A stretch of 64,000 nt of DNA from a virus (Duplodnaviria; Caudoviricetes): IMG/VR virus record IMGVR_UViG_3300042090_001530, positions 64,001 to 128,000 of that record; one strand, written 5' to 3'. A program made the position numbers and the translations under genes. The notes beneath the pieces were generated by a model that was not told the origin of the DNA, made no database searches, and saw nothing but the letters and a program-made list of their open reading frames with translations. This document shows positions 1 to 64,000 of this stretch, one piece after another. How positions within the stretch are numbered: position 1 is the stretch's first letter; each line of letters begins with the position of its first letter.

Positions 1-7
1 AACACTG

Positions 8-823
8 ATGCCACGCACCATGCTCGATGGCGTAAACGCCGGCGAGGTCCCGGCCGGCGCCGCGATCTACGCCGGATACGTGGACGGCAACTGGCAGTCC
101 CTGACCGCCCTGACCGTCGCGCACCCGGGCGCCCTGCACGTGTCGATCTGTGTCAGTGCGACGGGCGACGCGCGCGTGCTCGACGTGGAGAAAGGCGACG
201 CGACACCCGAACAGGCACCGGGCTGGACCGAACGGCAGCGTGCTGCAGGCAACGCGTACCCGGTCGTCTACTGCAACGAGAAGCAGAGCTGGCCCGCCGT
301 GAAGACGGCGTTCACCGCGCAGGGCGTAGAACCGCCGCTCTACTGGGTCGCCGCCTACGTGGACGACCCGACGAAGGTCCCCGCGATCCCGGACGGCGCG
401 ATCGGGCTGCAGTACTACGACTACGGCGGCTACGACGCCTCGGTGGTCGCCGACTACTGGCCCGGCCTCGACCCCGCACCCGCCCCGCCGGCCGCCGCGG
501 CGCCGACCGTCACCACGCCCAAGGAACAGGACGACGACATGGCCCAGATCGAACCGCTAGCCGTACACCCCGGCGAGTACGCGTACGCGTTCGCCCCCGA
601 CAAGACAGAGATGGTGCTCGTCGCCGACGGATACTCCAACCCGGCCGCGTCCGTCCGGATCGCCATGTGGGGCGGCGACGAGCCCAGCGTCCTCGAGTCC
701 GTCGAGATCGGCGGCATATCCGGGCAGCACACGTGGGGCCATCCGCTGGGCGCCGGCGTGACCGGCGTGACCGTGCGGCGGCTCGACGGGCAGGACTACC
801 CGATCGGAGTGGCCTTCCAGTAG
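8..823 (+). CDS. Putative endolysin/peptidoglycan hydrolase (GH25-like catalytic domain, Pro/Ala linker, C-terminal domain)
   Basis: N-terminal YAGYVDG...LDVEKGDA...P.VY..YWVA...LQY pattern typical of actinophage lysin glycosidase domains; PAPAPPAAAAP linker; position next to the integration module. Confidence 0.55.
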   Translation: MPRTMLDGVNAGEVPAGAAIYAGYVDGNWQSLTALTVAHPGALHVSICVSATGDARVLDVEKGDATPEQAPGWTERQRAAGNAYPVVYCNEKQSWPAVKTAFTAQGVEPPLYWVAAYVDDPTKVPAIPDGAIGLQYYDYGGYDASVVADYWPGLDPAPAPPAAAAPTVTTPKEQDDDMAQIEPLAVHPGEYAYAFAPDKTEMVLVADGYSNPAASVRIAMWGGDEPSVLESVEIGGISGQHTWGHPLGAGVTGVTVRRLDGQDYPIGVAFQ

Positions 824-892
824 GCCGAGGATCCGCAAGACCCCGAACGGCGACTCGCCGGACGGGTAACCGATCATCTGACTATCCGGCCT

Positions 893-932
893 CGCGCCCC
901 TTTCTCGGTTTTCGAACCGGGGAGGGGGCGCG
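893..932. terminator. Intrinsic terminator hairpin between convergent genes
   Basis: CGCGCCCC-TTTC-TCGGTT/TTCG/AACCGG-GGAG-GGGGCGCG long stem with UUCG loop between the stops at 823 and 959. Confidence 0.7.
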
Positions 933-958
933 CTTTCTGCATTCCCGGGACTCGCGCC

Positions 959-1657
959 TCAAGCTCCGCGGACGCCCTCGCCCCCGCGCCGCCTCGACAG
1001 CGGCAGCACTGCGGCGTCTCGCGGCTCGGACGGCCGCCCGCCAGGGCCCTGCTCGGCCAACTGCTCCAGCCAGCCCTGGTCACTGCGGCACCGCTCGTGC
1101 AGCTGGCACTGAAGGTCGAAAGCCGCCTCGCGCCGTGCCGCGCAGCCCCCAGCCACTGCGCACACCGTACTTGAAACCCCGGCGCTCAGGAGCACGAGCA
1201 ACATGCCGAGGTCCACCACTCGCGGCGTGCCGTAGGCGCCCACTGCGAGTTGCCCGGTGTAAATCGCCGCGAGGGTCCAAGCGACGGCGGCGGACTGCCC
1301 GAGGGTGCGTCGCACCCAGCCGAGGGACCGCCACCGCCTGCGCCCCGGCACAAGCAGCGCGTCCAGCTGTGGGTCACCGAGGTTGAAGCCGCCGGTCATC
1401 GCTCGGCCGATGCGCGGATCCTCGCTGCCGGTCATCGCCAGGGCCATGCCGAGGCATGCAGCGTGCACGAGCCAGCTGATGCACAGGGCGAATGCGAAGC
1501 TGCCGAACGGCGGGTCGGCCAACTGGACAAGGATCAGCACGAGCGCGGCGAGCGCGGCGAGGGCCGAGAGTATGCCGGCGCTGCGGGTCAGCAGCAGTTC
1601 GCGGCGCGGCGCGGGCGCGGGCTGCTCGGATGGTTCACGTGTGGGCCGTTCCGGCAT
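959..1657 (-). CDS. Multi-pass membrane protein, unknown function
   Basis: About four hydrophobic segments (LSALAALAALVLILVQL, FALCISWLVHAACLGMALAM, ...). Confidence 0.7.
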   Translation of the reverse strand: MPERPTREPSEQPAPAPRRELLLTRSAGILSALAALAALVLILVQLADPPFGSFAFALCISWLVHAACLGMALAMTGSEDPRIGRAMTGGFNLGDPQLDALLVPGRRRWRSLGWVRRTLGQSAAVAWTLAAIYTGQLAVGAYGTPRVVDLGMLLVLLSAGVSSTVCAVAGGCAARREAAFDLQCQLHERCRSDQGWLEQLAEQGPGGRPSEPRDAAVLPLSRRRGGEGVRGA

Positions 1658-1936
1658 AGCACTCTCCCCAGATGTGACCCCCGGGGCCCCGACCGCCGGG
1701 CGCTTCGTGTGGACGATGCATGAGGTGTACGCCGGGGTCCGGGGCGCGCTCCAACGTTTCAGTGTAGGCAGCGCCCTGATGGCGCGCTTTCACCCGATCG
1801 GGTGGTCCGCGTTCGCCCGGCGCTCGCCCGGCGCTAGCCTAACTGCCGTACGCTGCCCTCGCGCCACCCGCCTGGGGCCGAGGGAAGGAATTCAGTGCAC
1901 GAGCGGTCGCCTGCCGATGTGCCGCCCCGGGCCCTG

Positions 1937-2491
1937 ATGCTCTCGGGTGCCGCAGCGTTCCTCGTCGCGGCCGGCTTGTGGGCGGCCCAAGCGGTGCCCG
2001 CGCTGCGGATCAACTCCTCACTCCTGTTCTCCGTCATCTGCTGGCTGTTCGCATACTTCTGCTTCGCGTTGAAAACCAGTCAGATCACCCCGAGGTTCAC
2101 CTGGGTTTCGCGGGCGCTGGCCATTACGGTCGCCGCCGGCCAAGCCGCGCAGCCGCCCGCCCGGAACCGCGGCTCCGTGGACCTGGCCAGCAGGCCGGTG
2201 TACCGCAGATGCGGCCAGGTAGCCGCGTTTGCGATCACCGCGATGGCTGCCACCGACGCGCTGCTCGCCTTCGGCGTGATCCGCTTGGCGGGCGTCAACC
2301 TGCTACTCACGACCCTGTTCGTGCTGGGCGCGGCCAGCGAGTGCTTGTTCGTGCGCGTTGTGGGGCCGAAAGCTGAGGCGGCGGAACTGGCGATCCACCA
2401 AGCGCGCGCCGCCGCACGCTACGGCACATCCGGGGACCGCAGGCCGCTGACGCTGCTCGACGGCGCCCCACAGTCCTCGGACGAGACTTAG
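1937..2491 (+). CDS. Multi-pass membrane protein, unknown function
   Basis: ATG at 1937 within the 1895 ORF; about four hydrophobic segments. Confidence 0.7.
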   Translation: MLSGAAAFLVAAGLWAAQAVPALRINSSLLFSVICWLFAYFCFALKTSQITPRFTWVSRALAITVAAGQAAQPPARNRGSVDLASRPVYRRCGQVAAFAITAMAATDALLAFGVIRLAGVNLLLTTLFVLGAASECLFVRVVGPKAEAAELAIHQARAAARYGTSGDRRPLTLLDGAPQSSDET

Positions 2492-2502
2492 TGACCACGG
2501 CG

Positions 2503-3885
2503 TTAGGCGGCAAGCGCGACTAGGCCGGCTGCGGCCCACGCCGCGGCGACCGCGTTCGCCTGCCGCTGGTCGAGTTCCGGAAGCAGGTGCCCGTAGGTCT
2601 TGTCGGTGGTGATGACGCTCTCATGCCCGAGCCGCCGGGCGATCGCCGAGAGCGGCACGTTCCCGGCGATCTGCCATGCCACGTGCGTGTGGCGCAGGTC
2701 GTGGATGCGCGGAACCTTGCGCAGGGTGCCCTCGCAGCCGCATGGGCGCAGCCAGTACTGACGCAGATCTCGGCGGATCTGGCGCAGGTGGATGCGCTCC
2801 CCGTCGAGCACCATCCCCTCCTCGCGGTCCTGCACGCGATGCTCCTCGCAGCGCACGGCCCGGTAGACGGTCGGCTGCCACGCCAGGGAGAAGAAGCTGG
2901 AGTGGAACCAGGGTCCGCCCTCGGCCGCCGTGAACAGGAACGCGCCCGGCGCGCAGCCCTCGGCCGCTGCGGCGAACGCGGCGTCGACGTACGGGTCCAG
3001 GGTGATCCGTCGCCGCCCCGCCGTCGACTTCGGCTCCTTGAGCCTGCGCCCGCCCTCGATGGTCTGCCAGGAGCGCTGGACCTGGGTGGCGCCCGGCGCC
3101 CAGTCTCCGGCCTGCTGTGCGGCCATCTCCGAGAACCGCATGCCGGTCCCCGCGAACGCGATCAGGATCGGGCGGTGCTCCGGCTTCGCGGCGGCGAGCA
3201 GCAGCGCGAACTCGACCGGGGTGAGGAACACCATCTCCTCGCCGGTCGCGTCGTCCAGCCGCGGCAGCCTAGTGTCGGCGCACGGGTTGAACCTGCGCAG
3301 CGGGCGCTCGCCGCGGGTGGCGGACTCGGCGATCGAGTACAGCAGGCCGTGCGCGTTGGCGATGGTCTTCGGGGACTTGGGGGTGCGCAGCCAGGCGAGT
3401 TCGTTCTCCGGGTCGCGCACGCCGGCCTCGAGCCAGTTGACCCAGGCTGCGACGTCGCGTTCGCTGAACGTGTCGAGGTCGGCGAGGTCGGCGTCGGCGA
3501 GTTGCGGGAACACGGCGAAGTAGTTGGCGATGAGGCGGTGGTAGTCGGCGCGGGTCTTGGCCTGGATGCCGGTGAGGTGGTTGACGTAGTCGGTGGCGTA
3601 GTCGAGCAGCGGCTTGGGTTCGCCGCGCGAGGTTTCGGCCTGCAGGAGCGCTGCGGTCCTGGTGGCGGTGGCGAACTGTTCGGGGGTGACGTAGCCGTGC
3701 CTAGCGATGTAGTTGGGGGGCCAGTGCTGCCCGTGGAAGTCGACGTCGTTCTTGAAGTGCTCGGCTGCGGCGAGGTCGGTGCCGAAGGGCTCGCGTTCGC
3801 GCTTGCCGCCGCGCCTGCCGCCTTCGATCCACGCGACGCGGTAGGTGGTGGTGGTCTTGTTGACCCGGGTTTCGATGGTCGCCAT
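2503..3885 (-). CDS. int: Tyrosine integrase
   Basis: Catalytic motifs GTGMRFSE (R), HDLRH, LGH, TYGHL (Y); N-terminal arm-binding-like segment; start at MATIETR (alternative ATG 3891). Confidence 0.95.
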   Translation of the reverse strand: MATIETRVNKTTTTYRVAWIEGGRRGGKREREPFGTDLAAAEHFKNDVDFHGQHWPPNYIARHGYVTPEQFATATRTAALLQAETSRGEPKPLLDYATDYVNHLTGIQAKTRADYHRLIANYFAVFPQLADADLADLDTFSERDVAAWVNWLEAGVRDPENELAWLRTPKSPKTIANAHGLLYSIAESATRGERPLRRFNPCADTRLPRLDDATGEEMVFLTPVEFALLLAAAKPEHRPILIAFAGTGMRFSEMAAQQAGDWAPGATQVQRSWQTIEGGRRLKEPKSTAGRRRITLDPYVDAAFAAAAEGCAPGAFLFTAAEGGPWFHSSFFSLAWQPTVYRAVRCEEHRVQDREEGMVLDGERIHLRQIRRDLRQYWLRPCGCEGTLRKVPRIHDLRHTHVAWQIAGNVPLSAIARRLGHESVITTDKTYGHLLPELDQRQANAVAAAWAAAGLVALAA

Positions 3886-3938
3886 GTCCACGATCGTGCG
3901 CCTGCGGACGGGTCGGGCGGGGGGCGTTTTGCCGACTT

Positions 3939-3962
3939 GTTACCCCGCGCGTTACCCCGTGC
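3939..3962 (+). repeat. Tandem 12-bp direct repeats, putative integrase arm-type sites (left arm)
   Basis: GTTACCCCGCGC (3939-3950) and GTTACCCCGTGC (3951-3962). Confidence 0.7.
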
Positions 3963-3972
3963 GCTGAACGAT

Positions 3973-4010
3973 CAAGGCCCCTGCTGCTTTACGGCAGCTC
4001 AGGGGCCTTG
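3973..4010 (-). terminator. Terminator hairpin downstream of the tRNA-derived att core
   Basis: CAAGGCCCCTG (3973-3983) pairs with CAGGGGCCTTG (4000-4010); inner GCTGC/GCAGC. Confidence 0.75.
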
Positions 4011-4017
4011 TCGAGAA

Positions 4018-4039
4018 GAGGTGGAGACGGGATTTGAAC
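4018..4039 (-). other. attP: attP core: copy of a tRNA 3' end (probably tRNA-Cys)
   Basis: Minus strand reads GTTCAAATCCCGTCTCCACCTC: T-loop, T-stem 3' strand, acceptor 3' strand and U discriminator. It matches my recollection of actinomycete tRNA-Cys(GCA). The sequence beyond 4039 is not tRNA-like. Confidence 0.8.
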
Positions 4040-4143
4040 TGTGGTACACCCGCACCTCTACCTGCATCTTTGCTGCTGAGACCACTATAGCAGGTGCCAC
4101 CGGTCGCAAAAACTGGCCAGAGGTCGCAAGGACCGACCTGCAC

Positions 4144-4167
4144 GTTTCCCCGCAGGACACCCCGTGC
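4144..4167 (+). repeat. Tandem 12-bp repeats, putative integrase arm-type sites (right arm)
   Basis: GTTTCCCCGCAG (4144-4155) and GACACCCCGTGC (4156-4167), similar to the 3939-3962 pair. Confidence 0.6.
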
Positions 4168-4193
4168 CGGGGGCGCCCTTCGCCGACGCCGAG

Positions 4194-4958
4194 TCAAGAA
4201 GCGCGCCCGTTGCGCCCGCGGTCCTCTTCGGCATCCGGGTCGGCCTTGCGGAGCCGGTCGGCCTCTGCGGCCTCCCGCGGGTAGCGGGCCGCGCGCAGCG
4301 CCTCGACCTCGTCCGCGCCGAGGATGCGCGCGGTGAACACCGCCTCCATCGCGGTCGGCGCGGCGGCCCCCGCGATCCACGCGGTGATCGCGGCCTCGGG
4401 GATGGTGCGCTCGCTGCGCGCGGCCACCTCGGCGGGGGTCATCCGCGCGTCGGCGAGTGCCTGCTCGAGGAACGCCGCCCACGGTGAGATGGCACGCCCG
4501 GCCCTGGCGTGCGGTGGCGCTGCGGCGGCGGCCGATCGGCGCGACCGGCCCTGGGCGTCGGCCAGGCGCAGTTCGAAATCGTGAAGGGTCTCGGCCTGCC
4601 GACGCAGGTATGACTGTTCGAGGTCGGCGCGCTGCTCGGCGGTGAGCATGCGGTCGGTGCGGATGCGCAGGAGCATCGGGTCGGTGCCCTGCTCGGTGCG
4701 GACGCTGCGGATCAGGCTGGCGGTGCCGGTCAGGCCGGCGGCGTCGAGGGCGGCGACGGCATCTCTGGCACGGACGGCGTGGGCGACGGCGATGACGGTT
4801 TCGGGGTCGGTGGGGGAGAAGGTGCCGCGGACCCAGCGGCTGATGGTTCCGGAGGGGAATCCGGTGGCGCGTTCGAGGTCGGCCTGGGTCATTTCGGCGT
4901 GGGTGAGGGCGGCGTTGAGCCATGACGCCCAAGTGGTGTTGGCGTCGGCGCGTGGCAT
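4194..4958 (-). CDS. Immunity repressor with two XRE-type HTH domains
   Basis: WASWLNAALTHAEMTQADLERATGFPSGTISRW and WAAFLEQALADARMTPAEVAARS...AAITAW; divergent from the Cro-like gene. Confidence 0.85.
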   Translation of the reverse strand: MPRADANTTWASWLNAALTHAEMTQADLERATGFPSGTISRWVRGTFSPTDPETVIAVAHAVRARDAVAALDAAGLTGTASLIRSVRTEQGTDPMLLRIRTDRMLTAEQRADLEQSYLRRQAETLHDFELRLADAQGRSRRSAAAAAPPHARAGRAISPWAAFLEQALADARMTPAEVAARSERTIPEAAITAWIAGAAAPTAMEAVFTARILGADEVEALRAARYPREAAEADRLRKADPDAEEDRGRNGRAS

Positions 4959-4988
4959 CAATCTTCAGCTTCCGGCGGGTACGGGATG

Positions 4989-5194
4989 GCTTCCTGTGCG
5001 AAGGAAGCCTATCGGTGTTCAGCCTACAGACGCCACCGTATGTCCGCCATAGGTGCCGCCAGACTTTCCGCAGCACTCGCATATGCACGCACGCCCCGGC
5101 AGGCCAGAGCACGTTTCGCCGCACCGGTTGCGCTTCCCATGCGAAGGGGGTAGCTTCCTTCATGTACGAAGGAATAGACCTTCTTGTAAGAAGG
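4989..5194. promoter_or_regulatory. Four 16-bp palindromic operators SCTTC-N6-GAAGG in the repressor/cro intergenic region
   Basis: GCTTCCTGTGCGAAGG 4989-5004; GCTTCCCATGCGAAGG 5132-5147; CCTTCATGTACGAAGG 5157-5172; CCTTCTTGTAAGAAGG 5179-5194. Confidence 0.8.
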
Positions 5195-5222
5195 ACACCA
5201 CGTCGCCCCACCGGAGACCCCC

Positions 5223-5576
5223 ATGTCAACCCGACAGTCCGGCTGGATCTACCAGCTGCGCAATGCCGAGTTCCCTGACGAGAACGGGAACCTCGGCCGC
5301 GACGCGCTCGCCTGGCTTACCAAGATCAACCCGTCATGGACCAACCCAGACGGATCTCCCTGCATCGAACGCATCGCGCGGTCCGCAGGCGTCAACCCCC
5401 CCACCCTCCAGCGCATCTACCGCCGCACGATGGACCTTAACCTGCAGGTCCTGGCCGCTCTCGTCGGCGTCTCCGGGCGGCCGCGCGACGTGGCCGAAGA
5501 GGCACTCGCCCAGTTCGTCGAACTGGCCCAGGGCTCCGAGCCGCTCGCCGACGAGCGCGAACTGGCGGTTGCATGA
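5223..5576 (+). CDS. Cro-like HTH DNA-binding protein
   Basis: IERIARSAGVNPPTLQRIYRR HTH; first rightward gene; divergent from the repressor. Confidence 0.7.
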   Translation: MSTRQSGWIYQLRNAEFPDENGNLGRDALAWLTKINPSWTNPDGSPCIERIARSAGVNPPTLQRIYRRTMDLNLQVLAALVGVSGRPRDVAEEALAQFVELAQGSEPLADERELAVA

Positions 5577-5833
5577 TGGACGCCTACCTGACCGTCGCAG
5601 AACTCGGCCAACTGCTCAAACTGACGCCGCGCACCGTGCGCAGGCGCGTGAAGAACGAGGGCTGGCCGCACTGGGGCGAAGGGGCCGGGATGCGCTTCTC
5701 GCCCGAACACTGCGCCTCGATCAAGGCGATGGGCGAGCACGTGCCGCAGCCCGCCGCAGAGCCACCGGCCTTCGACCTCGCGCGGGCGGTCGCCGGAATC
5801 AACCGGATGAACCGGCACGCAGCACCCCGCTAG
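5573..5833 (+). CDS. Excisionase-like HTH (Xis/MerR-type) protein
   Basis: YLTVAELGQLLKLTPRTVRRRVK...WPH..G..MRF pattern. Confidence 0.75.
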   Translation: MMDAYLTVAELGQLLKLTPRTVRRRVKNEGWPHWGEGAGMRFSPEHCASIKAMGEHVPQPAAEPPAFDLARAVAGINRMNRHAAPR

Positions 5834-5919
5834 GCAAACAAACGCCGCCCGGCTCGGTCGTGACCCGAGCACAGGGCGGCAGTGACCACCAGAAACCGTC
5901 AAAGGAAGGTGGTGGCCTC

Positions 5920-6333
5920 ATGGTCACAGTACTTCTGCCTGCAGAATCGGGCAACTCAACACTCGATCACGCGATCTCGACGCGCGCCGACCTGGCCGCG
6001 ATCCTGCCGCCCGGCGTCGTCGCACGCCTTGAGCCCGACGTGTGGCACGACCTGTCGTTCATCGCCCCGCTGCGCATCCTCGCCGCCATCGACGACCCGC
6101 GCTGGCACGCCGCGGTGACCCCGATCCACATCGACTGGGCGTCGATCTACGCGTGGTCGCGGGCCCGGGGCGGGTTGCACACGGTGCGCCTGGCGGTGGA
6201 GATCGCAGCATCGATGTGCGGCGACCCGGGCGCCCGGCCGGACATGTGCGGCCTGCTGCGGCGCCTGGATGCGGAGCATGGTGCCGCGGTGCTGGACGCG
6301 CTGCGGCTCGCGGACGAGGGGCTCGCATCGTGA
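5920..6333 (+). CDS. Hypothetical phage protein
   Basis: RBS AGGAAGG then ATG 5920; stop overlaps the next start. Confidence 0.65.
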   Translation: MVTVLLPAESGNSTLDHAISTRADLAAILPPGVVARLEPDVWHDLSFIAPLRILAAIDDPRWHAAVTPIHIDWASIYAWSRARGGLHTVRLAVEIAASMCGDPGARPDMCGLLRRLDAEHGAAVLDALRLADEGLAS

Positions 6334-6680
6334 CCGACCCGACGGCCGTGCAAGTCCTGCGCAGGGCGAAGGCCCTCCTCGTGGCCAACGGCTGGCTGCA
6401 GCGCGGCCACTACGACGCGCGGCAGCACCGCGCGGGGATGCCGGTCGCGAACTGCCGGCTGTGTATCCGCGGGGCGGTGAATGTCGCGGCGGGCTCTGCG
6501 GATCCGGTGCTCGGCTGCGACGCGTCCCATGCCGCACACGCCGCCGTCTCGCGGACGCTGCTCGCCGCCGGTTTCAAGGGCGGCACGATCCGTTTCAACG
6601 ACGCTCCGGGCCGCACGTTAGCCGACGTGTTCGCGCTGCTGGACCGCGCGATCGAGCTCGCGGGGACGGTGTCGGCATGA
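6330..6680 (+). CDS. DUF6197-like phage protein
   Basis: VLRRAKALL..NGWLQ.....CI.GA......FND.PGRT..DV.ALL pattern. Confidence 0.6.
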   Translation: MTDPTAVQVLRRAKALLVANGWLQRGHYDARQHRAGMPVANCRLCIRGAVNVAAGSADPVLGCDASHAAHAAVSRTLLAAGFKGGTIRFNDAPGRTLADVFALLDRAIELAGTVSA

Positions 6681-7315
6681 CTGTCACCGAAACCCGCCCC
6701 GCCCCCGTCGTCCCGCTGCACGGCGGACGGCGCCGCGTGCGGGCCACGCCGGTCAGCGACCTGCACGGTCGGCAACTTGCCGCGTCGAATCGACTGCTGG
6801 ACGCTGCGGCGGACCTGGCGGACACGACTGCTGAGGATGTTCTCGGTCGCCTGCTCGGCGGCCTGGTCAATGCGGCGCCGTCGGGCGGCCGTGCGCCGTC
6901 GAAGCATGCCTTGGTGGAGCTCTTGGAGCGGATCGCTGATGGGCTCGGCTGCCCGCCCGCGCCTGTCCCCGTGTGGTCCACGGGCGCGATCACCGTGGAG
7001 CGGTGGCCGTCCGGGAAGTCCGTCGTGACCGGGCTGCTCGCGAATCCAGACGTGGTCGAAGCACTCGCTGAGGCGTTCACCCAGGCGGATGCCGACGGCG
7101 TCGACCTAGTGCGCCTGTTCGCGCAGATAGCCGAGTTCGGGCAGGCGCGGTTGGACATGCCGGTGGGTTCGCTCGAGGATCAGGCGTACGTTGCGGCGTT
7201 CAACGAGGTGACTGAACTCCTCGGTTCGACGCCGGTCCGTTTCGAGCCGCACGATCTGGTTCCGATCGCCGAGGCTGTCGAGGCCGAGAACGACCGCGGG
7301 CTGGTGACCGCGTGA
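6677..7315 (+). CDS. Hypothetical phage protein
   Basis: ATGA-coupled ORF in the operon. Confidence 0.6.
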   Translation: MTVTETRPAPVVPLHGGRRRVRATPVSDLHGRQLAASNRLLDAAADLADTTAEDVLGRLLGGLVNAAPSGGRAPSKHALVELLERIADGLGCPPAPVPVWSTGAITVERWPSGKSVVTGLLANPDVVEALAEAFTQADADGVDLVRLFAQIAEFGQARLDMPVGSLEDQAYVAAFNEVTELLGSTPVRFEPHDLVPIAEAVEAENDRGLVTA

Positions 7316-8238
7316 CCGTCACCGACGACCGCCCTGCCACGGACTTGGCTGCCGCGACCCTCACCGCGTACGGCGAGCATGCCGTTGAGATCACCGAGCC
7401 GGGGATCTTCGACCATCTGACGCTCGAGCAGTATCACGCAGACATGGTGCCGGGCGGTTCGCTCTCCTCGTCGGGCGCGCGCAAACTGCTGTACCCGTCG
7501 TGCCCAGCCAAGTTCGACTGGGAGCGGCGCCACCCGAAGCCGCCGACCAGCGCGATGGAGTTCGGTTCCGCAGTGCACTCCATCGCACTGGGCAACGGCG
7601 CGGAGGTCGTGCCGGTGGATGCGAAGTCGTGGGTGGGCGGCGCGGCACAGCAGGAGCGCAAGGAGATCCGCGCGTCGGGGCGCATCCCGCTGCTCGACGT
7701 CGAGTTTCAGACGGCGAACGAGATGTGCGCCGCGCTGCGCAGGGATCCGCTGGCCGCGAAGCTGCTCGACCCGTCGTGTGGCAAGGCGGAGCGCAGCCTG
7801 TTTTGGCGGGACGAGAAGACCGGCGTGATGCTGCGCGCCCGCCCGGACTGGCTGCCGGAGCCCGTCGAGGGTGAGCGGCTGATCGTGCCTGACATCAAGA
7901 CGACGACCGAGGTGGACGGGGACTCTATCTCCAAGGCGTTGGAGACGTACTCGTACCCGATGCAGGCCGACTTCTACGAGTCCGGCATCAGGGCGCTCGG
8001 GATCGCGCAGGATGTCGTGTTCCTGTTCATCTTCGTCCGGAAGACCCGGCCGCATCTGATCCGGGTCGTCGGGGTCCCGGAGATCGACCGGACGATCGCG
8101 GCGGCGAAGAACCGGCGCGCCATCGACCTGTACGCGCAGTGCACCGCCTCCGGCGAGTGGCCCGCCTACGAGCCCGGCATCACCTACATCGATATTCCCG
8201 GCTGGGCACAGTCGCGTGATGCGCAGGACTACCTGTGA
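7312..8238 (+). CDS. RecE-like PD-(D/E)XK exonuclease (exonuclease VIII/DUF3799 type)
   Basis: LSSSGARKL, FGSAVH, ERSLFW, RARPDW, PDIKTT, Y.MQA.FY motifs. Confidence 0.85.
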   Translation: MTVTDDRPATDLAAATLTAYGEHAVEITEPGIFDHLTLEQYHADMVPGGSLSSSGARKLLYPSCPAKFDWERRHPKPPTSAMEFGSAVHSIALGNGAEVVPVDAKSWVGGAAQQERKEIRASGRIPLLDVEFQTANEMCAALRRDPLAAKLLDPSCGKAERSLFWRDEKTGVMLRARPDWLPEPVEGERLIVPDIKTTTEVDGDSISKALETYSYPMQADFYESGIRALGIAQDVVFLFIFVRKTRPHLIRVVGVPEIDRTIAAAKNRRAIDLYAQCTASGEWPAYEPGITYIDIPGWAQSRDAQDYL

Positions 8239-8275
8239 CCGCCGCGCCGATCATCACCATTCCTGGAGGGGAACT

Positions 8276-9220
8276 ATGACTGAACTCGCTGTTGTCGAAC
8301 CGCATACGGCGGCGCTCGCCCAGCCTGTGCCGCAGGCTGCGCTGGCCGTGCAGGAGACGAGCCCGCTTGCCCGCTGGGTGGAGGAGGCCGCGCGGGCGGA
8401 GGAGCTCGCGACGCGGCTCGCGAGCACGTCGTTCGTGCCCGCGTCGATGCGCGGCAAGCCGGTCGAGGTCATGGCGGCGATCCTCGCCGGCATCGAGCTC
8501 GGCTTTCAGCCGATGGCGGCGCTGCGCTCCATGGACGTGATCCAGGGGACGCCGGCGCTGCGCGCTCACGCGATGCGCGGCCTGGTGCAGTCGCACGGGC
8601 ACGACGTGGAGCTGGTCGGCGAGGCGACGCCGGAGCGCGTGGTGATGCGCGGCCGCCGCAAGGGCACGGAGAAGTGGCAGCAGACCACCTGGGATATTCC
8701 GCGCGCCGCGAAACTCGGCCTAGTCGGGAAGCCGGAGTGGAAGAGGCAGCCGCAGACGATGCTCATCGCGCGCGCTACTGGCGAGATTTGCAGGCTGGTG
8801 GCGTCCGACGTCATTTACGCGATGCCGTACGCGGCGGAGGAGTTGGACGGCGACACGCTGCCGGACGGCCGTCCGTTCGCAGAGCCGCGGGTGACCGTGG
8901 ACGAGGTCATGAACCAGACGCCTGCGGTCGAGGCGCCGCGCCCGGACTACCTCGCGATGGCGCAGGCCGCCATGTCGATCGAGCAGTGGCGGGAGGTCTG
9001 GGGTCAGGCGTTGTCGGCGGGACATCTCGACGACGAGTTGAAGCAGCAGCTCGTGCAGCGCGGCCAGGAGCTCAAGAATGCCAGTCAGCCTGCGATCGGG
9101 TCGACCGCGGAGCCGTCGCCGTCGGACTCGTGCGGCATCTGCATGCAGCCGGGCCACTTCGAGGACGACTGCCCGCAGCGCGACGACTCCGAGCCCGCGC
9201 CGGATGAGGCAGGCTACTGA
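8276..9220 (+). CDS. RecT-like single-strand annealing protein with C-terminal CCHC zinc knuckle
   Basis: AILAGIELGFQPMAALRSMDVIQGTPAL...W.RQPQTML.ARA actinophage SSAP pattern, directly after RecE; C-terminal CGICMQPGHFEDDC. Confidence 0.75.
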   Translation: MTELAVVEPHTAALAQPVPQAALAVQETSPLARWVEEAARAEELATRLASTSFVPASMRGKPVEVMAAILAGIELGFQPMAALRSMDVIQGTPALRAHAMRGLVQSHGHDVELVGEATPERVVMRGRRKGTEKWQQTTWDIPRAAKLGLVGKPEWKRQPQTMLIARATGEICRLVASDVIYAMPYAAEELDGDTLPDGRPFAEPRVTVDEVMNQTPAVEAPRPDYLAMAQAAMSIEQWREVWGQALSAGHLDDELKQQLVQRGQELKNASQPAIGSTAEPSPSDSCGICMQPGHFEDDCPQRDDSEPAPDEAGY

Positions 9221-10155
9221 TGCCTCTCACGCGAGACCAGCTTCGCCGCGAGGCGGAGAGGCTGCTGAGCCGGGCCAGCTTCGTCCGCTCGGAGGCTGAC
9301 CCCACGCCGTCGCTTGACCCGCAGACGACCGCGCTGATGGTTGCCCGCGCCCAGGTGTACGCCACGCTGGCAGCTACCGCAGGCGACGAGATCGTCACGG
9401 CGTACGTCCACGACGACCACGAGGTCGCGTTCGAGTCGACCTGCGCGGCATGCGCAGCCGAGGCCGAGGCTTCAGCCATCGCGCGCTTCAAGGCGATGTG
9501 CCACATCGTCGGCGCCCACATCGCCGAGGGCCTGGACTCGGAGGACCGCCAGTTGCGGGACTTCCTGACCGGCCTCGCCTACGAGTTGGACCGTGCCGGG
9601 CTCGGCGTCACGGATGTGGTGGAGGCGACCGCGCTGAAGTACTGCTACAACCGCCACCGGGTCCGGGTGGACGGCGCGATGTACTCGCTGGACAGCCAGT
9701 GGGTCGACGCGCTGGGCGTCACGTGGGAGTACGTGGGTGAGTGGGACGCGCACCGCGGGCCGATCATGTGCACGCCTGAAGTGTGCCCCGGGCTTCCGCT
9801 CACGCCGCTTCCGCAGCTCGTTTTGAACCGGGGCCCGCTGCGCTGCGGGCAGTCGACGCCTTACCGCTCCTATGACGAGGGCTGGGGTCGTGGCCCGACG
9901 TTCGATCCCGAGACGAAGATCTACGACGGCCGCGGAATCGAGGGGCGGTACGACCTGAGCCTGCCGATCGTGGACAAGGACGGCGCCACGTGGCGGTGGA
10001 CTGGCGAGTTCGATCGCAGCGAGCCGCTAGTCAGGCTGGACGGCGACGACGGCCATGTCACGATCCTCAACGCGATCGAGGTGTTCAACGGGCCGCTGCG
10101 CCAGCTTGAGGCCGAGGACGGCGTCGAAACCCCCGTCGGGGTGCCCGATGTCTGA
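9220..10155 (+). CDS. Phage protein with two phiSA1p31-like repeats
   Basis: YSLDSQWVDALGVTWEYVGEW and YDLSLPIVDKDGATWRWTGEF. Confidence 0.55.
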   Translation: MPLTRDQLRREAERLLSRASFVRSEADPTPSLDPQTTALMVARAQVYATLAATAGDEIVTAYVHDDHEVAFESTCAACAAEAEASAIARFKAMCHIVGAHIAEGLDSEDRQLRDFLTGLAYELDRAGLGVTDVVEATALKYCYNRHRVRVDGAMYSLDSQWVDALGVTWEYVGEWDAHRGPIMCTPEVCPGLPLTPLPQLVLNRGPLRCGQSTPYRSYDEGWGRGPTFDPETKIYDGRGIEGRYDLSLPIVDKDGATWRWTGEFDRSEPLVRLDGDDGHVTILNAIEVFNGPLRQLEAEDGVETPVGVPDV

Positions 10156-10894
10156 GTCGACGACGGCTGCCTGGTGGCGCGGTTCCGCGCTTGCGTTCGA
10201 CATTGAGTCGACTGGCGTCAACGTGATCGCCGATCGGGTCGTGACGGCGGCGCTCGTGCATCTCGGCGACGGCCCGCCGCGTCCGGAGCGGTTCATGGTC
10301 GATCCGGGTGTCGAGATCCCTGCCGAGGCGACCGCGATTCACGGGATCACGACGGAGGTTGCGAAGGCGACGGGCGTGCAGCCGGCTGGCGCGCTGCGGG
10401 CCATCGCCGACACGTTGGTAGCAGCGCTGAGCGCCGGGGTCCCTGTCTTGGGTACGAATCTCGTCTACGACCTGTCGCTGCTGCATTTCGAGTGCCTGCG
10501 GCATGGTCTGCCGACGCTGACTGAGCGGCTTGGCGGTGAGGTCGCGCCGATCGTGGACGCCCTCGTTGTCGACAGGGCCGTGGACACGTACCGCAAGGGC
10601 AAGCGGAAGCTGCCCAACCTGTGCGCGAATTACGAGGTCAAGCATCACGGCGAGCACGACTCTGCGTATGACGCGCTTGCCGCGGCCGAGGTGATCGCGG
10701 CGATCATGGAGAAGTTCCCGGCACTCCAAGAGATGTCGCTGCCTGAGTTGCATAGAGCACAGGTCGGCTGGGCGCGCGAGCAGCAGGTGGGCTTGCAGCG
10801 GTACTTCGACGAGACGCGGCGCTCTGGCGAGGAGCGCGAGGTCGTCGAGATGGGTTGGCCGCTTTACGACATCACGGCGGCCGGTGCCTCATGA
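10148..10894 (+). CDS. DnaQ-like 3'-5' exonuclease (DEDDh)
   Basis: AFDIESTG, AIHGIT, NLVYD, HDSAYDA motifs. Confidence 0.9.
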   Translation: MSESTTAAWWRGSALAFDIESTGVNVIADRVVTAALVHLGDGPPRPERFMVDPGVEIPAEATAIHGITTEVAKATGVQPAGALRAIADTLVAALSAGVPVLGTNLVYDLSLLHFECLRHGLPTLTERLGGEVAPIVDALVVDRAVDTYRKGKRKLPNLCANYEVKHHGEHDSAYDALAAAEVIAAIMEKFPALQEMSLPELHRAQVGWAREQQVGLQRYFDETRRSGEEREVVEMGWPLYDITAAGAS

Positions 10895-11091
10895 CCGGCG
10901 TCCTGGAACAACTCGGCTGGCTGGTTCTCGCGGTCGCCGTGATCTTGGGTTTCATCTGGGTCGTCAACTCGGCGGGCCAGTACTACGCGAACCCGGACGA
11001 GGACGAGCCGCTCCTCGGCCGCCACCACGTTCCGCGGCCACCCGAGGACGCCGTGCCCGACGCGCAGCAGCCGAACGGGGGGAGTGCCTGA
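10891..11091 (+). CDS. Small membrane protein
   Basis: One TM segment; ATGA coupling. Confidence 0.55.
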   Translation: MTGVLEQLGWLVLAVAVILGFIWVVNSAGQYYANPDEDEPLLGRHHVPRPPEDAVPDAQQPNGGSA

Positions 11092-11435
11092 TGGGCATCC
11101 TGATCGGGCTCCTCACGTTCGGTGTCGCCACTCTGGCCGCGTGCGCGTGGATGCGGGTTGAAGGGCGCCGTAACGAGCGCGAGTTCGTCGAGGCGGTACG
11201 CGAGTCTGCCGAGCGACGTGCCGCCGCTGCCGCGGAGTTCGCGTTTCAGCAGCAGTTCGCTGACGTGCTCGGCCAGGCGGACTACTTCTGCCGCTGTTCG
11301 GCGCACGAGCGGGGGCTTCTGCTGCCCGATGACTTGGCCGAGCGCTACCCGTCGATGCCGCAGCGCCCCGGACCGCCCGTGGCGGATCCTGCCGAGCCCT
11401 GGCAACTGAACCTCGAGGCTGGCGCGGATGAGTGA
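11091..11435 (+). CDS. Membrane-anchored hypothetical protein
   Basis: N-terminal hydrophobic segment; TGATG coupling. Confidence 0.55.
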   Translation: MGILIGLLTFGVATLAACAWMRVEGRRNEREFVEAVRESAERRAAAAAEFAFQQQFADVLGQADYFCRCSAHERGLLLPDDLAERYPSMPQRPGPPVADPAEPWQLNLEAGADE

Positions 11436-12408
11436 CGCGCCGCACGCCGAAACCAAGCCCCCGACCCCCGGAGACCCGATGACCATCGTCGACCAGGCCC
11501 AGCGCCACGAACAGCCGCACCAGACACAGCCGGAATGGGGTGCCGAGACCGCGAACCGGGACGCCGCCCGCGAGAACGGCAACCGGACCACGCGCGTCAC
11601 GGACCTCGTCGTGCAGCATCAGACCGAGGCGACGCGTGAACGTAAGGCCCGCACCCGCTACGAGGACGGCCTTCAGGTGCTGCGCTGGCTCAGGAGCGCG
11701 CCGCTGTCCGAGCGCAGCCTGGAAATCGACCGGGTGTTGCACGACGAGCACGGCAGCCTCGTTCCGGAGCGGATCGACGAGTACATCGGGCTGCTGCTTT
11801 CGGGGATCTCGTCGCTGGAGGTTCGGCAGGCGATGCTCGCCCGGCATTCCCGGCACGCGGTGTTGGCTGAGGCGACGCTTCGCGCGGTGGCTGAGGCGCG
11901 GGAGGTCGCGGCGAACTGGCACCGGCTCGCGGAGGAGGCGGCGCCGTGGGCGCACGAGAACGGCAGCGGCCTACGCCCCGCACTGGCCCCGTCGCCGGGT
12001 ATGCCTGAGCGGCTGCCGAGGCGGGAGCCGGGCGCTGCCATGAAGGCGCCGCCGGAGAGGCCGGTCGAGCAGACGGGGCAGATCGCGCGGCGCGCGATCG
12101 ACGAGATGCTCGCGAAGGGCCAGGACGCTACGGCCGCGAAGGCGGCGCTCGCGAGCAGCTACCCCGAGGCCGGTCCGGCTTTCGGTTCGCCGGTGGACCC
12201 GAAGTTCACGGCGTCCGCACTGCCGCAGGTTCGGGCTGGCGACACGCAGACGATGCCCGCGATCGGGGACGAGGAGGTCGAGCCGAGGCTCCCTTTCTCG
12301 AACGCGGCGGACACCGCCGCCGCATCGAGGCCGGCGCGGTCGGCCGCAGAGCCAAAGGGAAAGGCGCGCGCCGCGGCCGGAAGCAAAGGTAACGGCGATG
12401 AGGCCTGA
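11428..12408 (+). CDS. Hypothetical phage protein
   Basis: 326-aa ORF with overlapping start in the operon. Confidence 0.6.
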   Translation: MSDAPHAETKPPTPGDPMTIVDQAQRHEQPHQTQPEWGAETANRDAARENGNRTTRVTDLVVQHQTEATRERKARTRYEDGLQVLRWLRSAPLSERSLEIDRVLHDEHGSLVPERIDEYIGLLLSGISSLEVRQAMLARHSRHAVLAEATLRAVAEAREVAANWHRLAEEAAPWAHENGSGLRPALAPSPGMPERLPRREPGAAMKAPPERPVEQTGQIARRAIDEMLAKGQDATAAKAALASSYPEAGPAFGSPVDPKFTASALPQVRAGDTQTMPAIGDEEVEPRLPFSNAADTAAASRPARSAAEPKGKARAAAGSKGNGDEA

Positions 12409-12616
12409 ATCGACCGCCGCGGGTGCCGGCCTCGGCGCCCTGGGCGCGTACAAGGCGGGCACCGTGCACGCCTGGCCGTAGCTGAACGTCCGGCTCGCGT
12501 TCCCCTCCGAGCGAGCCGGGTTGCCGCGCTGATCACGCGGCTAGGGCCCGACTGTGGTTCGCCCGCAGTCGGGCCGGAGGGGACAACAAGGCAACCCAAC
12601 GTTTCGGAGGGGCAGT

Positions 12617-13561
12617 ATGAGCACCAAGACCACCATCGAGTGGACGATCAATCCCGACGGCAGCGCGGGCCGCACGTGGAATCCGGCTAGCGGCTGCTCG
12701 AAGGTCAGCCCCGGCTGCGGGCTGCCGCGGTTCGAGGGCGACAAGACCGGCGGCTGCTATGCGGAGACCATCGCGCGCCGGTTCGCCGGGTCGAAGGCGT
12801 TCCCGAACGGGTTCGCGGTCACGCTGCACCCGGAGCGGCTGACCGACCCGCTGCGCTGGCGCACCCCGACTCGCGTGTTCGTAAATTCGATGAGCGACAT
12901 GTTCCACGACGAGATTCCGGAGCTGTTCATCGCGAAGGTGTTCGCGGTCATGGCGGCGACACCGCAGCACAGTTACATGTTGCTGACCAAGCGGCACGCG
13001 CGCATGCGGTCCCTGCTCAGGTCGCCGGCGTTCGCGGAGCAGTGCGACATCGAGTTCCTCGACCTGACGGTCAACCGGCACCCGAAGCTAGCCCGGAAGC
13101 GCTGGAGTTGGCCGCTCGAGAATGTGATGCTGGGCGTCAGCGCCGAGGACCAGCATTGGGCCGAGATCCGTATCCCGGCACTGCTGGAGACTCCGGCCGC
13201 GACGCGATTCGTTTCGCTGGAGCCGCTGCTCGGGCCGATCGACCTACGAAACCTGAAGACGCGCAGCGTCGTCATGGACGCTCTCGGCGGCGACGTGCGC
13301 ACCGATCGGGGTGAGATCTACGCCTCGACGCCGGCCGTGCTTGATCTCGTGATTTGCGGGGCCGAGTCCGGGCCGGCCAGGAACGCTCGCGACATGGACG
13401 TGGACTGGGTTCGTTCGTTGCGTGACCAGGTCGCGGGCGCGATCGAGGTGTCGTTCTTCTACAAGCAGGACGCGGTCAACGGGAAGAAGATCCCGACGCC
13501 GGTGCTCGACGGCAAGGTGTGGGTCGAGATGCCGCGCATGCCTGAGGCGGTGGCGTCGTGA
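12617..13561 (+). CDS. DUF5131 / Gp37Gp68-family protein
   Basis: TTIEWT...TWNPASGCSKVSPGC...CYAE, FVNSMSDMFH, LLTKRH, GVSAEDQ, FVSLEPLLGPI, GAESG, FFYKQ. Confidence 0.9.
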   Translation: MSTKTTIEWTINPDGSAGRTWNPASGCSKVSPGCGLPRFEGDKTGGCYAETIARRFAGSKAFPNGFAVTLHPERLTDPLRWRTPTRVFVNSMSDMFHDEIPELFIAKVFAVMAATPQHSYMLLTKRHARMRSLLRSPAFAEQCDIEFLDLTVNRHPKLARKRWSWPLENVMLGVSAEDQHWAEIRIPALLETPAATRFVSLEPLLGPIDLRNLKTRSVVMDALGGDVRTDRGEIYASTPAVLDLVICGAESGPARNARDMDVDWVRSLRDQVAGAIEVSFFYKQDAVNGKKIPTPVLDGKVWVEMPRMPEAVAS

Positions 13562-13863
13562 TCCTGTCCGAATACGCGAAGGCGCTCGCCGCACGCCGGG
13601 CGGACCGCCACTCCTCGCCGGCGGTCGAGACCGAGCCGGAGTGGCCGAGGTCGGTCGCCGCCCGCGCCGCAACCGCCCTGGATCCCGAGCCTGACGGTAC
13701 CGGCGCATGGCTGGTGGCCGGGCTCGTCGAACTGTATGACGAGGTGAACGCCGCAGGCCGCTGGCACGCGGTGACCGGCACGAACGTGACCGCGCCGCAC
13801 GGGGGCCAGCTGGGCCGCCTCGCGCTGGTGTACGCCCGCGACGCGGACGGCGGTGCGCGATGA
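13558..13863 (+). CDS. Hypothetical protein
   Basis: Coupled ORF. Confidence 0.5.
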   Translation: MILSEYAKALAARRADRHSSPAVETEPEWPRSVAARAATALDPEPDGTGAWLVAGLVELYDEVNAAGRWHAVTGTNVTAPHGGQLGRLALVYARDADGGAR

Positions 13864-14144
13864 CGGTCCTCGATGTCCGTGAAGCACCGCAGGCCGCACC
13901 CCAGTCCACCGGCGACGACACTGTTCACGAAATCTGCTGCGTGGACGACGATCTCGCGATGTGCGGCGAGGACGTGTCCGGCGACGAGTTCGCCGACGGC
14001 GGGGCGCCCCCGAACTGCATAGTGTGCGCGGATTTGATCAAGACGTGGGCGTACTACGCGGACCATTTCGGCGAGGACCCGCACCGGCCGGGCGATGTTC
14101 CCTGTCGCGCATGCCCGAAGCGGCGACGGGAGGCGGACCGGTAA
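13860..14144 (+). CDS. Small Cys-rich hypothetical protein
   Basis: HEICC...CG...CIVC. Confidence 0.55.
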   Translation: MTVLDVREAPQAAPQSTGDDTVHEICCVDDDLAMCGEDVSGDEFADGGAPPNCIVCADLIKTWAYYADHFGEDPHRPGDVPCRACPKRRREADR

Positions 14145-14719
14145 TGCCGATCACCCTGCTCCCGCCGCTCACCCGAGGCGGCCCGTTCCACGGCGCCGTA
14201 CGGTCCGAGGCGCTCACGGAAGGCCCGGCGTTCGCGCGTAGCCGTGGCGGTTCACGCTGGCACCGGGTGCGCTCGGCCATCCGGCACTTCATCGACACGG
14301 AGCCGAGCCACACCTCGTACCTGGCCTGGTGCGGGCAGTCGCTCTCCTCAAGCCACTGCCGCGCCGTGGACGAGCCGGATGACGGCGCGCCGGTGTGCGG
14401 CACCTGCGAGGGCCGCGCGCTGGGTCACGACCCGAAGCGGCCCGGCCTGCTGTTCACGCCGGCCACGCTCGCGCCGCCGCGGTTCTGCCCGAACCGGACC
14501 CTGTTCGAGGACGCCGGTTCGAACGTCGGGCGCTGCCTGGCGTGCCAGCAGTTGGCGCCGGTGAAGGTGCACGGCTGGAACGGCTACCCGAAGCTTCAAC
14601 TGCATGTCGCGCTGGAGCTGGTGGCGGGCTGTCCGTTCCACGCCTGGCGGTATCTCGTCGAGGCCGATGGTTCCGCGGCGTGCCGGTGCTCGGTCGAGTC
14701 CGGGCGGGGTGACTCATGA
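14144..14719 (+). CDS. Cys-rich (zinc-binding) hypothetical protein
   Basis: WCGQ, CGTC, CLAC, CPFH motifs. Confidence 0.6.
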   Translation: MPITLLPPLTRGGPFHGAVRSEALTEGPAFARSRGGSRWHRVRSAIRHFIDTEPSHTSYLAWCGQSLSSSHCRAVDEPDDGAPVCGTCEGRALGHDPKRPGLLFTPATLAPPRFCPNRTLFEDAGSNVGRCLACQQLAPVKVHGWNGYPKLQLHVALELVAGCPFHAWRYLVEADGSAACRCSVESGRGDS

Positions 14720-14875
14720 TCACGCCTGCCGAGATGGATGACGAGCAATTGTCCGCTGCGGTCCGCACCGCCGAAACCGCGGACCTCGACCCGGAGACGG
14801 TTCTCGCGAGCCTGCGGGCCGTGACTACGGCGCACCTCGATGCCGACCGCGACGAGCCCAGCCAGGAGGTGTCCG

Positions 14876-15124
14876 ATGCCTGAGCGCTTCAACCCGGCCC
14901 CGGACCCGACGTATGTCGCTGAGCAGCGCGGCCTGTTCGTGGACCTTTGCACGCTGCTCGGTGCGCACAACGCGTACGGCACGACCGAACCGGGCGACTA
15001 CGACGAGGACGGCAACGGCGGGCTACTGCTCCGGCAGTTGCCGACCGTGTGGCGGCCGGTTGAGTCCTGCCGCGACCTGGCCGCGCTCGCCGACGAGGCC
15101 TACCGTACGGAGGCGGACCGGTGA
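14876..15124 (+). CDS. Hypothetical protein
   Basis: RBS AGGAGG; coupled to RusA. Confidence 0.5.
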   Translation: MPERFNPAPDPTYVAEQRGLFVDLCTLLGAHNAYGTTEPGDYDEDGNGGLLLRQLPTVWRPVESCRDLAALADEAYRTEADR

Positions 15125-15570
15125 CCGCGATCCAGGAACCGTTGCCCGGCGCAGTTAAGGCGCCGGAACCCACTGTCATCGCCCTGGAGTTCCCGGCCGG
15201 CTACTCGCCCTCGTCGTCGCTGACGTTCTTCCAGTGCGGGTCGAACATGCGCAAGAACCGGTGGGCCAAGGCGCGCATCACCAAGCAGATCCGCCAGGAC
15301 GCGGCCCAACTCGCGCGCGCCCAGGGCCTGCCGCAGATCACGCAGCGAGTGGACGTCCTCGGCGTGCAGCATCCCGCTCCGGGCAAGCGCACGATCGACG
15401 CCGAGAACATTGCCCCGCTGGTCAAGGCTTCAATCGATGGTCTACGCGATGCGGGCGTCCTCCGGAACGACTCGTCGAAGTATGTGCGCACCGTGGCATA
15501 CACGACCGGCCCGCGCATCCCGGGCGGCCAACTGGTCCTGCACCTGACGATGCTGGACGGTGCGGCGTGA
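15121..15570 (+). CDS. rusA: RusA-like Holliday junction resolvase
   Basis: D.EN..P..KA.IDGL..AGV..ND motif. Confidence 0.75.
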   Translation: MTAIQEPLPGAVKAPEPTVIALEFPAGYSPSSSLTFFQCGSNMRKNRWAKARITKQIRQDAAQLARAQGLPQITQRVDVLGVQHPAPGKRTIDAENIAPLVKASIDGLRDAGVLRNDSSKYVRTVAYTTGPRIPGGQLVLHLTMLDGAA

Positions 15571-16925
15571 ACGCCCCCATCGACGTGATCGACATCTTCG
15601 CCGGGCCTGGTGGATGGTCGCTGGCCTGCCGCACCCTAGGTCTTCGCGAGGTCGGGATCGAACTCGACCCGTGGGCGTGTGCGACCCGCGCCGCGGCCGG
15701 GCATCTCACCGTCCGCGCCGATGTGGCCGCGTTCCCTGTCCGGCAGCTTGCCCGCCGCGGAGAACGTCCCGCACGGCGGGGACTGATCGGCTCCCCGCCG
15801 TGCGGGACGTTCTCCGCGGCGGGCAAGGGGGAGGGCGTCGGCGACCTGCCGCTGCTACATCAGGCCCTCGACGACCTTGCTGCCGGGCGCGACCCGCGCG
15901 CTGACCTCGCTGCGGCCTGCTCGGACCCGCGGACCCCGCTAGTCGTCGAGCCGCTGCGGTACGCACTGGCGATCCAGCCCGAGTGGATCGCGCTCGAGCA
16001 GGTGCCTGCCGTGCTGCCGCTGTGGGAGCACATCGCCCGGATTCTGCGCGACCGCGGCTACTCGACGTGGACCGGGATCCTCAACGCCGCCGACTACGGG
16101 GTGCCGCAAACCCGGCGGCGCGCGATCCTGATTGCCTCCCGCGTCCGGACGGTCACACCGCCCGAGCCGACTCACGCGAAGGAAGCCGAGATCGAGACGC
16201 TGTTCGGCCCCGGCCGACGGCGATGGGTGTCCATGGCTGAAGCGCTCGGCTGGCTGCCCGCAGGTGTCGTCAACACCCGCGGAGAGCGCAAGACCCCCGG
16301 CGGCAACGAGTTCTCCGCCGACCGGCCGTCTTGGGCGCTGACCGAGAAGGCCAGGTCGTGGACGGTGCGCACGCTTTCCGGCAATGGAGACGCTCACGAC
16401 TACGAGCGGGACCTAGACGAGCCGTCGCCGTCGCTGACTTCGCGATCCGACCGGTGGCGCGTCGATGTAGGCGCAGGAGGGTTCGCCGGGGGCTGGGGAC
16501 GGAACGGAGACGAGCCGTCGCCGACGATTCGACTCCAGTCGCAGTCGTGGGTACTTAGGCACAACGACCGGGCGAACGCGACGGTGCGCCGCATTGATGA
16601 GCCCGCCGGGACTCTCGCCTTCGGCCATGCCCGGAATGAGTACTGCTGGATTCCGGGCATGGCCGAAGGCGAGAGTCCCGGCGGGCATGCCTCCGATACC
16701 CACTCCCGGTCGGAGTCGGTTCACATCACAATCGAGGAGGCTTCGGTCCTTCAGTCGTTCCCGAGCGACTACCCGTGGCAGGGCACAAAGACCCAGAAGT
16801 TCCTTCAGTGCGGCAACGCCTGGAGTCCGCGCGCCGCGATGGCCGTGATAGGTGCCGCGACGGGCATCGACTGGCAGCCGGTCGCGGCGCGCTGCTACGA
16901 CGAGGTTGCGCAGGTGGCCACATGA
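15567..16925 (+). CDS. DNA (cytosine-5) methyltransferase
   Basis: DIFAGPGG (motif I), GSPPC (IV), LEQV (VI), YGVPQTRRR (VIII), LQSFP...QCGNA (IX/X). Confidence 0.92.
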   Translation: MNAPIDVIDIFAGPGGWSLACRTLGLREVGIELDPWACATRAAAGHLTVRADVAAFPVRQLARRGERPARRGLIGSPPCGTFSAAGKGEGVGDLPLLHQALDDLAAGRDPRADLAAACSDPRTPLVVEPLRYALAIQPEWIALEQVPAVLPLWEHIARILRDRGYSTWTGILNAADYGVPQTRRRAILIASRVRTVTPPEPTHAKEAEIETLFGPGRRRWVSMAEALGWLPAGVVNTRGERKTPGGNEFSADRPSWALTEKARSWTVRTLSGNGDAHDYERDLDEPSPSLTSRSDRWRVDVGAGGFAGGWGRNGDEPSPTIRLQSQSWVLRHNDRANATVRRIDEPAGTLAFGHARNEYCWIPGMAEGESPGGHASDTHSRSESVHITIEEASVLQSFPSDYPWQGTKTQKFLQCGNAWSPRAAMAVIGAATGIDWQPVAARCYDEVAQVAT

Positions 16926-17461
16926 CGCTGTCCCACGCCACGTACTCGCGCCAGGTGAAACTCAACCTCCAAGACCCCGACGACCTGTTCGTCGACGGGA
17001 TCCACGAATACGCCGGCACAATCGCCCCGCCCGTCGACCTTCACGAGCAGAAGGTCCACCTGGTTGACGCTGAAGCGATCCGGCAGGCACTCCTCGGCCT
17101 CCCCAAGGCGCTGACCGCACTGGAACGGGGCGCAGCGCTCGTCGTCTGCGACCAGTGGGGGCTCGATCGGGAGATTGTCGGGCTCGCGCGCGAAAGCCTT
17201 GATCGGGCGATCTCCCGCGCCCGCGAGGCCGCGCCGGAACGGCTGGGGGAGCTGCTGGAGACGGCTGCCGTGGAGTCGGTGCCGCCGCTCGTCGACGCAG
17301 TCAGGGTGCGCGACGCGGGGCTGGTCGAGGAGCTTCTCGTCGACCTGGACGTCCTGCAGCTACGGGCGCTCACGGTCGTCCTCGCGGACATGCTCGCCGC
17401 CGCAGGCGCGCCACGAGATCCCGGCGCCGACGTGGCGCACCTCGACCCCGAAGACCCGTAG
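16922..17461 (+). CDS. Hypothetical protein
   Basis: ATGA-coupled ORF. Confidence 0.55.
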   Translation: MTLSHATYSRQVKLNLQDPDDLFVDGIHEYAGTIAPPVDLHEQKVHLVDAEAIRQALLGLPKALTALERGAALVVCDQWGLDREIVGLARESLDRAISRAREAAPERLGELLETAAVESVPPLVDAVRVRDAGLVEELLVDLDVLQLRALTVVLADMLAAAGAPRDPGADVAHLDPEDP

Positions 17462-17482
17462 CCAGCAGGAAGTAGCAGTCCC

Positions 17483-17920
17483 ATGCCCGTCACGCTCGCC
17501 GCGCCGCCCGGCGAATCCGAGCCCATCCCGACCGAGACCGCCCGGCCCGCCACCCTGGAGCCGAGCGAGATGCTGCAGCGCGTCATAGCGATCCAGGCCC
17601 GCGATCAGCAACTCGTCGCCGACCGCTACCTGGCACTGTTCGTCGCCGCGCTGACCGCCCGACTGGCCCGCGCCTACCGCCGCGACCGGGACAGGCTGCT
17701 GCGCGCGAACCTCGCACTGCAAGCCGACCTTGACGCGTCCGCAGTCCGCGGCCGGTTCACGGCCGCGCAGATCGACGCGCTCGCCCGGGAGGTCGTCGAG
17801 CTGCAGGCCGGGCGCCGCGACCTGACCGGGAGGAACCAGACGCTCGAGGACGAGAACGCGCGGTTACGGACGCGCCTCGAAGCCGAGACGAAGCCGGCCC
17901 GCGGCCGGTGGCGTCGGTGA
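17483..17920 (+). CDS. Coiled-coil hypothetical protein
   Basis: Heptad-rich C-terminus. Confidence 0.55.
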   Translation: MPVTLAAPPGESEPIPTETARPATLEPSEMLQRVIAIQARDQQLVADRYLALFVAALTARLARAYRRDRDRLLRANLALQADLDASAVRGRFTAAQIDALAREVVELQAGRRDLTGRNQTLEDENARLRTRLEAETKPARGRWRR

Positions 17921-18144
17921 ACGCGCGTCTCGCCCGCGCCCTGCGGGCCCTCTCACTGCTCGCCGTGTTCGCCGCCGCGTTCAACCTGGCGCTCGCCGAC
18001 GGCTGGCGCGCGCCGCTCGGCGCGACCGGCCTCGCAGTCGCGCTCGCCACAGTCGCCGACTGGGTGCAGCGGCCCGACCAGGCGCCCGAAGAGCCGGAAG
18101 ACCTCCCTGAACCGGAAGACGCGCAACCCGCGCGCCAGCCCTAA
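17917..18144 (+). CDS. Small two-TM membrane protein
   Basis: Two hydrophobic segments. Confidence 0.55.
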   Translation: MNARLARALRALSLLAVFAAAFNLALADGWRAPLGATGLAVALATVADWVQRPDQAPEEPEDLPEPEDAQPARQP

Positions 18145-18165
18145 CCAGAAACGGACACCCTCGCC

Positions 18166-18612
18166 ATGACCACGAACGACGTACTCCTCCCGACCGCCGA
18201 CCCGGCCAAGGCGCTCCTCGCCGAACTCACCGGGCCCGCCACAATCGAGCAGTTGCTCGGGCGGGCCGAGCGCAACGGCACCAAGCGGGCCCGGCTCGTC
18301 GCTGCAAGGATCCGGCACGACGCCGATCTCCTCGAGCAGCTGCTCGCGCAGCATGGCGAAGAGGCCGTGGCGCGCCGGAAGGTCGACCGGCTGCGCGCCC
18401 AGCTCAAGGCGGCCGAAGCCGAACTGCGCGCGAAGACCGACCCGGAGCGCAACATCGCCCGACTCGCCGGCCCCAACCAGCCGGCACCGGCCGCGACCAC
18501 CAAGGTCATGCGCGCCTGGCTGATCGAGCAGGGGCACGAAGTCTCGGACCGCCGGCGCCTGACCGCCGCACAGATCGGGCAGTACGAGGCCGCGCACCGG
18601 GGCGCCGAATGA
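18166..18612 (+). CDS. Coiled-coil protein with C-terminal Lsr2 DNA-binding domain
   Basis: MRAWLIEQGHEVSDRRRLTAAQIGQYEAAH resembles the Lsr2 C-terminal IR.WA...G..VSDRGRI. Confidence 0.8.
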   Translation: MTTNDVLLPTADPAKALLAELTGPATIEQLLGRAERNGTKRARLVAARIRHDADLLEQLLAQHGEEAVARRKVDRLRAQLKAAEAELRAKTDPERNIARLAGPNQPAPAATTKVMRAWLIEQGHEVSDRRRLTAAQIGQYEAAHRGAE

Positions 18613-19184
18613 CCACCACCTTCGATCCCGGCGACGGCCGCGACTACCTCGCCGAGATGAGCGCGCTCATCGATGGCGCGCTGCCCGACGGCGAATACAT
18701 CGCGCCCCTCGTCGCGCACGACCTGATCGAGAAGCTCAGGGCCAACGACGGCGAGCTCCTCGCCGGATGGCTCAACATGCGGGCCGAGGTCACTATGACC
18801 GCCTACATCTCGGATCGGATCAAGAACCGTCGCCAGTCGAGTCGGGAGTCTGCCGCCCGGTCCACGTTCGGCGAGGCTGCTGAGCGGTTCGCGGTGGGCG
18901 GCGACGGTGCCACGATGCGCGCCGCAGTACTGACGCGGCCGTTCGATGCCGAGTACGTCGTGAACTGTGAACTGCTGCGACGCAGGGTTGCGGAGATGAC
19001 TGGAGCCGACCACATCTTCGTCGCCAAGGAGTACGCCGAGACGAAGCAGACGGCGAGGCTCCTGGAGTCCTTCCATCGCGCGGTCGCCAAGAAAGTCGGC
19101 GACCAGAAGACGAAGGACGTTTTCACCGAGGGCCAGTACGTCGAGATGTACCGGTCGATCACCCGCCGCGAGTTGGCGGTCTAA
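18609..19184 (+). CDS. Helical hypothetical protein immediately upstream of the repeat array; candidate accessory subunit
   Basis: 191-aa coupled ORF; its stop is 7 bp before the array. Confidence 0.7.
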   Translation: MTTTFDPGDGRDYLAEMSALIDGALPDGEYIAPLVAHDLIEKLRANDGELLAGWLNMRAEVTMTAYISDRIKNRRQSSRESAARSTFGEAAERFAVGGDGATMRAAVLTRPFDAEYVVNCELLRRRVAEMTGADHIFVAKEYAETKQTARLLESFHRAVAKKVGDQKTKDVFTEGQYVEMYRSITRRELAV

Positions 19185-19191
19185 GCGCGCA

Positions 19192-19754
19192 TGACAACCC
19201 TCACCGAATCACTTCAGCGCGCCGACTACCCGAGCCATCTCCTTGCCAACGCTGTCCTTCCCTTGCCGACGACCCATTTCTACGCAGTGCAGCCCCACGC
19301 AGTGCCATCCGACCCCCGTCGACGAGTCGCCCCTGGCCGACATGTCTCCGCCCAGCGCTGCCCCTACCGACTGCCCAGCGCATCGCGTCCCGTGCCATTT
19401 CGGCTCGTCCTGCTCCTGCCCCGCGCGCACCGACTTCCCAGCCCCGCGCGCCTCGTCGCACTCCAGCCCGCATCGACCACCCGGCCCACCTCACCGTGTC
19501 GCGCCCTGCCCCCTTCCATTCCCTGCCGACAACCCAACTCCCATCGCGCATGCCGTCCCGCCGCCTACCGACTACTCAGCCCACCGAGGCTCACGTCACC
19601 CCTCTTCGACTACACAAGCCCGCACCGCACTCCCCGAACCCTCGCGACTACCCATCCCGGCCCCGAACGTGCCTTCGCACCCCCACCTGGCCCTCGCTGA
19701 CTACCCAGCCCCCGACAGGCCGACAACTCCACATCCCTCACCACGTGACGAACC
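19192..19754 (+). ncRNA. Periodic repeat array, putative guide-RNA locus: units GAC-NN-(CNC-NN)n
   Basis: YGAC heads at 19192, 19223, 19267, 19320, 19368, 19431, 19474, 19527, 19569, 19607, 19645, 19698, 19721, 19746. Most spacings are 5n+3. Each unit parses into conserved C-rich triplets alternating with variable dinucleotides. Transcribed strand not established. Confidence 0.8.
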
Positions 19755-19767
19755 GAAAGGCTCTGAC

Positions 19768-20442
19768 ATGACCTCCGTCTTCGCCAAGCACATCCCCCAG
19801 GCGTGGCCCCACCGCTACAGCGGCACGCTGCACATCGTCACCCTCGCGGGCGGCACTCCCAGCGACCCCAATGTCGCCGAAGGCTGGCTCCGCACGAAGC
19901 TCGCCGACAAGAACGACCTCATCCGCGACGCTGTCGCCGAGGTCATGGTTGAGCGCGGCATCACCGCAGAGGAAGCCGCGAAGGAACTCGACCGGCTCAA
20001 GCACTTGAACGGCTTCAAGAAGGACCCTGAGCGTGGCGGAGAGCTCTACATCGAAGGCCGGCAACTCAAAGCCGGAATTAAGGAGGCGGCGTCCGTCGCG
20101 CGCGCGGTTGGGAAGCTCCCGGACCGCTGGGGCCTGACGAAGAAGGGCATCGTCAACTTCGTTGCCGAGCACATCCAGGTCGTTGAAGACCGGCTGCACC
20201 TCGGAGTCACCGAACCCAGCGACGTGCTTCAGTCCTTCCCAAAGAACGCGCGCACCGGGCAAACCGGAATCCAATACACCGAGATCATCCTGGACGCGAA
20301 GCTCGACTTCACGATCATCAGCGACTACAAGTTCAGCGACGACGAGTGGGCGATGCTCTGGCTCACGGCTGAGCAGCAGGGCATCGGCGCGTCCCGCTCG
20401 CAGGGCTTCGGTCGATACGAGGTCGTCAGGTGGGATTCGTGA
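19768..20442 (+). CDS. Solitary Cas7/RAMP-superfamily protein (224 aa)
   Basis: RBS GAAAGG then ATG 19768; LYIEGRQLKAGIKEAA segment; C-terminal glycine-rich loop GIGASRSQGFGRYEV, the RAMP hallmark. Confidence 0.8.
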   Translation: MTSVFAKHIPQAWPHRYSGTLHIVTLAGGTPSDPNVAEGWLRTKLADKNDLIRDAVAEVMVERGITAEEAAKELDRLKHLNGFKKDPERGGELYIEGRQLKAGIKEAASVARAVGKLPDRWGLTKKGIVNFVAEHIQVVEDRLHLGVTEPSDVLQSFPKNARTGQTGIQYTEIILDAKLDFTIISDYKFSDDEWAMLWLTAEQQGIGASRSQGFGRYEVVRWDS

Positions 20443-20948
20443 CCACCCCGCAGGGCGCGGAGAGGCGCCCGGGGGGCCTAGGCGTCCCCGCCCGCGTCCG
20501 CCTCTCGCGCACCAAAGGCTTCCGGCTCCAGCAGTACGCGCCCGGCGCCATCGTCGTGCGTCGCCCCACGCGTTGGGGCAACCCGTTCACGGTTGCCGAC
20601 GCGCTCGCCGACGACCCGGCACTCACGGCGGCCCAGGCGCGGCAACGCTGCGCCGAGTTCTTCGACTTGTGGCTCGACGGGGAGATCGAACTCAGCGACC
20701 CGGCACTGGCCGAGCGCCGAGCCTGGATCCTCGAGCACATCCAGGAACTCGAAGGTCACCCGCTCGCCTGCACATGCCCCGAGGCCGTGCCAGGCGAGCC
20801 TGACTGGTGCCATGCCGTCAGCCTGATCCGCCGAAGCAACCCGCCGCAGCCGGTCGGCGAGTGCGGTGACGGCCTGTTCGCGGCCCCCGTCCGGCTGCGG
20901 CACGTCGTGCCCGTGAAGCTGCGGCGGGACGGGGCGGCGCGCCTATGA
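20439..20948 (+). CDS. DUF4326 protein
   Basis: RPTRWGNPF...L.G..LACTC....CHA. Confidence 0.85.
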   Translation: MTTPQGAERRPGGLGVPARVRLSRTKGFRLQQYAPGAIVVRRPTRWGNPFTVADALADDPALTAAQARQRCAEFFDLWLDGEIELSDPALAERRAWILEHIQELEGHPLACTCPEAVPGEPDWCHAVSLIRRSNPPQPVGECGDGLFAAPVRLRHVVPVKLRRDGAARL

Positions 20949-21145
20949 CCACCACGAAATGCCGCGACTGCCATCGCCCGATCACGGATCCGGCCTCAAG
21001 GGAACGCGGGCGGGGATCCCAGTGCTGGCAGGACCACCTCGCCACGCTCGGGACCGTGCCAGTCAAGACGCTCGGGCGCGGACGCCGCGATTGGGCCGCG
21101 GTCATGCCCGGCCAGGAGGAGCTTCAGCTCGAGGTGGCGCCGTGA
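20945..21145 (+). CDS. DUF6011-like zinc-binding protein
   Basis: CRDCHRPITDPASRERGRGSQC. Confidence 0.7.
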   Translation: MTTTKCRDCHRPITDPASRERGRGSQCWQDHLATLGTVPVKTLGRGRRDWAAVMPGQEELQLEVAP

Positions 21146-21375
21146 GCATCTGCGATCACTCGGGGCTAGATGAGACCTTTTGCGATCACTGCCGGAATGC
21201 GGGCAAGCCCCGCCAGTCCGTCATGACCGCGCGCATCCCCGGACGGATCGAGGCCCGCTATCGAGGGGTCTGCAGAGGATGCGGACTGCCGTTTACCCCG
21301 GGGACTTTGCTCACGCCCTCGGACACGGACGGCTGGATCGCGGAGTGCTGCGCGCCTGAGGATGGCGACTGCTGA
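21142..21375 (+). CDS. Small Cys-rich protein
   Basis: CDH..CDHC, CRGC, ECC. Confidence 0.55.
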   Translation: MSICDHSGLDETFCDHCRNAGKPRQSVMTARIPGRIEARYRGVCRGCGLPFTPGTLLTPSDTDGWIAECCAPEDGDC

Positions 21376-21572
21376 TGCCCCACGCCGCCCTCACCCTGCG
21401 CGACCGCTGCCCGAAATGCGGCGGCCTGCTCGCCGTGGCCCCGCGCGGATGCAGCGCCGACGACGACCACGTGCAGTGCGAATACAAGTGCCCCGATCCG
21501 GACTGCCAGCACGAGTGGATCGTCCGATGGGGACTCGGCGTACTCGACCACGGGCTGGACGGTGCCGCGTGA
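21375..21572 (+). CDS. Small zinc-ribbon protein
   Basis: CPKC...CP.PDC.HEW. Confidence 0.55.
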   Translation: MPHAALTLRDRCPKCGGLLAVAPRGCSADDDHVQCEYKCPDPDCQHEWIVRWGLGVLDHGLDGAA

Positions 21573-21640
21573 ACGGGATCACGACACGCGGAAGCCGCCC
21601 GCGCGGCGTGGGGGGCAGCGCGGGCGGCAGGGGAGCGCGG

Positions 21641-21832
21641 TCAGGCGTCGGGCGCAGTGGAGCGTTCGGCGAGCATTTGCTCGGCCCACTCGGCGGGCAC
21701 GAGCGCGATGACGCGCTTGCCGTTGCGAGTGACGAAGACCGGCTCATCCCTGTGGATCGTGCGACCCACATAGTCGGACAGCCGGGCCTTAAGTTCCCGG
21801 ATGCCCGGTTCCTGCGGGATGTCGTCTGCCAT
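21641..21832 (-). CDS. Phd/YefM-family antitoxin-like DNA-binding protein
   Basis: GIRELKARLSDYV...EPVFVTRNGKRVIALVP. Confidence 0.85.
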   Translation of the reverse strand: MADDIPQEPGIRELKARLSDYVGRTIHRDEPVFVTRNGKRVIALVPAEWAEQMLAERSTAPDA

Positions 21833-21886
21833 GGTCACAGGGTACGCAGTGACCTCGGAAGTGTCACGTCTGCGGTCAATCAAGGC

Positions 21887-21923
21887 TGTAGTCATGTGGA
21901 CTATTATAGTCACGGTGACTACA
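21887..21923. promoter_or_regulatory. Palindromic operators in a divergent promoter
   Basis: TAGTCAC-G-GTGACTA (21907-21921) plus a related TGTAGTCA..GGACTA element upstream. Confidence 0.6.
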
Positions 21924-21931
21924 CTGAGGCC

Positions 21932-22432
21932 ATGCCCGAAGCGAAGCATCGGACGATGCACCCCGTCATGCCCAACCTGCCGCTCAGCAGGTGGATTACG
22001 CCCGTGGTCGACGAGATGGGCGGATGGGCCGCCTTCGACGAGGCGCCCGTCGGAAATCACTTCCAGACGGCTGACGTGTCGGCCCTGTACCGGTTCTTCG
22101 GCGATGGCGAAGACCTGCTCTATGTAGGTGTCACTACGAACCCGACCAACCGGTGGCGAAGCCATGCGCACGCCGTTTGGTGGCCGCTGGCCCGGTTCGT
22201 CTCCATCGAGGCCGTGCCACCTGCACAGCGACTACTGATCGAGCACGAAGCGATCGCGAGCGAGCGGCCGCGCTTCAACCGGCTCGGCTTGACGCGCCAT
22301 GCCTCAACTGTCATCGCGCTGGCCGAAGGCCCGCAGCACGTCATCGCGCAGTTCCGGCGCCGACTAGTGCCCGAGGATTTCGCGGCCCTCGTTGCCGCTT
22401 TCCACTCCATCGATCTGAAGGACCCCACATGA
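21932..22432 (+). CDS. GIY-YIG nuclease-domain protein
   Basis: ALYRFF....LLYVGVT.NP.NRW..H...WW...E..AI..E.P.FN. Confidence 0.8.
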   Translation: MPEAKHRTMHPVMPNLPLSRWITPVVDEMGGWAAFDEAPVGNHFQTADVSALYRFFGDGEDLLYVGVTTNPTNRWRSHAHAVWWPLARFVSIEAVPPAQRLLIEHEAIASERPRFNRLGLTRHASTVIALAEGPQHVIAQFRRRLVPEDFAALVAAFHSIDLKDPT

Positions 22433-23019
22433 CCAACACGACCCCGCAGTACGTCCCCGACCCTGCGCTTGTCCGCGAGTGCGCCACCCGCATCATCGAG
22501 GGCCAGATCGAGGAGCTCCGCGACCTCGGCCAGATGGACATCGGCGAGATGTGCGCGGAAGAGATCGTCGCGATTCAGGAACCGCTCGGCGGATGGGACG
22601 CCCCCGGCGCCGACGAGGCGGCGGACGCCCTGATCAACGCGGTCCGCGCAGACATCAAGGCCGCCGTCATCACCCACGCGTGGCCCGGCTCGACCCCAGC
22701 CGCGACCGTGGAGGCGCCGATCGTCCGTCTGTTCACCGTCGCGGAACTCGAGGACTACTGCCTGCCGTGCGAGAACGTGATCTATGACGAGGAAATCGGC
22801 GAGCGCCGCAAGACCATCACACACCGCGCCGTGTTCCTCGCCGACGACGACTGCCACTACGCGGTTGAGTGGGACGAGCCGAAGAGCGAGGCCCAGGAGG
22901 GCATCAAGCCGTTCGACCGTCAGGGCGAGACGGTCGAGGCCGTCCGCGTCGAGGTGCGGCAGCGGGCCGTCGTCGTTGACGAATGGCTGCCCGTTGAGGC
23001 CGAGGGGGCGGACCGGTGA
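22429..23019 (+). CDS. Hypothetical protein
   Basis: Coupled ORF. Confidence 0.55.
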   Translation: MTNTTPQYVPDPALVRECATRIIEGQIEELRDLGQMDIGEMCAEEIVAIQEPLGGWDAPGADEAADALINAVRADIKAAVITHAWPGSTPAATVEAPIVRLFTVAELEDYCLPCENVIYDEEIGERRKTITHRAVFLADDDCHYAVEWDEPKSEAQEGIKPFDRQGETVEAVRVEVRQRAVVVDEWLPVEAEGADR

Positions 23020-23582
23020 GCGAGACGACCCGCATCCTTCACCCGACCGTCGCCCGACAGATCATCAGCGACCTCGTCAGCGAGCACGCCCTCGAGAAGA
23101 TCACCGAGCACCTATCCGAGTACTGTCACGACGCGCTCGCCGACGAGGACATCGACATGCTCGGTCCGGCCGCGTGGGACCAGGCGCTCGGCGAGATCCG
23201 CGAAGAGATCGCCACCATGGGCCTCGACTGCACGTGGGGCGACCAGAGTACCCGCGTGGACCCGACGATCGTCGCGGTCCGCAAGTCCCTGATCGACGAG
23301 TCCTACGCCTTGTTCGATCGGCGCAAGGCCTTCTATAAGACCATTGAGACCCCGGCCGTGGGGACCACCGAGTTCGACACGTACGAGGCGATGGCCACGG
23401 CCGGCGCGTACGCGTACCTGTTGGCCGCGATCCTGCGTGTGGCAAGCAGTCAGATGGGCGAGGGCGCCGCGCGCGACTTGGCGACGCTGGTGGACGCGGT
23501 CATGGAGGACGGGACCGAGGCGATCCAGGACGCGAACGACGACCTCGACGAGCGGGCGCACGCCACGGCGGTGGACCAGTGA
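23016..23582 (+). CDS. Hypothetical protein
   Basis: Coupled ORF. Confidence 0.55.
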   Translation: MSETTRILHPTVARQIISDLVSEHALEKITEHLSEYCHDALADEDIDMLGPAAWDQALGEIREEIATMGLDCTWGDQSTRVDPTIVAVRKSLIDESYALFDRRKAFYKTIETPAVGTTEFDTYEAMATAGAYAYLLAAILRVASSQMGEGAARDLATLVDAVMEDGTEAIQDANDDLDERAHATAVDQ

Positions 23583-26043
23583 ACACCACCCAGTCCGCGA
23601 GTTACGAGGACATCGCCGCCTACGAGGCGAAGCGTCAGGCGATCCGCGCCCACTACACACCGCTGCTGAAGTCGATGTCCACGAGCGACCCCGGATACGG
23701 GCGCCTGTGGGATGAGCGGGCCGAGAAGCTGCGGGCGCTCGCCGACGAGTACGTGCTGCCGGCCGGTGTCGAAGAGCAGCCGGCGGTGACCCGATGACCA
23801 CGGTCGAGCGCTACACCCCCGACGACCTCGCTTGGTACGCCGAGACCTACGGCGACACCGAGTGGATGGTCCACGTGACCGGCATGGACGACTGCCACCT
23901 GCGCGTCAATCCGGAGCTCGGCGACGACGATCCGGCGAACCCGCTGCTGACCGAGGAGTCGGCGGCGAAGCTCGCGGAGGACTTCAACGGCTTCGACGCG
24001 TACTACGCCCAGAAGTTCCCGGGCGAGGAGACGCCGGGGATCCACGCGACGGTCTTCCACCACGGCGTGCCGGTGGACGTCGCGACCGCCGAGGCGGTGT
24101 CCGGTGAGTGAGCCCCTGACCTCCGAGCGCCGCGAGGAGATCCGCGCCGCCCTCGAACCGCTGCCGCCCTACCCGTGGCGCTGGGGTTCCGCCTGGAAGC
24201 TGGAGGCCGGCGGCACGCGTCCGCGCCCGGTGCTCACGACCGGCATCACGTCCGACGCCCCCGAGTTCCTGTTCCTGGCCTTCGAGGAGTCCGGCGACGA
24301 CGAGGGCTGGTACCTGCGCTCCGCCGAGGAGATCGCCGAACTGGGCCGCACCAATCCCGTCGCCGACTGGATCGAGAACGGCGCCCAGTACGCCGAGGAG
24401 CTGCTGCTCGCGGTCGACCGGCTCACCCGCGAACTCAAGACCGCGCACGCCGTACGGATCCCCACCGACACCCTGCGACCGCTGATCGACCCCAACAGGC
24501 ACACCCGGGAGCGCGCCGCGGCCTACCTCGAGGCCAACGGGTTCAAGCCGACCGAGGCCGTCGACATCTGGGAGCGCAAGGACACCTGCGACCTGATGCT
24601 GCTGCCCGGCCCCGACATCGACTGGGCCGACTCGGTGCCCTATTTCGTGCGGAACATGGCCGACGCGCTCGGCACGGGTGAACTCGGCGTGCTCGCCGGG
24701 ATCGCGGCCAGCGGAATGGATGGTGCCCGGTGAGTACGACGCGCATCACGATCAGCGGCGACGGCGGCCAGATCACGGACATCGTCGCGATCGACGGCCC
24801 TGGCCCCACCTGGACGTACAGCGATGTCGACGGAGACGGCGCGGCCATGTACACCGCCGTGATTCCCGAGGTCGGCGCAGGCGTCTACCTGCGTACTGCG
24901 GCGCGCGGTTGTTCGATCGCCGCCGCTGATGTCGAGGACTTCATCGCCGCGATCCGCGCGACCGTCGCAGCCGCATCTGAGGCGGTGGCAGAGTGACCAC
25001 GCTGACGCCCTGCCCGCACCTGGACGTCCTTGCCGACGTGGACGATATCCGCGCGAACTGCGAGATCTTCCATGGCGTCCCGCTCGCCGCGACCGGCGAC
25101 GACGGCGAGGAAGGACTGATGGCCCTCGGCCACCACGAGCCGCGCCGGATCCTCGCGGCGCTGCTCGCCTACTGCCGTGATCGTGGCATGGACCTGTCCG
25201 ACATCGGCGTGTCGAACCCGGCCGCACCGCAAGCCCGGCTGCTCGTCGAGCGAGCGCAGCGGTGGACGGTGTTCTACCAGCACGCCGACGCCGAAACCGC
25301 CGACGAGGACTGGCGCGAGGACGGCTGGTGCTCGTGCGAGGACTACCTGTGGTGGCCGCTCGACGTGCGCCAGGGCGCCCCGAATGCTGTCGCGACGATG
25401 TTCTGGAGGTTCTGATGATCACAGGCCTGTTGAACGCGGAGACGCCCGCCGACTGGCTGGTCTTCTCGCACGAGCACTCCGCCTGGTGGAAGCCCGCACG
25501 CCGCGGCTACACGGACCGCACCTCGCAGGCAGGCCTGTACGCGGAGGCCGAGGCGCGGGAGATCTGCGAGAACGCCGCCTGGCGCTGGCATCGCGGCGCC
25601 GGTGGCCCGAAGGCCCTGCCGCCAGAGGTGATGGTGCGCGCGGATGCCGACGACAAGTACGCCGCGATCCTCGAAGCCACGCGGATTGCGATCGAAGGCC
25701 GGAGCACGGTCGCCACGACGCCCGAAGCGCCGATCCGGCTCGAGGTCACGCTGCGGAAGGCGGAGGGCCGATGAGCAACACCACCACCCGCGAAGGCGTC
25801 TGCGCCAAATGCAGCCAACACCGTCCCCTGTTCAAAATCGCTTTCGATCCGTCCCCGCGCAACGAGGAAGGCGCCGCGCTGGTGTGCGCCCGCTGCTACT
25901 CCGAAGGAGAGCAGCTGAAGGAGACGGTGCCGCAGGAGATGTGCTTCTGGCTGCCGCCGCGTCCCCACGGCTGGAGTCCGTGGATCCCGAAGCAGCTCGA
26001 CCACCACCGCGAGCGACCGACCGTCGAGGAAGGTGCCCGATGA
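23579..26043 (+). other. Run of eight translationally coupled small hypothetical genes (23579-23797, 23794-24111, 24104-24733, 24730-24996, 24993-25415, 25415-25774, 25771-26043 plus overlaps)
   Basis: GTGA/ATGA/TGATG overlaps; phage-like composition; no recognisable family. Confidence 0.55.
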
Positions 26044-26663
26044 CCCCCGATGCTTTCGCCGCGCTCGGCGCCCGCCTGCTGCTCGTCCAGCGCTTCCACT
26101 TCCCGATGCAGGCCGTGGTGGCGCTGTCGGACGAGGATGCGATCACCGTTGCTTCCGCCTGGTCGGCGGCGGTGAGCGCCGCCGACCAGGCGGCCGACTG
26201 CCTCGCTGGGGGTGCGCCCTGCCGCACGGAAGTCCACGACGGCGCCTACGCGCGCAACGCATCCGGCGACCGAGGCCACGCCGACAACCGCGACCGGCAG
26301 ATGGGGTTCCAGCAAACCGCCGGGCACACAAGCGATCTCGGGCGCTGGCCGACCAACGTGATACTCAGCCACGGCGAACAGTGTACGGACGCGTGCGCGC
26401 CGAGCTGCCCAGTCGCCGAACTGGATCGCCAGTCCGGCATGCTCGCCTCGGGCGCGAACCCGACCCGACGCGGTTCGGACAAATTCCAGGCAACCTACGG
26501 CGAGTTCGAGGGCGACCGCGAATGCACCCCGGCGCGCGGTGCCGACTCGGGTGGCGCGAGCAGGTTCTTTCCGACGTTCCGCTACGAAGCGAAGGCGTCG
26601 TCGTCCGAACGCCCCAGGCTCGCCGACGGCACACAGTGGCCCACGGTTAAGCCGATCGAGCTC

Positions 26664-27983
26664 TTGACCTCCTCCACCCGCCTGAAGGCGGGGGATTCCT
26701 CACTTCGCAGCGAGGGTTTCCTGCTTCAGCGCCGACTGCCCGCCGGGACGAGTCCCTTGAGGTCTTACATCGGCTCCACAGGCGTCCACCGCGAGCCCCG
26801 CGGCGGTCAGAAGGTTCCGTGCGGCGTTGACGTCGCGGTCGTGGACCGCACCGCACGCGCAGACCCATTCGCGGACGTGCAGCGGCATCTTCTCGGCAAG
26901 CGCCCCGCAGCCCGAGCACATCTTGCTCGACGGGAACCAGCGGTCGATCACGACCAGGCCCCGGCCGTGCCAGGCGCACTTGTACTCCAGCATGCGGCGC
27001 AGCTCGGACCAGGACGCATCCGAGATCGCGCGGGCGAGACTGTGGTTCTTGACCATGTTGGACACGGCCAGGTCCTCGATCACGATCGCTTGGTTCTCGC
27101 GAACGAGCCGAGTCGTCAACTGGTGCAGGTGGTCGCGGCGCCGGTCGCCGATCCGGGCGTGCACGCGCGCGACCTTCACCCTGGCCTTGTCTCGGTTCGC
27201 CGAGCCGGGCTGCTTGCGCGCCAGGTTCCGCTGGGCCTTGGCCAGCTTCTCCCGGTCGCGCTTCTCGTGCTTGGAGTTGCCGATCTTCTCGCCGTTGGAC
27301 AGCGTGGCCAGCGACGTCAGGCCTACGTCGATGCCGACCGCGCGGTTCGCCGCGGCGGGCAGCGCCTCGATCACGTCGTCGCACAGCATCGACACGAACC
27401 AGCGGCCCGCACTGTCGCGCGACACGGTCACGGTCGTCGGCTCCACGCCCGCAGGCAGCGGACGCGACCAGACGATGTCCAGCGGCTCGCGCATCTTCGC
27501 GAGCGTCAACTGCCCGTCCCGGTACCGGAACCCGGATCGGGTGTACTCGGCCGAGAGCTTCGACTTCTTCCGCGATTTGAACTTCGGGTGCCGGGCGCGT
27601 TTGGCGAAGAAGTTCGAGTACGCCGTGTCCAGGTGCCGCAGGGCCTGCTGCAGCGGGACGCACGAGACCTCGGCGAGGAACGCGGTCTCGTCGGTGCGCT
27701 TCCACTCCGTCAGGCGTCCGGAGCAGGCCGCGTAGCCCAGGCGCGTCCCGTCGAGCTTCCATGCTTCGGAGCGCTCGTGCAGGGCCTTGTTGTACACGAA
27801 CCGGACGCAGCCGAAGGTGCGGCTCAACTCCTGAGCCTGCTCTCCGGTGGGGTAGAAGCGGAACTTGAATGCCCGCTTGACCTGCTGCGACATGCTTCAC
27901 ATTCTATCAGATCACTTATGTTCGAGGGGGGAGCGGCGTTTCCTCCCCCGCGTGAACGCGAGGGTATCCACGCCGCGAATCCG
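26664..27983 (-). mobile_element. IS200/IS605-family TnpB-only element (IS1341-like), 1320 bp, TAM TCAT
   Basis: Right end GAAT-CCCCCGCC-TTCA-GGCGGG...GTCAA; left end GATA-CCCTCGCG-TTCA-CGCGGGG. Left guide GATA predicts the TAM TC.T, and TCAT flanks the end. Removing the element restores ...E-L-M-R-W. Confidence 0.9.
26700..27893 (-). CDS. tnpB: TnpB RNA-guided endonuclease
   Basis: AFKFRFYPT HTH; RuvC GIDVG / VIEDL / HDRDVNAA; zinc finger CSGC...CACG. Confidence 0.95.
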   Translation of the reverse strand: MSQQVKRAFKFRFYPTGEQAQELSRTFGCVRFVYNKALHERSEAWKLDGTRLGYAACSGRLTEWKRTDETAFLAEVSCVPLQQALRHLDTAYSNFFAKRARHPKFKSRKKSKLSAEYTRSGFRYRDGQLTLAKMREPLDIVWSRPLPAGVEPTTVTVSRDSAGRWFVSMLCDDVIEALPAAANRAVGIDVGLTSLATLSNGEKIGNSKHEKRDREKLAKAQRNLARKQPGSANRDKARVKVARVHARIGDRRRDHLHQLTTRLVRENQAIVIEDLAVSNMVKNHSLARAISDASWSELRRMLEYKCAWHGRGLVVIDRWFPSSKMCSGCGALAEKMPLHVREWVCACGAVHDRDVNAARNLLTAAGLAVDACGADVRPQGTRPGGQSALKQETLAAK

Positions 27984-28183
27984 ATGAGATGGCTACTGCG
28001 CCTCGTCACGCCCCCAGGCGGAACGATCTTGGATCCCTTCTGCGGAACGGGCACTACGGGCGAAGCCGCGATCTTGGAAGGGTTCCGCTGCATCCTGATC
28101 GAGAAGGATCCCGTGGCGGCCGATCTCGCCGTGACGCGCCTGTCCAAGCCGCTACAGCCGTCGCTGTTCGGGGACGTGGCCTG

Positions 28184-28585
28184 ATGAGCCTCGACTCGAA
28201 CATCGACCTCTCCGCCGCAGTCGACGCGCTCGTCATCGAAGCCGTCACCGACGACGAACGCGGACTCGCCACCACCGCCGTCCTCAAGATCGCGGCACGC
28301 GACCGGCCCGACCTCACCGAGAAGCACGACATCGAACAGCACGCGCTGCCCATGCTCGCCGCCCTCGGCCTCATTGACCCGCTCGCACCGATCCCCGGAC
28401 TGCCCGACGCCGTCACACACCTGACCGCAGGCAAGCACGTCAAACAGTCCGGCGCCACCACGCACGGCACCGAAGCCGGATACCGGTGGCACGTCCAACG
28501 GCGGTCGCGGTTGTGCTCGCCATGCCAGGCGTGGGGACGCGACAACCAGGCCGACACCGCACACGCAATCCAGAAAGAGGCCTGA
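28184..28585 (+). CDS. Phage protein with a C-terminal HGT..GY..H...C..C zinc motif
   Basis: THGTEAGYRWH...LCSPC. Confidence 0.65.
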   Translation: MSLDSNIDLSAAVDALVIEAVTDDERGLATTAVLKIAARDRPDLTEKHDIEQHALPMLAALGLIDPLAPIPGLPDAVTHLTAGKHVKQSGATTHGTEAGYRWHVQRRSRLCSPCQAWGRDNQADTAHAIQKEA

Positions 28586-28586
28586 C

Positions 28587-28862
28587 ATGGACAAGAAGCC
28601 CGTCGCCCACCTACAAATCGGCGGCGAACTCCCGTGGGCCGTCGTCGGCACACGCCGACAGTTCGAAGACTCCGAAGTCGAAGTCGTCCACACCTACGGC
28701 CCCGTGCCTACCGAGGAAGACGCCGAAGCGCTCAAAGAAGCGCTCACCGACATGGGGCTCGGCGACGACCAGAAGCTGCACGTCGTCCCCGCCTACGTCA
28801 TACGGCCAGTCCTCGTCACCGAACTGCCAGTCGAGATCGACCTCGACAACGGAGCCGCCTGA
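28587..28862 (+). CDS. Hypothetical protein
   Basis: RBS GAGG; compact ORF. Confidence 0.55.
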   Translation: MDKKPVAHLQIGGELPWAVVGTRRQFEDSEVEVVHTYGPVPTEEDAEALKEALTDMGLGDDQKLHVVPAYVIRPVLVTELPVEIDLDNGAA

Positions 28863-28932
28863 TGCAGAGGTCTCGAGATACACGACCGGCGTCAGCGCCG
28901 GCACGAGACCCAACTTCCAGTCCAGATCCAGC

Positions 28933-29532
28933 TTGAACAGGACAACCGCCTTGGCAACTCCCACGACGACCACACGCCGCAAGCCGCAGCAGCGCGGCTG
29001 GCTCGTCCGTGTAGATCCGGACCTCTGGATCGACCGCCGCTTCGCGCGGTTCTGCGACCGCGAAGCGCGCTTCGGCTACATCAACAGCCTCTTCGTCCTG
29101 GCCGTGACCGACGGACCTATGGGCATCTACCCGCACGTCGCCCTTGAGGCTGAGTTCGACGCCAGTGCCGAGCACGTTGCGGCGCAGCTTACCGATTTCG
29201 GCCTCTGGACGCCCAGCGGCGTCGGGTACCGCGTCACGCCGCACCGCTGCTGCTACATCGTCGCCGACGGCCGCCAGCCGCTCCCGAAGTGGCTCCGCGC
29301 CGCAGTCATGGAGCGTGACGGCTACCGGTGCGTGAAGTGCAGTGCCGCGGGACCGCTCGCTATTGATCACATCTTTCCGTGGTCCAGGGGTGGCGAGGAC
29401 ACGCTCGACAACCTGCAGGTGCTCTGCAAGCCCTGCAACAGCAAGAAGAGCGCGACGGTCCCGTCGCACCTCATCCAGGTTCCGCGTAACGCCGTTACTA
29501 ACGCCGCGACTAACAAGACGGGTGGTGCGTGA
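28933..29532 (+). CDS. HNH endonuclease-domain protein (start uncertain)
   Basis: ERDGYRCVKC...IDHIFPWSRGG.D..DNLQVLC..CN..K. Confidence 0.8.
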   Translation: MNRTTALATPTTTTRRKPQQRGWLVRVDPDLWIDRRFARFCDREARFGYINSLFVLAVTDGPMGIYPHVALEAEFDASAEHVAAQLTDFGLWTPSGVGYRVTPHRCCYIVADGRQPLPKWLRAAVMERDGYRCVKCSAAGPLAIDHIFPWSRGGEDTLDNLQVLCKPCNSKKSATVPSHLIQVPRNAVTNAATNKTGGA

Positions 29533-30638
29533 TGCCTTTCTTCCACGTGGATGACGGCTTCCACGGCCACAAGAAGCTCGCGCGACTCGGAATCGAGGAC
29601 TTCCACGCCATCGCGCTCTGGACGGTCGCGGGGAGCTGGAGCTCCGACAACTTGGAAGACGGGTTCGTCCCCGACTACATCGCCGCGCGCATGCACCCGG
29701 ACTACAAGGAGTTCGCCAACGCGCTCGTCCGGGTCGGCCTCTGGGAAGTCGCCGAGAAGGGCGGCGAAGCCGGCTGGCAGTTCCACGACTGGACCGGCCC
29801 CGGCCGGAACCCCAGTGCCGAGCAGGTACACAAGGAGCGTGCGGCCAATGCCGAGCGTCAGCGGGAGTTCCGTTCGCGAGTAAAGGGCACGAAGCCGAAG
29901 GGTGAGGAGCCGCCGGAGCCGCCAGAACCCCAGGGCTGGGCGCCGCCGGATCCTCCGATGAATGACGGTGGCAGTAACGGCGTTACTGAGCCGTTAGTCA
30001 CGGACGGAGTGCGCGACCCCGTTCCGTTCCGTTCCGTTCCGTTCCGCTCCAACGAAGAAAACCCTTTTTCGTCGCCAACGGCTTCGCCGCCAGACGACGC
30101 CAACCTCGCAGCGGTCATTCCGCTCTTCCCCATGGACGAGCCCGCCGAGCCTGCGGCGGAACAGCCGACCGAGAAGAAGGCCAAGCCGAAGGCTGGCCGC
30201 AAGAAGATCTCTGACGCGCCGCGTCCGGACGTCGATGCTCTCTGCAACCGTCTCGTCGAACTCATGATCGCCAACGAGTGCAAGCCGCCCACGATCACCC
30301 AGGCCTGGCGAGACGAGACGCGCCGCATGCTCGACATCGACGGCCGCGACTTCAACAAGGCCATGGGCCTCCTCGAGTGGTCCCAGAAGCACTGGTTCTG
30401 GAAGCCCAACATCCACTCGATGAAGAAGTTCCGCGAAAAGTACGACCAGATGCGCCAGCAGGCAAACGCGGAATGGGAACGCGGCACGATCCCAGGCCAG
30501 CGCGCCAATTCGGATCTCGGGGGCGCCGCGCACATGGAGCGTTTCCGCACCCGGCAGGCCGAGCTTGCCGACGCTGGCACGACCGACCCCACCCAGCAGC
30601 CCGCCTTGGAGGTGTTCCCGTGGGACCGAACGAGCTAG
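29532..30638 (+). CDS. Phage replication initiator (RepA/O-like)
   Basis: FFHVDDGFHGHKK...GLWE...WQFHDW N-terminus, low-complexity linker, helical C-terminal domain (W..NI.S..KFREKYDQ); upstream of loader and DnaB. Confidence 0.75.
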   Translation: MPFFHVDDGFHGHKKLARLGIEDFHAIALWTVAGSWSSDNLEDGFVPDYIAARMHPDYKEFANALVRVGLWEVAEKGGEAGWQFHDWTGPGRNPSAEQVHKERAANAERQREFRSRVKGTKPKGEEPPEPPEPQGWAPPDPPMNDGGSNGVTEPLVTDGVRDPVPFRSVPFRSNEENPFSSPTASPPDDANLAAVIPLFPMDEPAEPAAEQPTEKKAKPKAGRKKISDAPRPDVDALCNRLVELMIANECKPPTITQAWRDETRRMLDIDGRDFNKAMGLLEWSQKHWFWKPNIHSMKKFREKYDQMRQQANAEWERGTIPGQRANSDLGGAAHMERFRTRQAELADAGTTDPTQQPALEVFPWDRTS

Positions 30639-31036
30639 AGCAGATCACGCAAGGCATCAAGTCCCTGTGCCCGGCGCAGAAGTGGGACGAGTACACGCCC
30701 GACCTGTGGCTTCAAGTGCTGCGGAACGTGTCGTTCAAGGACGCGGCACTCGCTTTGGAGCGGCTCGGCGCCCGGCAGCCGTGGATCGGCGCATCGGACA
30801 TCGCGAACGAAGTGAAAGCGATCCGGCGGGCCCGGGCCGAGCGGTTCACGCCGATGCCGAACGACATCGAAGGCGTCGCGTTCGAAGACGAGTACCGGGT
30901 GCTGCGCGAAGCGGTCGCAGACGGCCGCATGACGCAGGCCGATGTCGCCGCGTACAACCGGTGGGGCGGCTCGCTGTTCCTCGAGCGGCAGCGGCACACG
31001 CTCGCCGCCGCACCTGTGCGGGGTGAGATCGCGTGA
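30620..31036 (+). CDS. Putative helicase loader/loader-inhibitor-like protein
   Basis: W...L..V.F.DA..A....P.I....I pattern between initiator and DnaB. Confidence 0.55.
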   Translation: MGPNELEQITQGIKSLCPAQKWDEYTPDLWLQVLRNVSFKDAALALERLGARQPWIGASDIANEVKAIRRARAERFTPMPNDIEGVAFEDEYRVLREAVADGRMTQADVAAYNRWGGSLFLERQRHTLAAAPVRGEIA

Positions 31037-32382
31037 ACGACTACGAGCGCGTCCCCCCGCAGGACGCGGCCGCGGAGATGGCGGTCCTCGGCGGCGTGCT
31101 GCTCTCGCGGACAGCACTCGAGGAGGTCACGGAGATCCTCGACGACGGCACGGACTTCTACCAGCCGAAGCACCAGCACGTGTACGACGCGGCCCTCGCC
31201 GTCTACGCCCGCGGCGAACCCGCCGACGCAGTCACGGTCTCGCGCGAACTCGAGCGGCGCGGAGAGATTACGCGCGCCGGCGGCCCGGTCTACTTGCACG
31301 ATCTCATGGAGTCGGTGCCGACCGCGGCCAACGCCGGGTACTACGCGGAGATCGTGCACGAGAAGGCCACGTTGCGCCGGGTCATCCAGGCCGGCACCCG
31401 CGTCACACAGATGGGCTACGAAACAGACGCCGACGACATCGGCGAGATCGTCGACCGCGCCCAGGCTGAAGTGTTCGCGCTCTCCCGGGACCGCGACAAG
31501 CAACTGGAATCGTCGAACAGCGACGAACTGGACGCGATGCTCGAGGAGATCGAGCACCCGACCGGGGAAGGCGTCCTGACGGGCCTCGCAGACCTCGACA
31601 CGCTCACCCACGGCCTACACCCCGGCCAGATGATCGTCGTCGCGGCTCGACCCGCCCTCGGGAAATCCACGCTGGCAACAGACTGGCACCGCCAGACGTC
31701 GATCAGACGCGGCGAGCACTCCGTCCTGTTCTCCCTCGAGATGGGCAAACGGGAGATGCTCAAGCGGATCCTGTCGGCCGAAGCCCGCATCCCCCTGCAC
31801 CATCTGAGCGGCGGCCAGATGGCAGACCGCGACTGGGACCGGGTCGCCGAACATCGGGGGCGGATCGGGTCTGCGCCACTGCACATCATCGACGACGAGT
31901 ACACGCTCAACGGCATCCGCACGAGGGCGCGCAGCATCGCCCGCAAGCACCCCGTGAAGCTGATCACCATCGACTACCTCCAGTTGATCAGTGGCGCGAG
32001 CAAGCGCAACGGCACGCGGCAGGAGGAAGTCTCCGAGATCTCCCGCAGTCTGAAGCTCCTCGCGAAGGAACTCGGCGTGCCGATCGTCGCGATCGCCCAG
32101 CTCAACCGTGGCCCGGAGCAGCGCACCGACAAGAAGCCGGTCATGTCCGACCTGCGCGAGTCCGGTTCGTTGGAGCAGGACGCCGATGTCGTCATCCTGA
32201 TCCACCGCGAGGACGCGTACGAGAAGGAAGGCCCGCGTAGCGGCGAGGCCGACTTGATCGTTGCGAAGCATCGCAACGGGCCGACCGCGATCGTGACTGC
32301 CGCGTTCCAAGGCCACTACAGCCGTTTCGTCGACATGGCCAAGCAGTGGTCACCCCACGACGCCGCTGGAGGCACCCGATGA
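31033..32382 (+). CDS. dnaB: Replicative DNA helicase DnaB
   Basis: PPQD..AE.AVLG, AARPALGKST, FSLEM, IDYLQL, SQ/AQLNRGPEQR, SDLRESGSLEQDAD. Confidence 0.96.
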   Translation: MNDYERVPPQDAAAEMAVLGGVLLSRTALEEVTEILDDGTDFYQPKHQHVYDAALAVYARGEPADAVTVSRELERRGEITRAGGPVYLHDLMESVPTAANAGYYAEIVHEKATLRRVIQAGTRVTQMGYETDADDIGEIVDRAQAEVFALSRDRDKQLESSNSDELDAMLEEIEHPTGEGVLTGLADLDTLTHGLHPGQMIVVAARPALGKSTLATDWHRQTSIRRGEHSVLFSLEMGKREMLKRILSAEARIPLHHLSGGQMADRDWDRVAEHRGRIGSAPLHIIDDEYTLNGIRTRARSIARKHPVKLITIDYLQLISGASKRNGTRQEEVSEISRSLKLLAKELGVPIVAIAQLNRGPEQRTDKKPVMSDLRESGSLEQDADVVILIHREDAYEKEGPRSGEADLIVAKHRNGPTAIVTAAFQGHYSRFVDMAKQWSPHDAAGGTR

Positions 32383-32557
32383 CCCCCGCCGCAGACCTGC
32401 GCCGCATCGCTGCCAGCGTCGCGGAACTCGACGAGTTCTACGGCGGGGAGCCGGCGTGAATGGTCTTGTGACCAGACCGAGCGCTCGCTCACCTCGCATA
32501 CCACACCGAAGTCCACAGCCTGTGGACGACCGCCCGATAACCACCAAGGAGTAGCGA

Positions 32558-33478
32558 ATGCCTGATCAGACCGATACCACGCCCGACGCTGTCGAAGGAT
32601 CACGGTTTTCGGGTGGCTGTGGTGGCGCCGGATTCGGTGCCGGCGGACTTTGGCGGGGGTGCCGAGTGAGCGCCTCCGTATGGGCCGAGCCGCGCAGCGG
32701 CCCGCTGGGCCCCGTTGGCGCCCTCGGTGACTGCGGGGGAGCGGGAAGCGCCCTGAAGCCCGTGGCGCCCCTCGTGGTGCCCGCCGCGGCCACGCCCGGG
32801 TCCGACTCGCCGGAAGCCCCGTGGGCCGCCCTGGCGCCCGCGGCCGCCTTGTCCGGCCCCGGAGGCCACGGGCCCGCTACGGACGCCCAGGCGCCGCCCC
32901 GTGGCCCCCGCACGGCGTCTTCCCGCCCCGTCGACCGGCCCGCGACTCGCCCCCTGCGTCCCGCCGACGCCGCCCCGAACCTGACCCAGCGTGAGTGCGC
33001 CGTCCTGGACCTCGTGTCGTACGGCCTGGTCAACGCCGAGATCGGCGGGGAACTGTCGCTGTCGGAGGAACTGGTGCGGCGCGTGCTCGCCGACGTGCTC
33101 TCGAAGTTCGGGGTGGCGAGCCGCGCGGCCCTGGTCGGCGCCGGTTTCCGGCATGGGCCGCTGCGCCCGCGCGCGGCGTCGCCTGGCGCGGTGGGGCGTG
33201 CGGCGGGGTTGAGCCCGAGCCTGGCGGTGCTGGCCCCGTTGGTCGCGGAGGGTTTGACGGACGGGCAGATCGCGGCGCGGCTCTCCTCGGAGCCGGGTGT
33301 GCGGGTGACTGCGCGTGCGGCCCATTCGCGGATGCAGATCCTGCGGACGCGCCTGGGTGCGAGGTCCCGGGAGCATCTGGTCCGGCTGGCCGTGGAGTCC
33401 GGGCTGCTGGTGGTTTCGCCGGACGGTGCGCGGCTGGTGCTGGCCGCGGCGGCGCCAGGCTTCGGCGGTGCGCGATGA
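32558..33478 (+). CDS. LuxR-family regulator with two HTH domains and a low-complexity N-terminus
   Basis: LTQRECAVLDLVSYGLVNAEIG and ...GLTDGQIA...LRTRLGARSR. Confidence 0.8.
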   Translation: MPDQTDTTPDAVEGSRFSGGCGGAGFGAGGLWRGCRVSASVWAEPRSGPLGPVGALGDCGGAGSALKPVAPLVVPAAATPGSDSPEAPWAALAPAAALSGPGGHGPATDAQAPPRGPRTASSRPVDRPATRPLRPADAAPNLTQRECAVLDLVSYGLVNAEIGGELSLSEELVRRVLADVLSKFGVASRAALVGAGFRHGPLRPRAASPGAVGRAAGLSPSLAVLAPLVAEGLTDGQIAARLSSEPGVRVTARAAHSRMQILRTRLGARSREHLVRLAVESGLLVVSPDGARLVLAAAAPGFGGAR

Positions 33479-34005
33479 CCACGGTCACGGTCACCGCTCG
33501 GCCCCGCAGGTCCGATCCGGGGTTCGCGGCCTTGGCGGTCAAGCCTCCGAGCGCCCGCGAGTCGCAGGTTCTGCGACTGATGTCGTACGGCCTGGGGAAT
33601 CGGCAGATTGCACGGACGCTGCGCGTTTCGGACCACACGGTCAAGACGTTTGTGTCGCGGATGCTGGCGAAGTTCGAGGCCGCCAACCGTGCCGCGTTGA
33701 TCGCGAACGGTTTCGCGCGGGGTGTGCTGGCGCCGCGCCCGCTGCACCCGGGCGTGATCGCGCCGCCGATCGACGGGCACCTCGCGGTCGTGCTGCTGCG
33801 GATCGCCCAAGGCAAGACGAACCGTGAGATCGCGGCCGAGCTCGGGATCGAGGAGCACCGGGCCGTGCGGGGTCTGCTCGGGTTCCTCGGGGTCACCGGG
33901 CGCGACGGCGCGGTGCGCATCGGGGTCGAGGCCGGGTACCTCGCGCCGTCGCCGGACGGGTCGCGCCTCGTGCTTGCACCCCCGGTAGCCGGGGGTGCGC
34001 TGTGA
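33475..34005 (+). CDS. LuxR-family regulator with two HTH domains
   Basis: SARESQVLRLMSYGLGNRQIA..TVKTFV and QGKTNREIA. Confidence 0.85.
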   Translation: MTTVTVTARPRRSDPGFAALAVKPPSARESQVLRLMSYGLGNRQIARTLRVSDHTVKTFVSRMLAKFEAANRAALIANGFARGVLAPRPLHPGVIAPPIDGHLAVVLLRIAQGKTNREIAAELGIEEHRAVRGLLGFLGVTGRDGAVRIGVEAGYLAPSPDGSRLVLAPPVAGGAL

Positions 34006-34499
34006 CGGGCGCCTTGGAGGGCACCGCCGTACCCGCGGATGCGGATTCGCGCCTCGCGCGCCTGGCCGGCCGGCCGCTGACGGCCCGCGAGGTGCAGGTG
34101 CTGGATCGGGTGTCGCGCGGCTGGCCGCCGGCCCGGATCGCCCGGGAGTTGCGGATTTCGCCGTTCACCGTGGAGAGGCATGTGGAGCGGTTGCGCGCGA
34201 AGCTGGGTGTGTCGAATCGTGCCGGGCTGGTGGGTGAGGGTTTCCGCCTGGGGTTGCTGTCGCCGCAGCCGACGCGGCCGTTGGATCCGGCTTTGGCGGA
34301 GACCCTGCCGTTGATCGCTGCAGGTTTGAGTGACGGGGAGATAGCGGTCCTGGTTTTCCGTTCGTTGCACACGGTGCGTTCGAGGGTGCACCGTCTACTG
34401 CTTCTCTTGGGTGCTTCGAGCCGTCATGAGGCTGTTCGCGTGGCGGTTGAGGCCGGGTATCTGCGGCTTTCCCCGAATCGCGAGTGGGTGGTGTTGTGA
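34002..34499 (+). CDS. LuxR-family regulator with two HTH domains
   Basis: LTAREVQVL..G....IA..L.IS..TV..H and GLSDGEIA..TVRSRV. Confidence 0.85.
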   Translation: MTGALEGTAVPADADSRLARLAGRPLTAREVQVLDRVSRGWPPARIARELRISPFTVERHVERLRAKLGVSNRAGLVGEGFRLGLLSPQPTRPLDPALAETLPLIAAGLSDGEIAVLVFRSLHTVRSRVHRLLLLLGASSRHEAVRVAVEAGYLRLSPNREWVVL

Positions 34500-36794
34500 C
34501 CGCGCCGCTCGAGCTGCGTGCGCCCGCCGACCGGCTGACTCTCGCGGGGCGCCTGCGTCGCCTTGCCGGGCACGCGCAGGCGGTGGCGGACGCGGGCGGC
34601 GCGGCGGAGTCCGGGTTCGCGGCGGCCGTGTTGGGCCAGCTCACTCCGGCCGTGGAGGACGCGGAGGTTCAGGCGCTCGATGTCGAGATGTTGCGCGCTC
34701 AGGCCGCTGACCGTGAGCGTGCGCGCGGCGGTCTGCAGGCGGTACGGCACGATCTCCGATTCCTGCTCGATCTGGTCGACGGCTTGGATTCGGAGACGGT
34801 CCGGAAACCGTGGCTGGTTGAGCGTTTGGCGGCCACGATCGGGCGCCTCGATGAATCTATGAATACGAAAGGAAAGAAGGCGACTGATGAATGATCCGAT
34901 TCGCGACCGGGCCGGGCGTGTGCTCGGGGGCCGGGCCCTGGCGGCCCGCGCCCGGCTGCTCGAGACGCTGTTCTACCTGTATTTCGAGGAGCTCGAGGAC
35001 GCGCTGGTCGTATTGGCGTCTCGCACTGCTGATGCGGGCGGCGAGTTCTCGGAGCATATGCAGGCGATTCTCGATCTGCTCACGATCGAGGGTTGGAAAC
35101 TTCCCGAGTTCCCTACTGAAACCGAGGAGGCTGTTGATGCCTGACGAGGCGACCACGGCCCGGCCTGCGCGCCGGGTGACGTTGGTGCAGACCGGCTACC
35201 TGACGGCGCGCACCGGCGGCTGGTACGACTTCCACGCCCGGGCGGACGGCGGCGAGACGTGGTCGGTCCCGGAGTTCGCGGTGGACGAGGCGTCGGTGTG
35301 CGACGCCCCGCCGGAGACGTTGACGGCGGACGACTGGTCGGAGATCTGCGGGACACTCGCCGCATGCTTGGGGAAGGAGCGGATGCGGGCGCTGGTCGCC
35401 AGGTTCGAGACGGCGGTCGAGGAGGAGCAGCGTCCCGTGGCCACTGAGGCGACGGCCACGGCGCCGCCGGACCGCGAGCGCGACAACGTGTTCGCGCATC
35501 TGCTCGGCGAGTTGGAGAACGCGAAAGCGCGGCTGAGCATTGCCCGCGACGTCCTGGTCAAGGACGGCTATTTCACGGCCGACGAGGTGGGCGACGACAT
35601 CGCGCCGCGCTTGGGCGAGTGGCTTTCGCACCATCGCGCCCGCACGGAGTCCGCCGAGGCTCTCGTCGCACGGGTGCGTGAGGTCGCCGGCTCGTGGGAC
35701 GCCTACCGGTATGTCGCGATGGAGCGCGGGCTCGATGCGGACCCGGCGCACGCGGTCCGCAAGGCGGCGTTCCGGGAGGCGCGTGACGCGCTGACCGTGG
35801 TGCTGGGCGGCGCGACGACCGGCGGCACGGCGGTCGAACGGTGATGCCACGTGCCCTTCCGCTGTTCCTCGACACTGCGGCCGTGGGCCTGACCGTCGAG
35901 TATGCCGCCCGTTTCCATCGGCACGCCGCGGCCGTGAACCTCGCGCTGGCGTCGCTCGTGCTTGTCGTCTTCGTCGCCGCGATCCTCGCGCACTACGCCG
36001 AGCGGTGCGTACGCAACTTCGAGGCCTCGCACCCGGACGTGACCGGCGGGCTGCGCGCAGAGCCGCCGGAGCTTGACGGCGACGAACTCTGGTGCCGGAT
36101 CCTCGAGCGCTCCGCGACTGTCCCGGACATGCCGCGCGACGAGTTGATCCCGTGGCTCGTCGAGCACTCCGACACTCGGGTCGCCTTTCCCCACGACTTC
36201 GACCCAAGGACCCCGGCAGATGAATGACGACCTGCGCGCCCGGATTCTCGAGGCGCTCGTTACAGCACCTTGCGCGGAAGGCCGCGACATTCCGGGAGAC
36301 GCCGCACGGTACGCGTCCAAGCCGCATCTGCGGCACGACCGGCACCACTTCCATGCGTTCTGCGCGCTGTGCAGCGGCGAGGCCGACACGCTCGCCGACG
36401 CGGTCATGGCCGTGCTCGACCAGTACGCGCGCCTGGTTCCGACATGTTCCGAATGCGGCGGCCGACCGAAGCGCGGCCTGGTCCAGTCCGAGGACGACCA
36501 GACGTGGCAGTGCGAAGGCTGCTATCGCGACCTCGCCGACGGTGGCGCCCGATGACCATCGCCCACCTGTACGGCCTGTCCGGCACCTGCCTGCTCGGCA
36601 CCATCACCGTTCCCGGCGGCTGGCTGTGCGGTATCGACCGATGCCACGACTGCACGGACTGCCTCCACTGCCAGGCCGGCGACGAGTGTCCCGCAGGCGA
36701 CCATCGCAGGGTCGTGCACGGCTTCCAGCTCGAGCAGTTCCTCGCTGACCACAGCGGGGCCGCAGTCCTACTTCGAGCCGGGGCGGCCCAGTGA
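34496..36794 (+). other. Six coupled hypothetical genes (34496-34894, 34887-35144, 35137-35844, 35844-36227, 36220-36555, 36552-36794)
   Basis: Overlapping start/stop codons; some Cys-rich, one membrane-associated. Confidence 0.55.
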
Positions 36795-36865
36795 CCGCGA
36801 AACGCTTCAGCCACCTGATGCCGCGCGGGTGCTCCGTCCTTCAGGGCGGGGGTGAAGCGCGACGC

Positions 36866-37282
36866 TTAAACGGGCCTGTTCTGCTGCTCGATGTACTGGC
36901 GCAGCACACTGATCGGCGCACCGCCGACGGACCCGGCGAAGTACGAGCCGGACCACAGCCGCTGCGCCCGCCAGTAGTGCCGAACGAGGTCGGGAAACTC
37001 CTGGCGCATCCGCCGCGAGGAGACGCCCTTGAGCGAGTTCACGAGTTTGGAGATCGCGACCTTCGGCGGGAAGTCGACCAGCAGGTGGACGTGGTTGTCC
37101 TCGCCGTTGAACTCGACCAGTTCGCACTCGAAGTCGGCGCACACGTCCCGCATGATCTCCTCCATGCGCCGCAGGTGCCGGTCCTGGAACACGGAATGCC
37201 GATACTTGGTCACGAAAACCAAGTGTGCGTGCAGCGCGAAAACACAGTGCCTGCCAGTGCGGATCTCGTCATACGAAGCCAT
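36866..37282 (-). CDS. tnpA: IS200-type Y1 HUH transposase
   Basis: HLVFVTKYR, DNHVHLL (HUH), LWSGSYF, YIEQQ. Confidence 0.95.
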   Translation of the reverse strand: MASYDEIRTGRHCVFALHAHLVFVTKYRHSVFQDRHLRRMEEIMRDVCADFECELVEFNGEDNHVHLLVDFPPKVAISKLVNSLKGVSSRRMRQEFPDLVRHYWRAQRLWSGSYFAGSVGGAPISVLRQYIEQQNRPV

Positions 37283-37303
37283 GAAACCAAGTATGATGGA
37301 AGA

Positions 37304-38536
37304 GTGCAGCTTCGGTACAACTTCCGCCTCGACCCGACACCCGGTCAGCGCATCGCGCTCGCCAAGGCATTCGGGTGCGCGCGGGTCGTATGGAACGACG
37401 CGCTCGCGCTGCGCAGGACCGCGCACGAGGCCGGGCAGCCCTGGCCGAAGACCGGCGATCTGTCCAAGACGCTGATCACCGAAGCGAAGCGCACCCCGGA
37501 GCGCGCATGGCTCGCAGACGCGCCGACCGGGGTTCTTCAGCAGTCGCTGCGCGACTTGGATGCGGCGTACCGGAGCTTCTTCGACTCGCTGTCCGGCAAG
37601 CGCAAGGGCCCGAAGGTCCGCGAGCCTAGGTTCAAGTCCCGCAAGGACAGTCGGCAGGCCGTCAGGTACACGGTCTCGGACCGGTTCGCGGTGCGGCCGA
37701 ATGGACGCCTGCGCCTGCCGAAGGTCGGCGAGGTGGCGGTGCGCTGGTCGCGCGAGTTGCCGTCCGTCCCTTCGTCCGTGACGATCATCAGGGATCCGTC
37801 GGGTCGCTACTTCGCGAGTTTCGTCATTGTCACCGACGAGGCTGTGGATTTGGGGCGCTTCCCGGCCGGTGACGACTACGCCGAGACCGGCATCGATCTC
37901 GGCCTGACGCACTTCGCGGTTCTGTCGGACGGCAAGAAGGTCGATGCGCCGAGGTTCCTGCGGCGGGCGGAGAAGAAGCTCAAGAAGCTGCAGCAGTCCC
38001 TCGCGCGCAAGGAGAAGGGCTCGAACAACCGCAGGAAGGCCGCCCTCAAGGTCGCCAAGCAGCATGCTCACGTCGCGGATGCGCGCCGGGATTTCCACCA
38101 CAAGTTGTCGACGACGTTGATCCGCGAGAACCAAGCGGTGTACGTCGAAGATCTGTGCGTGGCCGGTCTCGGACGCACCCGGTTGGCGAAGTCGGTGCAC
38201 GACGCGGGCTGGTCGTCGTTCGTCGGGATGCTGGAGTACAAGGCCGCGCGATACGGGCGGCACTTCGGGAAAATCGGCCGGTTCGAGCCGTCGTCGCAGA
38301 CGTGCACCGCATGCTGGGCGATCGACGGCAAGAAGCCGCTCTCGGTCCGCGAGTGGACGTGCTCCGGCTGCGGTGCCGTGCACGACAGGGACGTGAACGC
38401 GGCAAAGTACATACTGGCCGCGGGACGCGCGGACAGGGTAAACGCCTGCGGAGACCAGGTAAGACCGGGACTAGTCCCGGCACAGGTCGACGAAGCAGGA
38501 ACCCGCCGAAGCGAGCTCGCCGGGGCGACCCGGTGA
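37304..38536 (+). CDS. tnpB: TnpB RNA-guided endonuclease
   Basis: LRYNFRLDP; RuvC GIDLG / YVEDL / HDRDVNAA; zinc finger. Confidence 0.95.
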   Translation: MQLRYNFRLDPTPGQRIALAKAFGCARVVWNDALALRRTAHEAGQPWPKTGDLSKTLITEAKRTPERAWLADAPTGVLQQSLRDLDAAYRSFFDSLSGKRKGPKVREPRFKSRKDSRQAVRYTVSDRFAVRPNGRLRLPKVGEVAVRWSRELPSVPSSVTIIRDPSGRYFASFVIVTDEAVDLGRFPAGDDYAETGIDLGLTHFAVLSDGKKVDAPRFLRRAEKKLKKLQQSLARKEKGSNNRRKAALKVAKQHAHVADARRDFHHKLSTTLIRENQAVYVEDLCVAGLGRTRLAKSVHDAGWSSFVGMLEYKAARYGRHFGKIGRFEPSSQTCTACWAIDGKKPLSVREWTCSGCGAVHDRDVNAAKYILAAGRADRVNACGDQVRPGLVPAQVDEAGTRRSELAGATR

Positions 38537-39236
38537 GCCGCAGCAGGAATCTCCCGCCTTCAGGCAGGAGAGGACGTCAAAAGCCTGCGGCCCCCGAGGC
38601 GCCGTGCCCGAACCAGGCCGCGCACACCGGCGATCCCCTCGGCTACGGCGGCGTGGTCCGCATGTCCCGAACCCACGAGCAGCACCAGTGCCCCGGCTGC
38701 GGGATCTGGGTGATCTGGACGCCCCTGCCGGCCGGGTCGCTCGTTGCCTGTTGGCATTGCAGTGAACGCAACGTCGACCCGGCCGTGCTCGGCGAGGACG
38801 ACGGCATCCCCGACGAGCCGCTGTGCGCGGGATGCCGCGCTGCCGTAGCCGCGAAGATTGAGGCCGACCGACGCGCGGCTACCGAGAGACGGCAGCGTTC
38901 CTCGGAGGCGGCGGGCCGCCGCAACTCGAAACCCGCGCCCGATCCCGGACTCGAGCTCGCGCGCGAAGTGGAACGCGCCCTCGTCGCGGCCGACCTCGTC
39001 CCCTCATTCCCGTACTGGACTGACGGGCGCGAGCAGCGCACCCCCGGCTGGATCATCTACATCCTCGACGGCGAGACGGTGCGCGTGCGCTGGCATGCGG
39101 AGCACAACCGTGCCTACCGGATGCGGAAACTCGGCATGTCGGCTGGCGTGCTCGAAGCCGCGGGTCTGCTCGTGGCGCGCCTCGACGACGAAGACGAGAG
39201 CCCGGCGCGGCTCGTCGTCAGCCGGAGGCGGACGCG

Positions 39237-39623
39237 ATGAGCCGACTGACACCCGAAGATCGCCCCGCCGACACGCCGCCCGCACTCGGCGCCCTGCCGC
39301 GACTCGCCAAAGCCCAACGCGAGGCTCGGGGCCTGTCGCTCCGACCCGCAGCCGAGGAGATCGGCATGTCGGCTAACTCGCTTAGCCGGTTCGAACGCGG
39401 CGAACTGCCCGACGTCACCGCGCTACTCGCGATCCTCCGCTGGCTCGGGTTCCCGCTCGAATGGCTCGACGACGATCCGGGCTACGTCCCGGTCGGCGAG
39501 CGTTGGGCCTATTGGCGGGCGTGGCACGACTGTGCCGAAGCCCACCGCGCGGCCGTGAACCGGCTCGCCCCGGCCGTGCCGACCCGGGCCAACGCCGAGC
39601 AGCCGCGGGAGGTCATCTCGTGA
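39237..39623 (+). CDS. XRE-family HTH protein
   Basis: REARGLSLRPAAEEIGMSANSLSRFERG. Confidence 0.85.
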   Translation: MSRLTPEDRPADTPPALGALPRLAKAQREARGLSLRPAAEEIGMSANSLSRFERGELPDVTALLAILRWLGFPLEWLDDDPGYVPVGERWAYWRAWHDCAEAHRAAVNRLAPAVPTRANAEQPREVIS

Positions 39624-39750
39624 GCCGCCGCCGCGCCTCGCTCGGCCTGCGCTGCCTGCAAGGCATCGCCGCGCCCGCCGCGCTGGTCGCTGTCGCGTTC
39701 GCGGTCGACGGCGGGTGGCATTTGCTTGAGTGGCTGGTGGCGCGGTGAGG

Positions 39751-40101
39751 CTAAGCCCGTCTGCTGGCCATGTACCCGCGCCACCCATTCGTGTGGCCGA
39801 CGGCAATCAGCGGGAGGTCCTTCCGGATCTTGATGACGCCATCCTCACCCGTGACCTGGATGTTGTAGAGCGGGCTTTCGTCGCGTATCGCAACTGCTTC
39901 GGCGCCCAGCGCCAGCGCGCGGTTGTCGAACCATTCCTCAGTGGTGCGAGACACCTCCGCCCACCACTTCTTGAACTGCTGGTGGAACTTCATTCGTTCG
40001 GCCGGGTTCCTGGCGACGCCGACGTAGAGGAGTGCACCCTTGGAGTTGTAGAGGCGGTAGACGGCGGTCCGGGCCGCGTGTGTTGCAGCGGTGGTTGCCA
40101 C
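39751..40101 (-). CDS. GIY-YIG nuclease-domain protein
   Basis: TAVYRLY....LLYVGVA.NP..RM..H..K.WW..E..AI..E.PLYN. Confidence 0.8.
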   Translation of the reverse strand: MATTAATHAARTAVYRLYNSKGALLYVGVARNPAERMKFHQQFKKWWAEVSRTTEEWFDNRALALGAEAVAIRDESPLYNIQVTGEDGVIKIRKDLPLIAVGHTNGWRGYMASRRA

Positions 40102-40104
40102 AGG

Positions 40105-40335
40105 TCAGTCCTCGATCCCGCGTCGCTTCTTTTCCGCCGCGATGAGCTTGGCCACCCATTCGCGGGTAAAGCCCGTGACCCGCGCGATTTCGGACGGCCC
40201 CGAGCCTTGCTCGTCGGCGTCGAAGATCAGCGAGTTGAGGTCGCCGCGCGCCCTCTCGTACTCGGCCTTCTTGCGCTTGAAGAATGCGGCGCTGGTCTTC
40301 ATGCGTGCTGCGAGGTCATCTTCCACGTTCGTCAT
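40105..40335 (-). CDS. Small HTH regulator
   Basis: GPSEIARVTGFTREWVAKL. Confidence 0.8.
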   Translation of the reverse strand: MTNVEDDLAARMKTSAAFFKRKKAEYERARGDLNSLIFDADEQGSGPSEIARVTGFTREWVAKLIAAEKKRRGIED

Positions 40336-40365
40336 GATCGCACCTCCCGTTCGCGTCTGCTAGTA

Positions 40366-40430
40366 GCGACTAGCCTGTGCGAACAGCATATGCGAATAGT
40401 ATTGACAGGAACAGGGGTCGCGAATAGTGT
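40366..40430 (+). promoter_or_regulatory. Near-consensus housekeeping-sigma promoter overlapped by GCGA(A/C)(T/C)AG repeats
   Basis: TTGACA 40402-40407, 17-bp spacer, TAGTGT 40425-40430; repeats at 40366, 40379, 40392 and 40420. Confidence 0.75.
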
Positions 40431-40470
40431 TCTCAGTGCAGGCAGTACCGCTGAGACCGAGGAGCCGAAG

Positions 40471-40860
40471 ATGACCATCCACACCCCCGCCACCGCCGCC
40501 TACACCCCGACCAGCCGGCGCGCCAACCGGGCCCGGATCGGCTCCTCCAAGTCCGTGAGCCGCCGCCACGCCGTGCTGACCGCGTACGTCAACCGGCACA
40601 ACGTGGGCATCGTCACCGCGGGCCAGTACCTCAAGGCCATCACAGGCGACGACGAGTTCGCCGCCGCGTACGACTCCCCGTTCGGCAAGGCGATCAAGAA
40701 GGCGTACAAGGCGCTCCACGGCGAGGACCCCGCGAAGATCCGCCTGGTCACCGAGCACCGCCGCCTGCACCGCGCGATCGGCTACCTCCTCGGTGAGCCC
40801 GCGCTTCAGATCGCAATCCGCACCTACCCCCGCACCGCCGCCCTGATCGGAGCCTCCTGA
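40471..40860 (+). CDS. Hypothetical phage protein
   Basis: First ORF after the promoter; RBS GAGGAG. Confidence 0.6.
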   Translation: MTIHTPATAAYTPTSRRANRARIGSSKSVSRRHAVLTAYVNRHNVGIVTAGQYLKAITGDDEFAAAYDSPFGKAIKKAYKALHGEDPAKIRLVTEHRRLHRAIGYLLGEPALQIAIRTYPRTAALIGAS

Positions 40861-40864
40861 GACC

Positions 40865-41326
40865 ATGGCCAACGCCACCGTGCCCGCGTCCGTGAAGGAC
40901 ACCGCCGCCGCGATCCGCGCCGACCTGAAGGCCGCATTCCCGGGCGTGAAGTTCTCCGTCCGCAAGGGCGCAGGCACTGCCGCATCGTGGATCGACATCT
41001 CCTGGACGGACGGCCCGAACGACGACATGGTCCGCAACATCTGCGACCCGTACACCGCCGGGTTCGATTCCCCGGTCGAGGGCGTGTGCCGCGAGCGCAC
41101 CATCTCCTTCCCGGTGCGGGTCGCCGCGCAGGACCGGATCCGCGAGGTGCTGCCCGACTTCCAGGTGTACGACGCCGACGAGCACTGGGCGCCGTCGGAT
41201 GGCAATCGGGTTGAGGTTTTCCACCTGGAGGGGTGGGGGTTCGGTGGCGGAAGCGCGTACAGCGCGCTGATCGAGGTCGCCGACCTGCTGATCCTCAACC
41301 CGCGCCCGATCGGAGCCCGGCCGTGA
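40865..41326 (+). CDS. LPD29-domain protein
   Basis: TAAAIRADLKAAFPGVKFSVR...IDISWTDGP. Confidence 0.7.
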   Translation: MANATVPASVKDTAAAIRADLKAAFPGVKFSVRKGAGTAASWIDISWTDGPNDDMVRNICDPYTAGFDSPVEGVCRERTISFPVRVAAQDRIREVLPDFQVYDADEHWAPSDGNRVEVFHLEGWGFGGGSAYSALIEVADLLILNPRPIGARP

Positions 41327-44300
41327 CCGGCATCACTCGCACGGTCGTCGAGGCCGCGCTGGACTCGTCCTCGGCCTTCGGCTGGGTGCCGGAGGGTGCG
41401 AAGCGCGACCGCAGGTTCGTGGTCACCAAGGACTCCGTCCCGTTCGGCAGGGCAATCCGCGTCATCGGCGTCGGGGTGACCGCCTACGACTTCGACGGCG
41501 CCCAGGTCGGGCCGATCGTCGGCTCGCTCTACCAGGCTGGCCAAGCCCTTGAGGCCGAGCTTCGCGGCAGGTGGGCCGCAGGGCAGGCCGACGAGATCAC
41601 CACGCAGATCGCGGCGCTCGCCGCAGGGATCGAGGACTGAGATGAACGCCCGAAGCGTGGCCGTCCGCAAGCGCATCGAGATCTTCTGTGAGATGTCCAC
41701 GCTCGCCGGCCTTATGAGCGGGCTCCGTCGCGAGTACGGCAGCAACTCCCCGCAACTTCAGGACGCGGCCCGGGAGATGAACCACCTTCGCGGCGAACTC
41801 TGCCGCGCGCAGGGCGTAGCCGAGCGGGACATCAGCGCGGACGGCTACGACATCTCGCAGCGCTCCTACGAGCGCGTGCGCGACCGCTGGATCGAGGAGC
41901 TCTCCGCGCCGTGGGCCACCGGCTGGTACTTGAACGCGGCCCGCAAGGCTCACGCCCGGTGGGTCGAGTTGCGCCCCGACCTTGCTAAGGACGACTGGTT
42001 CGCCGGTGCCGCGAACCTCGACCTGGATTCGGAGGCCTGACGATGCCCAATCCCGACTACACGATCTCCCCGTACGGCCGGGCTACGCGCCCGGCGCCCG
42101 CCGCCGCCTCGCAGAAGTGGCTGCTGACGGCCGTCGGCGAGTCGATGACCCACACGGGCCCGTTCCACGAGGCCGCGGAACTCGCCGAGCGCTCGTGGAT
42201 CGCCGCGAACGGCACCGATGAGGGCGCACTCGTGTGGTCCCGCGAACCGGACGGCTCGTGGTCGCTGCTGCACCAGCAGGATGACGGGGGCTTGATGCCC
42301 ACCCAGATCAAGGTGCGGGCCTTCGCCGCCAAGGACAGCGCTGCCCCTCCCGCTGACGCGCCGCTCGCGGTGATGCTCGACGAGGTGCACCGCATCGCGG
42401 TCGCGCGGCTCATGCCGGGCCAGATCCTTACCGTGACCGCGCCGCCGTGCACTGCCGACGTGACTGGCAAGCCCGGCTACGGGTGGACGCTGATCAGTTT
42501 TGACGATTTCGGCGTGCGTCCCCGGTTCACTCACGGACGCGAGTTCCTTGCCGCCACCCATGCCGGGACCGGTGACCTGTACCGGGCGATCGAAGACAGC
42601 ACGCTCGCGATCGAGGCCGGGGAGGCGCAGGTCGCCAGGGTCGTGTTCGAGCCGCGCGGCACGAAGCGCAAGCCGATCTGGCACGCGACCGGGCACGAGC
42701 TCATCAACCAGAACGTGGAGGCGTGACCGTGGCTAAAGCCGACTACTCCATCTCCCCGCACGGCCGGGCGGTCTGCCCGGTGTGCGGCGGCGAGTACAGC
42801 CTGACGAAGAAGGGTGTGCTGCGGCATCACGACGATAAGCGGTCGCGTACGAACCTGCCGTTCCACCCGCGCTGCGCTGGAGCTGGCAAAGCGCCCGGGC
42901 ATGCGTCCGTGGCCCCCGCTTCGGCTCCAGTCGCTGCAGTTGCCGCGTCGCCGATCGAGGAGCGTCGCCGCCGTTTGACGGCGGACATCTCGGACGCGCG
43001 TACGGCCCTGAACCGTGCGCAGCAGCACTTCGACAAGCTCTGCGACGAACTCGGGGCGCTTGCCCGCGAAGAGCGCCAGGCCAAGCGATGACCACCTATC
43101 GCTGCACCCTCGACGGCGTCCGCCACCCAATGGCGATCGCGCACCTGCTGCCCGGGGACGTCCTGGTCGCGGAGTGTCCGCAGGGCACGATGACCATGGA
43201 GTCCGACCCGTCCGGCGACTTCGGCTGGGTCACGGTGTACTGCGACGACCCGTGTCCGCGCACTGGTCGCTACTTCAACGCGCTGCGGCTCGCGCAGAAC
43301 ACGCCGCTGCGGATGCGCCGCGTCATCACCCTGGCCACGCGCGCTCTCCGTGACGGGGGCGCTGCGGTCATCGAGTACGGCGAGCTGCAGACCTATCCCG
43401 AGCGGACCGAGCCGGGGCCGATCGCGTTCCGGCTCGTCGAGATCCACGAAACGAAGGAGGCATGACCGTGGCCGGCTGGAAGATCCGCAAGAACGACTGG
43501 TACATCCTCGACCCGCGCGAAGCCGACGATGGCGGCGAGGGCATCCTGCGCCAGGAGACCTCGATCCGGCGCGCCGAGGCGTGGATGGCCGGGCTGCACG
43601 GGCTGACGCTCACCAGGAAGGAGAAGACCGGGGGACGCGAGTACGCGTACACGTACGGGCCCGGCGGGGACGGCACGACCGACACGTTCCAGGTCGTGCT
43701 CGGCGCCTGGCTCCGGGACCTCATGTACTGGCGCCGCGAACTGCGGGTGCGCGCGAAGTACCCGTACGCGTGGCACGGCGGCGCGTACAAGACGGACCGG
43801 TTCATCAACCGCGAGCCCCTGCTGCGCGACTCCGTTGGCGAGATCGTGCTCCGCGCGCAGCTCGAAGCGCTCGCGCCCGAACAGAGCGAGAACTGAGGAG
43901 GTTGACCGTGGACGCGCTCGGAACAGATGCGCCGAAGTATGCGGGCACCGACGACGAACTGGACGCGCTCGTAGAGGAAGCCTGGATCAGCGGTTCGCCG
44001 TCTGGCGTGCTCGACCTGAGCCAGGTGTTCGCCTGGCGTGACGCCGCTGTGGCCCGGTTCCTCGCAGAGGCTGGCGCGGTCCACCCGGCCGTGCACACGC
44101 CAGCCCGCGTCATGCAGTGGCTGGAGCAGCACGGCTGGGAACGCTACAACGTCTCCGACATCGCGGTCGCATGGCGGCACCAGTTGAGCAACGGCTCCTT
44201 CATGAACGTCTACATGCCGACGAACCCTGACGCGATCGACTACGCCCGGCGCGTCCACAACGTGCTGCAGGACGGCACCTTGTACGACGGCACGCCGCTG

Positions 44301-44629
44301 TCGCAAGTGCTGGCCGAGGTGGCCGTGCTGCCTGACGAGTGGGCGTGGTGACGATGCCGAAGCTGACACCCAAACAGGCCAAGGTCCTTAAGGCCGCCAG
44401 CGAGCGGCGCGTGTTCCAGCCGCTCGGCCGCAGCGCGCTGAACGTGTACGCGTGGCGAATCGACGGCGGCGAGGCCGTGACATCGACGGTCGCGAGCTTG
44501 CTACGCCAGCGGCTCGTGCGGTTCCACATCACATCCGCGCCGCTCGGGCAGCGGGCCGTGCTTACCGACGCGGGCCGTGCCCTGCTCGACACCCTCACCA
44601 ACTACCCGAATGGAAACAACCATGTCTGA
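41323..44629 (+). other. Run of small hypothetical genes (41323-41640, 41642-42040, 42043-42726, 42723-43091, 43088-43465, 43462-43896, 43908-44351, 44348-44629)
   Basis: Tightly packed/coupled ORFs; no confident family. Confidence 0.55.
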
Positions 44630-44876
44630 CTGGCGACACCGCGCGGCTTGCCGCGACGAAGACCCGGAGCTGTTCTTCCCGATCGGGAATACGGGTCCTG
44701 CTTTACTCCAGATCGAGGACGCGAAGGCCGTGTGCCGACGCTGCGACTCGGTTGACGCTTGCCTTACCTGGGCCCTGGAGTCCGGCCAAGACGCAGGGGT
44801 ATGGGGAATGACCTCGGAGGATGAGCGCCGCGCTATCAAGCGCCGTGCTGCTCGGGCACGTTCGAGGATGGCGTAA
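44622..44876 (+). CDS. WhiB-family transcription factor (WhiB1/WblE-like)
   Basis: WRHRAACRDEDPELFFPIG...AKAVCRRC....CL.WAL....GVWG. Confidence 0.95.
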   Translation: MSDWRHRAACRDEDPELFFPIGNTGPALLQIEDAKAVCRRCDSVDACLTWALESGQDAGVWGMTSEDERRAIKRRAARARSRMA

Positions 44877-46840
44877 TGGTGGCCCCGACTCTCTGCCGCC
44901 CGTCCGCGATCAACGTGCGCAAGATCCTGGACTGCCCGACGTGCAGGCGGCGGCGTCGGTTCGCCGGGTTCGATACGCCGCCTTGGTACGGGATCACGCT
45001 GACGTGCTGTGCGTGCGGCGACACGTGGACCGACGGAGAGCGTGCCGAGCGTCCGTTCGCGCGGGGCTGGCGCGTGAAGTCCGCCAAGAAGGCGAAGGCC
45101 ACGTGGGCAGCGGCTGTCCGCTACGGCTCGCCCGAGCACCGGGCGTTCGTGCACGCGCAGATCGCCGCCTCCACTAACCCGAAGGAGAACTGACGATGGA
45201 CCGCGCTGCCCCTGAGGCTGTGCAGAACACGGATGCGGCGCGACTTCTGCGAGCCGCCCGCGAGCAACTCGACCGCATTGCCGTGAACGTCAACACTGAC
45301 TCGCTGGCTACCAATCCGACTGTGGCCCGGATGTCGTTCGTTCTGGAGTTCCTTTACGAAGCAGTTCTCGAACTTGCGCCGAAGGCGGCCTGAGATGCCC
45401 GAGGCGATGACCGAGCCGGTCCTGATAGATCCGCTGGTTGCGCGGCTCATGGAAGCGTCGCTGGCGCAGACCCATGCGGTGACCAACAGTGTGATCGACG
45501 ACCTGACGTACCGCGCCAAGCGCGCCGAGACGGAACTGCAGCTCGTTCGCGACACGGTCAGCGCGCTGCTCGACGGCCCGTGGATGCCGATGCCGGACGC
45601 GATCCGTCGCGCCCTGTGGCCGGGCCGCGAGGCCGTGGACGCGATCCTCGGCGAGACGGAAGACGACTGATGGCCGACACTGCGAAGTGGGTGCGGGTCA
45701 GGCTCGCCGCCCCGAAGAACCCAGGGCCCGGGGGCCGCGCGTTGGCCGAGGGCGAACTCGTCCTACGCGCGGACCGGGTCACGGCCGGGGCCGAGCACGT
45801 CGTGTTCCACGTCGGCGATGAGGAAGTGTTCTGCCTCGACCGCCGCTACTACCGGACCCACGCGTGGTTTGTGGACCGGCCGACGTTCGCCGAGTGGCTG
45901 CGCTCGCGGCGCGCCCAATACCCGAACCAGCATCGGCCGTGGTCCGAGGACGAGGCCTGGCAGTTACGCAAGGAGATCACGGACAACGCCGCTTGGGAGC
46001 AGGTCGCCAAGTGGCATGGCCGGACGGTAGCTGCCGTCCGCCGTAAGGCCGTGGCCGTCGAGAAGTCGCTCGCCGAGCTGCCGTCGAATCGAGAGGAGGT
46101 CTAGCCATGCAGAACCCCACTACCATGCCCGAGCGCCCGTTCGACCCGAATGTCGCGGCCCGACTCCAGGCGCGCACCGACAATCGTGACCTCTGGGGTA
46201 TCGAAGCCGACGTGCGCGAACTCCTACGCCAGTTCGCCTACGCGAAGAAGTCGCGCGACGTGCTCGCCGAGGACTGCGCGGCCTGGCGCGGCAAGTACGA
46301 GGAGGAGCACGCCAAACTCGAGGCGGCGCTGGCCGCGTTCGAGCAGTTGACCGCCAAGACGGCCAGACCCAAGCCGGCGCACAAGGTCAAGCGCGAGTAC
46401 CGGTTCCCCGGGGATGCGATGACCGGGCCGCACGACGAGCCGCAACTGTGAACGCGCAGCAGCACGGCAGCGGGGCAGCGGTACGACGCGTCCATGACGG
46501 CATCGCATACGCCAGCGCCGACCCGTCCGGCCCGGACTCGCGCACCGCCCTCATCGAGGCGATCCACCATGGCAAGTTCACCGTCGCCGACCTGCACGAA
46601 GTGCTGCGGGAACTCGACGACGCGAAGAGCGCGGCCGAACTCTGGGAGGACACCGCGATGAAGCTGAAGAACCGCATCGTGGGCGACAGTATCCACACCG
46701 AGCGATGGCACGTCATCGCCGCCGAACTGCGTAACCTCACAGCGCGAGTCGAGGGTTACGAAGCCACCGGATCGCTGCGGCACGACGAGGACACGGAACC
46801 TGACTTGTCGAACGAGCCGCTGGGGGAGATCGATGTCTAA
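44876..46840 (+). other. Coupled hypothetical genes (44876-45193, 45196-45393, 45395-45670, 45670-46104, 46107-46451, 46448-46840)
   Basis: Overlapping ORFs; 45670-46104 ends in a Myb-like W..DE..L...A..H.RT..AV motif. Confidence 0.55.
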
Positions 46841-47072
46841 GCGTCCCAGCCTGCGTTCCCGCCGCCGGCGCGCCGCGGTCCTCGGTGTCCTTGCCGAACA
46901 CGGGCCGGCCCGGCTTGCCGCGATCTGTTCGCGGATCGGCTGGCACGGCTCGGTCTGGCCGACGCTCGAACGGTTGCATGCGGACGGTCTTGTGACGCGC
47001 ACGCACGTCGAACAGGACGGGACGCTGCACGTCCGCTGGGGGCTCACCAACCACGACACCGCGAAGGACTAA
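46833..47072 (+). CDS. Small winged-HTH protein
   Basis: AVLGVLAEHGP...VWPTLERLHADGLV. Confidence 0.6.
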   Translation: MSKRPSLRSRRRRAAVLGVLAEHGPARLAAICSRIGWHGSVWPTLERLHADGLVTRTHVEQDGTLHVRWGLTNHDTAKD

Positions 47073-47074
47073 CT

Positions 47075-47771
47075 GTGACCGACTTCTTCACTCCCGACAT
47101 CACCTATATCCGCAACGAGCCGTTCAAGGCGCCCGAACTCCTCGGCCTGTTCAAGTGCGTCGCCGTCACCACGCATCCGGCGAGCGGTGGCCTGCGGGCG
47201 TTCGGTTTCGAGGCCACGGCGTACCCGGGCGACAACTGGTCCTCGGCCTCGTATCGCGTCGAGGAGTGGGAGGACGGGTGGCTGGCTGCGGACCGGGTTG
47301 ACGGGCGATGGATGCCTCGAACCGGAACCTGGGGGGCACCCGATGCCTGACCTGGACCTGAATGCGCTCGCCGCGTCCCTCGCCGAGACAGCGGCCAGCA
47401 TCGAGGCGCACATTGAGCGCCGCGCCGAGGAGATCGCCGAACCGCAGGTCACGGCCGCTCAGATCGTGGCAACGAACCAGATCGAGAAGCAGCGGCGCGA
47501 ACAGCAGTCCGAGAACCAGCGGAAGGACGACCTGGTCCGGGAACTGCGGCGGCAGCTCGATGCGGCCGTTCGCTCCGTTGACCGCCTTCATGTCGAGGTC
47601 AAGGAGACCCGCGCTGCGATCCGCCGGGTCGAGGCGCTGCACGTCTGGACCAACGAGGACGGCAAGAAGTTCGTGTTCGCCGAGGAACTCTGGGCTGCGC
47701 TCGCCGAAGTGAGCAGCTATGGCCCCGCCGCGCTGCTTAAGGTCAGCCCGAAGGCGGCCACTGATGCGTAG
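47075..47771 (+). other. Two hypothetical genes (47075-47350, 47343-47771 coiled coil)
   Basis: Coupled ORFs. Confidence 0.5.
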
Positions 47772-48000
47772 ACCCAGCCTGTTTGCCCGTCGCCGTCGTG
47801 CTGCGATCCTCAGTGTCCTCGCCGAGCACGGGCAGCTGTCCGCGTACGAGATCACCCTGCGGACTGGGCGGTGGAGCAGCGTGTACGTCGATCTCGGGGC
47901 GCTCGAGGAGGCCGGCCTGGTCGCCTCGGAGGTCCAGGAGGCGCTCAACGGCAGCCGTATCCAGTACTGGCGGCTCGCCGAGCGGCAGGCCGGCCGGTGA
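47764..48000 (+). CDS. Small winged-HTH protein, paralog of 46833-47072
   Basis: AILSVLAEHGQ...VYVDLGALEEAGLV. Confidence 0.6.
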   Translation: MRRPSLFARRRRAAILSVLAEHGQLSAYEITLRTGRWSSVYVDLGALEEAGLVASEVQEALNGSRIQYWRLAERQAGR

Positions 48001-48133
48001 CCGCCGAAGAGCGGCGGATCCTCGCCGCGCTCACCACCAACCACGCCGCCGCGGTGACGCTGCTCAACCGGCGGATCATCCGGCGCGAGCGGCACACCGT
48101 AACCGACACCACCGACAACGAAGGGAACTGACC

Positions 48134-48565
48134 ATGGCCGAGCCGATGACCGTCGAACGCCTCGCCGAGATCGAGGCCCGCGCCAACGCGGCCGAGAACG
48201 GCTGGAGCATCGTCGCCGACACCGACGACCCGTACCGCTACGAGATCCACGGCGACGGTCCGACCCGCGTCGCCGTGTTCGGCGGCGACCCCGACGACTC
48301 GATGGCGTCCTACCCGACCGAGGAGAACGCGCGCTTCGCAGCCCACGCCCGCAGCGATGTGCCCGTACTGCTCGCCGAGGTGAAGCGCCTCAACGAGCGG
48401 CTGGCCGAGTACGTCGGCTGGGAGCCGACCGTCAAGGAAGAATACGACCACGCATGCGGCCAGCTTGGCCTCGTCAAGGAGATCGTCAGGCGCTTCGACG
48501 CCGCCCCGAAGCTCGAGGTGAACGCGTTCGTCGCGAGCCTCAAGCACGCGCTGGAGATGCCCTGA
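48134..48565 (+). CDS. Ead/Ea22-like phage protein
   Basis: LAEIEARANAA...NARFAAHAR.DVP.LLAEV.RL. Confidence 0.6.
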   Translation: MAEPMTVERLAEIEARANAAENGWSIVADTDDPYRYEIHGDGPTRVAVFGGDPDDSMASYPTEENARFAAHARSDVPVLLAEVKRLNERLAEYVGWEPTVKEEYDHACGQLGLVKEIVRRFDAAPKLEVNAFVASLKHALEMP

Positions 48566-49932
48566 TGGACGTCGAACTCCCGCGCGAGCTGTGGGCCGTG
48601 GACGTCACACTGATGTCCCGACAGTTCTTCGAGCAGGTGGACGGCGCGCCCGTGAACGCGGAACTGCCGTTGCTTGCCGCGTCCTGGGTGCAGACCACTT
48701 CCGGCTGGCAGTTGGGCGGACTGCTCAAGTCGCGGGCTGACCTGTCCCGCGCCGAGAAGGTCAACGTCTGCTACCCGGATCGCAGCGTCGAGACCCTGAC
48801 GCTGTCGGAGCCGCCCGCCAGGCACGCTCGGACGGGTGATCCGCGCGGCGTGTTCACGACGTTCCACATCGCTGGCGAGCCGTCCTGGCCGGGCGCCGCG
48901 GCCCAGCATGAGGCGATGCTCCAGGAGATGCGCGAAGAGGGCTTCGTGTTCGAAGGCGACGACGAGGACGGCAACTGATGGCCGGGAAGAAGACCGCGCT
49001 CGAGCGCCTGGACCAACTCGTCGCCGAACACCCCCACTCGCCAGCCGGTACGCGCGTGTCGGTGACGGTCGGCGAACTGCGGGACCTCGATGCGCGGATC
49101 GACTGGCTGTCCGACATGGTCGTGTCCGCAGCGGCGCTGCACACGGGCAGGCTCTCCAGCCAGGAGAGCGAGTACGTCGAGGAGGAACTGCTGTTGGTCG
49201 CGGCCGACCTGGAGAAGTCTGGGCCGCGGCATATCCCGGTTTCCGAAGGTGGTCGCCGATGAGCGTCGATCCGAAGCGCGTCGCCGAGACGCTGCTGGCC
49301 AGCCATTTGATCGACACGCAGGGCGAGATCCACCCGAACGTGATCCGCGCGTACGTCGAGGCCCGCGCCTACGAGGGCATGGTCGCGCCGGGCGAGGTCG
49401 ACGGGCTCTGCGACGCGATCGACGAGTTGATGACCGACGCGGCCCAGGAAGGCCGCATCACCGTCACGATCGAGGAGGACTGATGGCCGACCCGGACGCA
49501 CTGGCTGCCGATCTCGCTGCCGACCTCATGACAGTTGCAGACCCCACCGCCGAGGCGCGGATGCGCCGGCTGGTCGCCGATGCGGCCGCCGAACTGCGGG
49601 CCGCAGGGCATGTCCCGGTCGAGGTCAATCAGTACGGCAGCTACACGAGCCCCGGCTACAAGTGCGAGGCCTCGGGCGACATGGACACAGTCCGGATCGA
49701 GTACAAGCTGCCCGAAGACGACCTGACCGACCCCGACCGGATGAGCCGCAACGAGAAGTACGAAGCCCGGCTCGCCGCGCGCGACGCCTACGCGGCGACA
49801 CTCAGGGCGTCTGGCTGGGTCGTCGAGGAGCGCACCGTGCACGGCAACCGGCCGATCCTGCTCACCGTTTCCGAGGCCGAGGAGACGGGCGGAAACCCGG
49901 AAATTGCGCCCCCGACGTGCGAAAATAGGTAG
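48565..49932 (+). other. Four hypothetical genes (48565-48978, 48978-49262, 49259-49483, 49483-49932)
   Basis: TGATG/ATGA coupling. Confidence 0.55.
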
Positions 49933-50043
49933 CAGGGTAATGACTTCCCGAAACGCTGCGGCGCGCCCGCTCATCACCTGGGCGCGCAGCCTCGGCTGTG
50001 AGGTGACGTACTCCCGCGGCCACCAACTGACTCACCAACCACC

Positions 50044-51588
50044 TTGGGGGACCTCGTGCACACTGCACGAGCACGACTTCGATCGGCACCCTGGCCGCTG
50101 CTGGGGGTGCTCGCGGTGCAGGCCGCATTCAGTCTCCGGCTCATCTGGACGCGCACCGCGTTCATAGACGAGGCCACATACATCTACGCAGGCCACGAGA
50201 TGATCGCGCACTGGCTGCACGGCATCCCGGTCCCGCCGTACCCGACGTGGCTTTCCGGTTCGCCTGCGCTGTACCCGCCGCTCGGCGCACTGGCCGACTC
50301 GCTCGGCGGCCTGGCCGGCGCCCGGCTGTTGGGCCTGGCGTTCATGCTCTCGGCCACGGTGCTGCTGTACTTCGCGGCCAAGCGCCTGTTCGACGGGCGC
50401 GCCGCACTGTTCTCAGCGATCCTGTTCGCCTCCCTCGCGGGCACGCAGTTCCTCGGCGCGTTCGCCACGTACGACCCGATGGCCCTGTTCCTGCTCGCGC
50501 TCTCAGCGTTCCTCGTGGTCCGGCACGGCGGCGGGAGCGGCCTGCGGGACGTGATCCTCTCCTGCCTCGTCGCGCCGGTCGTACTGGCGGTCGCGGACGC
50601 CACGAAGTACGCCACCGCCCTGTGGAACCCGGCCGTGATCGGCCTCGCCTTCATCGTCCCGATCACCGCAGGCGCGTCGAAGCGCGAGGCCGCCGGCCGG
50701 GCCGCAAGGTTCGCCGGGGTACTGGTCGCGGTGATCTGCGGGGCACTTTTCGGGATCGGGCACGGCGAGTACCTGCAGGGCATCGCCTACACGACGCTGG
50801 ACCGCAACGCGTCGGTCGGCGGCATGGGCCAGTCCCCGACCTCGGTACTCAAGAGCGCGTGGGAGTGGATCGGGATCGTCGTCGTGCTCGCCGCAGCCGG
50901 GATCGCCGTGCTGTGCGCCACGGACCGGCGCCGCTGGCGTTCGCCGCTGCTCGTGCTCGGCCTGCTGCTGTTCGCCGCCACCCTGGCCGCGCCGCTCGAA
51001 CAGGCCCGCATCGGCACGCTCGTGTCCCTGCAGAAGCACGTCGTGTACGGCGCCTGGTTCGGCTGCATCCCCGCCGGGTTCGCGCTCGCCCGGGTCCTGC
51101 GCTGGCGGCCCGCGTTCGCGGCCGGCGCCACCGCGGCGCTCGCACTGCTGCCGCTCGCGCTCGCCGCGCAGGCGTCCTCGTTCTACTCGTGGGGCCAGGA
51201 GAACCTCGCCTTCACGGCCGCGCTCAAGCCGCTCGTGCACCCGGGAACCGGCCGGTATCTGGTCGAGGGCTTCGACGACATCACCGCCTACTACGTCGGG
51301 GACGTCTACTCGATCCAGTGGAAGGAAGCCGGCACGGGCGATTTCCAGTACACCGACCCCGCCACCGGTAGGCGGCTGCCGAAGAACGGCGCGTCCCTGG
51401 CCGCCGCGGTGCGAGCCAAGTACTTCACGCTGATCATCCTGAATTTCGCCGAGCCCAACGACGCGCTCATCGCCGCCGACATCGCCAAGTACGGCGGGTA
51501 CCGGGTCGTCGCGACCCTGCCGCCGTCTGCGGTCGGCTCCAAGTCCGCCTACACGGTGTGGGCCGCTACAGGAAGCGCCGTCGTCTGA
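50044..51588 (+). CDS. GT-C fold glycosyltransferase (ArnT/PMT, GT39/83-like); start uncertain
   Basis: FIDEATY catalytic loop; many TM helices; ATYD and TKY motifs. Confidence 0.85.
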   Translation: MGDLVHTARARLRSAPWPLLGVLAVQAAFSLRLIWTRTAFIDEATYIYAGHEMIAHWLHGIPVPPYPTWLSGSPALYPPLGALADSLGGLAGARLLGLAFMLSATVLLYFAAKRLFDGRAALFSAILFASLAGTQFLGAFATYDPMALFLLALSAFLVVRHGGGSGLRDVILSCLVAPVVLAVADATKYATALWNPAVIGLAFIVPITAGASKREAAGRAARFAGVLVAVICGALFGIGHGEYLQGIAYTTLDRNASVGGMGQSPTSVLKSAWEWIGIVVVLAAAGIAVLCATDRRRWRSPLLVLGLLLFAATLAAPLEQARIGTLVSLQKHVVYGAWFGCIPAGFALARVLRWRPAFAAGATAALALLPLALAAQASSFYSWGQENLAFTAALKPLVHPGTGRYLVEGFDDITAYYVGDVYSIQWKEAGTGDFQYTDPATGRRLPKNGASLAAAVRAKYFTLIILNFAEPNDALIAADIAKYGGYRVVATLPPSAVGSKSAYTVWAATGSAVV

Positions 51589-51701
51589 TGTTCTCTCGCT
51601 ATGACCTGATCTTGTTCGCCGCGCCCGCGCTGGGCTCGCTGCTGTCCATGTTCGCGGTGCGCGCCCTCTACCGCCGCGGCAAGGCGCTGGGGGACGTGTG
51701 A
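51588..51701 (+). CDS. 37-aa single-TM peptide
   Basis: TGATG-coupled on both sides. Confidence 0.5.
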   Translation: MFSRYDLILFAAPALGSLLSMFAVRALYRRGKALGDV

Positions 51702-53662
51702 TGGACCACCACCATGACATCCCCACCGTCCGCCTGCGCTCGAGCGGCCGGATCGCGCTCGCTTCGATCGCCATGACGTCCCTGCTCGGCTGGGCCCTGT
51801 ACCGCGTGTTCTCCGCCAACTCGGCGCTGCACGGCCGCGACAACAACGTCCTGCTCTGGTCGGCGTTGTTCCTCGCCGCCGGGCATCAGGTGCTGCTCGC
51901 CTGGCGCGACAAGCCGTTCACCGTCACCGACGCCCAGCAGGCCGAACTCGACAAGCTGCACCTGACGGTGAACGTCCCGCTGTACAACGAGTCCCCGGAG
52001 ATCGTCGACCGGGTCATGTACGCCCTGTTCCACCAGTCGCGGCTGCCGCAGCGCATCGACGTCGTCGACGACGGATCCCGCGCCGAGTACCGGGCCGCAT
52101 ACGAGGAGATCCGCGCGTACTGGGCGGACCGGTTCGCCGAGACCGGCGCCGTGTTCACGTGGACGCGGCAGGCCAACGCGGGCAAGCGGCATGCGCAGGC
52201 CGTCACGTTCCGGGACGCCCCGGACGGCATCGTCGTCACCCTCGACTCTGATACGGCGCTCGAGCGCGGCGCCCTGGTCGAGGTGCTCAAGCCGTTCGCC
52301 GACCCGCGGGTGTTCTCGGTCGCGGGTGTTGAGATCGCGTTCAACGCCCGGCGCAACCTGCTGACCCGGATAGGTGCGCTGCGGCAGATCACCTGGCAGC
52401 TCGTCCAATGCTCCGCACTGAACCGGCGCGGGCAGATGCTGGTCAACCGCGGCACCTTCGCCGCCTATCGCACCGTCGTCGTGCAGGAGCGGCTGGCCGC
52501 CTACCTGGGCGAGACGTTCGCGGGCAAGCCCGTGAAGTACTCGGACGACTCGCTGCTCACCCTCTACGCCCTCTCGTACGGGCGCGCCGTGCAGCAGCTC
52601 ACCGCATTCCAGCTGCCTGAATACCCCGAGTACGTCAGCCATGCCCTCCGTCAATGGGCGAGATGGATGCGCGGCTCGACCATCAGGTCCCTGTGGCGCG
52701 CCAAGTACCTGCCAGTCCGATCCTACGGCTGGTTCATGAACACCCTCTCGTGGTGGCAGTTCGTCACCGCGACCATGGCCTACCTGTACGTGTGGGCGTA
52801 CCTGCCCGCCGAGGGACGGTTCGGGCTCGCGTCGGTCGCGATCGCCGTGGCGTGCACGTACCTGATGCCGCTTCGGTCGCTGCTGATAGACCGTTCCGAC
52901 GAGACGAGCGTGCAGCAGTTGGACACGTTCCTGCTCGCCCCCCTGTCCTGGGCGTGGTCGCTGCTGGTCCTGCGCCCGCTGCGCCTGTACGGTGCGCTCA
53001 CGTGCGCGAACAACGGGTGGGGTACGCGCTCGGCCGTGGAGGTCGGGTTCGCGCGCGACCATGGAACCATGGCACTCGATCCGCTGGCTGAGACCGCCGT
53101 CATCGCTACCACCTCGGACACCCTCACCCTCCCGCCGGTCGGCCGTCCGGCCCGGCACAGACGCCGCCGGGGATGGTTGCATCCGGTGCACCTGACCGCG
53201 TTCGGCGCGGTGACCGCCGCGGCGGCATGCGGCGCGGTGGTGGTGCTCGCCGGGACCTCGCCGAGCCCCGACCGGTTCGCGCCGGGCCCGCGCGCCGTAG
53301 TGTCGGCCAGGGCGGCGGCCACGATCACCATCCCCGCGATCACTGCGCCCGCTGCCGCGCCTACGCCAGGCGTAGGGGGGCAGGTGCCCGCGGCTGCGGT
53401 AAGCGTCCTTGGGCCGCCTTCCTCGACTCCGGCAGCCATCCCGCCGCCGACCGTGCCGGGGCCCGGCACGGTCGCAGCCTCAAGCGGCACGACCGCCGCC
53501 GTGCCGCCGGCTCCGATGCCAACGAAGACTCCAACGGCCTCGCCGTCCGCATCCGTGACGCCGACCGCGAGCGCGGCCCCAAGCGTCTCCTCAAGTCCGT
53601 CGGCGTCCGCGAGCATCTCGCCGAGCGCCACGATCACTACGCCGACCGGGAGCCCGGAATGA
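51701..53662 (+). CDS. Processive GT2 polysaccharide synthase (hyaluronan/chitin synthase-like) with Pro/Thr/Ser-rich tail
   Basis: VPLYNE, VVDDGS, NAGKR, TLDSD (DxD), SDD, QWARW (QxxRW); C-terminal TMs. Confidence 0.9.
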   Translation: MDHHHDIPTVRLRSSGRIALASIAMTSLLGWALYRVFSANSALHGRDNNVLLWSALFLAAGHQVLLAWRDKPFTVTDAQQAELDKLHLTVNVPLYNESPEIVDRVMYALFHQSRLPQRIDVVDDGSRAEYRAAYEEIRAYWADRFAETGAVFTWTRQANAGKRHAQAVTFRDAPDGIVVTLDSDTALERGALVEVLKPFADPRVFSVAGVEIAFNARRNLLTRIGALRQITWQLVQCSALNRRGQMLVNRGTFAAYRTVVVQERLAAYLGETFAGKPVKYSDDSLLTLYALSYGRAVQQLTAFQLPEYPEYVSHALRQWARWMRGSTIRSLWRAKYLPVRSYGWFMNTLSWWQFVTATMAYLYVWAYLPAEGRFGLASVAIAVACTYLMPLRSLLIDRSDETSVQQLDTFLLAPLSWAWSLLVLRPLRLYGALTCANNGWGTRSAVEVGFARDHGTMALDPLAETAVIATTSDTLTLPPVGRPARHRRRRGWLHPVHLTAFGAVTAAAACGAVVVLAGTSPSPDRFAPGPRAVVSARAAATITIPAITAPAAAPTPGVGGQVPAAAVSVLGPPSSTPAAIPPPTVPGPGTVAASSGTTAAVPPAPMPTKTPTASPSASVTPTASAAPSVSSSPSASASISPSATITTPTGSPE

Positions 53663-54705
53663 GCAGGCGCATCTGGATCCTCGCGGCGGCCGTCGTGCTC
53701 GCGTGCGCAGCCGGGGGAGCGGGCCTGGCTGCCGACGGGCACGGGCCTGCGGCCCGCACGGTGGCCGCGGCGGGCGCGGCACGCACCAGTGCGGCCTCGA
53801 ACCCGGCGAGACCCTCAGCGTCCGCCGCGGCGCCCGCAGTGCCCGTGAACGCCGCGCCGTACACCGACCCGGCGGGCAAGTACCTGGGTGTCGCGCTCCC
53901 GGCCGGCACTGCGGGTCTCGCCGGGTTCGCCGCCTCGACCGGTGTCCACCCGGACTTGTGGGAGACGTATGCCGGCTGGGGCGAGGCGTTCCCGACGTCG
54001 GATGCCACCTCGGCGTGGTCGCAGGGCGCGATGACCCTTGTGGCGTGGCAGACGGACTCCACGAGCCTCACGTCGATCGCGGACGGCGGTAGCGACGCCT
54101 ACCTTGAGCGGTTCGCCGCCGCGGTCCACGTTTTCGCGCACCCGGTGATGATCGGCATCGACCACGAGATGAACGGCGACTGGTACCCGTGGGGCACGCA
54201 AGCCGTCACCCCGGCCCGGTTCGTCGCGGCCTGGCGGCACATCCACGACATCTTCGTGGCCGCCGGGGACGACAACGTCCTGTGGGTGTGGGCGCCCAAC
54301 GTCGTCAACCCTGTGCCCAACGTCGCCCTTCAGCCGTACTACCCGGGCAACGCGTACGTGGACATCGTCGGGATCACGGGCTACTACACGGGCGAGATCG
54401 GCGAGGACTCGTATGCGGGATTGTTCGGCCGCACCGAAACAATCGTCGAACAATTCTCTGACCGGCCGTTTCTCGCATCCGAGACAGGCGTCGAGCAAGG
54501 TGCAGACAAGGCCGCGTGGGTCAGCAACCTGATCGACGGAGTGAAGGCGGACCCGCAGATGCTCGGGTTCGTGTACTTCGACTTCGGCGCCGCCCAGGGC
54601 AAACGCGCGGACTGGACGCTGCAAGACGACCCGGCCGCGCTCACCGCCTACCGGACCGACGCGGCCACGATCACTGAAGCCGCCATCTCGAACGGAGCGC
54701 GCTGA
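53659..54705 (+). CDS. Secreted GH26-family glycoside hydrolase
   Basis: Signal peptide; DHEMNGDWYPWG acid/base motif; WVWAPN; YYPG..YVDIVG; SETG nucleophile. Confidence 0.88.
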   Translation: MSRRIWILAAAVVLACAAGGAGLAADGHGPAARTVAAAGAARTSAASNPARPSASAAAPAVPVNAAPYTDPAGKYLGVALPAGTAGLAGFAASTGVHPDLWETYAGWGEAFPTSDATSAWSQGAMTLVAWQTDSTSLTSIADGGSDAYLERFAAAVHVFAHPVMIGIDHEMNGDWYPWGTQAVTPARFVAAWRHIHDIFVAAGDDNVLWVWAPNVVNPVPNVALQPYYPGNAYVDIVGITGYYTGEIGEDSYAGLFGRTETIVEQFSDRPFLASETGVEQGADKAAWVSNLIDGVKADPQMLGFVYFDFGAAQGKRADWTLQDDPAALTAYRTDAATITEAAISNGAR

Positions 54706-56513
54706 TGGTGCAGACCACGCCCGCATTCATGATCGACGGCCCGAGTACGGTCGACCGCGACGACGCGATCCGCCTCGAGGAGAACCCGGACGGCACCCGC
54801 ACGCTCATCGTGTACGTCGCCGACCTGACGGCCGCGCTCGACACTGATCCGGGCCTACTAGGCGTGGCGCTCGACCGCGGCGCGTCGCAGTACCGGCGAC
54901 AGGTGGCGGTGGAGACGATGCTGCCGGACGACGTCCAGGCAGCGTGCACTCTCGCCGAGGACACTGCCCGGCCGGTCCTGGAGATACGGCTGCCACTCGA
55001 CCCCGCGGGCGTCGTAGGCGACGCGGTATTGGGGCGCAGCGTGCTGTCTGGCGCAGTTGCCTTGTCGCACGAGCAGGCCGCGTTCGCGGTCGCGGACCGG
55101 CGCCATCCGCACCACAAGCCGCTGACGGCGCTGCGAGAGGTCGCCGAGGCGCTCTTTCGTGCCCGCTACGGCGCGTCTTCGGCGTTCTACGACTTCACGC
55201 GAGGCGTCTTCGTGGACGAGGACGGCGCGCTAGTGAAGGTGAAGGCCGCGCACGTCGTCGGGCACCTGATCGTCCAAGAGGCGATGATCGCGGCGAACCG
55301 GGCGGTCGCAGAGTGGGCGATCCGCGAGGACGTCCCGATCATGTTCCGTAACCACGCGGCCGCAGTCTCGGCCCCGCCTGCTGCCGTGCACCTCGAAGAC
55401 TTGTCGGCCGCGCTGCGCAGCGACGACCCCGCAGAACTGGCGACGTGGTTGGCGCGGGCCGAACTCACCGGACGCCGGGCCCGGTACGACGCGTACCCGC
55501 GTGAGCATCACGGGCTCGGCATCCCCGCCTACTGCCACAGTACGAGCCCGCTGCGCCGGGCCGCGGACCTGATCACGCAGCGTTCGATCGTCGCCCGCTT
55601 GGACGGGCGGGCGGCGCCGTTCACGGTGGAGGATGTCGCCGGGTTCTCCGAGCGGCTCACGGTCGTGATCGCGGAGGCGAAGTCGGCGAGCAGCACGGCC
55701 AGTCGGGAACGCGCGCACGAGCAGGCGCGGCAGATCCTGGACCAGGGCGCCGACTATTCGAGGATGAGCGCGGCCCGGTTCTTCGCGCTCGTCAAGCGCG
55801 CGACGAAGGAAGGCATCGCGTCGCCCGGGTTCCTGACCGAGGTCACCCGCCGCGCCGACACTGACATGTTCGAACTGCGCGACCTCTACCACCTGATCCT
55901 GCTGCCGACCGGCACCGAGTGGCTGGCAGCGAAGTCGGCGTGCCTCGCTCAGGTGTCGCGGCATCCGGAGCACGCGGTGAGCCTCGTGGCGATGTGGGCT
56001 CAGACCAGAGGCGTCGAACAGCCCGCGTACTCGCATTCGGCGGCCGGCCCGTCGCATCGACCGGCGTTCACCGCGAGCGGTGCCGTGGCCGGCCGTGACG
56101 GGGTGCAGGTCTCGGGTGCGGCCCGGACCGCGGCCTCGAAGGGGTCCGCGCAAGCCCAAGCAGCGCTCAGTCTGCTCGCCGCACTCGCTGGCGTCCCTGA
56201 CTGCTCGACGGATGCAGCCATCCCGATCGAACCGGCATCCGAGCCGAAGCAGCCGACGCTCACGGGCGATCCGCTCCGGGCGTTGAATCACGCGCGCAAT
56301 ACCGGGCTGCTCTCGCGTGTGGAGTGGGTGGTCCAGCAAGGTGCAGCGGCGGACGGCCAGCCGCTGTTCGACGCACACCTCACCGCGCAGCGCCGCCCAG
56401 GCGCGGCGGTCGAGGGCCGGGGCCGCGCGGCAACGAAGAAGGCGGCGAAGGCTGCCGCTGCGGCCGACCTCGTGGACCGCCTGAAGACGACCGCCTCGAA
56501 TGGAGCGAACTGA
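54705..56513 (+). CDS. RNB-domain (RNase II/R family) exoribonuclease with two C-terminal dsRNA-binding domains
   Basis: IDGPSTVDRDDA, YVAD, HHGL...Y.HSTSPLRR..DL..QR; two dsRBD-like segments (GPSH.P.F...K..A...AA and F......G....KKAAK..AA). Confidence 0.85.
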   Translation: MVQTTPAFMIDGPSTVDRDDAIRLEENPDGTRTLIVYVADLTAALDTDPGLLGVALDRGASQYRRQVAVETMLPDDVQAACTLAEDTARPVLEIRLPLDPAGVVGDAVLGRSVLSGAVALSHEQAAFAVADRRHPHHKPLTALREVAEALFRARYGASSAFYDFTRGVFVDEDGALVKVKAAHVVGHLIVQEAMIAANRAVAEWAIREDVPIMFRNHAAAVSAPPAAVHLEDLSAALRSDDPAELATWLARAELTGRRARYDAYPREHHGLGIPAYCHSTSPLRRAADLITQRSIVARLDGRAAPFTVEDVAGFSERLTVVIAEAKSASSTASRERAHEQARQILDQGADYSRMSAARFFALVKRATKEGIASPGFLTEVTRRADTDMFELRDLYHLILLPTGTEWLAAKSACLAQVSRHPEHAVSLVAMWAQTRGVEQPAYSHSAAGPSHRPAFTASGAVAGRDGVQVSGAARTAASKGSAQAQAALSLLAALAGVPDCSTDAAIPIEPASEPKQPTLTGDPLRALNHARNTGLLSRVEWVVQQGAAADGQPLFDAHLTAQRRPGAAVEGRGRAATKKAAKAAAAADLVDRLKTTASNGAN

Positions 56514-57976
56514 TGCCCGAGACCACGATCACTACCGCCGTGGAGGCCGTGTCCGAGCGGCTTCGCACGGAGATCACCGCCGCATTGACTGCTGTCCTCG
56601 CGCAGTGGGACGAGCGGGAGGTGGACGCGACGAAACGCGCCGGATTCCTGCTCGGCGACTTCACCGAAGCAATGCTCGACGTGTTCGAGTCCAAGACGGC
56701 CGAGCAGTACGGCGTGGACATCGCCGGGCAGACCAGGCTGCGGGAACTCGCGTACCGCGACGGCACGCTCCATATGGAGCTCGACGCGGCCCACGAGATC
56801 ATGATCGCGCTTGTCGCAGCAGCGCGCACGATTCTCGGCGACGCTCAGAACTACGTGGAGATGGAGTTGAAGTCCGCGGAGTCGCTGGACCGGTTCGTAC
56901 TGACGATTCAGCGGGCCGGGAAGTTGACGCCGCATGAGGCGCGGTTGAAGGCGGAGGCCGAGCGTGACGCGCTGCGGGCTGAACTCGATGCGCTGAAGGC
57001 GGCGAGCAATGCTTGAGCAGCCCGGCACGCTCGGCCCGTCCGACGAGCCCCAACGCTCCGGCGCCATCGTCGCCGTCAACTATGGCGACTACCGCTCCCA
57101 GCAGCTATTCGTCCGCAGTGGCGCGAACATCGGGAATTGGTACTGCCTCGGTGGCGAGTTCGGACGCCCGAAGCCGTGGGACGACCCGCGCACCGATATG
57201 GAGAAGGTGCTCCACCGCCGGGACGTTCCCGCGCCTGCTCCGGGGCCGGGCGAGATAGTGCGCCACCCGACATGGCGGGACGTGCTCGCGCGTGGCCCGG
57301 TGACGTTGCTGTCGGCGGGCGAGCAGGACACGTACGCGACTGGGTGGGCGAACGGGCGGCGACGCATGCTCGAGCAGATGGAGGAGTTGAGCGACGATGC
57401 CTGAGCCGCTGATCCGCAAGCGCACACACGCCGAGATCCTCGCGCACATGGCCGAGCGGCTTCGCGAGCAGCCTGACGCTACGGCGCTACTAGCGCACAG
57501 CCTCACGCTCGACATGCTGGCGCAGGAGCTCGCGGCCGAGTCCGAGCCGCCGCGGATCGAGTGGGCGAACAGGTCGTGCCGGTTTGAACGCGATGGCCAG
57601 CCCGAGATCGCGTCAGCCGGTCCACTAGCGGAAGGCGGCGGTGAGCCGCTCGCCCGGCGCCGCATGGAGTTCCCGTGGTTCACGGCGGTGTTGCAGCGCA
57701 CGGTCACGTTCGGGCCGTGGGTTGAGGCGCCGCACGGGACGGGGGCGAACGATGTCTGACCGGAATCTGATCACGACTTGCCCGGCGTGCGGTCACCACA
57801 CGAGCGCTGCGATTGCGGGACGCTGCACAGCCATCGTCCCCGGGCCGACGGACGGGCCGATGATCCAGGTCTGCGGGTGTAACTGCTACAAGGCGCTGAC
57901 CGGTAAGGACATGCACGAGGAGTTCGCGGAACTCATGTGGGGCAAGCCCAGCGCGACGGAGGACTCCGATGCTTGA
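56513..57976 (+). other. Four hypothetical genes (56513-57016, 57009-57404, 57397-57759, 57752-57976)
   Basis: Coupled ORFs. Confidence 0.55.
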
Positions 57977-58493
57977 GCAACTCACGCTGGACCCGGACCC
58001 GGACCCGGACGCGTTCGCCCCGACCCGATCCGCAGTCATCTCCGAGGACGGCCTGTACCGCTACCGCCTGGACCGGCGGTGGGCTGACAGTCCGTCGATC
58101 GTGTGGCTGATGCTGAACCCGTCAACCGCTGACGCGGAGGCGGAAGACGCCACCAGCAGGCGTGTGCAGGCGTTCTCTCGCGCTTGGGGTTTCGGCGCGC
58201 TGACGATCGTCAACCTCTACGCATACCGCGCCACAGATCCGCACGCGCTCTGGCTCGCAGCCGATCCGGTCGGGCAGGAGAACGACGCCTACCTGGCCGA
58301 GGCCTGCGCCCAGTCCGATGTGATCGCGGCGTGGGGTGCGAACGCCCGGCCGGACCGGATCGCTGAGGTGCTCGCGCTGCCCGGCATGGCCCGTGTGCAG
58401 GCGCTAGAGGTGACGAAGGCCGGTCAGCCGCGGCATCCGCTGTACCTGCGCGGCGACCTGACCCCGCAACCATGGGAGAACCCGAATGTCTGA
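57969..58493 (+). CDS. DUF1643 protein
   Basis: YRYRL.R.W...MLNPSTAD...NLYAYRATDP...AAWG...P.HPLY. Confidence 0.9.
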   Translation: MLEQLTLDPDPDPDAFAPTRSAVISEDGLYRYRLDRRWADSPSIVWLMLNPSTADAEAEDATSRRVQAFSRAWGFGALTIVNLYAYRATDPHALWLAADPVGQENDAYLAEACAQSDVIAAWGANARPDRIAEVLALPGMARVQALEVTKAGQPRHPLYLRGDLTPQPWENPNV

Positions 58494-58782
58494 CGACCTG
58501 CCCAGCCCGTCACTGGGCGAACTACGGGCGGCGGGCGCGAACCTGATGGCTGCGCATCTCGCCGCGAGCATGGTCCCGAACGCACTCAAAGCCGCAGTCG
58601 AGCGCGACGACTACTTCTGCCGCGCCCACACTCTCGGCTTCGGCCGGGCCGCCGCTGAGCGCATCCTCGCGCCGATCGTCGAGGACCGGCTGGCCAAGGG
58701 CCTGTCGCACTACGGTCCGGTTGTGTATCGCCTGGCGATGGACCGGATCTACGCTGAGATCTCGGGGGTCGGCGATGCGTAG
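58486..58782 (+). CDS. Hypothetical protein
   Basis: Coupled ORF. Confidence 0.5.
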   Translation: MSDDLPSPSLGELRAAGANLMAAHLAASMVPNALKAAVERDDYFCRAHTLGFGRAAAERILAPIVEDRLAKGLSHYGPVVYRLAMDRIYAEISGVGDA

Positions 58783-58976
58783 CCGGTTCGTTCGGTCCGC
58801 GACTCGCAGCGGCTGGCGGGGTGTCGCCTTGCTGGGACTGCTGCCTATGTCGCTCGCGGCGTTCTTCATCGCACTGTGCGCTCACGGCGTGGTGCAGTCT
58901 GTCGCGGGCGACGCGTATTGCGTCGTGGCAGGGCTGATTCTCCTACTGGCGTTCCAGATCTCGTTTGGGCGCCGGA

Positions 58977-59327
58977 ATGGCTGAGCCCCGTGATGAGTGC
59001 CGCGAGGTGACGCTGCCGTCCGGCGAGCCGGTCCGGTACCGCGGCTCCGGCGAGTTGAGCCCGGAGGCTGTCGCAGCGCTGGGCGAGCTCGTGGACGCGG
59101 CCCGCGCCTGGCATGCGGCCGAGCATCCCGAGGATCCCGCCGCCACGGCCCTGTGGCGGCGCCTGCGGGCCGTAGCCGACGCGCGCGGCCTGCTGATGCG
59201 GGAGGTCGCCCACGAGTGCGGCGTGCGGCCGTCGGTGGTGACGCGGATCGCGCAGGGCTACATGCCCGACGGGCACAACCTAGCGGCGATCGAACGCTGG
59301 CTCACTTCCGGAGGCACTGATGCTTGA
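58977..59327 (+). CDS. Protein with C-terminal XRE-type HTH
   Basis: RGLLMREVAHECGVRPSVVTRIAQGYMPD. Confidence 0.7.
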   Translation: MAEPRDECREVTLPSGEPVRYRGSGELSPEAVAALGELVDAARAWHAAEHPEDPAATALWRRLRAVADARGLLMREVAHECGVRPSVVTRIAQGYMPDGHNLAAIERWLTSGGTDA

Positions 59328-59489
59328 CCGCCTGCTGCGCCGCGGGTTCTGGGTCCGCTGCCAGCATCACTCGCAACGCTGGCCGCACTGGCGGTCCTGC
59401 CTGCGCGGGCAGTCGTACGACCACTTCTGCTTGGACCACAACGGCAGTTGCTTCAACGGCAGTTGCCACTATCCGAAGGGGGCTCGCTA

Positions 59490-60332
59490 ATGCCTGCACG
59501 TCGGACGCTCTTCGTCGATCCCGGCCAGAAGTTCGGACGCGGAACCGTTATCGACCCCGAGGTCAAGGTGGGGCCATCAGGGCAGCAGCGCGGCGCGCGG
59601 CTCGAATGCGAGTGTGGCAATGAGTACTCGGCAAGCCTCAAGTACCTGCTCAACGGCAATACGCAGTCCTGCGGCTGCTTGAGGCGAGGAGTTGTGCAGC
59701 CGGAACTCGACATGGGCGCCCGGCACGGCAGCCTCACCTTCACTGGCGGAACCCGCTACGAGAAGCGGTTCTGGATCCTGGAGTGCACGTGTGACTGCGG
59801 AAACCAGGCTGATGTCCGCTTCGATCGCTGGGGCAAAAACGGCTATTGCACCGAGTGTGCCGCCGTGGCCCGCGGGGCGGCACGCACGGATCACGGACTC
59901 TCGAGGACTGGGGCCTACTCGTCGTGGTGCGCCATGATCGACCGATGCACTCGCCCGAACGCCACGGGCTGGGAGTACTACGGCGGGCGCGGCATCACCG
60001 TGTGCCAGCGGTGGCTTGAGGACGTTCGGAACTTCGTTGCCGATATGGGCGAGCGCCCCGAGGGCACGTCGATCGATCGCATCGACGTCAACGGAAATTA
60101 TGAGCCGGGGAACTGTCGGTGGGCGACCGTGCTCGAGCAGAACAACAACAAGCGGCCGCCGCGGCGCGCGAGGACGTGCCGGCGGGGGTTGCACCCTCGG
60201 ACGCCGGAGAACCTGTACCGCAACCGGACCACTGGCACGTATACGTGCAAGCCGTGCGCCAAGAAGCGGGCGGCGGACAGTTACCTGCGGCTGAAGGCTG
60301 AGCCGCAGCTCGACGCGCCCGCGAAGAAGTAG
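59490..60332 (+). CDS. Free-standing HNH homing endonuclease
   Basis: Two CECG/CTCDCG modules; Y..W..M..RC, YYGGRGITVC.RW, SIDRIDVNGNYEPGNCRWAT. Confidence 0.88.
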   Translation: MPARRTLFVDPGQKFGRGTVIDPEVKVGPSGQQRGARLECECGNEYSASLKYLLNGNTQSCGCLRRGVVQPELDMGARHGSLTFTGGTRYEKRFWILECTCDCGNQADVRFDRWGKNGYCTECAAVARGAARTDHGLSRTGAYSSWCAMIDRCTRPNATGWEYYGGRGITVCQRWLEDVRNFVADMGERPEGTSIDRIDVNGNYEPGNCRWATVLEQNNNKRPPRRARTCRRGLHPRTPENLYRNRTTGTYTCKPCAKKRAADSYLRLKAEPQLDAPAKK

Positions 60333-60371
60333 CTGCTTCACCCATCCTCGCCGTCAATCAAGGAGAACTTT

Positions 60372-60611
60372 ATGCGCCACCACTGCCCGACCTGCGGCCA
60401 TCGCCTGACGGGCTTCGGCTACCGCTGCGGCTGCGGCCACGTCTGGACCGAGGAGCGCTTCGACGACTTCGGTTTCGACGTCACGGACGGTGATTTCGTC
60501 GAGAACCTCGGGGGCGGGATCGGCTTCGACGTGCGGACCGGTCAACTCGAGGAGGAGATCGCGCCGGGGATCGACGTGCCGTTGGGTGACATGTTCGGCG
60601 GCGGCTGGTAA
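60372..60611 (+). CDS. Small zinc-ribbon/acidic protein
   Basis: Strong RBS AAGGAG; CPTC...CGCG. Confidence 0.55.
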   Translation: MRHHCPTCGHRLTGFGYRCGCGHVWTEERFDDFGFDVTDGDFVENLGGGIGFDVRTGQLEEEIAPGIDVPLGDMFGGGW

Positions 60612-61186
60612 GGGTCGAGCGCGGCGCCGCCCCGACGCGGGCAGCGATCGGGGCGGCGGATCCGTTGTCGACAACGGGCTGCGGCTGGCCGGCAGGGGGG
60701 AGTGCCGGACCAGCGATTCCAGCGTACCTCTGGGCAACGATTCGCGCCGGTTTTCCGTCACGGCCGCCCCCGGTGGGGTACAACGTATGGGTGGAAACTG
60801 TGCTGTCGCCTGAGCTTGCGTCAGACCTGGTTGCCGCCTGTGCTGCGCGAAACGTGATCCACTTCGACATCTGTACCGTCTACGACGCGGAGAACCCGGA
60901 GTTCGGGTGCTCGTGCGGGATCCCGCGGCTGCTCGCCGAGTTGAAGGCCGCGCTCCTCGGCGACCTCGAGCCGGTGCCGGCGCGTCGGGCTTGAACGGCG
61001 AACAATTGGCGCACAACGTCTGTCCGCGACGGCGCGTGGCCGTTCTAGGCCTATCCTGGTCTCGGGTACGAGCGGACCGCTGCGGTCCCGTCGGCTGGCG
61101 GGGCCGCTGCTATGCCAGGTGGCCTAGTTACGGGTCGGCTGGGCGAACGCCGTGTAGTGCGACCGGCGCTGCGGGACACTGGCGAC

Positions 61187-61933
61187 ATGTCGTTGAAGCA
61201 GGCGCTCGCCGCGAATCGTTGGATTCCTCGGCTGCTGGCGGTCGTGACGGTGTCGGCGTTGAACTTTGCGTGGGTGGTCGTGGCGCATGAGCCACGGAGC
61301 GTGGGGCTGCCGCCGTCGCTGGGCCTGGACGGTTTGGGCGCGTGGTGCGTCGTGATGTCGGTGCGTACGGGGCTGGCTCAGGCCGGCGTGCGATTGGCGG
61401 CTGAGGCTACGGAGTCTGTCGAGTTGCGCACCCCGCGTGTCCCGGACGCCGGCCCGGATCAGTGCCCGGTATGCGGCGGCTTCGGCCTAGACGCGCTCGC
61501 TGCCGACGACCAGTTCATGGAGCGTGGCCCGGACCGGGCGAAGGTCGTGACGTACGGGCCACGGCGGGCGCACTGGGACTGCGCCGAAGTCGTGCCGTAT
61601 AAGCCGGTCACTGCGGTCGAGTTGCGGGCCGAGGCCCACAGGGCCGAACATGTCGGCCAATTCCACCCCGACTGCTTCGAGTGTCTGCATAGCGAAGAAC
61701 CTTGGCGCCAGGCCGCAGCGCGGGAACACGCAGTGTCGCAGGCCCAGGCTCGCGAACGGGCGCGCGAGCGGCGGCGCCAATCGGATGCGGCGTTCGCCGC
61801 TTCAGTGCGGCCCCCAGCGACGAGCGAGCACTCTCTTGACGAGATGGAGTTGCGCGCCGCCGCGAACGCCGCGTGGTGCGAGGAGCAGTCAGCGCGGATG
61901 GTCGAGGAGACGCGGCGGAGGTGGACGTCCTGA
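61187..61933 (+). CDS. Membrane-anchored protein with Cys/His cluster
   Basis: Two TMs; CPVC, HWDC, HPDCFEC. Confidence 0.5.
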   Translation: MSLKQALAANRWIPRLLAVVTVSALNFAWVVVAHEPRSVGLPPSLGLDGLGAWCVVMSVRTGLAQAGVRLAAEATESVELRTPRVPDAGPDQCPVCGGFGLDALAADDQFMERGPDRAKVVTYGPRRAHWDCAEVVPYKPVTAVELRAEAHRAEHVGQFHPDCFECLHSEEPWRQAAAREHAVSQAQARERARERRRQSDAAFAASVRPPATSEHSLDEMELRAAANAAWCEEQSARMVEETRRRWTS

Positions 61934-62238
61934 AGTCTCTCCTGCCTCGCGGCACGTGCAGCGGCTGCCGTGAGATCGTCGAGTACCTGCCCGACGGGCT
62001 GCCCGTTCCGCACGCGATCGACGTCTACGCCTCGCGCCTCGCTGCTGGGGAGGACGTCCCCTGCCCCGGCAATGAGCATCCGATCGTGGAGATGCCGCCG
62101 GAGGGCTTCGACGGGATCTGTCAGTATGTGCGTCCGTTGGCGTGGACGCGGCTTTCGGGCTCGGGCGATCCCGGCGTCGAGGTGTTCCTGATGCTCGACG
62201 GGCGGATCTGCACGCGGACTGCGGTGGTCCCCACCTGA
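61921..62238 (+). CDS. Hypothetical zinc-binding protein
   Basis: CSGC...H....CPG. Confidence 0.45.
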   Translation: MDVLKSLLPRGTCSGCREIVEYLPDGLPVPHAIDVYASRLAAGEDVPCPGNEHPIVEMPPEGFDGICQYVRPLAWTRLSGSGDPGVEVFLMLDGRICTRTAVVPT

Positions 62239-63109
62239 CTGTGTCCGCCCACGGTGGGAGCGTGCAACGGCAAAGCGAACGGCCCCCGTCCGGGAACGGG
62301 GGCCGCTGCTGGCTGGCCCTGGCCGCGCGTTCAGGTCGGTGCGTGCGCGGAACCCCGGCGGTCGAGCGGGACGGTCAAGCCGCCCCGGTGCCGCCTCCCA
62401 TCCAATAACCAGCCTCATCATCATGGTGGGAGCTGAGGCGCTCCCCGCACCCTGGTCCAGGCACTACGGGCCTCGACGTCTACGGCAGTTTCTGCGCTGC
62501 TATCGACGAGGCTTGCGGGCGAGGTAGCGCAGGTCTCTTCTCGCCGCTCGGTCTCTATTGGGGAGCGGATCCACGGTAGCAGGACGCGGCGACAGGCGCT
62601 GGGGAATGGTGCGTCCCGGGCTGCGCTGTGCCACAGGCGCGTTCTGCAACCCTTGTTGCGGGCTGGGTAAACCCGGGACGCTGCCACCAGTCTAGACATC
62701 CGTAAGCAGACTCTCGTCGGAGTACCGGTCAACGAACGACAGCCGCCAGTCCGCCGGTAGCTGCTCGCCGCAGTCCGGGTCGACGCACAACCAGGCGACA
62801 CGGTTGCCGTCCACGTCGTCAACGGGCACGGCGTCACGGTGCTTCGACGGGCACGCGTCTTGCCCGGTCCACGGGTCGACGGGCCCGAGCGGTCCGAAGT
62901 GCATGCGGCGCCCCTTCCTGTCGCTGCGGGTTGGCCGGATCGCTATCCAGATGCACCAGAGCATGCACGCGAGCAGCGGGCCGCACATGACGAACAGGGG
63001 CACGTAGTGCCCGGCCGGGTAGTTGCCGGGCAGAGTGCCATGTCGTCCATGCCAGCGACTGTACGCGGGCCCTACGTGGCATCCACGACGCCTCCTCGGC
63101 GCGCGCCCG

Positions 63110-64000
63110 TCAGGCCGCCGCAGCATCGCCCGTGAGCCCGAGCGGTTCGAGCACTGCGGTCGGCCACTCCGACAGCGGGCGTGTGTTGAGCCCCGCCAGG
63201 AGGGCGTGCGCGGCGATCTGACGGTCGTAGCGCCACGTGGTCTCGGCACTGGTCCAACGGGGCTCCACAATGGCCGCCAGCGCCTCCGCATGACCCGCAG
63301 CGACGGCCTGCTCGTCGGCCCACCCCAACGCCATCAACGAGAACTCGATGACCTTGTGCGGTTCCTCGGGCGAACGGGAACTCTCGACGGCAGCGATGGC
63401 CGCTTGGATCGTGTCTCGCTCTCGCTGCCGCTTTTCCTGTGCGGACAACTGCGGCGGGGGAGCGGACTCGTCTACTTGATCACTGGCCGTTCGCTCGCGC
63501 GGCGCCGTTTTTGCGCCGTGCCCCGCCGGGAGGCCGCTGGCACGTTCGCCGCCCGCGATTTGTTTGCCCGGCGGCATGGTTGCGGCAGACGCATCACCTG
63601 GCTCGTCTACTGGTCGATCAGCTGAAGAATCTAGTGATTGCTCATGGCCCCGCAGTTTTGCAGGGGTGACCCCCGCAAAGCTGCCCGGGTGACCCTGGCA
63701 ATCCTGCGGGGGAGACCCCTGCAGATCTGCCGGGGGGACCCCTGCAATATTGCGGGGGTCTAATCCTTCATCCTCCATCGCAGCCCGAATCGCGCGCGCC
63801 GTCTCCTGCTTCTCCCGCACCTTCTTGCGGCGCTCCAGCCGTGCCGGTCGGACCTTCTTGTACGGATCGAACGCCGGATCCATGAACGGCTCGATCTCCC
63901 GGTCGGTGACGTTCAGGCGATACAGATTCGAGGACCGCGTGCCGTCGTCACGCCAGCGCTCGGAGATCTCGATGATGTCCATCTCTGCCAGCTTGGCGCA
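63110..64000 (-). CDS. HTH-type replication-initiator-like protein (5'-truncated by the window edge)
   Basis: LAEMDIIEISERWRDDGTRSSNLYRL is the typical end of HTH_36-like Rep N-domains, followed by a low-complexity linker; ORF continues past 64000. Confidence 0.6.
   Translation of the reverse strand, partial: CAKLAEMDIIEISERWRDDGTRSSNLYRLNVTDREIEPFMDPAFDPYKKVRPARLERRKKVREKQETARAIRAAMEDEGLDPRNIAGVPPADLQGSPPQDCQGHPGSFAGVTPAKLRGHEQSLDSSADRPVDEPGDASAATMPPGKQIAGGERASGLPAGHGAKTAPRERTASDQVDESAPPPQLSAQEKRQRERDTIQAAIAAVESSRSPEEPHKVIEFSLMALGWADEQAVAAGHAEALAAIVEPRWTSAETTWRYDRQIAAHALLAGLNTRPLSEWPTAVLEPLGLTGDAAAA

What the first reader, a model, noticed from the sequence alone, without database searches (positions are those of the whole stretch)
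19192..20442. Phage-encoded solitary Cas7/RAMP protein with an adjacent 5-nt-periodic array: candidate non-CRISPR RNA-guided system
Seen: a 224-aa gene ending in the RAMP glycine-rich loop (GIGASRSQGFGRYEV), with no cas1/2/3/5/6/8 and no CRISPR array in the window. Its RBS follows directly after a ~560-bp non-coding, strictly patterned array. Established: Cas7 RAMPs polymerise along guide RNA with a fixed nucleotide step per subunit. Inference: the array is transcribed into about 11-13 guide RNAs coated by this protein, each subunit gripping one conserved triplet and presenting a variable dinucleotide to a target. That would give programmable silencing of rival phages/elements or host genes without a nuclease. 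From memory (not checkable here), this resembles recently reported VIPR-type RAMP + GGY/NN repeat systems, but the scaffold here differs.
Basis: partly seen in the sequence, partly recalled or inferred. Interest (0 to 1): 0.95.

Follow-up and report, generated by a model that had tools for sequence, protein, structure and literature searches.

The report
Actinophage VIPR system, non-canonical guide array
A roughly 200 kb phage of high-GC bacteria carries a VIPR system, a CRISPR-related RNA-guided DNA silencer first published in 2026, made of a lone Cas7-like protein and 13 short guide units; the kind is known, but this clade's repeat motif, strand polarity and accessory gene differ from the characterised examples.

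Summary
Window 19193-19760 is a non-coding, C-rich (49% C) array with a strict 5-nt rhythm. It abuts the ribosome-binding site of a 224-aa gene (19768-20442) whose high-confidence model is a Cas7/Csm3-type RAMP. The best AlphaFold DB matches are exactly the five seed proteins of the published VIPR family (bioRxiv 10.64898/2026.04.26.720920), and the G-loop aligns with that of SUSP1 Vipr (PDB 36pp).

So this is a VIPR system, not a new class. This scan has already noted VIPR systems in at least 40 other genomes.

What is distinctive:
- **Clade:** it belongs to a large, mostly actinophage clade. In 45 of 53 related loci an array lies beside the gene.
- **Architecture:** the order is helical gene X, then array, then vipr, with X present in 37 loci.
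- **Repeat:** the unit is c-C-C/NN on the coding strand, or GGg/NN on the other strand. Units are GAC-headed and 5n+3 nt long.
- **Polarity:** this is opposite to SUSP1, where the G-rich strand is the coding strand.
- **Protein:** the two G-loop residues that read guanine in SUSP1 (D177, W178) are replaced; the mapping of H17 and R138 is tentative.

I favour the C-rich sense strand as the guide (about 0.65). No natural target was found, and strand-specific RNA data are lacking.

The parts
18609..19184 (+). Gene X (191 aa): conserved helical partner gene upstream of the array; candidate accessory (vap-like) protein of no known family
   Evidence: tblastn finds it upstream of the array in 37 related loci, in the order X - array - vipr. 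AF2 gives pLDDT 86, all-helical with a 50-residue helix. No Pfam or PHROG hit and no fold match. GC3 is 0.87.
19193..19760 (+). vrRNA-type array: 13 head-to-tail GAC-headed units of pentamers [c-C-C][N-N]. Written on the + strand, which is my favoured RNA strand; the complement reads [G-G-g][N-N]
   Evidence: Lag-5 periodicity and 49% C; phase blocks; unit table. The family logo from 331 junctions in 25 loci is cCC NN CCC NN nCC|GAC TA|CCC NN cCC NN, and unit spacing is mostly 5n+3. Non-coding by codon-position GC.
19193..19223 (+). Unit 1 (31 nt); shared with the closest relative L015
   Evidence: The two differences from L015 both lie at the first triplet position; all six NN are identical.
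19268..19310 (+). Unit 3 (43 nt; 8 pentamers + 3)
   Evidence: Together with the start of unit 4 (in-phase block from 19270) it supplied the 10-NN guide used for the IMG/VR target scan.
19369..19431 (+). Unit 5 (63 nt; 12 pentamers + 3), the longest guide
   Evidence: Used for target scans.
19570..19607 (+). Unit 9 (38 nt); orthologous to a unit of L015
   Evidence: There are six differences from L015, all at triplet positions 1-2. All seven NN and every third-position C are identical.
19755..19760 (+). Ribosome-binding site GAAAGG of vipr, directly after the last unit
   Evidence: Sequence.
19768..20442 (+). vipr: 224-aa Cas7-like RAMP (Vipr family)
   Evidence: AF2 pLDDT 93. AFDB top hits are A0A2D6XG06 (E 3.4e-14, TM 0.69), A0A1F4YLN4, X1U2U4, A0A0F9A1L0 and A0A661D0E2. 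PDB matches are Csm3/Cas7 at Z 12.6. There are 1384 homologs, all unnamed.
20380..20418 (+). Coding region of the glycine-rich loop (G205-Y217, GIGASRSQGFGRY)
   Evidence: hhalign against SUSP1 Vipr aligns it with GVGDWRPRFGRF: D177->A208, W178->S209, R179=R210. The profile also matches the Csm4 G-loop GLGGKRSSGFGRFEL. G207 and R210 are invariant in 75 homologs.

Best explanation
This is a VIPR (Viral Interference Programmable Repeat) system in the early region of a roughly 200 kb actinophage.

Shown here: the gene at 19768-20442 is a Vipr-family Cas7-like RAMP. The 570-bp array in front of it is a non-coding, 5-nt-periodic guide array of 13 units. The pairing of gene and array, together with helical gene X, is conserved across a large phage clade.

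Inferred by homology to SUSP1 VIPR: the array is transcribed. One Vipr protomer binds each pentamer, sequestering the fixed triplet and exposing the two variable bases. Each in-phase run of 6-12 pentamers becomes one ribonucleoprotein filament. The 3-nt phase break at every 'CC|GAC TA|CCC' junction delimits neighbouring guides. The exposed NN dinucleotides then read double-stranded DNA of a competing phage, satellite or prophage with one target base skipped per repeat, and binding silences transcription without a nuclease.

Inferred from context (about 0.65): in this clade the guide is the C-rich sense strand, made as part of the X-array-vipr transcript. The fixed triplet would then be c-C-C rather than G-G-Y. 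Of the SUSP1 residues that read guanine, the two in the G-loop are replaced.
For: **Fold and family.** AF2 pLDDT is 93. The top AFDB clusters are the five VIPR seeds listed in 10.64898/2026.04.26.720920. Csm3/Cas7 match at Z 12.6 and E 4.5e-8. hhalign to SUSP1 Vipr (PDB 36pp) gives E 1e-3 with the G-loops aligned.

**Array.** Lag-5 periodicity, one invariant C per pentamer, a family logo from 331 junctions and 5n+3 spacing, and no coding signal.

**Association.** 45 of 53 related loci have a C-rich periodic array beside the gene. X precedes the array in 37. The same system with the same CGACTACCC junction lies downstream of the gene in Microcystis phage Mae-JY09, at 34% protein identity.

**Hypervariability with conserved flanks.** The window and L015 (96% identical Vipr) share only 2-3 units. 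Contigs assembled from RNA-library runs of a relative of L020 keep X and vipr but replace the whole array.

**Register.** In the two best orthologous units of the window and L015, all 8 differences fall at triplet positions 1-2. None falls in NN or the invariant C (hypergeometric 9e-5).

**Sense strand.**
- The array fills the whole gap between two co-directional conserved genes.
- No sigma-70-like promoter or terminator is found on either strand in 16500-21500.
- Downstream arrays are also C-rich on the coding strand (L001, L028, L046, L052, L054).
- The inverted third array of L054 sits upstream of inverted genes.
- SUSP1 arrays are co-directional with vipr.

**Viral context.** The record is an IMG/VR virus, CheckV 98% complete, with a tape-measure gene. 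The window holds an integrase, methylases, DnaB and a replication initiator.
Against: - No strand-specific RNA evidence exists. No RNA run holding the window itself was listed.
- The complement of the array reads G(87%)-G(63-78%)-g(54-62%)-N-N. This is close to canonical GGY/NN and to the 'NNNGG' variants the paper mentions. It also puts the conserved part at the 3' end, as in SUSP1 vrRNAs. The G-rich antisense strand therefore remains a serious option.
- The many loci share one ancestral architecture, so co-orientation is supported by only a handful of independent rearrangements.
- No target was found under any skip rule.
- Across 25 conserved segments from other loci, NN positions are only slightly more conserved than triplet positions 1-2 (19% against 24% mismatches, p = 0.07).
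- The mapping of SUSP1 H17 and R138 onto this protein rests on a low-probability alignment or a manual one (hhalign probability 21%).
Confidence: 0.85

Rival explanations
1. Same VIPR system, but the functional guides are the G-rich antisense strand (GGg/NN, each unit ending ...GGCTG GGTAG TC). They would be transcribed against the direction of X and vipr. This would be a degenerate form of the canonical GGY/NN code, of the published 'NNNGG' or staggered-array type.
For: The minus-strand logo is G-G-g-N-N, with the last two pentamers of many units being perfect GGY/NN (GGCTG, GGTAG). Every experimentally characterised vrRNA has GG in the fixed triplet, and these guanines are read by the protein. 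In this reading the conserved part lies at the 3' end, as in SUSP1. The paper lists NNNGG, YNNNG and NNNNG variants and staggered arrays.
Against: An antisense promoter would have to lie inside the conserved 5' end of vipr, or downstream of arrays that follow the gene. None was detected. Orientation tracks the local genes in the independent rearrangements seen. The SUSP1 residues D177 and W178 that contact G1 and G2 are A208 and S209 here.
Confidence: 0.3
2. The RNP targets RNA rather than DNA, like the type III and type VII Cas7 backbones that are its closest solved structures. It might use the nearly invariant Asp33 in the beta1-alpha1 loop.
For: The best PDB matches are Csm3 and type VII Cas7, which are RNA-targeting backbones. 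D33 is nearly invariant among close homologs. From memory only, Csm3 has its catalytic Asp in the equivalent loop.
Against: The nearest relatives by fold are Vipr proteins. The only characterised members bind dsDNA and silence transcription. Residue equivalence with the Csm3 catalytic Asp was not tested. No nuclease or signalling partner lies in the locus.
Confidence: 0.1
3. The array is not a guide array. It could be a translated proline-rich protein or N-terminal extension, or a cis-acting DNA or 5'-UTR element such as iterons or a Rho-loading C-rich leader that regulates vipr.
For: Open frames do cross it (19191-19700, and 19243-20442 in frame with vipr). A 49% C, G-poor untranslated leader would resemble a Rho utilisation site (general knowledge).
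Against: There is no codon-position GC signal and no lag-3 periodicity. The array is replaced wholesale between close relatives while the flanks stay conserved. It can lie upstream or downstream of the gene. The 5-nt register with one protein-sized step per unit matches a published RNP architecture.
Confidence: 0.04

Closest known systems
Type II VIPR of Escherichia phage SUSP1 (Vipr, PDB 36pp; vap1; four vrRNAs). bioRxiv 10.64898/2026.04.26.720920, 10.64898/2026.04.26.720927 and 10.64898/2026.10.15.759431
   Same: Both have a lone Cas7-like RAMP in a phage, with no cas genes or CRISPR array in the locus. Both have an adjacent non-coding array with a strict 5-nt rhythm of fixed triplet plus variable NN. 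The G-loops are homologous, with R179 equivalent to R210. Both carry one small accessory gene in the operon.
   Different: - SUSP1 repeats are GGY/NN on the coding strand. Here the coding strand reads ccC/NN, with only the third C near-invariant.
- SUSP1 vrRNAs are about 100 nt with 9-16 repeats and a structured 3' tail of about 40 nt. Here units are 23-63 nt, abut head to tail, and are separated only by a 3-nt phase break at a GAC head.
- The guanine-contacting residues D177 and W178 are Ala and Ser here. H17 and R138 also appear not to be conserved, but that mapping is tentative.
- Gene X lies upstream of the array and has no detectable similarity to anything known.
- Protein identity is too low for BLAST (hhalign E 1e-3).
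Non-canonical VIPR arrays: 'NNNGG, YNNNG, NNNNG' repeats and 'staggered arrays' (10.64898/2026.04.26.720920), and 21 clusters with GAC/NN, CAC/NN, WGT/NN or TGH/NN repeats (10.64898/2026.10.21.760802)
   Same: Both have degenerate fixed triplets, arrays of tail-less abutting guides whose register shifts between neighbours, and a Vipr-like fold next door.
   Different: I could not see the figures or tables, so I cannot tell whether this actinophage clade is among them. A ccC/NN motif on the coding strand, the GAC-TA head, the 5n+3 unit rule and gene X are not mentioned in the text I could read.
Csm3 / type III-A Cas7 and type VII Cas7 backbone subunits
   Same: Both have the RRM core with a glycine-rich loop before the last strand. 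VIA gives Z 12.6, rmsd 3.2-3.8 A over 150-165 residues. Both polymerise along a guide at a fixed step.
   Different: These Cas7 proteins step 6 nt along a contiguous spacer, work in a multi-subunit effector with Cas10 or Cas14, target RNA, and depend on CRISPR arrays and Cas6 processing. None of that is present here.

Membership tests
VIPR system (Vipr + vrRNA) | Vipr protein: minimal single-RRM RAMP with G-loop and thumb, related to the published Vipr seeds | tested here: met
   AF2 pLDDT is 93. All five published seed accessions are among the top nine AFDB cluster hits, best E 3.4e-14 and TM 0.69. The G-loop aligns with SUSP1 Vipr.
VIPR system (Vipr + vrRNA) | Adjacent non-coding tandem pentanucleotide repeats (fixed triplet / variable NN), at least 4 units | tested here: met
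   There are 13 units, about 107 pentamers and lag-5 periodicity. The same holds in 45 of 53 homologous loci.
VIPR system (Vipr + vrRNA) | Canonical GGY/NN motif on the vrRNA strand | tested here: not met
   The coding strand reads c-C-C-N-N. The complement reads G-G-g-N-N, with only about 30% pyrimidine at the third position. The papers allow 'a related consensus', so this marks a non-canonical variant and does not exclude membership.
VIPR system (Vipr + vrRNA) | Minimal locus in a virus or provirus: no other cas genes or CRISPR array, one accessory (vap) gene | tested here: met
   The record is an IMG/VR virus with a tape-measure gene. The window has no CRISPR-like array. Partner gene X is conserved. 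Whether X equals one of vap1-6 could not be tested. A solo Cas1-like gene lies 94 kb away and is absent from five other vipr-bearing viral records.
VIPR system (Vipr + vrRNA) | vrRNAs are expressed and co-purify with Vipr | not testable with these tools
   No RNA run was listed for the window. Contigs assembled from RNA-library runs of a relative span X-array-vipr but give no strand, and DNA carry-over cannot be excluded.
VIPR system (Vipr + vrRNA) | NN dinucleotides match natural DNA targets under the 1-nt-skip rule | tested here: inconclusive
   There was no enrichment over shuffled guides in 0.53 Mb of related phage DNA. Two 10-NN guides had no exact IMG/VR hit. The 12-NN guide had no hit at up to 3 mismatches in 201 genomes of one actinomycete genus. 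Guides are short and the host is unknown, so power was low.
CRISPR-Cas type III / VII (Cas7 backbone) | Cas7 encoded with Cas10/Cas5/Cas11 or Cas14 and a CRISPR array; 6-nt step on a contiguous spacer | tested here: not met
   The window has no CRISPR array. Neighbours are gene X, an Lsr2-like gene and a DUF4326 gene. The array period is 5 nt.

The most novel reading that the evidence does not exclude
In this actinophage clade the VIPR scaffold has been re-coded. The guide would be the C-rich sense strand, excised from the X-array-vipr messenger. Vipr would grip c-C-C triplets instead of G-G-Y, with the two G-loop guanine-reading residues of SUSP1 replaced. A 5' GAC-TA head with a 3-nt phase break, rather than a structured 3' tail, would set guide boundaries. 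That would show that the fixed triplet of the non-contiguous code is evolvable and orthogonal between clades, giving mutually non-interfering VIPR scaffolds.
Probability: 0.55. Interest if true: 0.6.

Novelty: new variant of a known kind. Interest (0 to 1): 0.5.

Why it matters
VIPR was described only in 2026, and experiments cover GGY/NN systems of Proteobacteria phages. This locus represents a large, unnamed clade: 1384 homologs, or 466 clusters at 50% identity. Members occur in phages and prophages of Streptomyces and other actinomycetes, and in a published Microcystis phage.

Its guide grammar and polarity differ, and it has its own conserved partner protein. If the C-rich strand is the guide, this would be a second, orthogonal protein-RNA recognition code for the same non-contiguous DNA-reading mechanism. 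That would be useful for understanding how the triplet is read and for multiplexed tools. It would also add RNA-guided inter-phage warfare to Streptomyces phage biology.

If the G-rich strand is the guide, it is simply one more member, with an unusual antisense layout.

Tried and rejected
- **RNA evidence.** No RNA holder was listed for the window. For relative L020, four root-metatranscriptome runs held contigs spanning X-array-vipr. Contigs give no strand and DNA carry-over cannot be excluded, so I use them only to show array replacement between conserved flanks.
- **Local target search.** Guides from the window, and 207 guides from 25 arrays, were tested against 0.53 Mb (own genome plus related loci, arrays masked) under skip 0, 1, 2 and 3. 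Results were indistinguishable from shuffled guides. The only perfect hits were unmasked self or orthologous arrays.
- **Wider target search.** Exact IMG/VR scans of two 10-NN guides gave 0 hits. The 12-NN guide at up to 3 mismatches gave 0 hits in L006's genome and in 201 genomes of its genus. One call failed (101).
- **X with Vipr.** Complex prediction gave no verdict (score 0.02).
- **Fold of X.** There was no significant match in AFDB clusters or the PDB, and the protein-atlas hits were unnamed viral clusters.
- **Sequence searches.** Pfam and PHROGs gave no hit for Vipr or X. A single-sequence PDB search gave nothing.
- **Repeat finders.** Tandem Repeats Finder does not see the array, because the phase shifts and variable NN defeat it.
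- **Positional conservation.** Across all similar segments the tally is dominated by chance matches centred on the junction. The stricter set gives only p = 0.07.
- **Hairpins in L054.** The hairpins beside its arrays gave contradictory hints about strand and were not used.
- **Cas1 link.** A tie between the solo Cas1 and VIPR was rejected. It lies 94 kb away beside a TnpB gene and is absent from five other vipr-bearing viral records.

Full report
**What is in the sequence.** Window 19768-20442 (+) encodes a 224-aa protein ending in GIGASRSQGFGRYEV. Its GAAAGG ribosome-binding site lies at 19755-19760. The 575 bases before it, back to the stop of the upstream gene at 19184, are 49% C. Their self-identity peaks at lags 5, 10, 15, 20 and 25 (0.40 against about 0.30), with no lag-3 signal. 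A phase-tracking model finds one near-invariant C every five bases, in blocks that change register.

GC content by codon position is flat (0.65-0.72) in all three frames. The flanking genes show GC2 of 0.42-0.55 and GC3 of 0.86-0.89. The open frames 19191-19700 and 19243-20442 are therefore high-GC artefacts, and the refutation condition 'a translated, conserved protein' is not met. No Rfam family matches.

**The protein.** It has no Pfam, PHROG or PDB sequence match. It does have 1384 unnamed homologs, falling into 466 clusters at 50% identity. A model built with 75 homologs has pLDDT 93. Solved Csm3 and type VII Cas7 subunits match at Foldseek E 4.5e-8 and VIA Z 12.6, over 150-165 residues.

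Against AlphaFold DB clusters, the top hits are A0A2D6XG06 (E 3.4e-14, TM 0.69), A0A1F4YLN4 and X1U2U4, with A0A0F9A1L0 and A0A661D0E2 at ranks 8 and 9. These are exactly the five proteins from which the VIPR family was defined (bioRxiv 10.64898/2026.04.26.720920).

I located the SUSP1 VIPR locus in KT454805. Its 195-aa protein is PDB 36pp, 'SUSP1 Vipr protein'. A profile of my family aligns to it at E 1e-3 with the G-loops in register.

**The literature.** VIPR systems (Vipr protein, vap accessory gene, vrRNAs made of GGY/NN pentamers) were reported in 2026. One protomer binds each repeat and sequesters GGY. The NN bases read dsDNA with one base skipped per repeat, and binding silences competing phages and satellites. 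The papers also mention NNNGG, YNNNG and NNNNG repeats, staggered arrays of abutting guides, and clusters with other fixed triplets. Earlier notes of this scan record VIPR systems in at least 40 other genomes.

**The clade.** I fetched 53 related loci, plus Microcystis phage Mae-JY09 at 34% identity.
- 45 of 53 have a C-rich (41-55% C), 5-nt-periodic array directly beside the gene, on its coding strand.
- Four of the remaining eight are cut at the contig end just upstream of the gene.
- Arrays run from 0.3 to 1.9 kb.
- The upstream gene X (window 18609-19184) is present in 37 loci, always in the order X - array - vipr. The downstream DUF4326 gene is not conserved.
- X is predicted all-helical (pLDDT 86) and has no fold match.

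**Grammar.** A logo from 331 junctions in 25 loci reads cCC NN CCC NN nCC | GAC TA | CCC NN cCC NN. Within the triplet, the third C is 84-89% conserved, the second 63-78% and the first 54-62%. Distances between successive GAC heads are mostly 5n+3, with 33, 38, 43, 48 and 53 nt the commonest. Each head therefore introduces a 3-nt phase break. The window has 13 such units, 9 of them 5n+3 long.

Arrays are hypervariable. The window and L015 (96% identical Vipr) share only two or three units. In contigs assembled from RNA-library runs of a relative of L020, X and vipr are kept but the array is replaced outright, 814 nt for 596.

In the two best orthologous units of the window and L015, all eight differences lie at triplet positions 1-2. 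None lies in the 26 NN positions or the invariant C (hypergeometric 9e-5). This is what selection on NN specificity predicts. Across 25 conserved segments from other loci the trend is weak: 19% against 24% mismatches, p = 0.07.

**Which strand?** In SUSP1 the GGY/NN repeats lie on the vipr coding strand. Here the coding strand is the C-rich one. For the sense strand:
- The array fills the whole space between two conserved co-directional genes, leaving no room for an antisense promoter.
- None was detected on either strand.
- Arrays that lie downstream of the gene are also C-rich on the coding strand.
- L054 has a third, inverted array sitting upstream of inverted genes.
- SUSP1's guanine-contacting D177 and W178 are A208 and S209 here, while R179 is the invariant R210. 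H17 and R138 also appear not to be conserved, but on weaker alignment.

For the antisense strand:
- It reads GGg/NN, close to the canonical motif.
- It places the conserved part at the 3' end, as in SUSP1.

I put the sense strand at about 0.65. Only strand-specific RNA data or binding assays can settle this.

**Targets and partner.** No natural target emerged from the local, IMG/VR or 201-genome searches. Guides carry only 12-24 specified bases and the host is unknown, so this says little either way. The complex prediction of X with Vipr gave no verdict.

**Context.** The window is part of a 202,490-bp IMG/VR virus record, CheckV 98% complete, with a tape-measure gene. The window itself holds an integrase, PD-(D/E)XK nuclease, methylases, a replication initiator and DnaB. 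'Phage-encoded' therefore holds.

**Verdict.** This is a genuine VIPR system. It is a known kind, but it represents a large actinophage clade with a non-canonical repeat, tail-less GAC-headed units, probably reversed polarity, and its own accessory gene.

Noticed in passing
Outside the window: G000:C1:177909-179108 (-), read as L062:9910-11106: The same phage record encodes a 398-aa solo Cas1-like protein (Pfam Cas_Cas1, E 6e-15, above cut-off). It lies next to a TnpB/IS605 OrfB gene, with no Cas2 or CRISPR array seen. It was absent from five other vipr-bearing viral records, so it is probably unrelated to the VIPR locus.
   Followed up: partly
window 18166-18612 (+): The gene directly upstream of X has a weak Lsr2 DNA-binding domain match at its C-terminus (E 6e-5, below the Pfam cut-off). 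This is a phage Lsr2-like protein next to the VIPR operon.
   Followed up: no
window 54705-56513 (+): The phage encodes a 602-aa protein with an RNB (RNase II/R) exoribonuclease domain plus a weak dsRNA-binding motif. A 3'-5' exonuclease could in principle trim guide precursors, but no link was tested.
   Followed up: no
L001 (Microcystis phage Mae-JY09, PP395641.1) 3920-5115: This published phage genome has an unannotated copy of the system at its right end. A 'hypothetical protein' 34% identical to this Vipr is followed by a 400-nt C-rich pentamer array with the same CGACTACCC junctions, then a strong hairpin.
   Followed up: partly
L054 5830-6723 and 4914-5778: One relative has three arrays: upstream of vipr, downstream of vipr, and an inverted one. 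The inverted array lies upstream of a minus-strand operon that includes an HNH-endonuclease-like gene.
   Followed up: partly
L006 2536-2585 / L021 2286-2335; L017 2545 / L055 2301 / L021 2201: Single guide units are nearly identical between loci whose arrays otherwise differ. This resembles shared CRISPR spacers and suggests common targets or exchange of units.
   Followed up: no
window 19864-19866 (codon of Asp33 of Vipr): A nearly invariant Asp sits in the loop after the first beta strand (GGTPSDP). From memory, Csm3 has its RNA-cleaving Asp in the equivalent loop. Residue equivalence was not checked.
   Followed up: no
window 25644-28184 (+) and 26700-27893 (-); 36791-38536 (+): An 846-aa open frame matches DNA methyltransferases only in its last 60 residues and contains a well-coded 397-aa minus-strand gene. 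A separate 581-aa transposase (phrog_506) lies at 36791-38536.
   Followed up: no

What the first reader, a model, noticed from the sequence alone, without database searches (positions are those of the whole stretch)
19192..19754. Array grammar: GAC-headed units of conserved C-N-C triplets alternating with variable NN (lengths 5n+3)
Seen: head-to-head spacings from 19267 onward are 53, 48, 63, 43, 53, 42, 38, 38, 53, 23, so 9 of 10 equal 3 mod 5. The 42-nt unit and the 44-nt unit (19223) parse with a single-base indel. Example 19431: CGAC TT CCC AG CCC CG CGC GC CTC GT CGC AC TCC AG CCC GC AT. Example 19645: CGAC TA CCC AT CCC GG CCC CG AAC GT GCC TT CGC AC CCC CA CCT GG CCC TC GC. Variable NN strings differ per unit: 19368 TG AG AT GT GT AT GG GT GC TG CG GC; 19474 CA GG AC AC GT GC GC CT AT CT; 19267 GA AT TA AG AG CA AG CA GA CC; 19569 TA AG AC GG AC AC TC; 19607 TA AA CG CG TC GA CT. 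Inference: the triplet consensus (CCC/CGC/CTC/TCC, or G-N-G if antisense) is not GGY, so this may be a distinct scaffold class. YGAC may be the processing/handle motif. Speculatively, the NN pairs read like codon positions 1-2, which would make targeting insensitive to wobble mutations.
Basis: partly seen in the sequence, partly recalled or inferred. Interest (0 to 1): 0.85.

Follow-up and report, generated by a model that had tools for sequence, protein, structure and literature searches.

The report
Phage VIPR guide-RNA array, variant grammar
The five-base-periodic, GAC-punctuated stretch is real and is the guide-RNA array of a phage VIPR system (a Cas7-like protein plus five-base-repeat guides, first described in 2026), here in a non-standard dialect, so it is a genuine and interesting element but a member of an already reported kind.

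Summary
Window 19192-19754 is non-coding, 50% C, and carries the strongest lag-5 signal of the 202-kb phage genome (z 5.6; 0 of 2000 shuffles). It parses as pentamers nn-c-C-C, interrupted every 4-12 pentamers by a 3-nt GAC, giving unit lengths of 5n+3.

The gene directly downstream (19768-20442) folds as a Cas7-type RAMP. Its third-best AlphaFold-cluster match is X1U2U4, the reference Vipr protein.

The same grammar lies on the same strand beside homologues of this gene in about 40 related loci, down to 34% identity. Array content turns over far faster than the flanking genes.

This matches VIPR systems (2026 preprints): Vipr, an accessory gene, and guides of conserved-triplet/variable-NN pentamers that read DNA as NNx. 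The scan had already met VIPR on another genome; that note gave me the lead.

One relative's unit matches 16/16 by the NNx rule in rival phages' vipr genes, with the skipped base at the wobble position. No target was found for this window's own units.

The scaffold is not GGY. It fits the published alternative "NNNGG" if read antisense. The transcribed strand and the role of GAC remain open.

Verdict: new member, possibly variant, of a known kind.

The parts
18609..19184 (+). Conserved accessory gene (191 aa, helical, no known fold) directly upstream of the array; candidate vap
   Evidence: The same family sits directly upstream of the array in 21 related loci. AF2 model has pLDDT 80. No PDB fold match (Foldseek E>1; VIA Z<=4.5). 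No Pfam family. No similarity to SUSP1 vap1.
19192..19222 (+). First, TGAC-headed 31-nt unit ('leader'), starting 7 nt after the stop of the upstream gene
   Evidence: 29/31 identical to the first unit of the closest relative L015, whereas most other units are unrelated.
19223..19745 (+). Array of about 12 YGAC-headed units of nn-c-C-C pentamers. Unit starts: 19223 (44 nt), 19267 (53), 19320 (48), 19368 (63), 19431 (43), 19474 (53), 19527 (42), 19569 (38), 19607 (38), 19645 (53), 19698 (23), 19721 (25). Candidate vrRNA guides.
   Evidence: parse; lag-5 signal, lattice occupancy; same grammar in 33 related arrays.
19368..19430 (+). Longest unit, 12 pentamers; NN string TG AG AT GT GT AT GG GT GC TG CG GC
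   Evidence: No exact NNx target in IMG/VR or JGI metagenomes. In 401 genomes of the family of G001 (a Streptomyces), only 2 hits at 3 mismatches, about what chance predicts (my own estimate, about 1.4).
19474..19526 (+). 10-pentamer unit; NN string CA GG AC AC GT GC GC CT AT CT
   Evidence: Four exact NNx matches in JGI metagenome contigs form two unrelated groups (an ABC ATPase gene; a repeat-rich open frame), roughly the number I estimate chance would give for 20 fixed bases.
19569..19644 (+). Two 38-nt units that are the only body units shared with the closest relative (L015); one differs by a 5-nt (one-pentamer) indel
19755..19760 (+). Ribosome-binding site GAAAGG of the vipr-like gene, 7 nt before its ATG
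   Evidence: Read from the sequence. The same CGAAAGG(A/C) precedes the homologues in L015 and L002.
19768..20442 (+). vipr-like gene: 224-aa single-RRM RAMP (Cas7-like) with C-terminal G-loop GIGASRSQGFG
   Evidence: Foldseek PDB: the top 50 hits are all type III, VII or III-E CRISPR effector complexes (best 6ifl_F, E 1e-6). VIA Z 10.2 to Csm3 9g9a_D. AFDB clusters: X1U2U4 (reference Vipr) ranks third, E 2e-7, TM by hit 0.65. Colinear hhalign with SUSP1 Vipr. 1384 homologues and no Pfam family.

Best explanation
Window 19192-19754 is the guide-RNA (vrRNA) array of a VIPR system. It forms a compact module: accessory gene (18609-19184), array, then the vipr-like RAMP gene (19768-20442).

By analogy with the characterised SUSP1 and P. 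fulva systems (inferred here, not shown): Vipr protomers polymerise along each unit, one per pentamer. They hold the conserved part of each pentamer and expose two variable bases. The string of NN pairs then reads double-stranded DNA as NNx NNx ..., with the skipped base usually at a codon's wobble position. Binding silences genes of competing phages or prophages.

Each YGAC-headed unit of 4-12 pentamers would be one guide. The 3-nt GAC breaks the 5-nt register and so delimits neighbouring guides. This replaces the long structured 3' tail of type II vrRNAs.

The scaffold dialect differs from GGY: one near-invariant base per pentamer plus two weaker ones.

Which strand is the RNA is not settled. 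I lean about 60:40 to the minus strand, giving (G-G-n-N-N)n ending in UA-GUC, the published 'NNNGG' type. The alternative is the vipr-sense strand, giving GAC-(N-N-c-C-C)n.
For: Shown here:
1. Real, non-coding 5-nt lattice with 5n+3 punctuation.
2. The downstream protein is a Cas7-type RAMP. The reference Vipr X1U2U4 is its third-best AlphaFold-cluster match among 2.3 million clusters. Helix-1 and the G-loop align colinearly with SUSP1 Vipr.
3. The same C-rich lag-5 tract, 200-1900 nt long, lies directly upstream of homologues in most of the 48 loci examined, down to 44% identity. In L028, L056 and Microcystis phage Mae-JY09 (34% identity) it lies directly downstream on the same strand.
4. The family profile over 738 heads shows the lattice and the 3-nt phase shift.
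5. A conserved accessory gene precedes the array in 21 loci.
6. Guide-like turnover. The closest relative (96% identical Vipr) shares only 3 of about 14 units. Only 8 homologous unit pairs exist among 218 units. In a roughly 90%-identical relative seen in RNA-library contigs, the 596-nt array is replaced by 814 unrelated letters between conserved flanks.
7. The skip rule works in this clade. A unit of L025 (TT AG CA CC TC GC AC TT) matches 16/16 as NNx at the NVAEGWLK codons of vipr in 12 other phage contigs, with the skipped base at the wobble position. L025's own allele and this window's allele (..LR) mismatch at the last pair. No perfect match occurred at other spacings or in 780 shuffled guides. 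Of the 27 exact matches in all of IMG/VR, 12 are at that vipr site.

From the literature: VIPR = Vipr + vap + pentameric vrRNA, with the 1-nt skip rule, guides against other VIPR systems, alternative repeats NNNGG/YNNNG/NNNNG, and staggered tail-less arrays (PMC13142463). One protomer binds one repeat (10.64898/2026.04.26.720927). Non-canonical triplets are reported in 10.64898/2026.10.21.760802.
Against: - No RNA evidence shows the array is transcribed, processed or bound by the protein, and the strand is unknown.
- None of the window's own units has a target above background in its own genome. This is expected, since the authors also see no self-targeting. None was found in related loci, IMG/VR, JGI metagenomes or 401 genomes of the family of G001.
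- Support for the skip rule rests on one guide of one relative. My rough analytical estimate of the family-wise chance is about 0.002-0.02, uncorrected for base composition.
- The scaffold is looser than anything shown to work. In SUSP1, changing either G or making Y a purine abolishes silencing. The SUSP1 residues that read G1 and G2 (H17 by eye; D177 and W178 by hhalign) are A27, A208 and S209 here.
- Sequence similarity to SUSP1 Vipr alone is not significant (hhalign E 0.011, probability 4%).
- The accessory protein has no similarity to vap1.
Confidence: 0.85

Rival explanations
1. Same VIPR system, but the guides are the vipr-sense, C-rich RNA (GAC-(NN-c-C-C)n). They would be cut out of the accessory-gene/array/vipr operon transcript. 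That would make this a C-based scaffold read by a re-tooled Vipr pocket, a scaffold chemistry not yet described.
For: - The array is C-rich on the vipr strand in every locus, whether upstream or downstream of vipr.
- Only 7 nt separate it from the upstream stop and about 20 nt from the vipr ATG, so vipr must be transcribed through it.
- No promoter-like or terminator-like sites were found.
- SUSP1 arrays are co-oriented with vipr and read in sense.
- The SUSP1 G-reading residues are replaced by Ala/Ala/Ser, and these positions are conserved across the clade (A208 invariant, A27 nearly so).
- An RNA-library contig bridges accessory gene, array and vipr (weak, as it may be DNA and carries no strand).
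Against: - Every vrRNA shown experimentally is G-scaffolded, and the published alternatives (NNNGG, YNNNG, NNNNG) are G-anchored.
- Read antisense, conservation falls 5' to 3' within the triplet, as in GGY.
- The antisense head GGgTAGTCGG resembles the SUSP1 repeat-tail junction GGGTAGTTAGTC.
- From general knowledge: a 0.5-1.9-kb untranslated C-rich, G-poor RNA would be a strong Rho substrate.
Confidence: 0.35
2. A C-rich untranslated leader that regulates vipr expression, for example a Rho-loading or attenuator region. The periodicity would be a by-product and there would be no guide function.
For: C-rich, G-poor, untranslated RNA inside an operon is the classical Rho-utilisation composition (general knowledge). 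The array sits between two co-oriented genes.
Against: - Rho sites need no 5-nt lattice, no GAC punctuation and no 5n+3 quantisation.
- The tract also occurs downstream of vipr, where it cannot attenuate it.
- Unit content is hypervariable while the lattice is kept.
- One unit matches a rival vipr by the NNx code.
Confidence: 0.04
3. A DNA-level element (iterons of a replication origin, a partition site, or a protein-binding repeat array) in the phage's early region.
For: About 13 copies of CCGAC(T/A)(A/T)CCC at irregular spacing, extreme GC skew, and location among DNA-metabolism genes (RusA, Lsr2-like, DUF5131).
Against: - The conserved feature is a single-base lattice rather than a double-strand recognition site. 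Only GAC plus one C per 5 nt is kept.
- Linkage is to the RAMP gene across loci whose other neighbours differ.
- The strict strand asymmetry is conserved with the gene's orientation.
Confidence: 0.03
4. Decayed pentanucleotide microsatellite or a proline-rich coding extension of the downstream gene, with no separate function.
For: An open frame (19243-20442) runs through the array in frame with the downstream gene. The tract is C-rich and of low complexity.
Against: - No codon periodicity or GC3 bias.
- Tandem Repeats Finder reports no repeat inside the array.
- The grammar is kept in about 40 loci across 34-96% protein identity while sequences differ.
- Homologues start at the ATG after the array.
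Confidence: 0.01

Closest known systems
VIPR systems (Viral Interference Programmable Repeat): Vipr + vap + vrRNA. Preprints 10.64898/2026.04.26.720920 (PMC13142463), 10.64898/2026.04.26.720927 and 10.64898/2026.10.15.759431.
   Same: - Phage-borne minimal locus: a small single-RRM RAMP with a G-loop, one small accessory gene, and a long flanking intergenic region made of 5-nt repeats with a conserved part and a variable part.
- Several guides per locus, with rapid guide turnover.
- NNx (1-nt skip) matching, with the skip at the wobble position.
- Guides aimed at other VIPR systems.
- No self-targets.
   Different: - The scaffold is not GGY. Only one base per pentamer is near-invariant.
- Units abut and are separated by only a 3-nt GAC/GTC, instead of a roughly 40-60-nt structured tail.
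- The G-rich reading lies antisense to vipr.
- The G1 and G2 reading residues of SUSP1 Vipr are not conserved.
- The accessory protein is unrelated to vap1.
- I could not see the figures that define the seven types, so the type is unassigned.
Alternative and 'staggered' vrRNA arrays mentioned in the VIPR supplement (NNNGG, YNNNG, NNNNG repeats; fig. S18), and non-canonical pentamers in 10.64898/2026.10.21.760802 (GAC/NN, CAC/NN, WGT/NN, TGH/NN)
   Same: Read antisense, the array is (GG-n-NN)n, which equals NNNGG/NNNNG. Guides follow one another directly, with the end of one marking the start of the next.
   Different: The published text gives no GAC/GTC delimiter, no 5n+3 rule and no strand relative to vipr. 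Per the main text, small-RNA sequencing confirmed only the ribozyme-interspersed and single-guide architectures; it is shown for types II, III and V. Identity of this clade with those arrays is therefore probable but unverified.
Type III CRISPR-Cas backbone proteins (Csm3/Cmr4, Cas7 family) with crRNA
   Same: Best solved-structure matches (E 1e-6; Z 10.2). RRM core, G-loop and a filament on RNA with a fixed footprint per subunit. RNA lengths are quantised by subunit number.
   Different: - CRISPR Cas7 footprints are 6 nt and sequence-independent.
- There are no CRISPR repeats, and no Cas5, Cas6, Cas10 or Cas11 genes next to this gene.
- The guide is non-contiguous.
TRAP-trp leader and the TMV coat-protein assembly origin (periodic RNA signals set by an oligomer's footprint)
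   Same: A sequence periodicity (triplet plus 2-3-nt spacer; G every third base) that mirrors one protein subunit per repeat.
   Different: Unrelated folds and functions. This is an analogy only, from general knowledge.

Membership tests
VIPR system | Vipr protein: small RAMP with a single RRM core, G-loop and thumb, related to but outside Cas5/6/7 | tested here: met
   AF2 model pLDDT 73. Foldseek PDB top 50 hits are all type III, VII or III-E CRISPR effector complexes, E down to 1e-6. VIA Z 10.2 to Csm3. The reference Vipr X1U2U4 ranks third among 2.3 million AFDB clusters (E 2e-7, TM by hit 0.65). The G-loop GIGASRSQGFG fits GhGxxxxxGhG.
VIPR system | Sequence homology to an experimentally characterised Vipr (SUSP1) | tested here: inconclusive
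   hhalign of the family profile against SUSP1 Vipr gives E 0.011, probability 4%, over 122 colinear columns including helix-1 and the G-loop. tblastn finds no SUSP1 hit.
VIPR system | Intergenic array of tandem 5-nt repeats (conserved scaffold plus hypervariable positions) flanking vipr | tested here: met
   Window. Related loci.
VIPR system | Scaffold consensus GGY (canonical) | tested here: not met
   Antisense triplet is G 0.8 / G 0.55-0.7 / G 0.5 (Y about 0.35); the sense triplet is c-C-C. The family definition allows 'a related consensus', including NNNGG and NNNNG, so this excludes the canonical dialect only, not the family.
VIPR system | Adjacent accessory (vap) gene | tested here: inconclusive
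   A conserved 170-270-aa helical protein precedes the array in 21 loci. It has no fold or family match and no similarity to vap1.
VIPR system | Non-contiguous targeting by the 1-nt skip (NNx) rule | tested here: inconclusive
   Met for one guide of relative L025 against vipr genes (16/16, skip at wobble, only at spacing 3). No target was found for the window's own guides.
VIPR system | vrRNAs expressed, processed and bound by Vipr | not testable with these tools
   No usable strand-specific reads. Only RNA-library contigs of a relative were available.
VIPR type II (SUSP1 / P. fulva) | About 100-nt vrRNA made of 9-16 GGYNN repeats plus an invariant structured 3' tail (pseudoknot), with vap1 | tested here: not met
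   Units are 23-63 nt, abut one another, and have only GAC between them. No Rfam or structured element. No vap1 homology.
VIPR ribozyme-interspersed arrays | Hammerhead ribozymes between guides | tested here: not met
   Rfam scan at E<=10 finds no ribozyme in 18000-21000, and the spacers are only 3 nt.
CRISPR-Cas (type III/I) | CRISPR repeat-spacer array and further cas genes (Cas5, Cas6, Cas10/Cas8, Cas11) next to the Cas7 | tested here: not met
   No direct repeats longer than the GAC head motif and no tandem repeats. Neighbours are Lsr2-like, an unknown protein, DUF4326 and DUF6011. The genome's CRISPR array and cas1 lie about 95 kb away.

The most novel reading that the evidence does not exclude
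This large actinophage/cyanophage clade uses a different scaffold chemistry. The guide would be the vipr-sense, C-rich RNA, with one C per pentamer gripped by a re-tooled Vipr pocket (Ala/Ala/Ser where SUSP1 has the G-readers His/Asp/Trp). A bare 3-nt GAC register shift would replace the structured tail and allow dozens of tail-less guides to be packed into one operon transcript.
Probability: 0.3. Interest if true: 0.7.

Novelty: new member of a known kind. Interest (0 to 1): 0.5.

Why it matters
VIPR is a months-old discovery: RNA-guided, non-contiguous DNA recognition by a putative ancestor of CRISPR RAMPs. This locus shows the system in a 202-kb temperate actinophage and in a large clade (1384 protein clusters at 90% identity). 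The clade's arrays obey a compact, easily searched grammar: GAC followed by n pentamers, each with one fixed base.

If the grammar is confirmed by RNA data, it would give three things:
1. A minimal, tail-less guide format of about 25-65 nt.
2. A looser scaffold rule, which bears on how Vipr recognises its RNA.
3. A natural anti-VIPR guide aimed at the conserved NVAEGWLK codons, with K/R escape alleles. This is a concrete phage-against-phage arms-race pair to test.

It also offers a simple annotation rule for hundreds of unannotated 'hypothetical protein plus C-rich intergenic' loci in Streptomyces prophages.

Tried and rejected
- Coding region or proline-rich extension: rejected (no period 3, flat GC by codon position).
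- Known RNA family or hammerhead: none at E<=10.
- Tandem repeats: Tandem Repeats Finder reports none inside the array.
- Similar DNA in isolated phages: none. By protein, the only isolate is Microcystis phage Mae-JY09.
- Promoter and terminator scans: nothing.
- Contiguous targets of the units in the own genome: not above lattice-preserving shuffles.
- NN-gapped targets in the own genome at target periods 2-6: not above permuted controls.
- L002 array against its Streptomyces host genome: only chance-level hits, E>0.1.
- All guides against 0.68 Mb of related loci: only the L025 anti-vipr guide stands out.
- Exact NNx patterns of four window guides in IMG/VR: 0 hits each.
- 12-NN guide in JGI metagenomes: 0 hits.
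- 12-NN guide in 401 genomes of the family of G001 (a Streptomyces), at up to 3 mismatches: 2 hits, about what chance predicts by my estimate.
- 10-NN guide (19475) in JGI metagenomes: 4 exact hits forming 2 independent groups, in an ABC ATPase gene and a repeat-rich frame. I judged these to be chance. The shared peptide is forced by the pattern itself, and the same caveat made me discard the apparent 27/27 peptide agreement.
- Fold of the accessory protein: no match.
- RNA evidence: no RNA holder is listed for the window. For relative L020, only small-share RNA-library contigs exist, which give no strand, ends or level.
- My early ideas, now dropped or kept only as analogy or minor rivals: a TRAP-like ring, G-quadruplex/i-motif, primase sites, Rho site, iterons.
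Full report
**What is there**

The window is bases 64001-128000 of a single 202,490-bp, 68.6% GC virus record. Region 19192-19754 lies between two + strand genes. It begins 7 nt after the stop of an unknown 191-aa gene (18609-19184) and ends about 14 nt before the start codon (19768) of a 224-aa gene.

It is 50% C and 19% G, with GC skew down to -0.51. The genome's other comparably skewed tracts have the look of coding sequence, or are the CRISPR/cas1 locus. GC content is flat across codon positions (0.66-0.70, against about 0.88 at third positions in neighbouring genes) and there is no period 3, so it is not coding.

**The observation**

C autocorrelation is positive only at lags 5, 10, 15 and 20. 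The mean, 0.121, exceeds all 2000 dinucleotide-preserving shuffles (z 5.6). No other 560-nt stretch of the genome has a stronger lag-5 signal.

In register from each head, the C fraction at the five lattice positions is 0.17, 0.30, 0.65, 0.58 and 0.87. The lattice is therefore nn-c-C-C. GAC is a 3-nt insertion that shifts the register, which is why unit lengths are 5n+3 and why a global Fourier peak at exactly 5 is weak.

**The neighbouring gene**

The 224-aa protein has no Pfam or PHROG family. It belongs to a large family: 1384 clusters at 90% identity, and 670 clusters at 50% identity with E<=1e-3.

Its C-terminus, GIGASRSQGFG, fits the RAMP G-loop and draws weak Cas6, Cas5 and Cmr6 hits. 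An AlphaFold2 model (pLDDT 73) finds only type III, VII and III-E CRISPR effector complexes among the top 50 Foldseek PDB hits (best E 1e-6), and Csm3 at Z 10.2 by VIA-align.

**Conservation of the pair**

I fetched 3 genome loci and 46 viral-contig loci that encode homologues.

- A C-rich tract of 200-1900 nt, with lag-5 autocorrelation of 0.09-0.28 and other lags near zero, lies directly upstream of the gene in most of them, down to 44% protein identity.
- In L028, L056 and the isolated Microcystis phage Mae-JY09 (34% identity; unannotated), the same grammar lies directly downstream of the gene, again C-rich on the gene's strand.
- Over 33 distinct arrays and 738 CGAC heads, C is about 0.8 at +3, +8 ... 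+33 and at 0, -5 ... -20. The head consensus is CCGAC(T/a)(A/t)cCC.
- Spacings are 3 mod 5 in 44% of cases (shuffles: 20% +/- 3.6%). Peaks fall at 28-53 nt, with shoulders at 5n+4.
- Within units of one length, only the fifth lattice position is strongly informative.
- A helical protein family of unknown fold precedes the array in 21 loci. Other neighbours vary.

**Turnover**

The closest relative (Vipr 96% identical) shares only the first unit and two body units out of about 14. One of the shared units differs by a whole pentamer.

Among 218 regular units from 33 arrays, only 8 homologous pairs exist. In those pairs, lattice position 5 changed 1 time in 45, while positions 1-4 changed 19-32% of the time.

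Contigs from root-metagenome RNA libraries carry a roughly 90%-identical relative. In it, the 596-nt array of L020 is replaced by 814 unrelated letters between conserved flanks. These contigs show no strand and may derive from DNA.

**What it is**

A note from this scan on another genome (e1-5347379) pointed me to VIPR systems. I checked the papers.

- PMC13142463 describes phage-borne loci made of a RAMP homologue (Vipr), an accessory gene (vap) and vrRNAs. The vrRNAs consist of 9-16 GGY/NN pentamers plus a 3' tail.
- The NN pairs read double-stranded DNA with one base skipped per pair, usually the wobble base.
- Targets are competing phages, satellites and other VIPR systems, with no self-targets.
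- There are seven types, 'or a related consensus'. Array architectures include staggered tail-less arrays and ribozyme-interspersed arrays.
- The methods list alternative repeats NNNGG, YNNNG and NNNNG.
- The structure paper shows one protomer per repeat and names the residues that read G1, G2 and Y3.
- A later preprint reports further non-canonical triplets and uses UniProt X1U2U4 as the reference Vipr.

In my AlphaFold-cluster search, X1U2U4 ranks third of 2.3 million clusters (E 2e-7, TM by hit 0.65).

The SUSP1 locus (KT454805.2) has the same layout of small genes flanked by arrays. Profile alignment to its Vipr is weak (E 0.011) but colinear through helix-1 and the G-loop. There, D177, W178 and R179 of SUSP1 align with A208, S209 and R210. 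By eye, from the shared SDP motif, H17 corresponds to A27.

**Testing the code**

The window's units have no contiguous or NN-gapped match in their own genome above lattice-preserving controls. This is what the authors also find for self-targets.

Against 0.68 Mb of related loci, one guide stands out. A unit of L025 (TT AG CA CC TC GC AC TT) matches 16/16 at spacing 3 only. The match is on the antisense strand of the vipr gene of 12 other contigs, at the codons for (K/N)VAEGWLK, with every skipped base at a wobble position and varying among targets.

L025's own vipr and this window's vipr encode ..LR (CGN), which mismatches the last pair. The window's closest relative, L015, carries the targeted LK allele.

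No perfect match occurred at spacings 2, 4, 5 or 6, nor in 780 order-shuffled guides. In all of IMG/VR the pattern has 27 exact matches. Twelve are at this vipr site. The other 15, in 8 independent groups, are unrelated places. That all 27 translate alike is forced by the pattern and means nothing.

For the window's own guides I found no credible target:
- No exact matches in IMG/VR for four guides.
- No exact match for the 12-pair guide in JGI metagenomes.
- Two 3-mismatch hits, about what chance predicts by my estimate, in 401 genomes of the family of G001.
- Two independent exact hits for a 10-pair guide, in an ABC ATPase gene and a repeat-rich frame. This is about what I estimate chance would give for 20 fixed bases.

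**Which strand**

This is unresolved.

For the G-rich minus strand:
- All vrRNAs shown experimentally are G-scaffolded, and so are the listed alternatives.
- Read antisense, conservation within the triplet falls 5' to 3', as in GGY.
- The antisense head GGgTAGTCGG resembles the SUSP1 repeat-tail junction (GGGTAGTTAGTC in two vrRNAs, GGTAGTAGCC in a third and GGCAGTAGCC in the fourth). GUC could therefore be a vestigial tail.

For the C-rich sense strand:
- The orientation relative to vipr is invariant, whether the array is upstream or downstream.
- There is no room for a separate promoter.
- SUSP1 arrays are sense and co-transcribed in layout.
- The G-reading residues are replaced.

I put it at about 60:40 for antisense.

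**Verdict**

It is a VIPR guide array in a non-GGY, tail-less, GAC-punctuated dialect. That dialect probably corresponds to the authors' NNNGG/'staggered' category, which I could not verify because the figures are not held.

This is a new member, possibly a variant, of a kind first reported in 2026. The strand, the processing, the role of GAC and the window's targets remain to be shown.

Noticed in passing
L025 tract offset 524 (array upstream of vipr at L025:5001) versus vipr genes of L015, L028, L031, L032, L034, L042, L043, L044, L046, L048, L050, L059: A natural anti-VIPR guide. Its 8 NN pairs match 16/16 by the NNx rule at the (K/N)VAEGWLK codons of rival vipr genes. Alleles ending in R (CGN), including L025's own and this window's, escape by two mismatches in the last pair.
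   Followed up: yes
L060 (Microcystis phage Mae-JY09, PP395641.1) 3920-4666 and 4669-5183: An isolated, cultured phage carries an unannotated Vipr homologue (34% identity). A GAC-punctuated nn-N-C-C array lies directly downstream on the same strand. This would be a tractable experimental system for the clade.
   Followed up: partly
G000:C1:178300-179200 (outside the window): The same phage genome carries a CRISPR array (repeat roughly GTCTGGCCCGCGAGCGCACGGGAAGATC) next to what reads as a cas1 gene, so it appears to hold both a CRISPR-Cas locus and a VIPR locus.
   Followed up: no
window 18166-18612: Lsr2-like DNA-binding domain protein, translationally coupled to the accessory gene upstream of the array (below Pfam's threshold: E 6e-5, 22.8 bits against a 26.9-bit cutoff; PHROG 'Lsr2-like' E 1e-4).
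   Followed up: no
L020:1883-2480 versus RNA-library contigs X10/X12/X13: In a root-metagenome RNA-seq study, one contig spans accessory gene, array and vipr of a roughly 90% relative. The array is replaced wholesale: 814 letters there, against 596 in L020.
   Followed up: partly
L003 (Streptacidiphilus carbonis) upstream of 4001: 286 bases of the array region read as N (masked in the collection), so this locus could not be used.
   Followed up: no
L033, L042, L049, L037, L054 upstream of vipr: Some relatives carry very long arrays (1.3-1.9 kb, 43-76 CGAC heads). If each unit is a guide, that is dozens of guides in one locus.
   Followed up: no
window 19474-19526 versus L072:1389-1417 and L075:2037-2065: The 10-pair guide matches 20/20 by NNx, in frame, in an ABC-transporter ATPase gene and in a repeat-rich open frame of unrelated metagenome contigs. 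I judged this to be chance, but it is the only exact hit of any window guide.
   Followed up: partly
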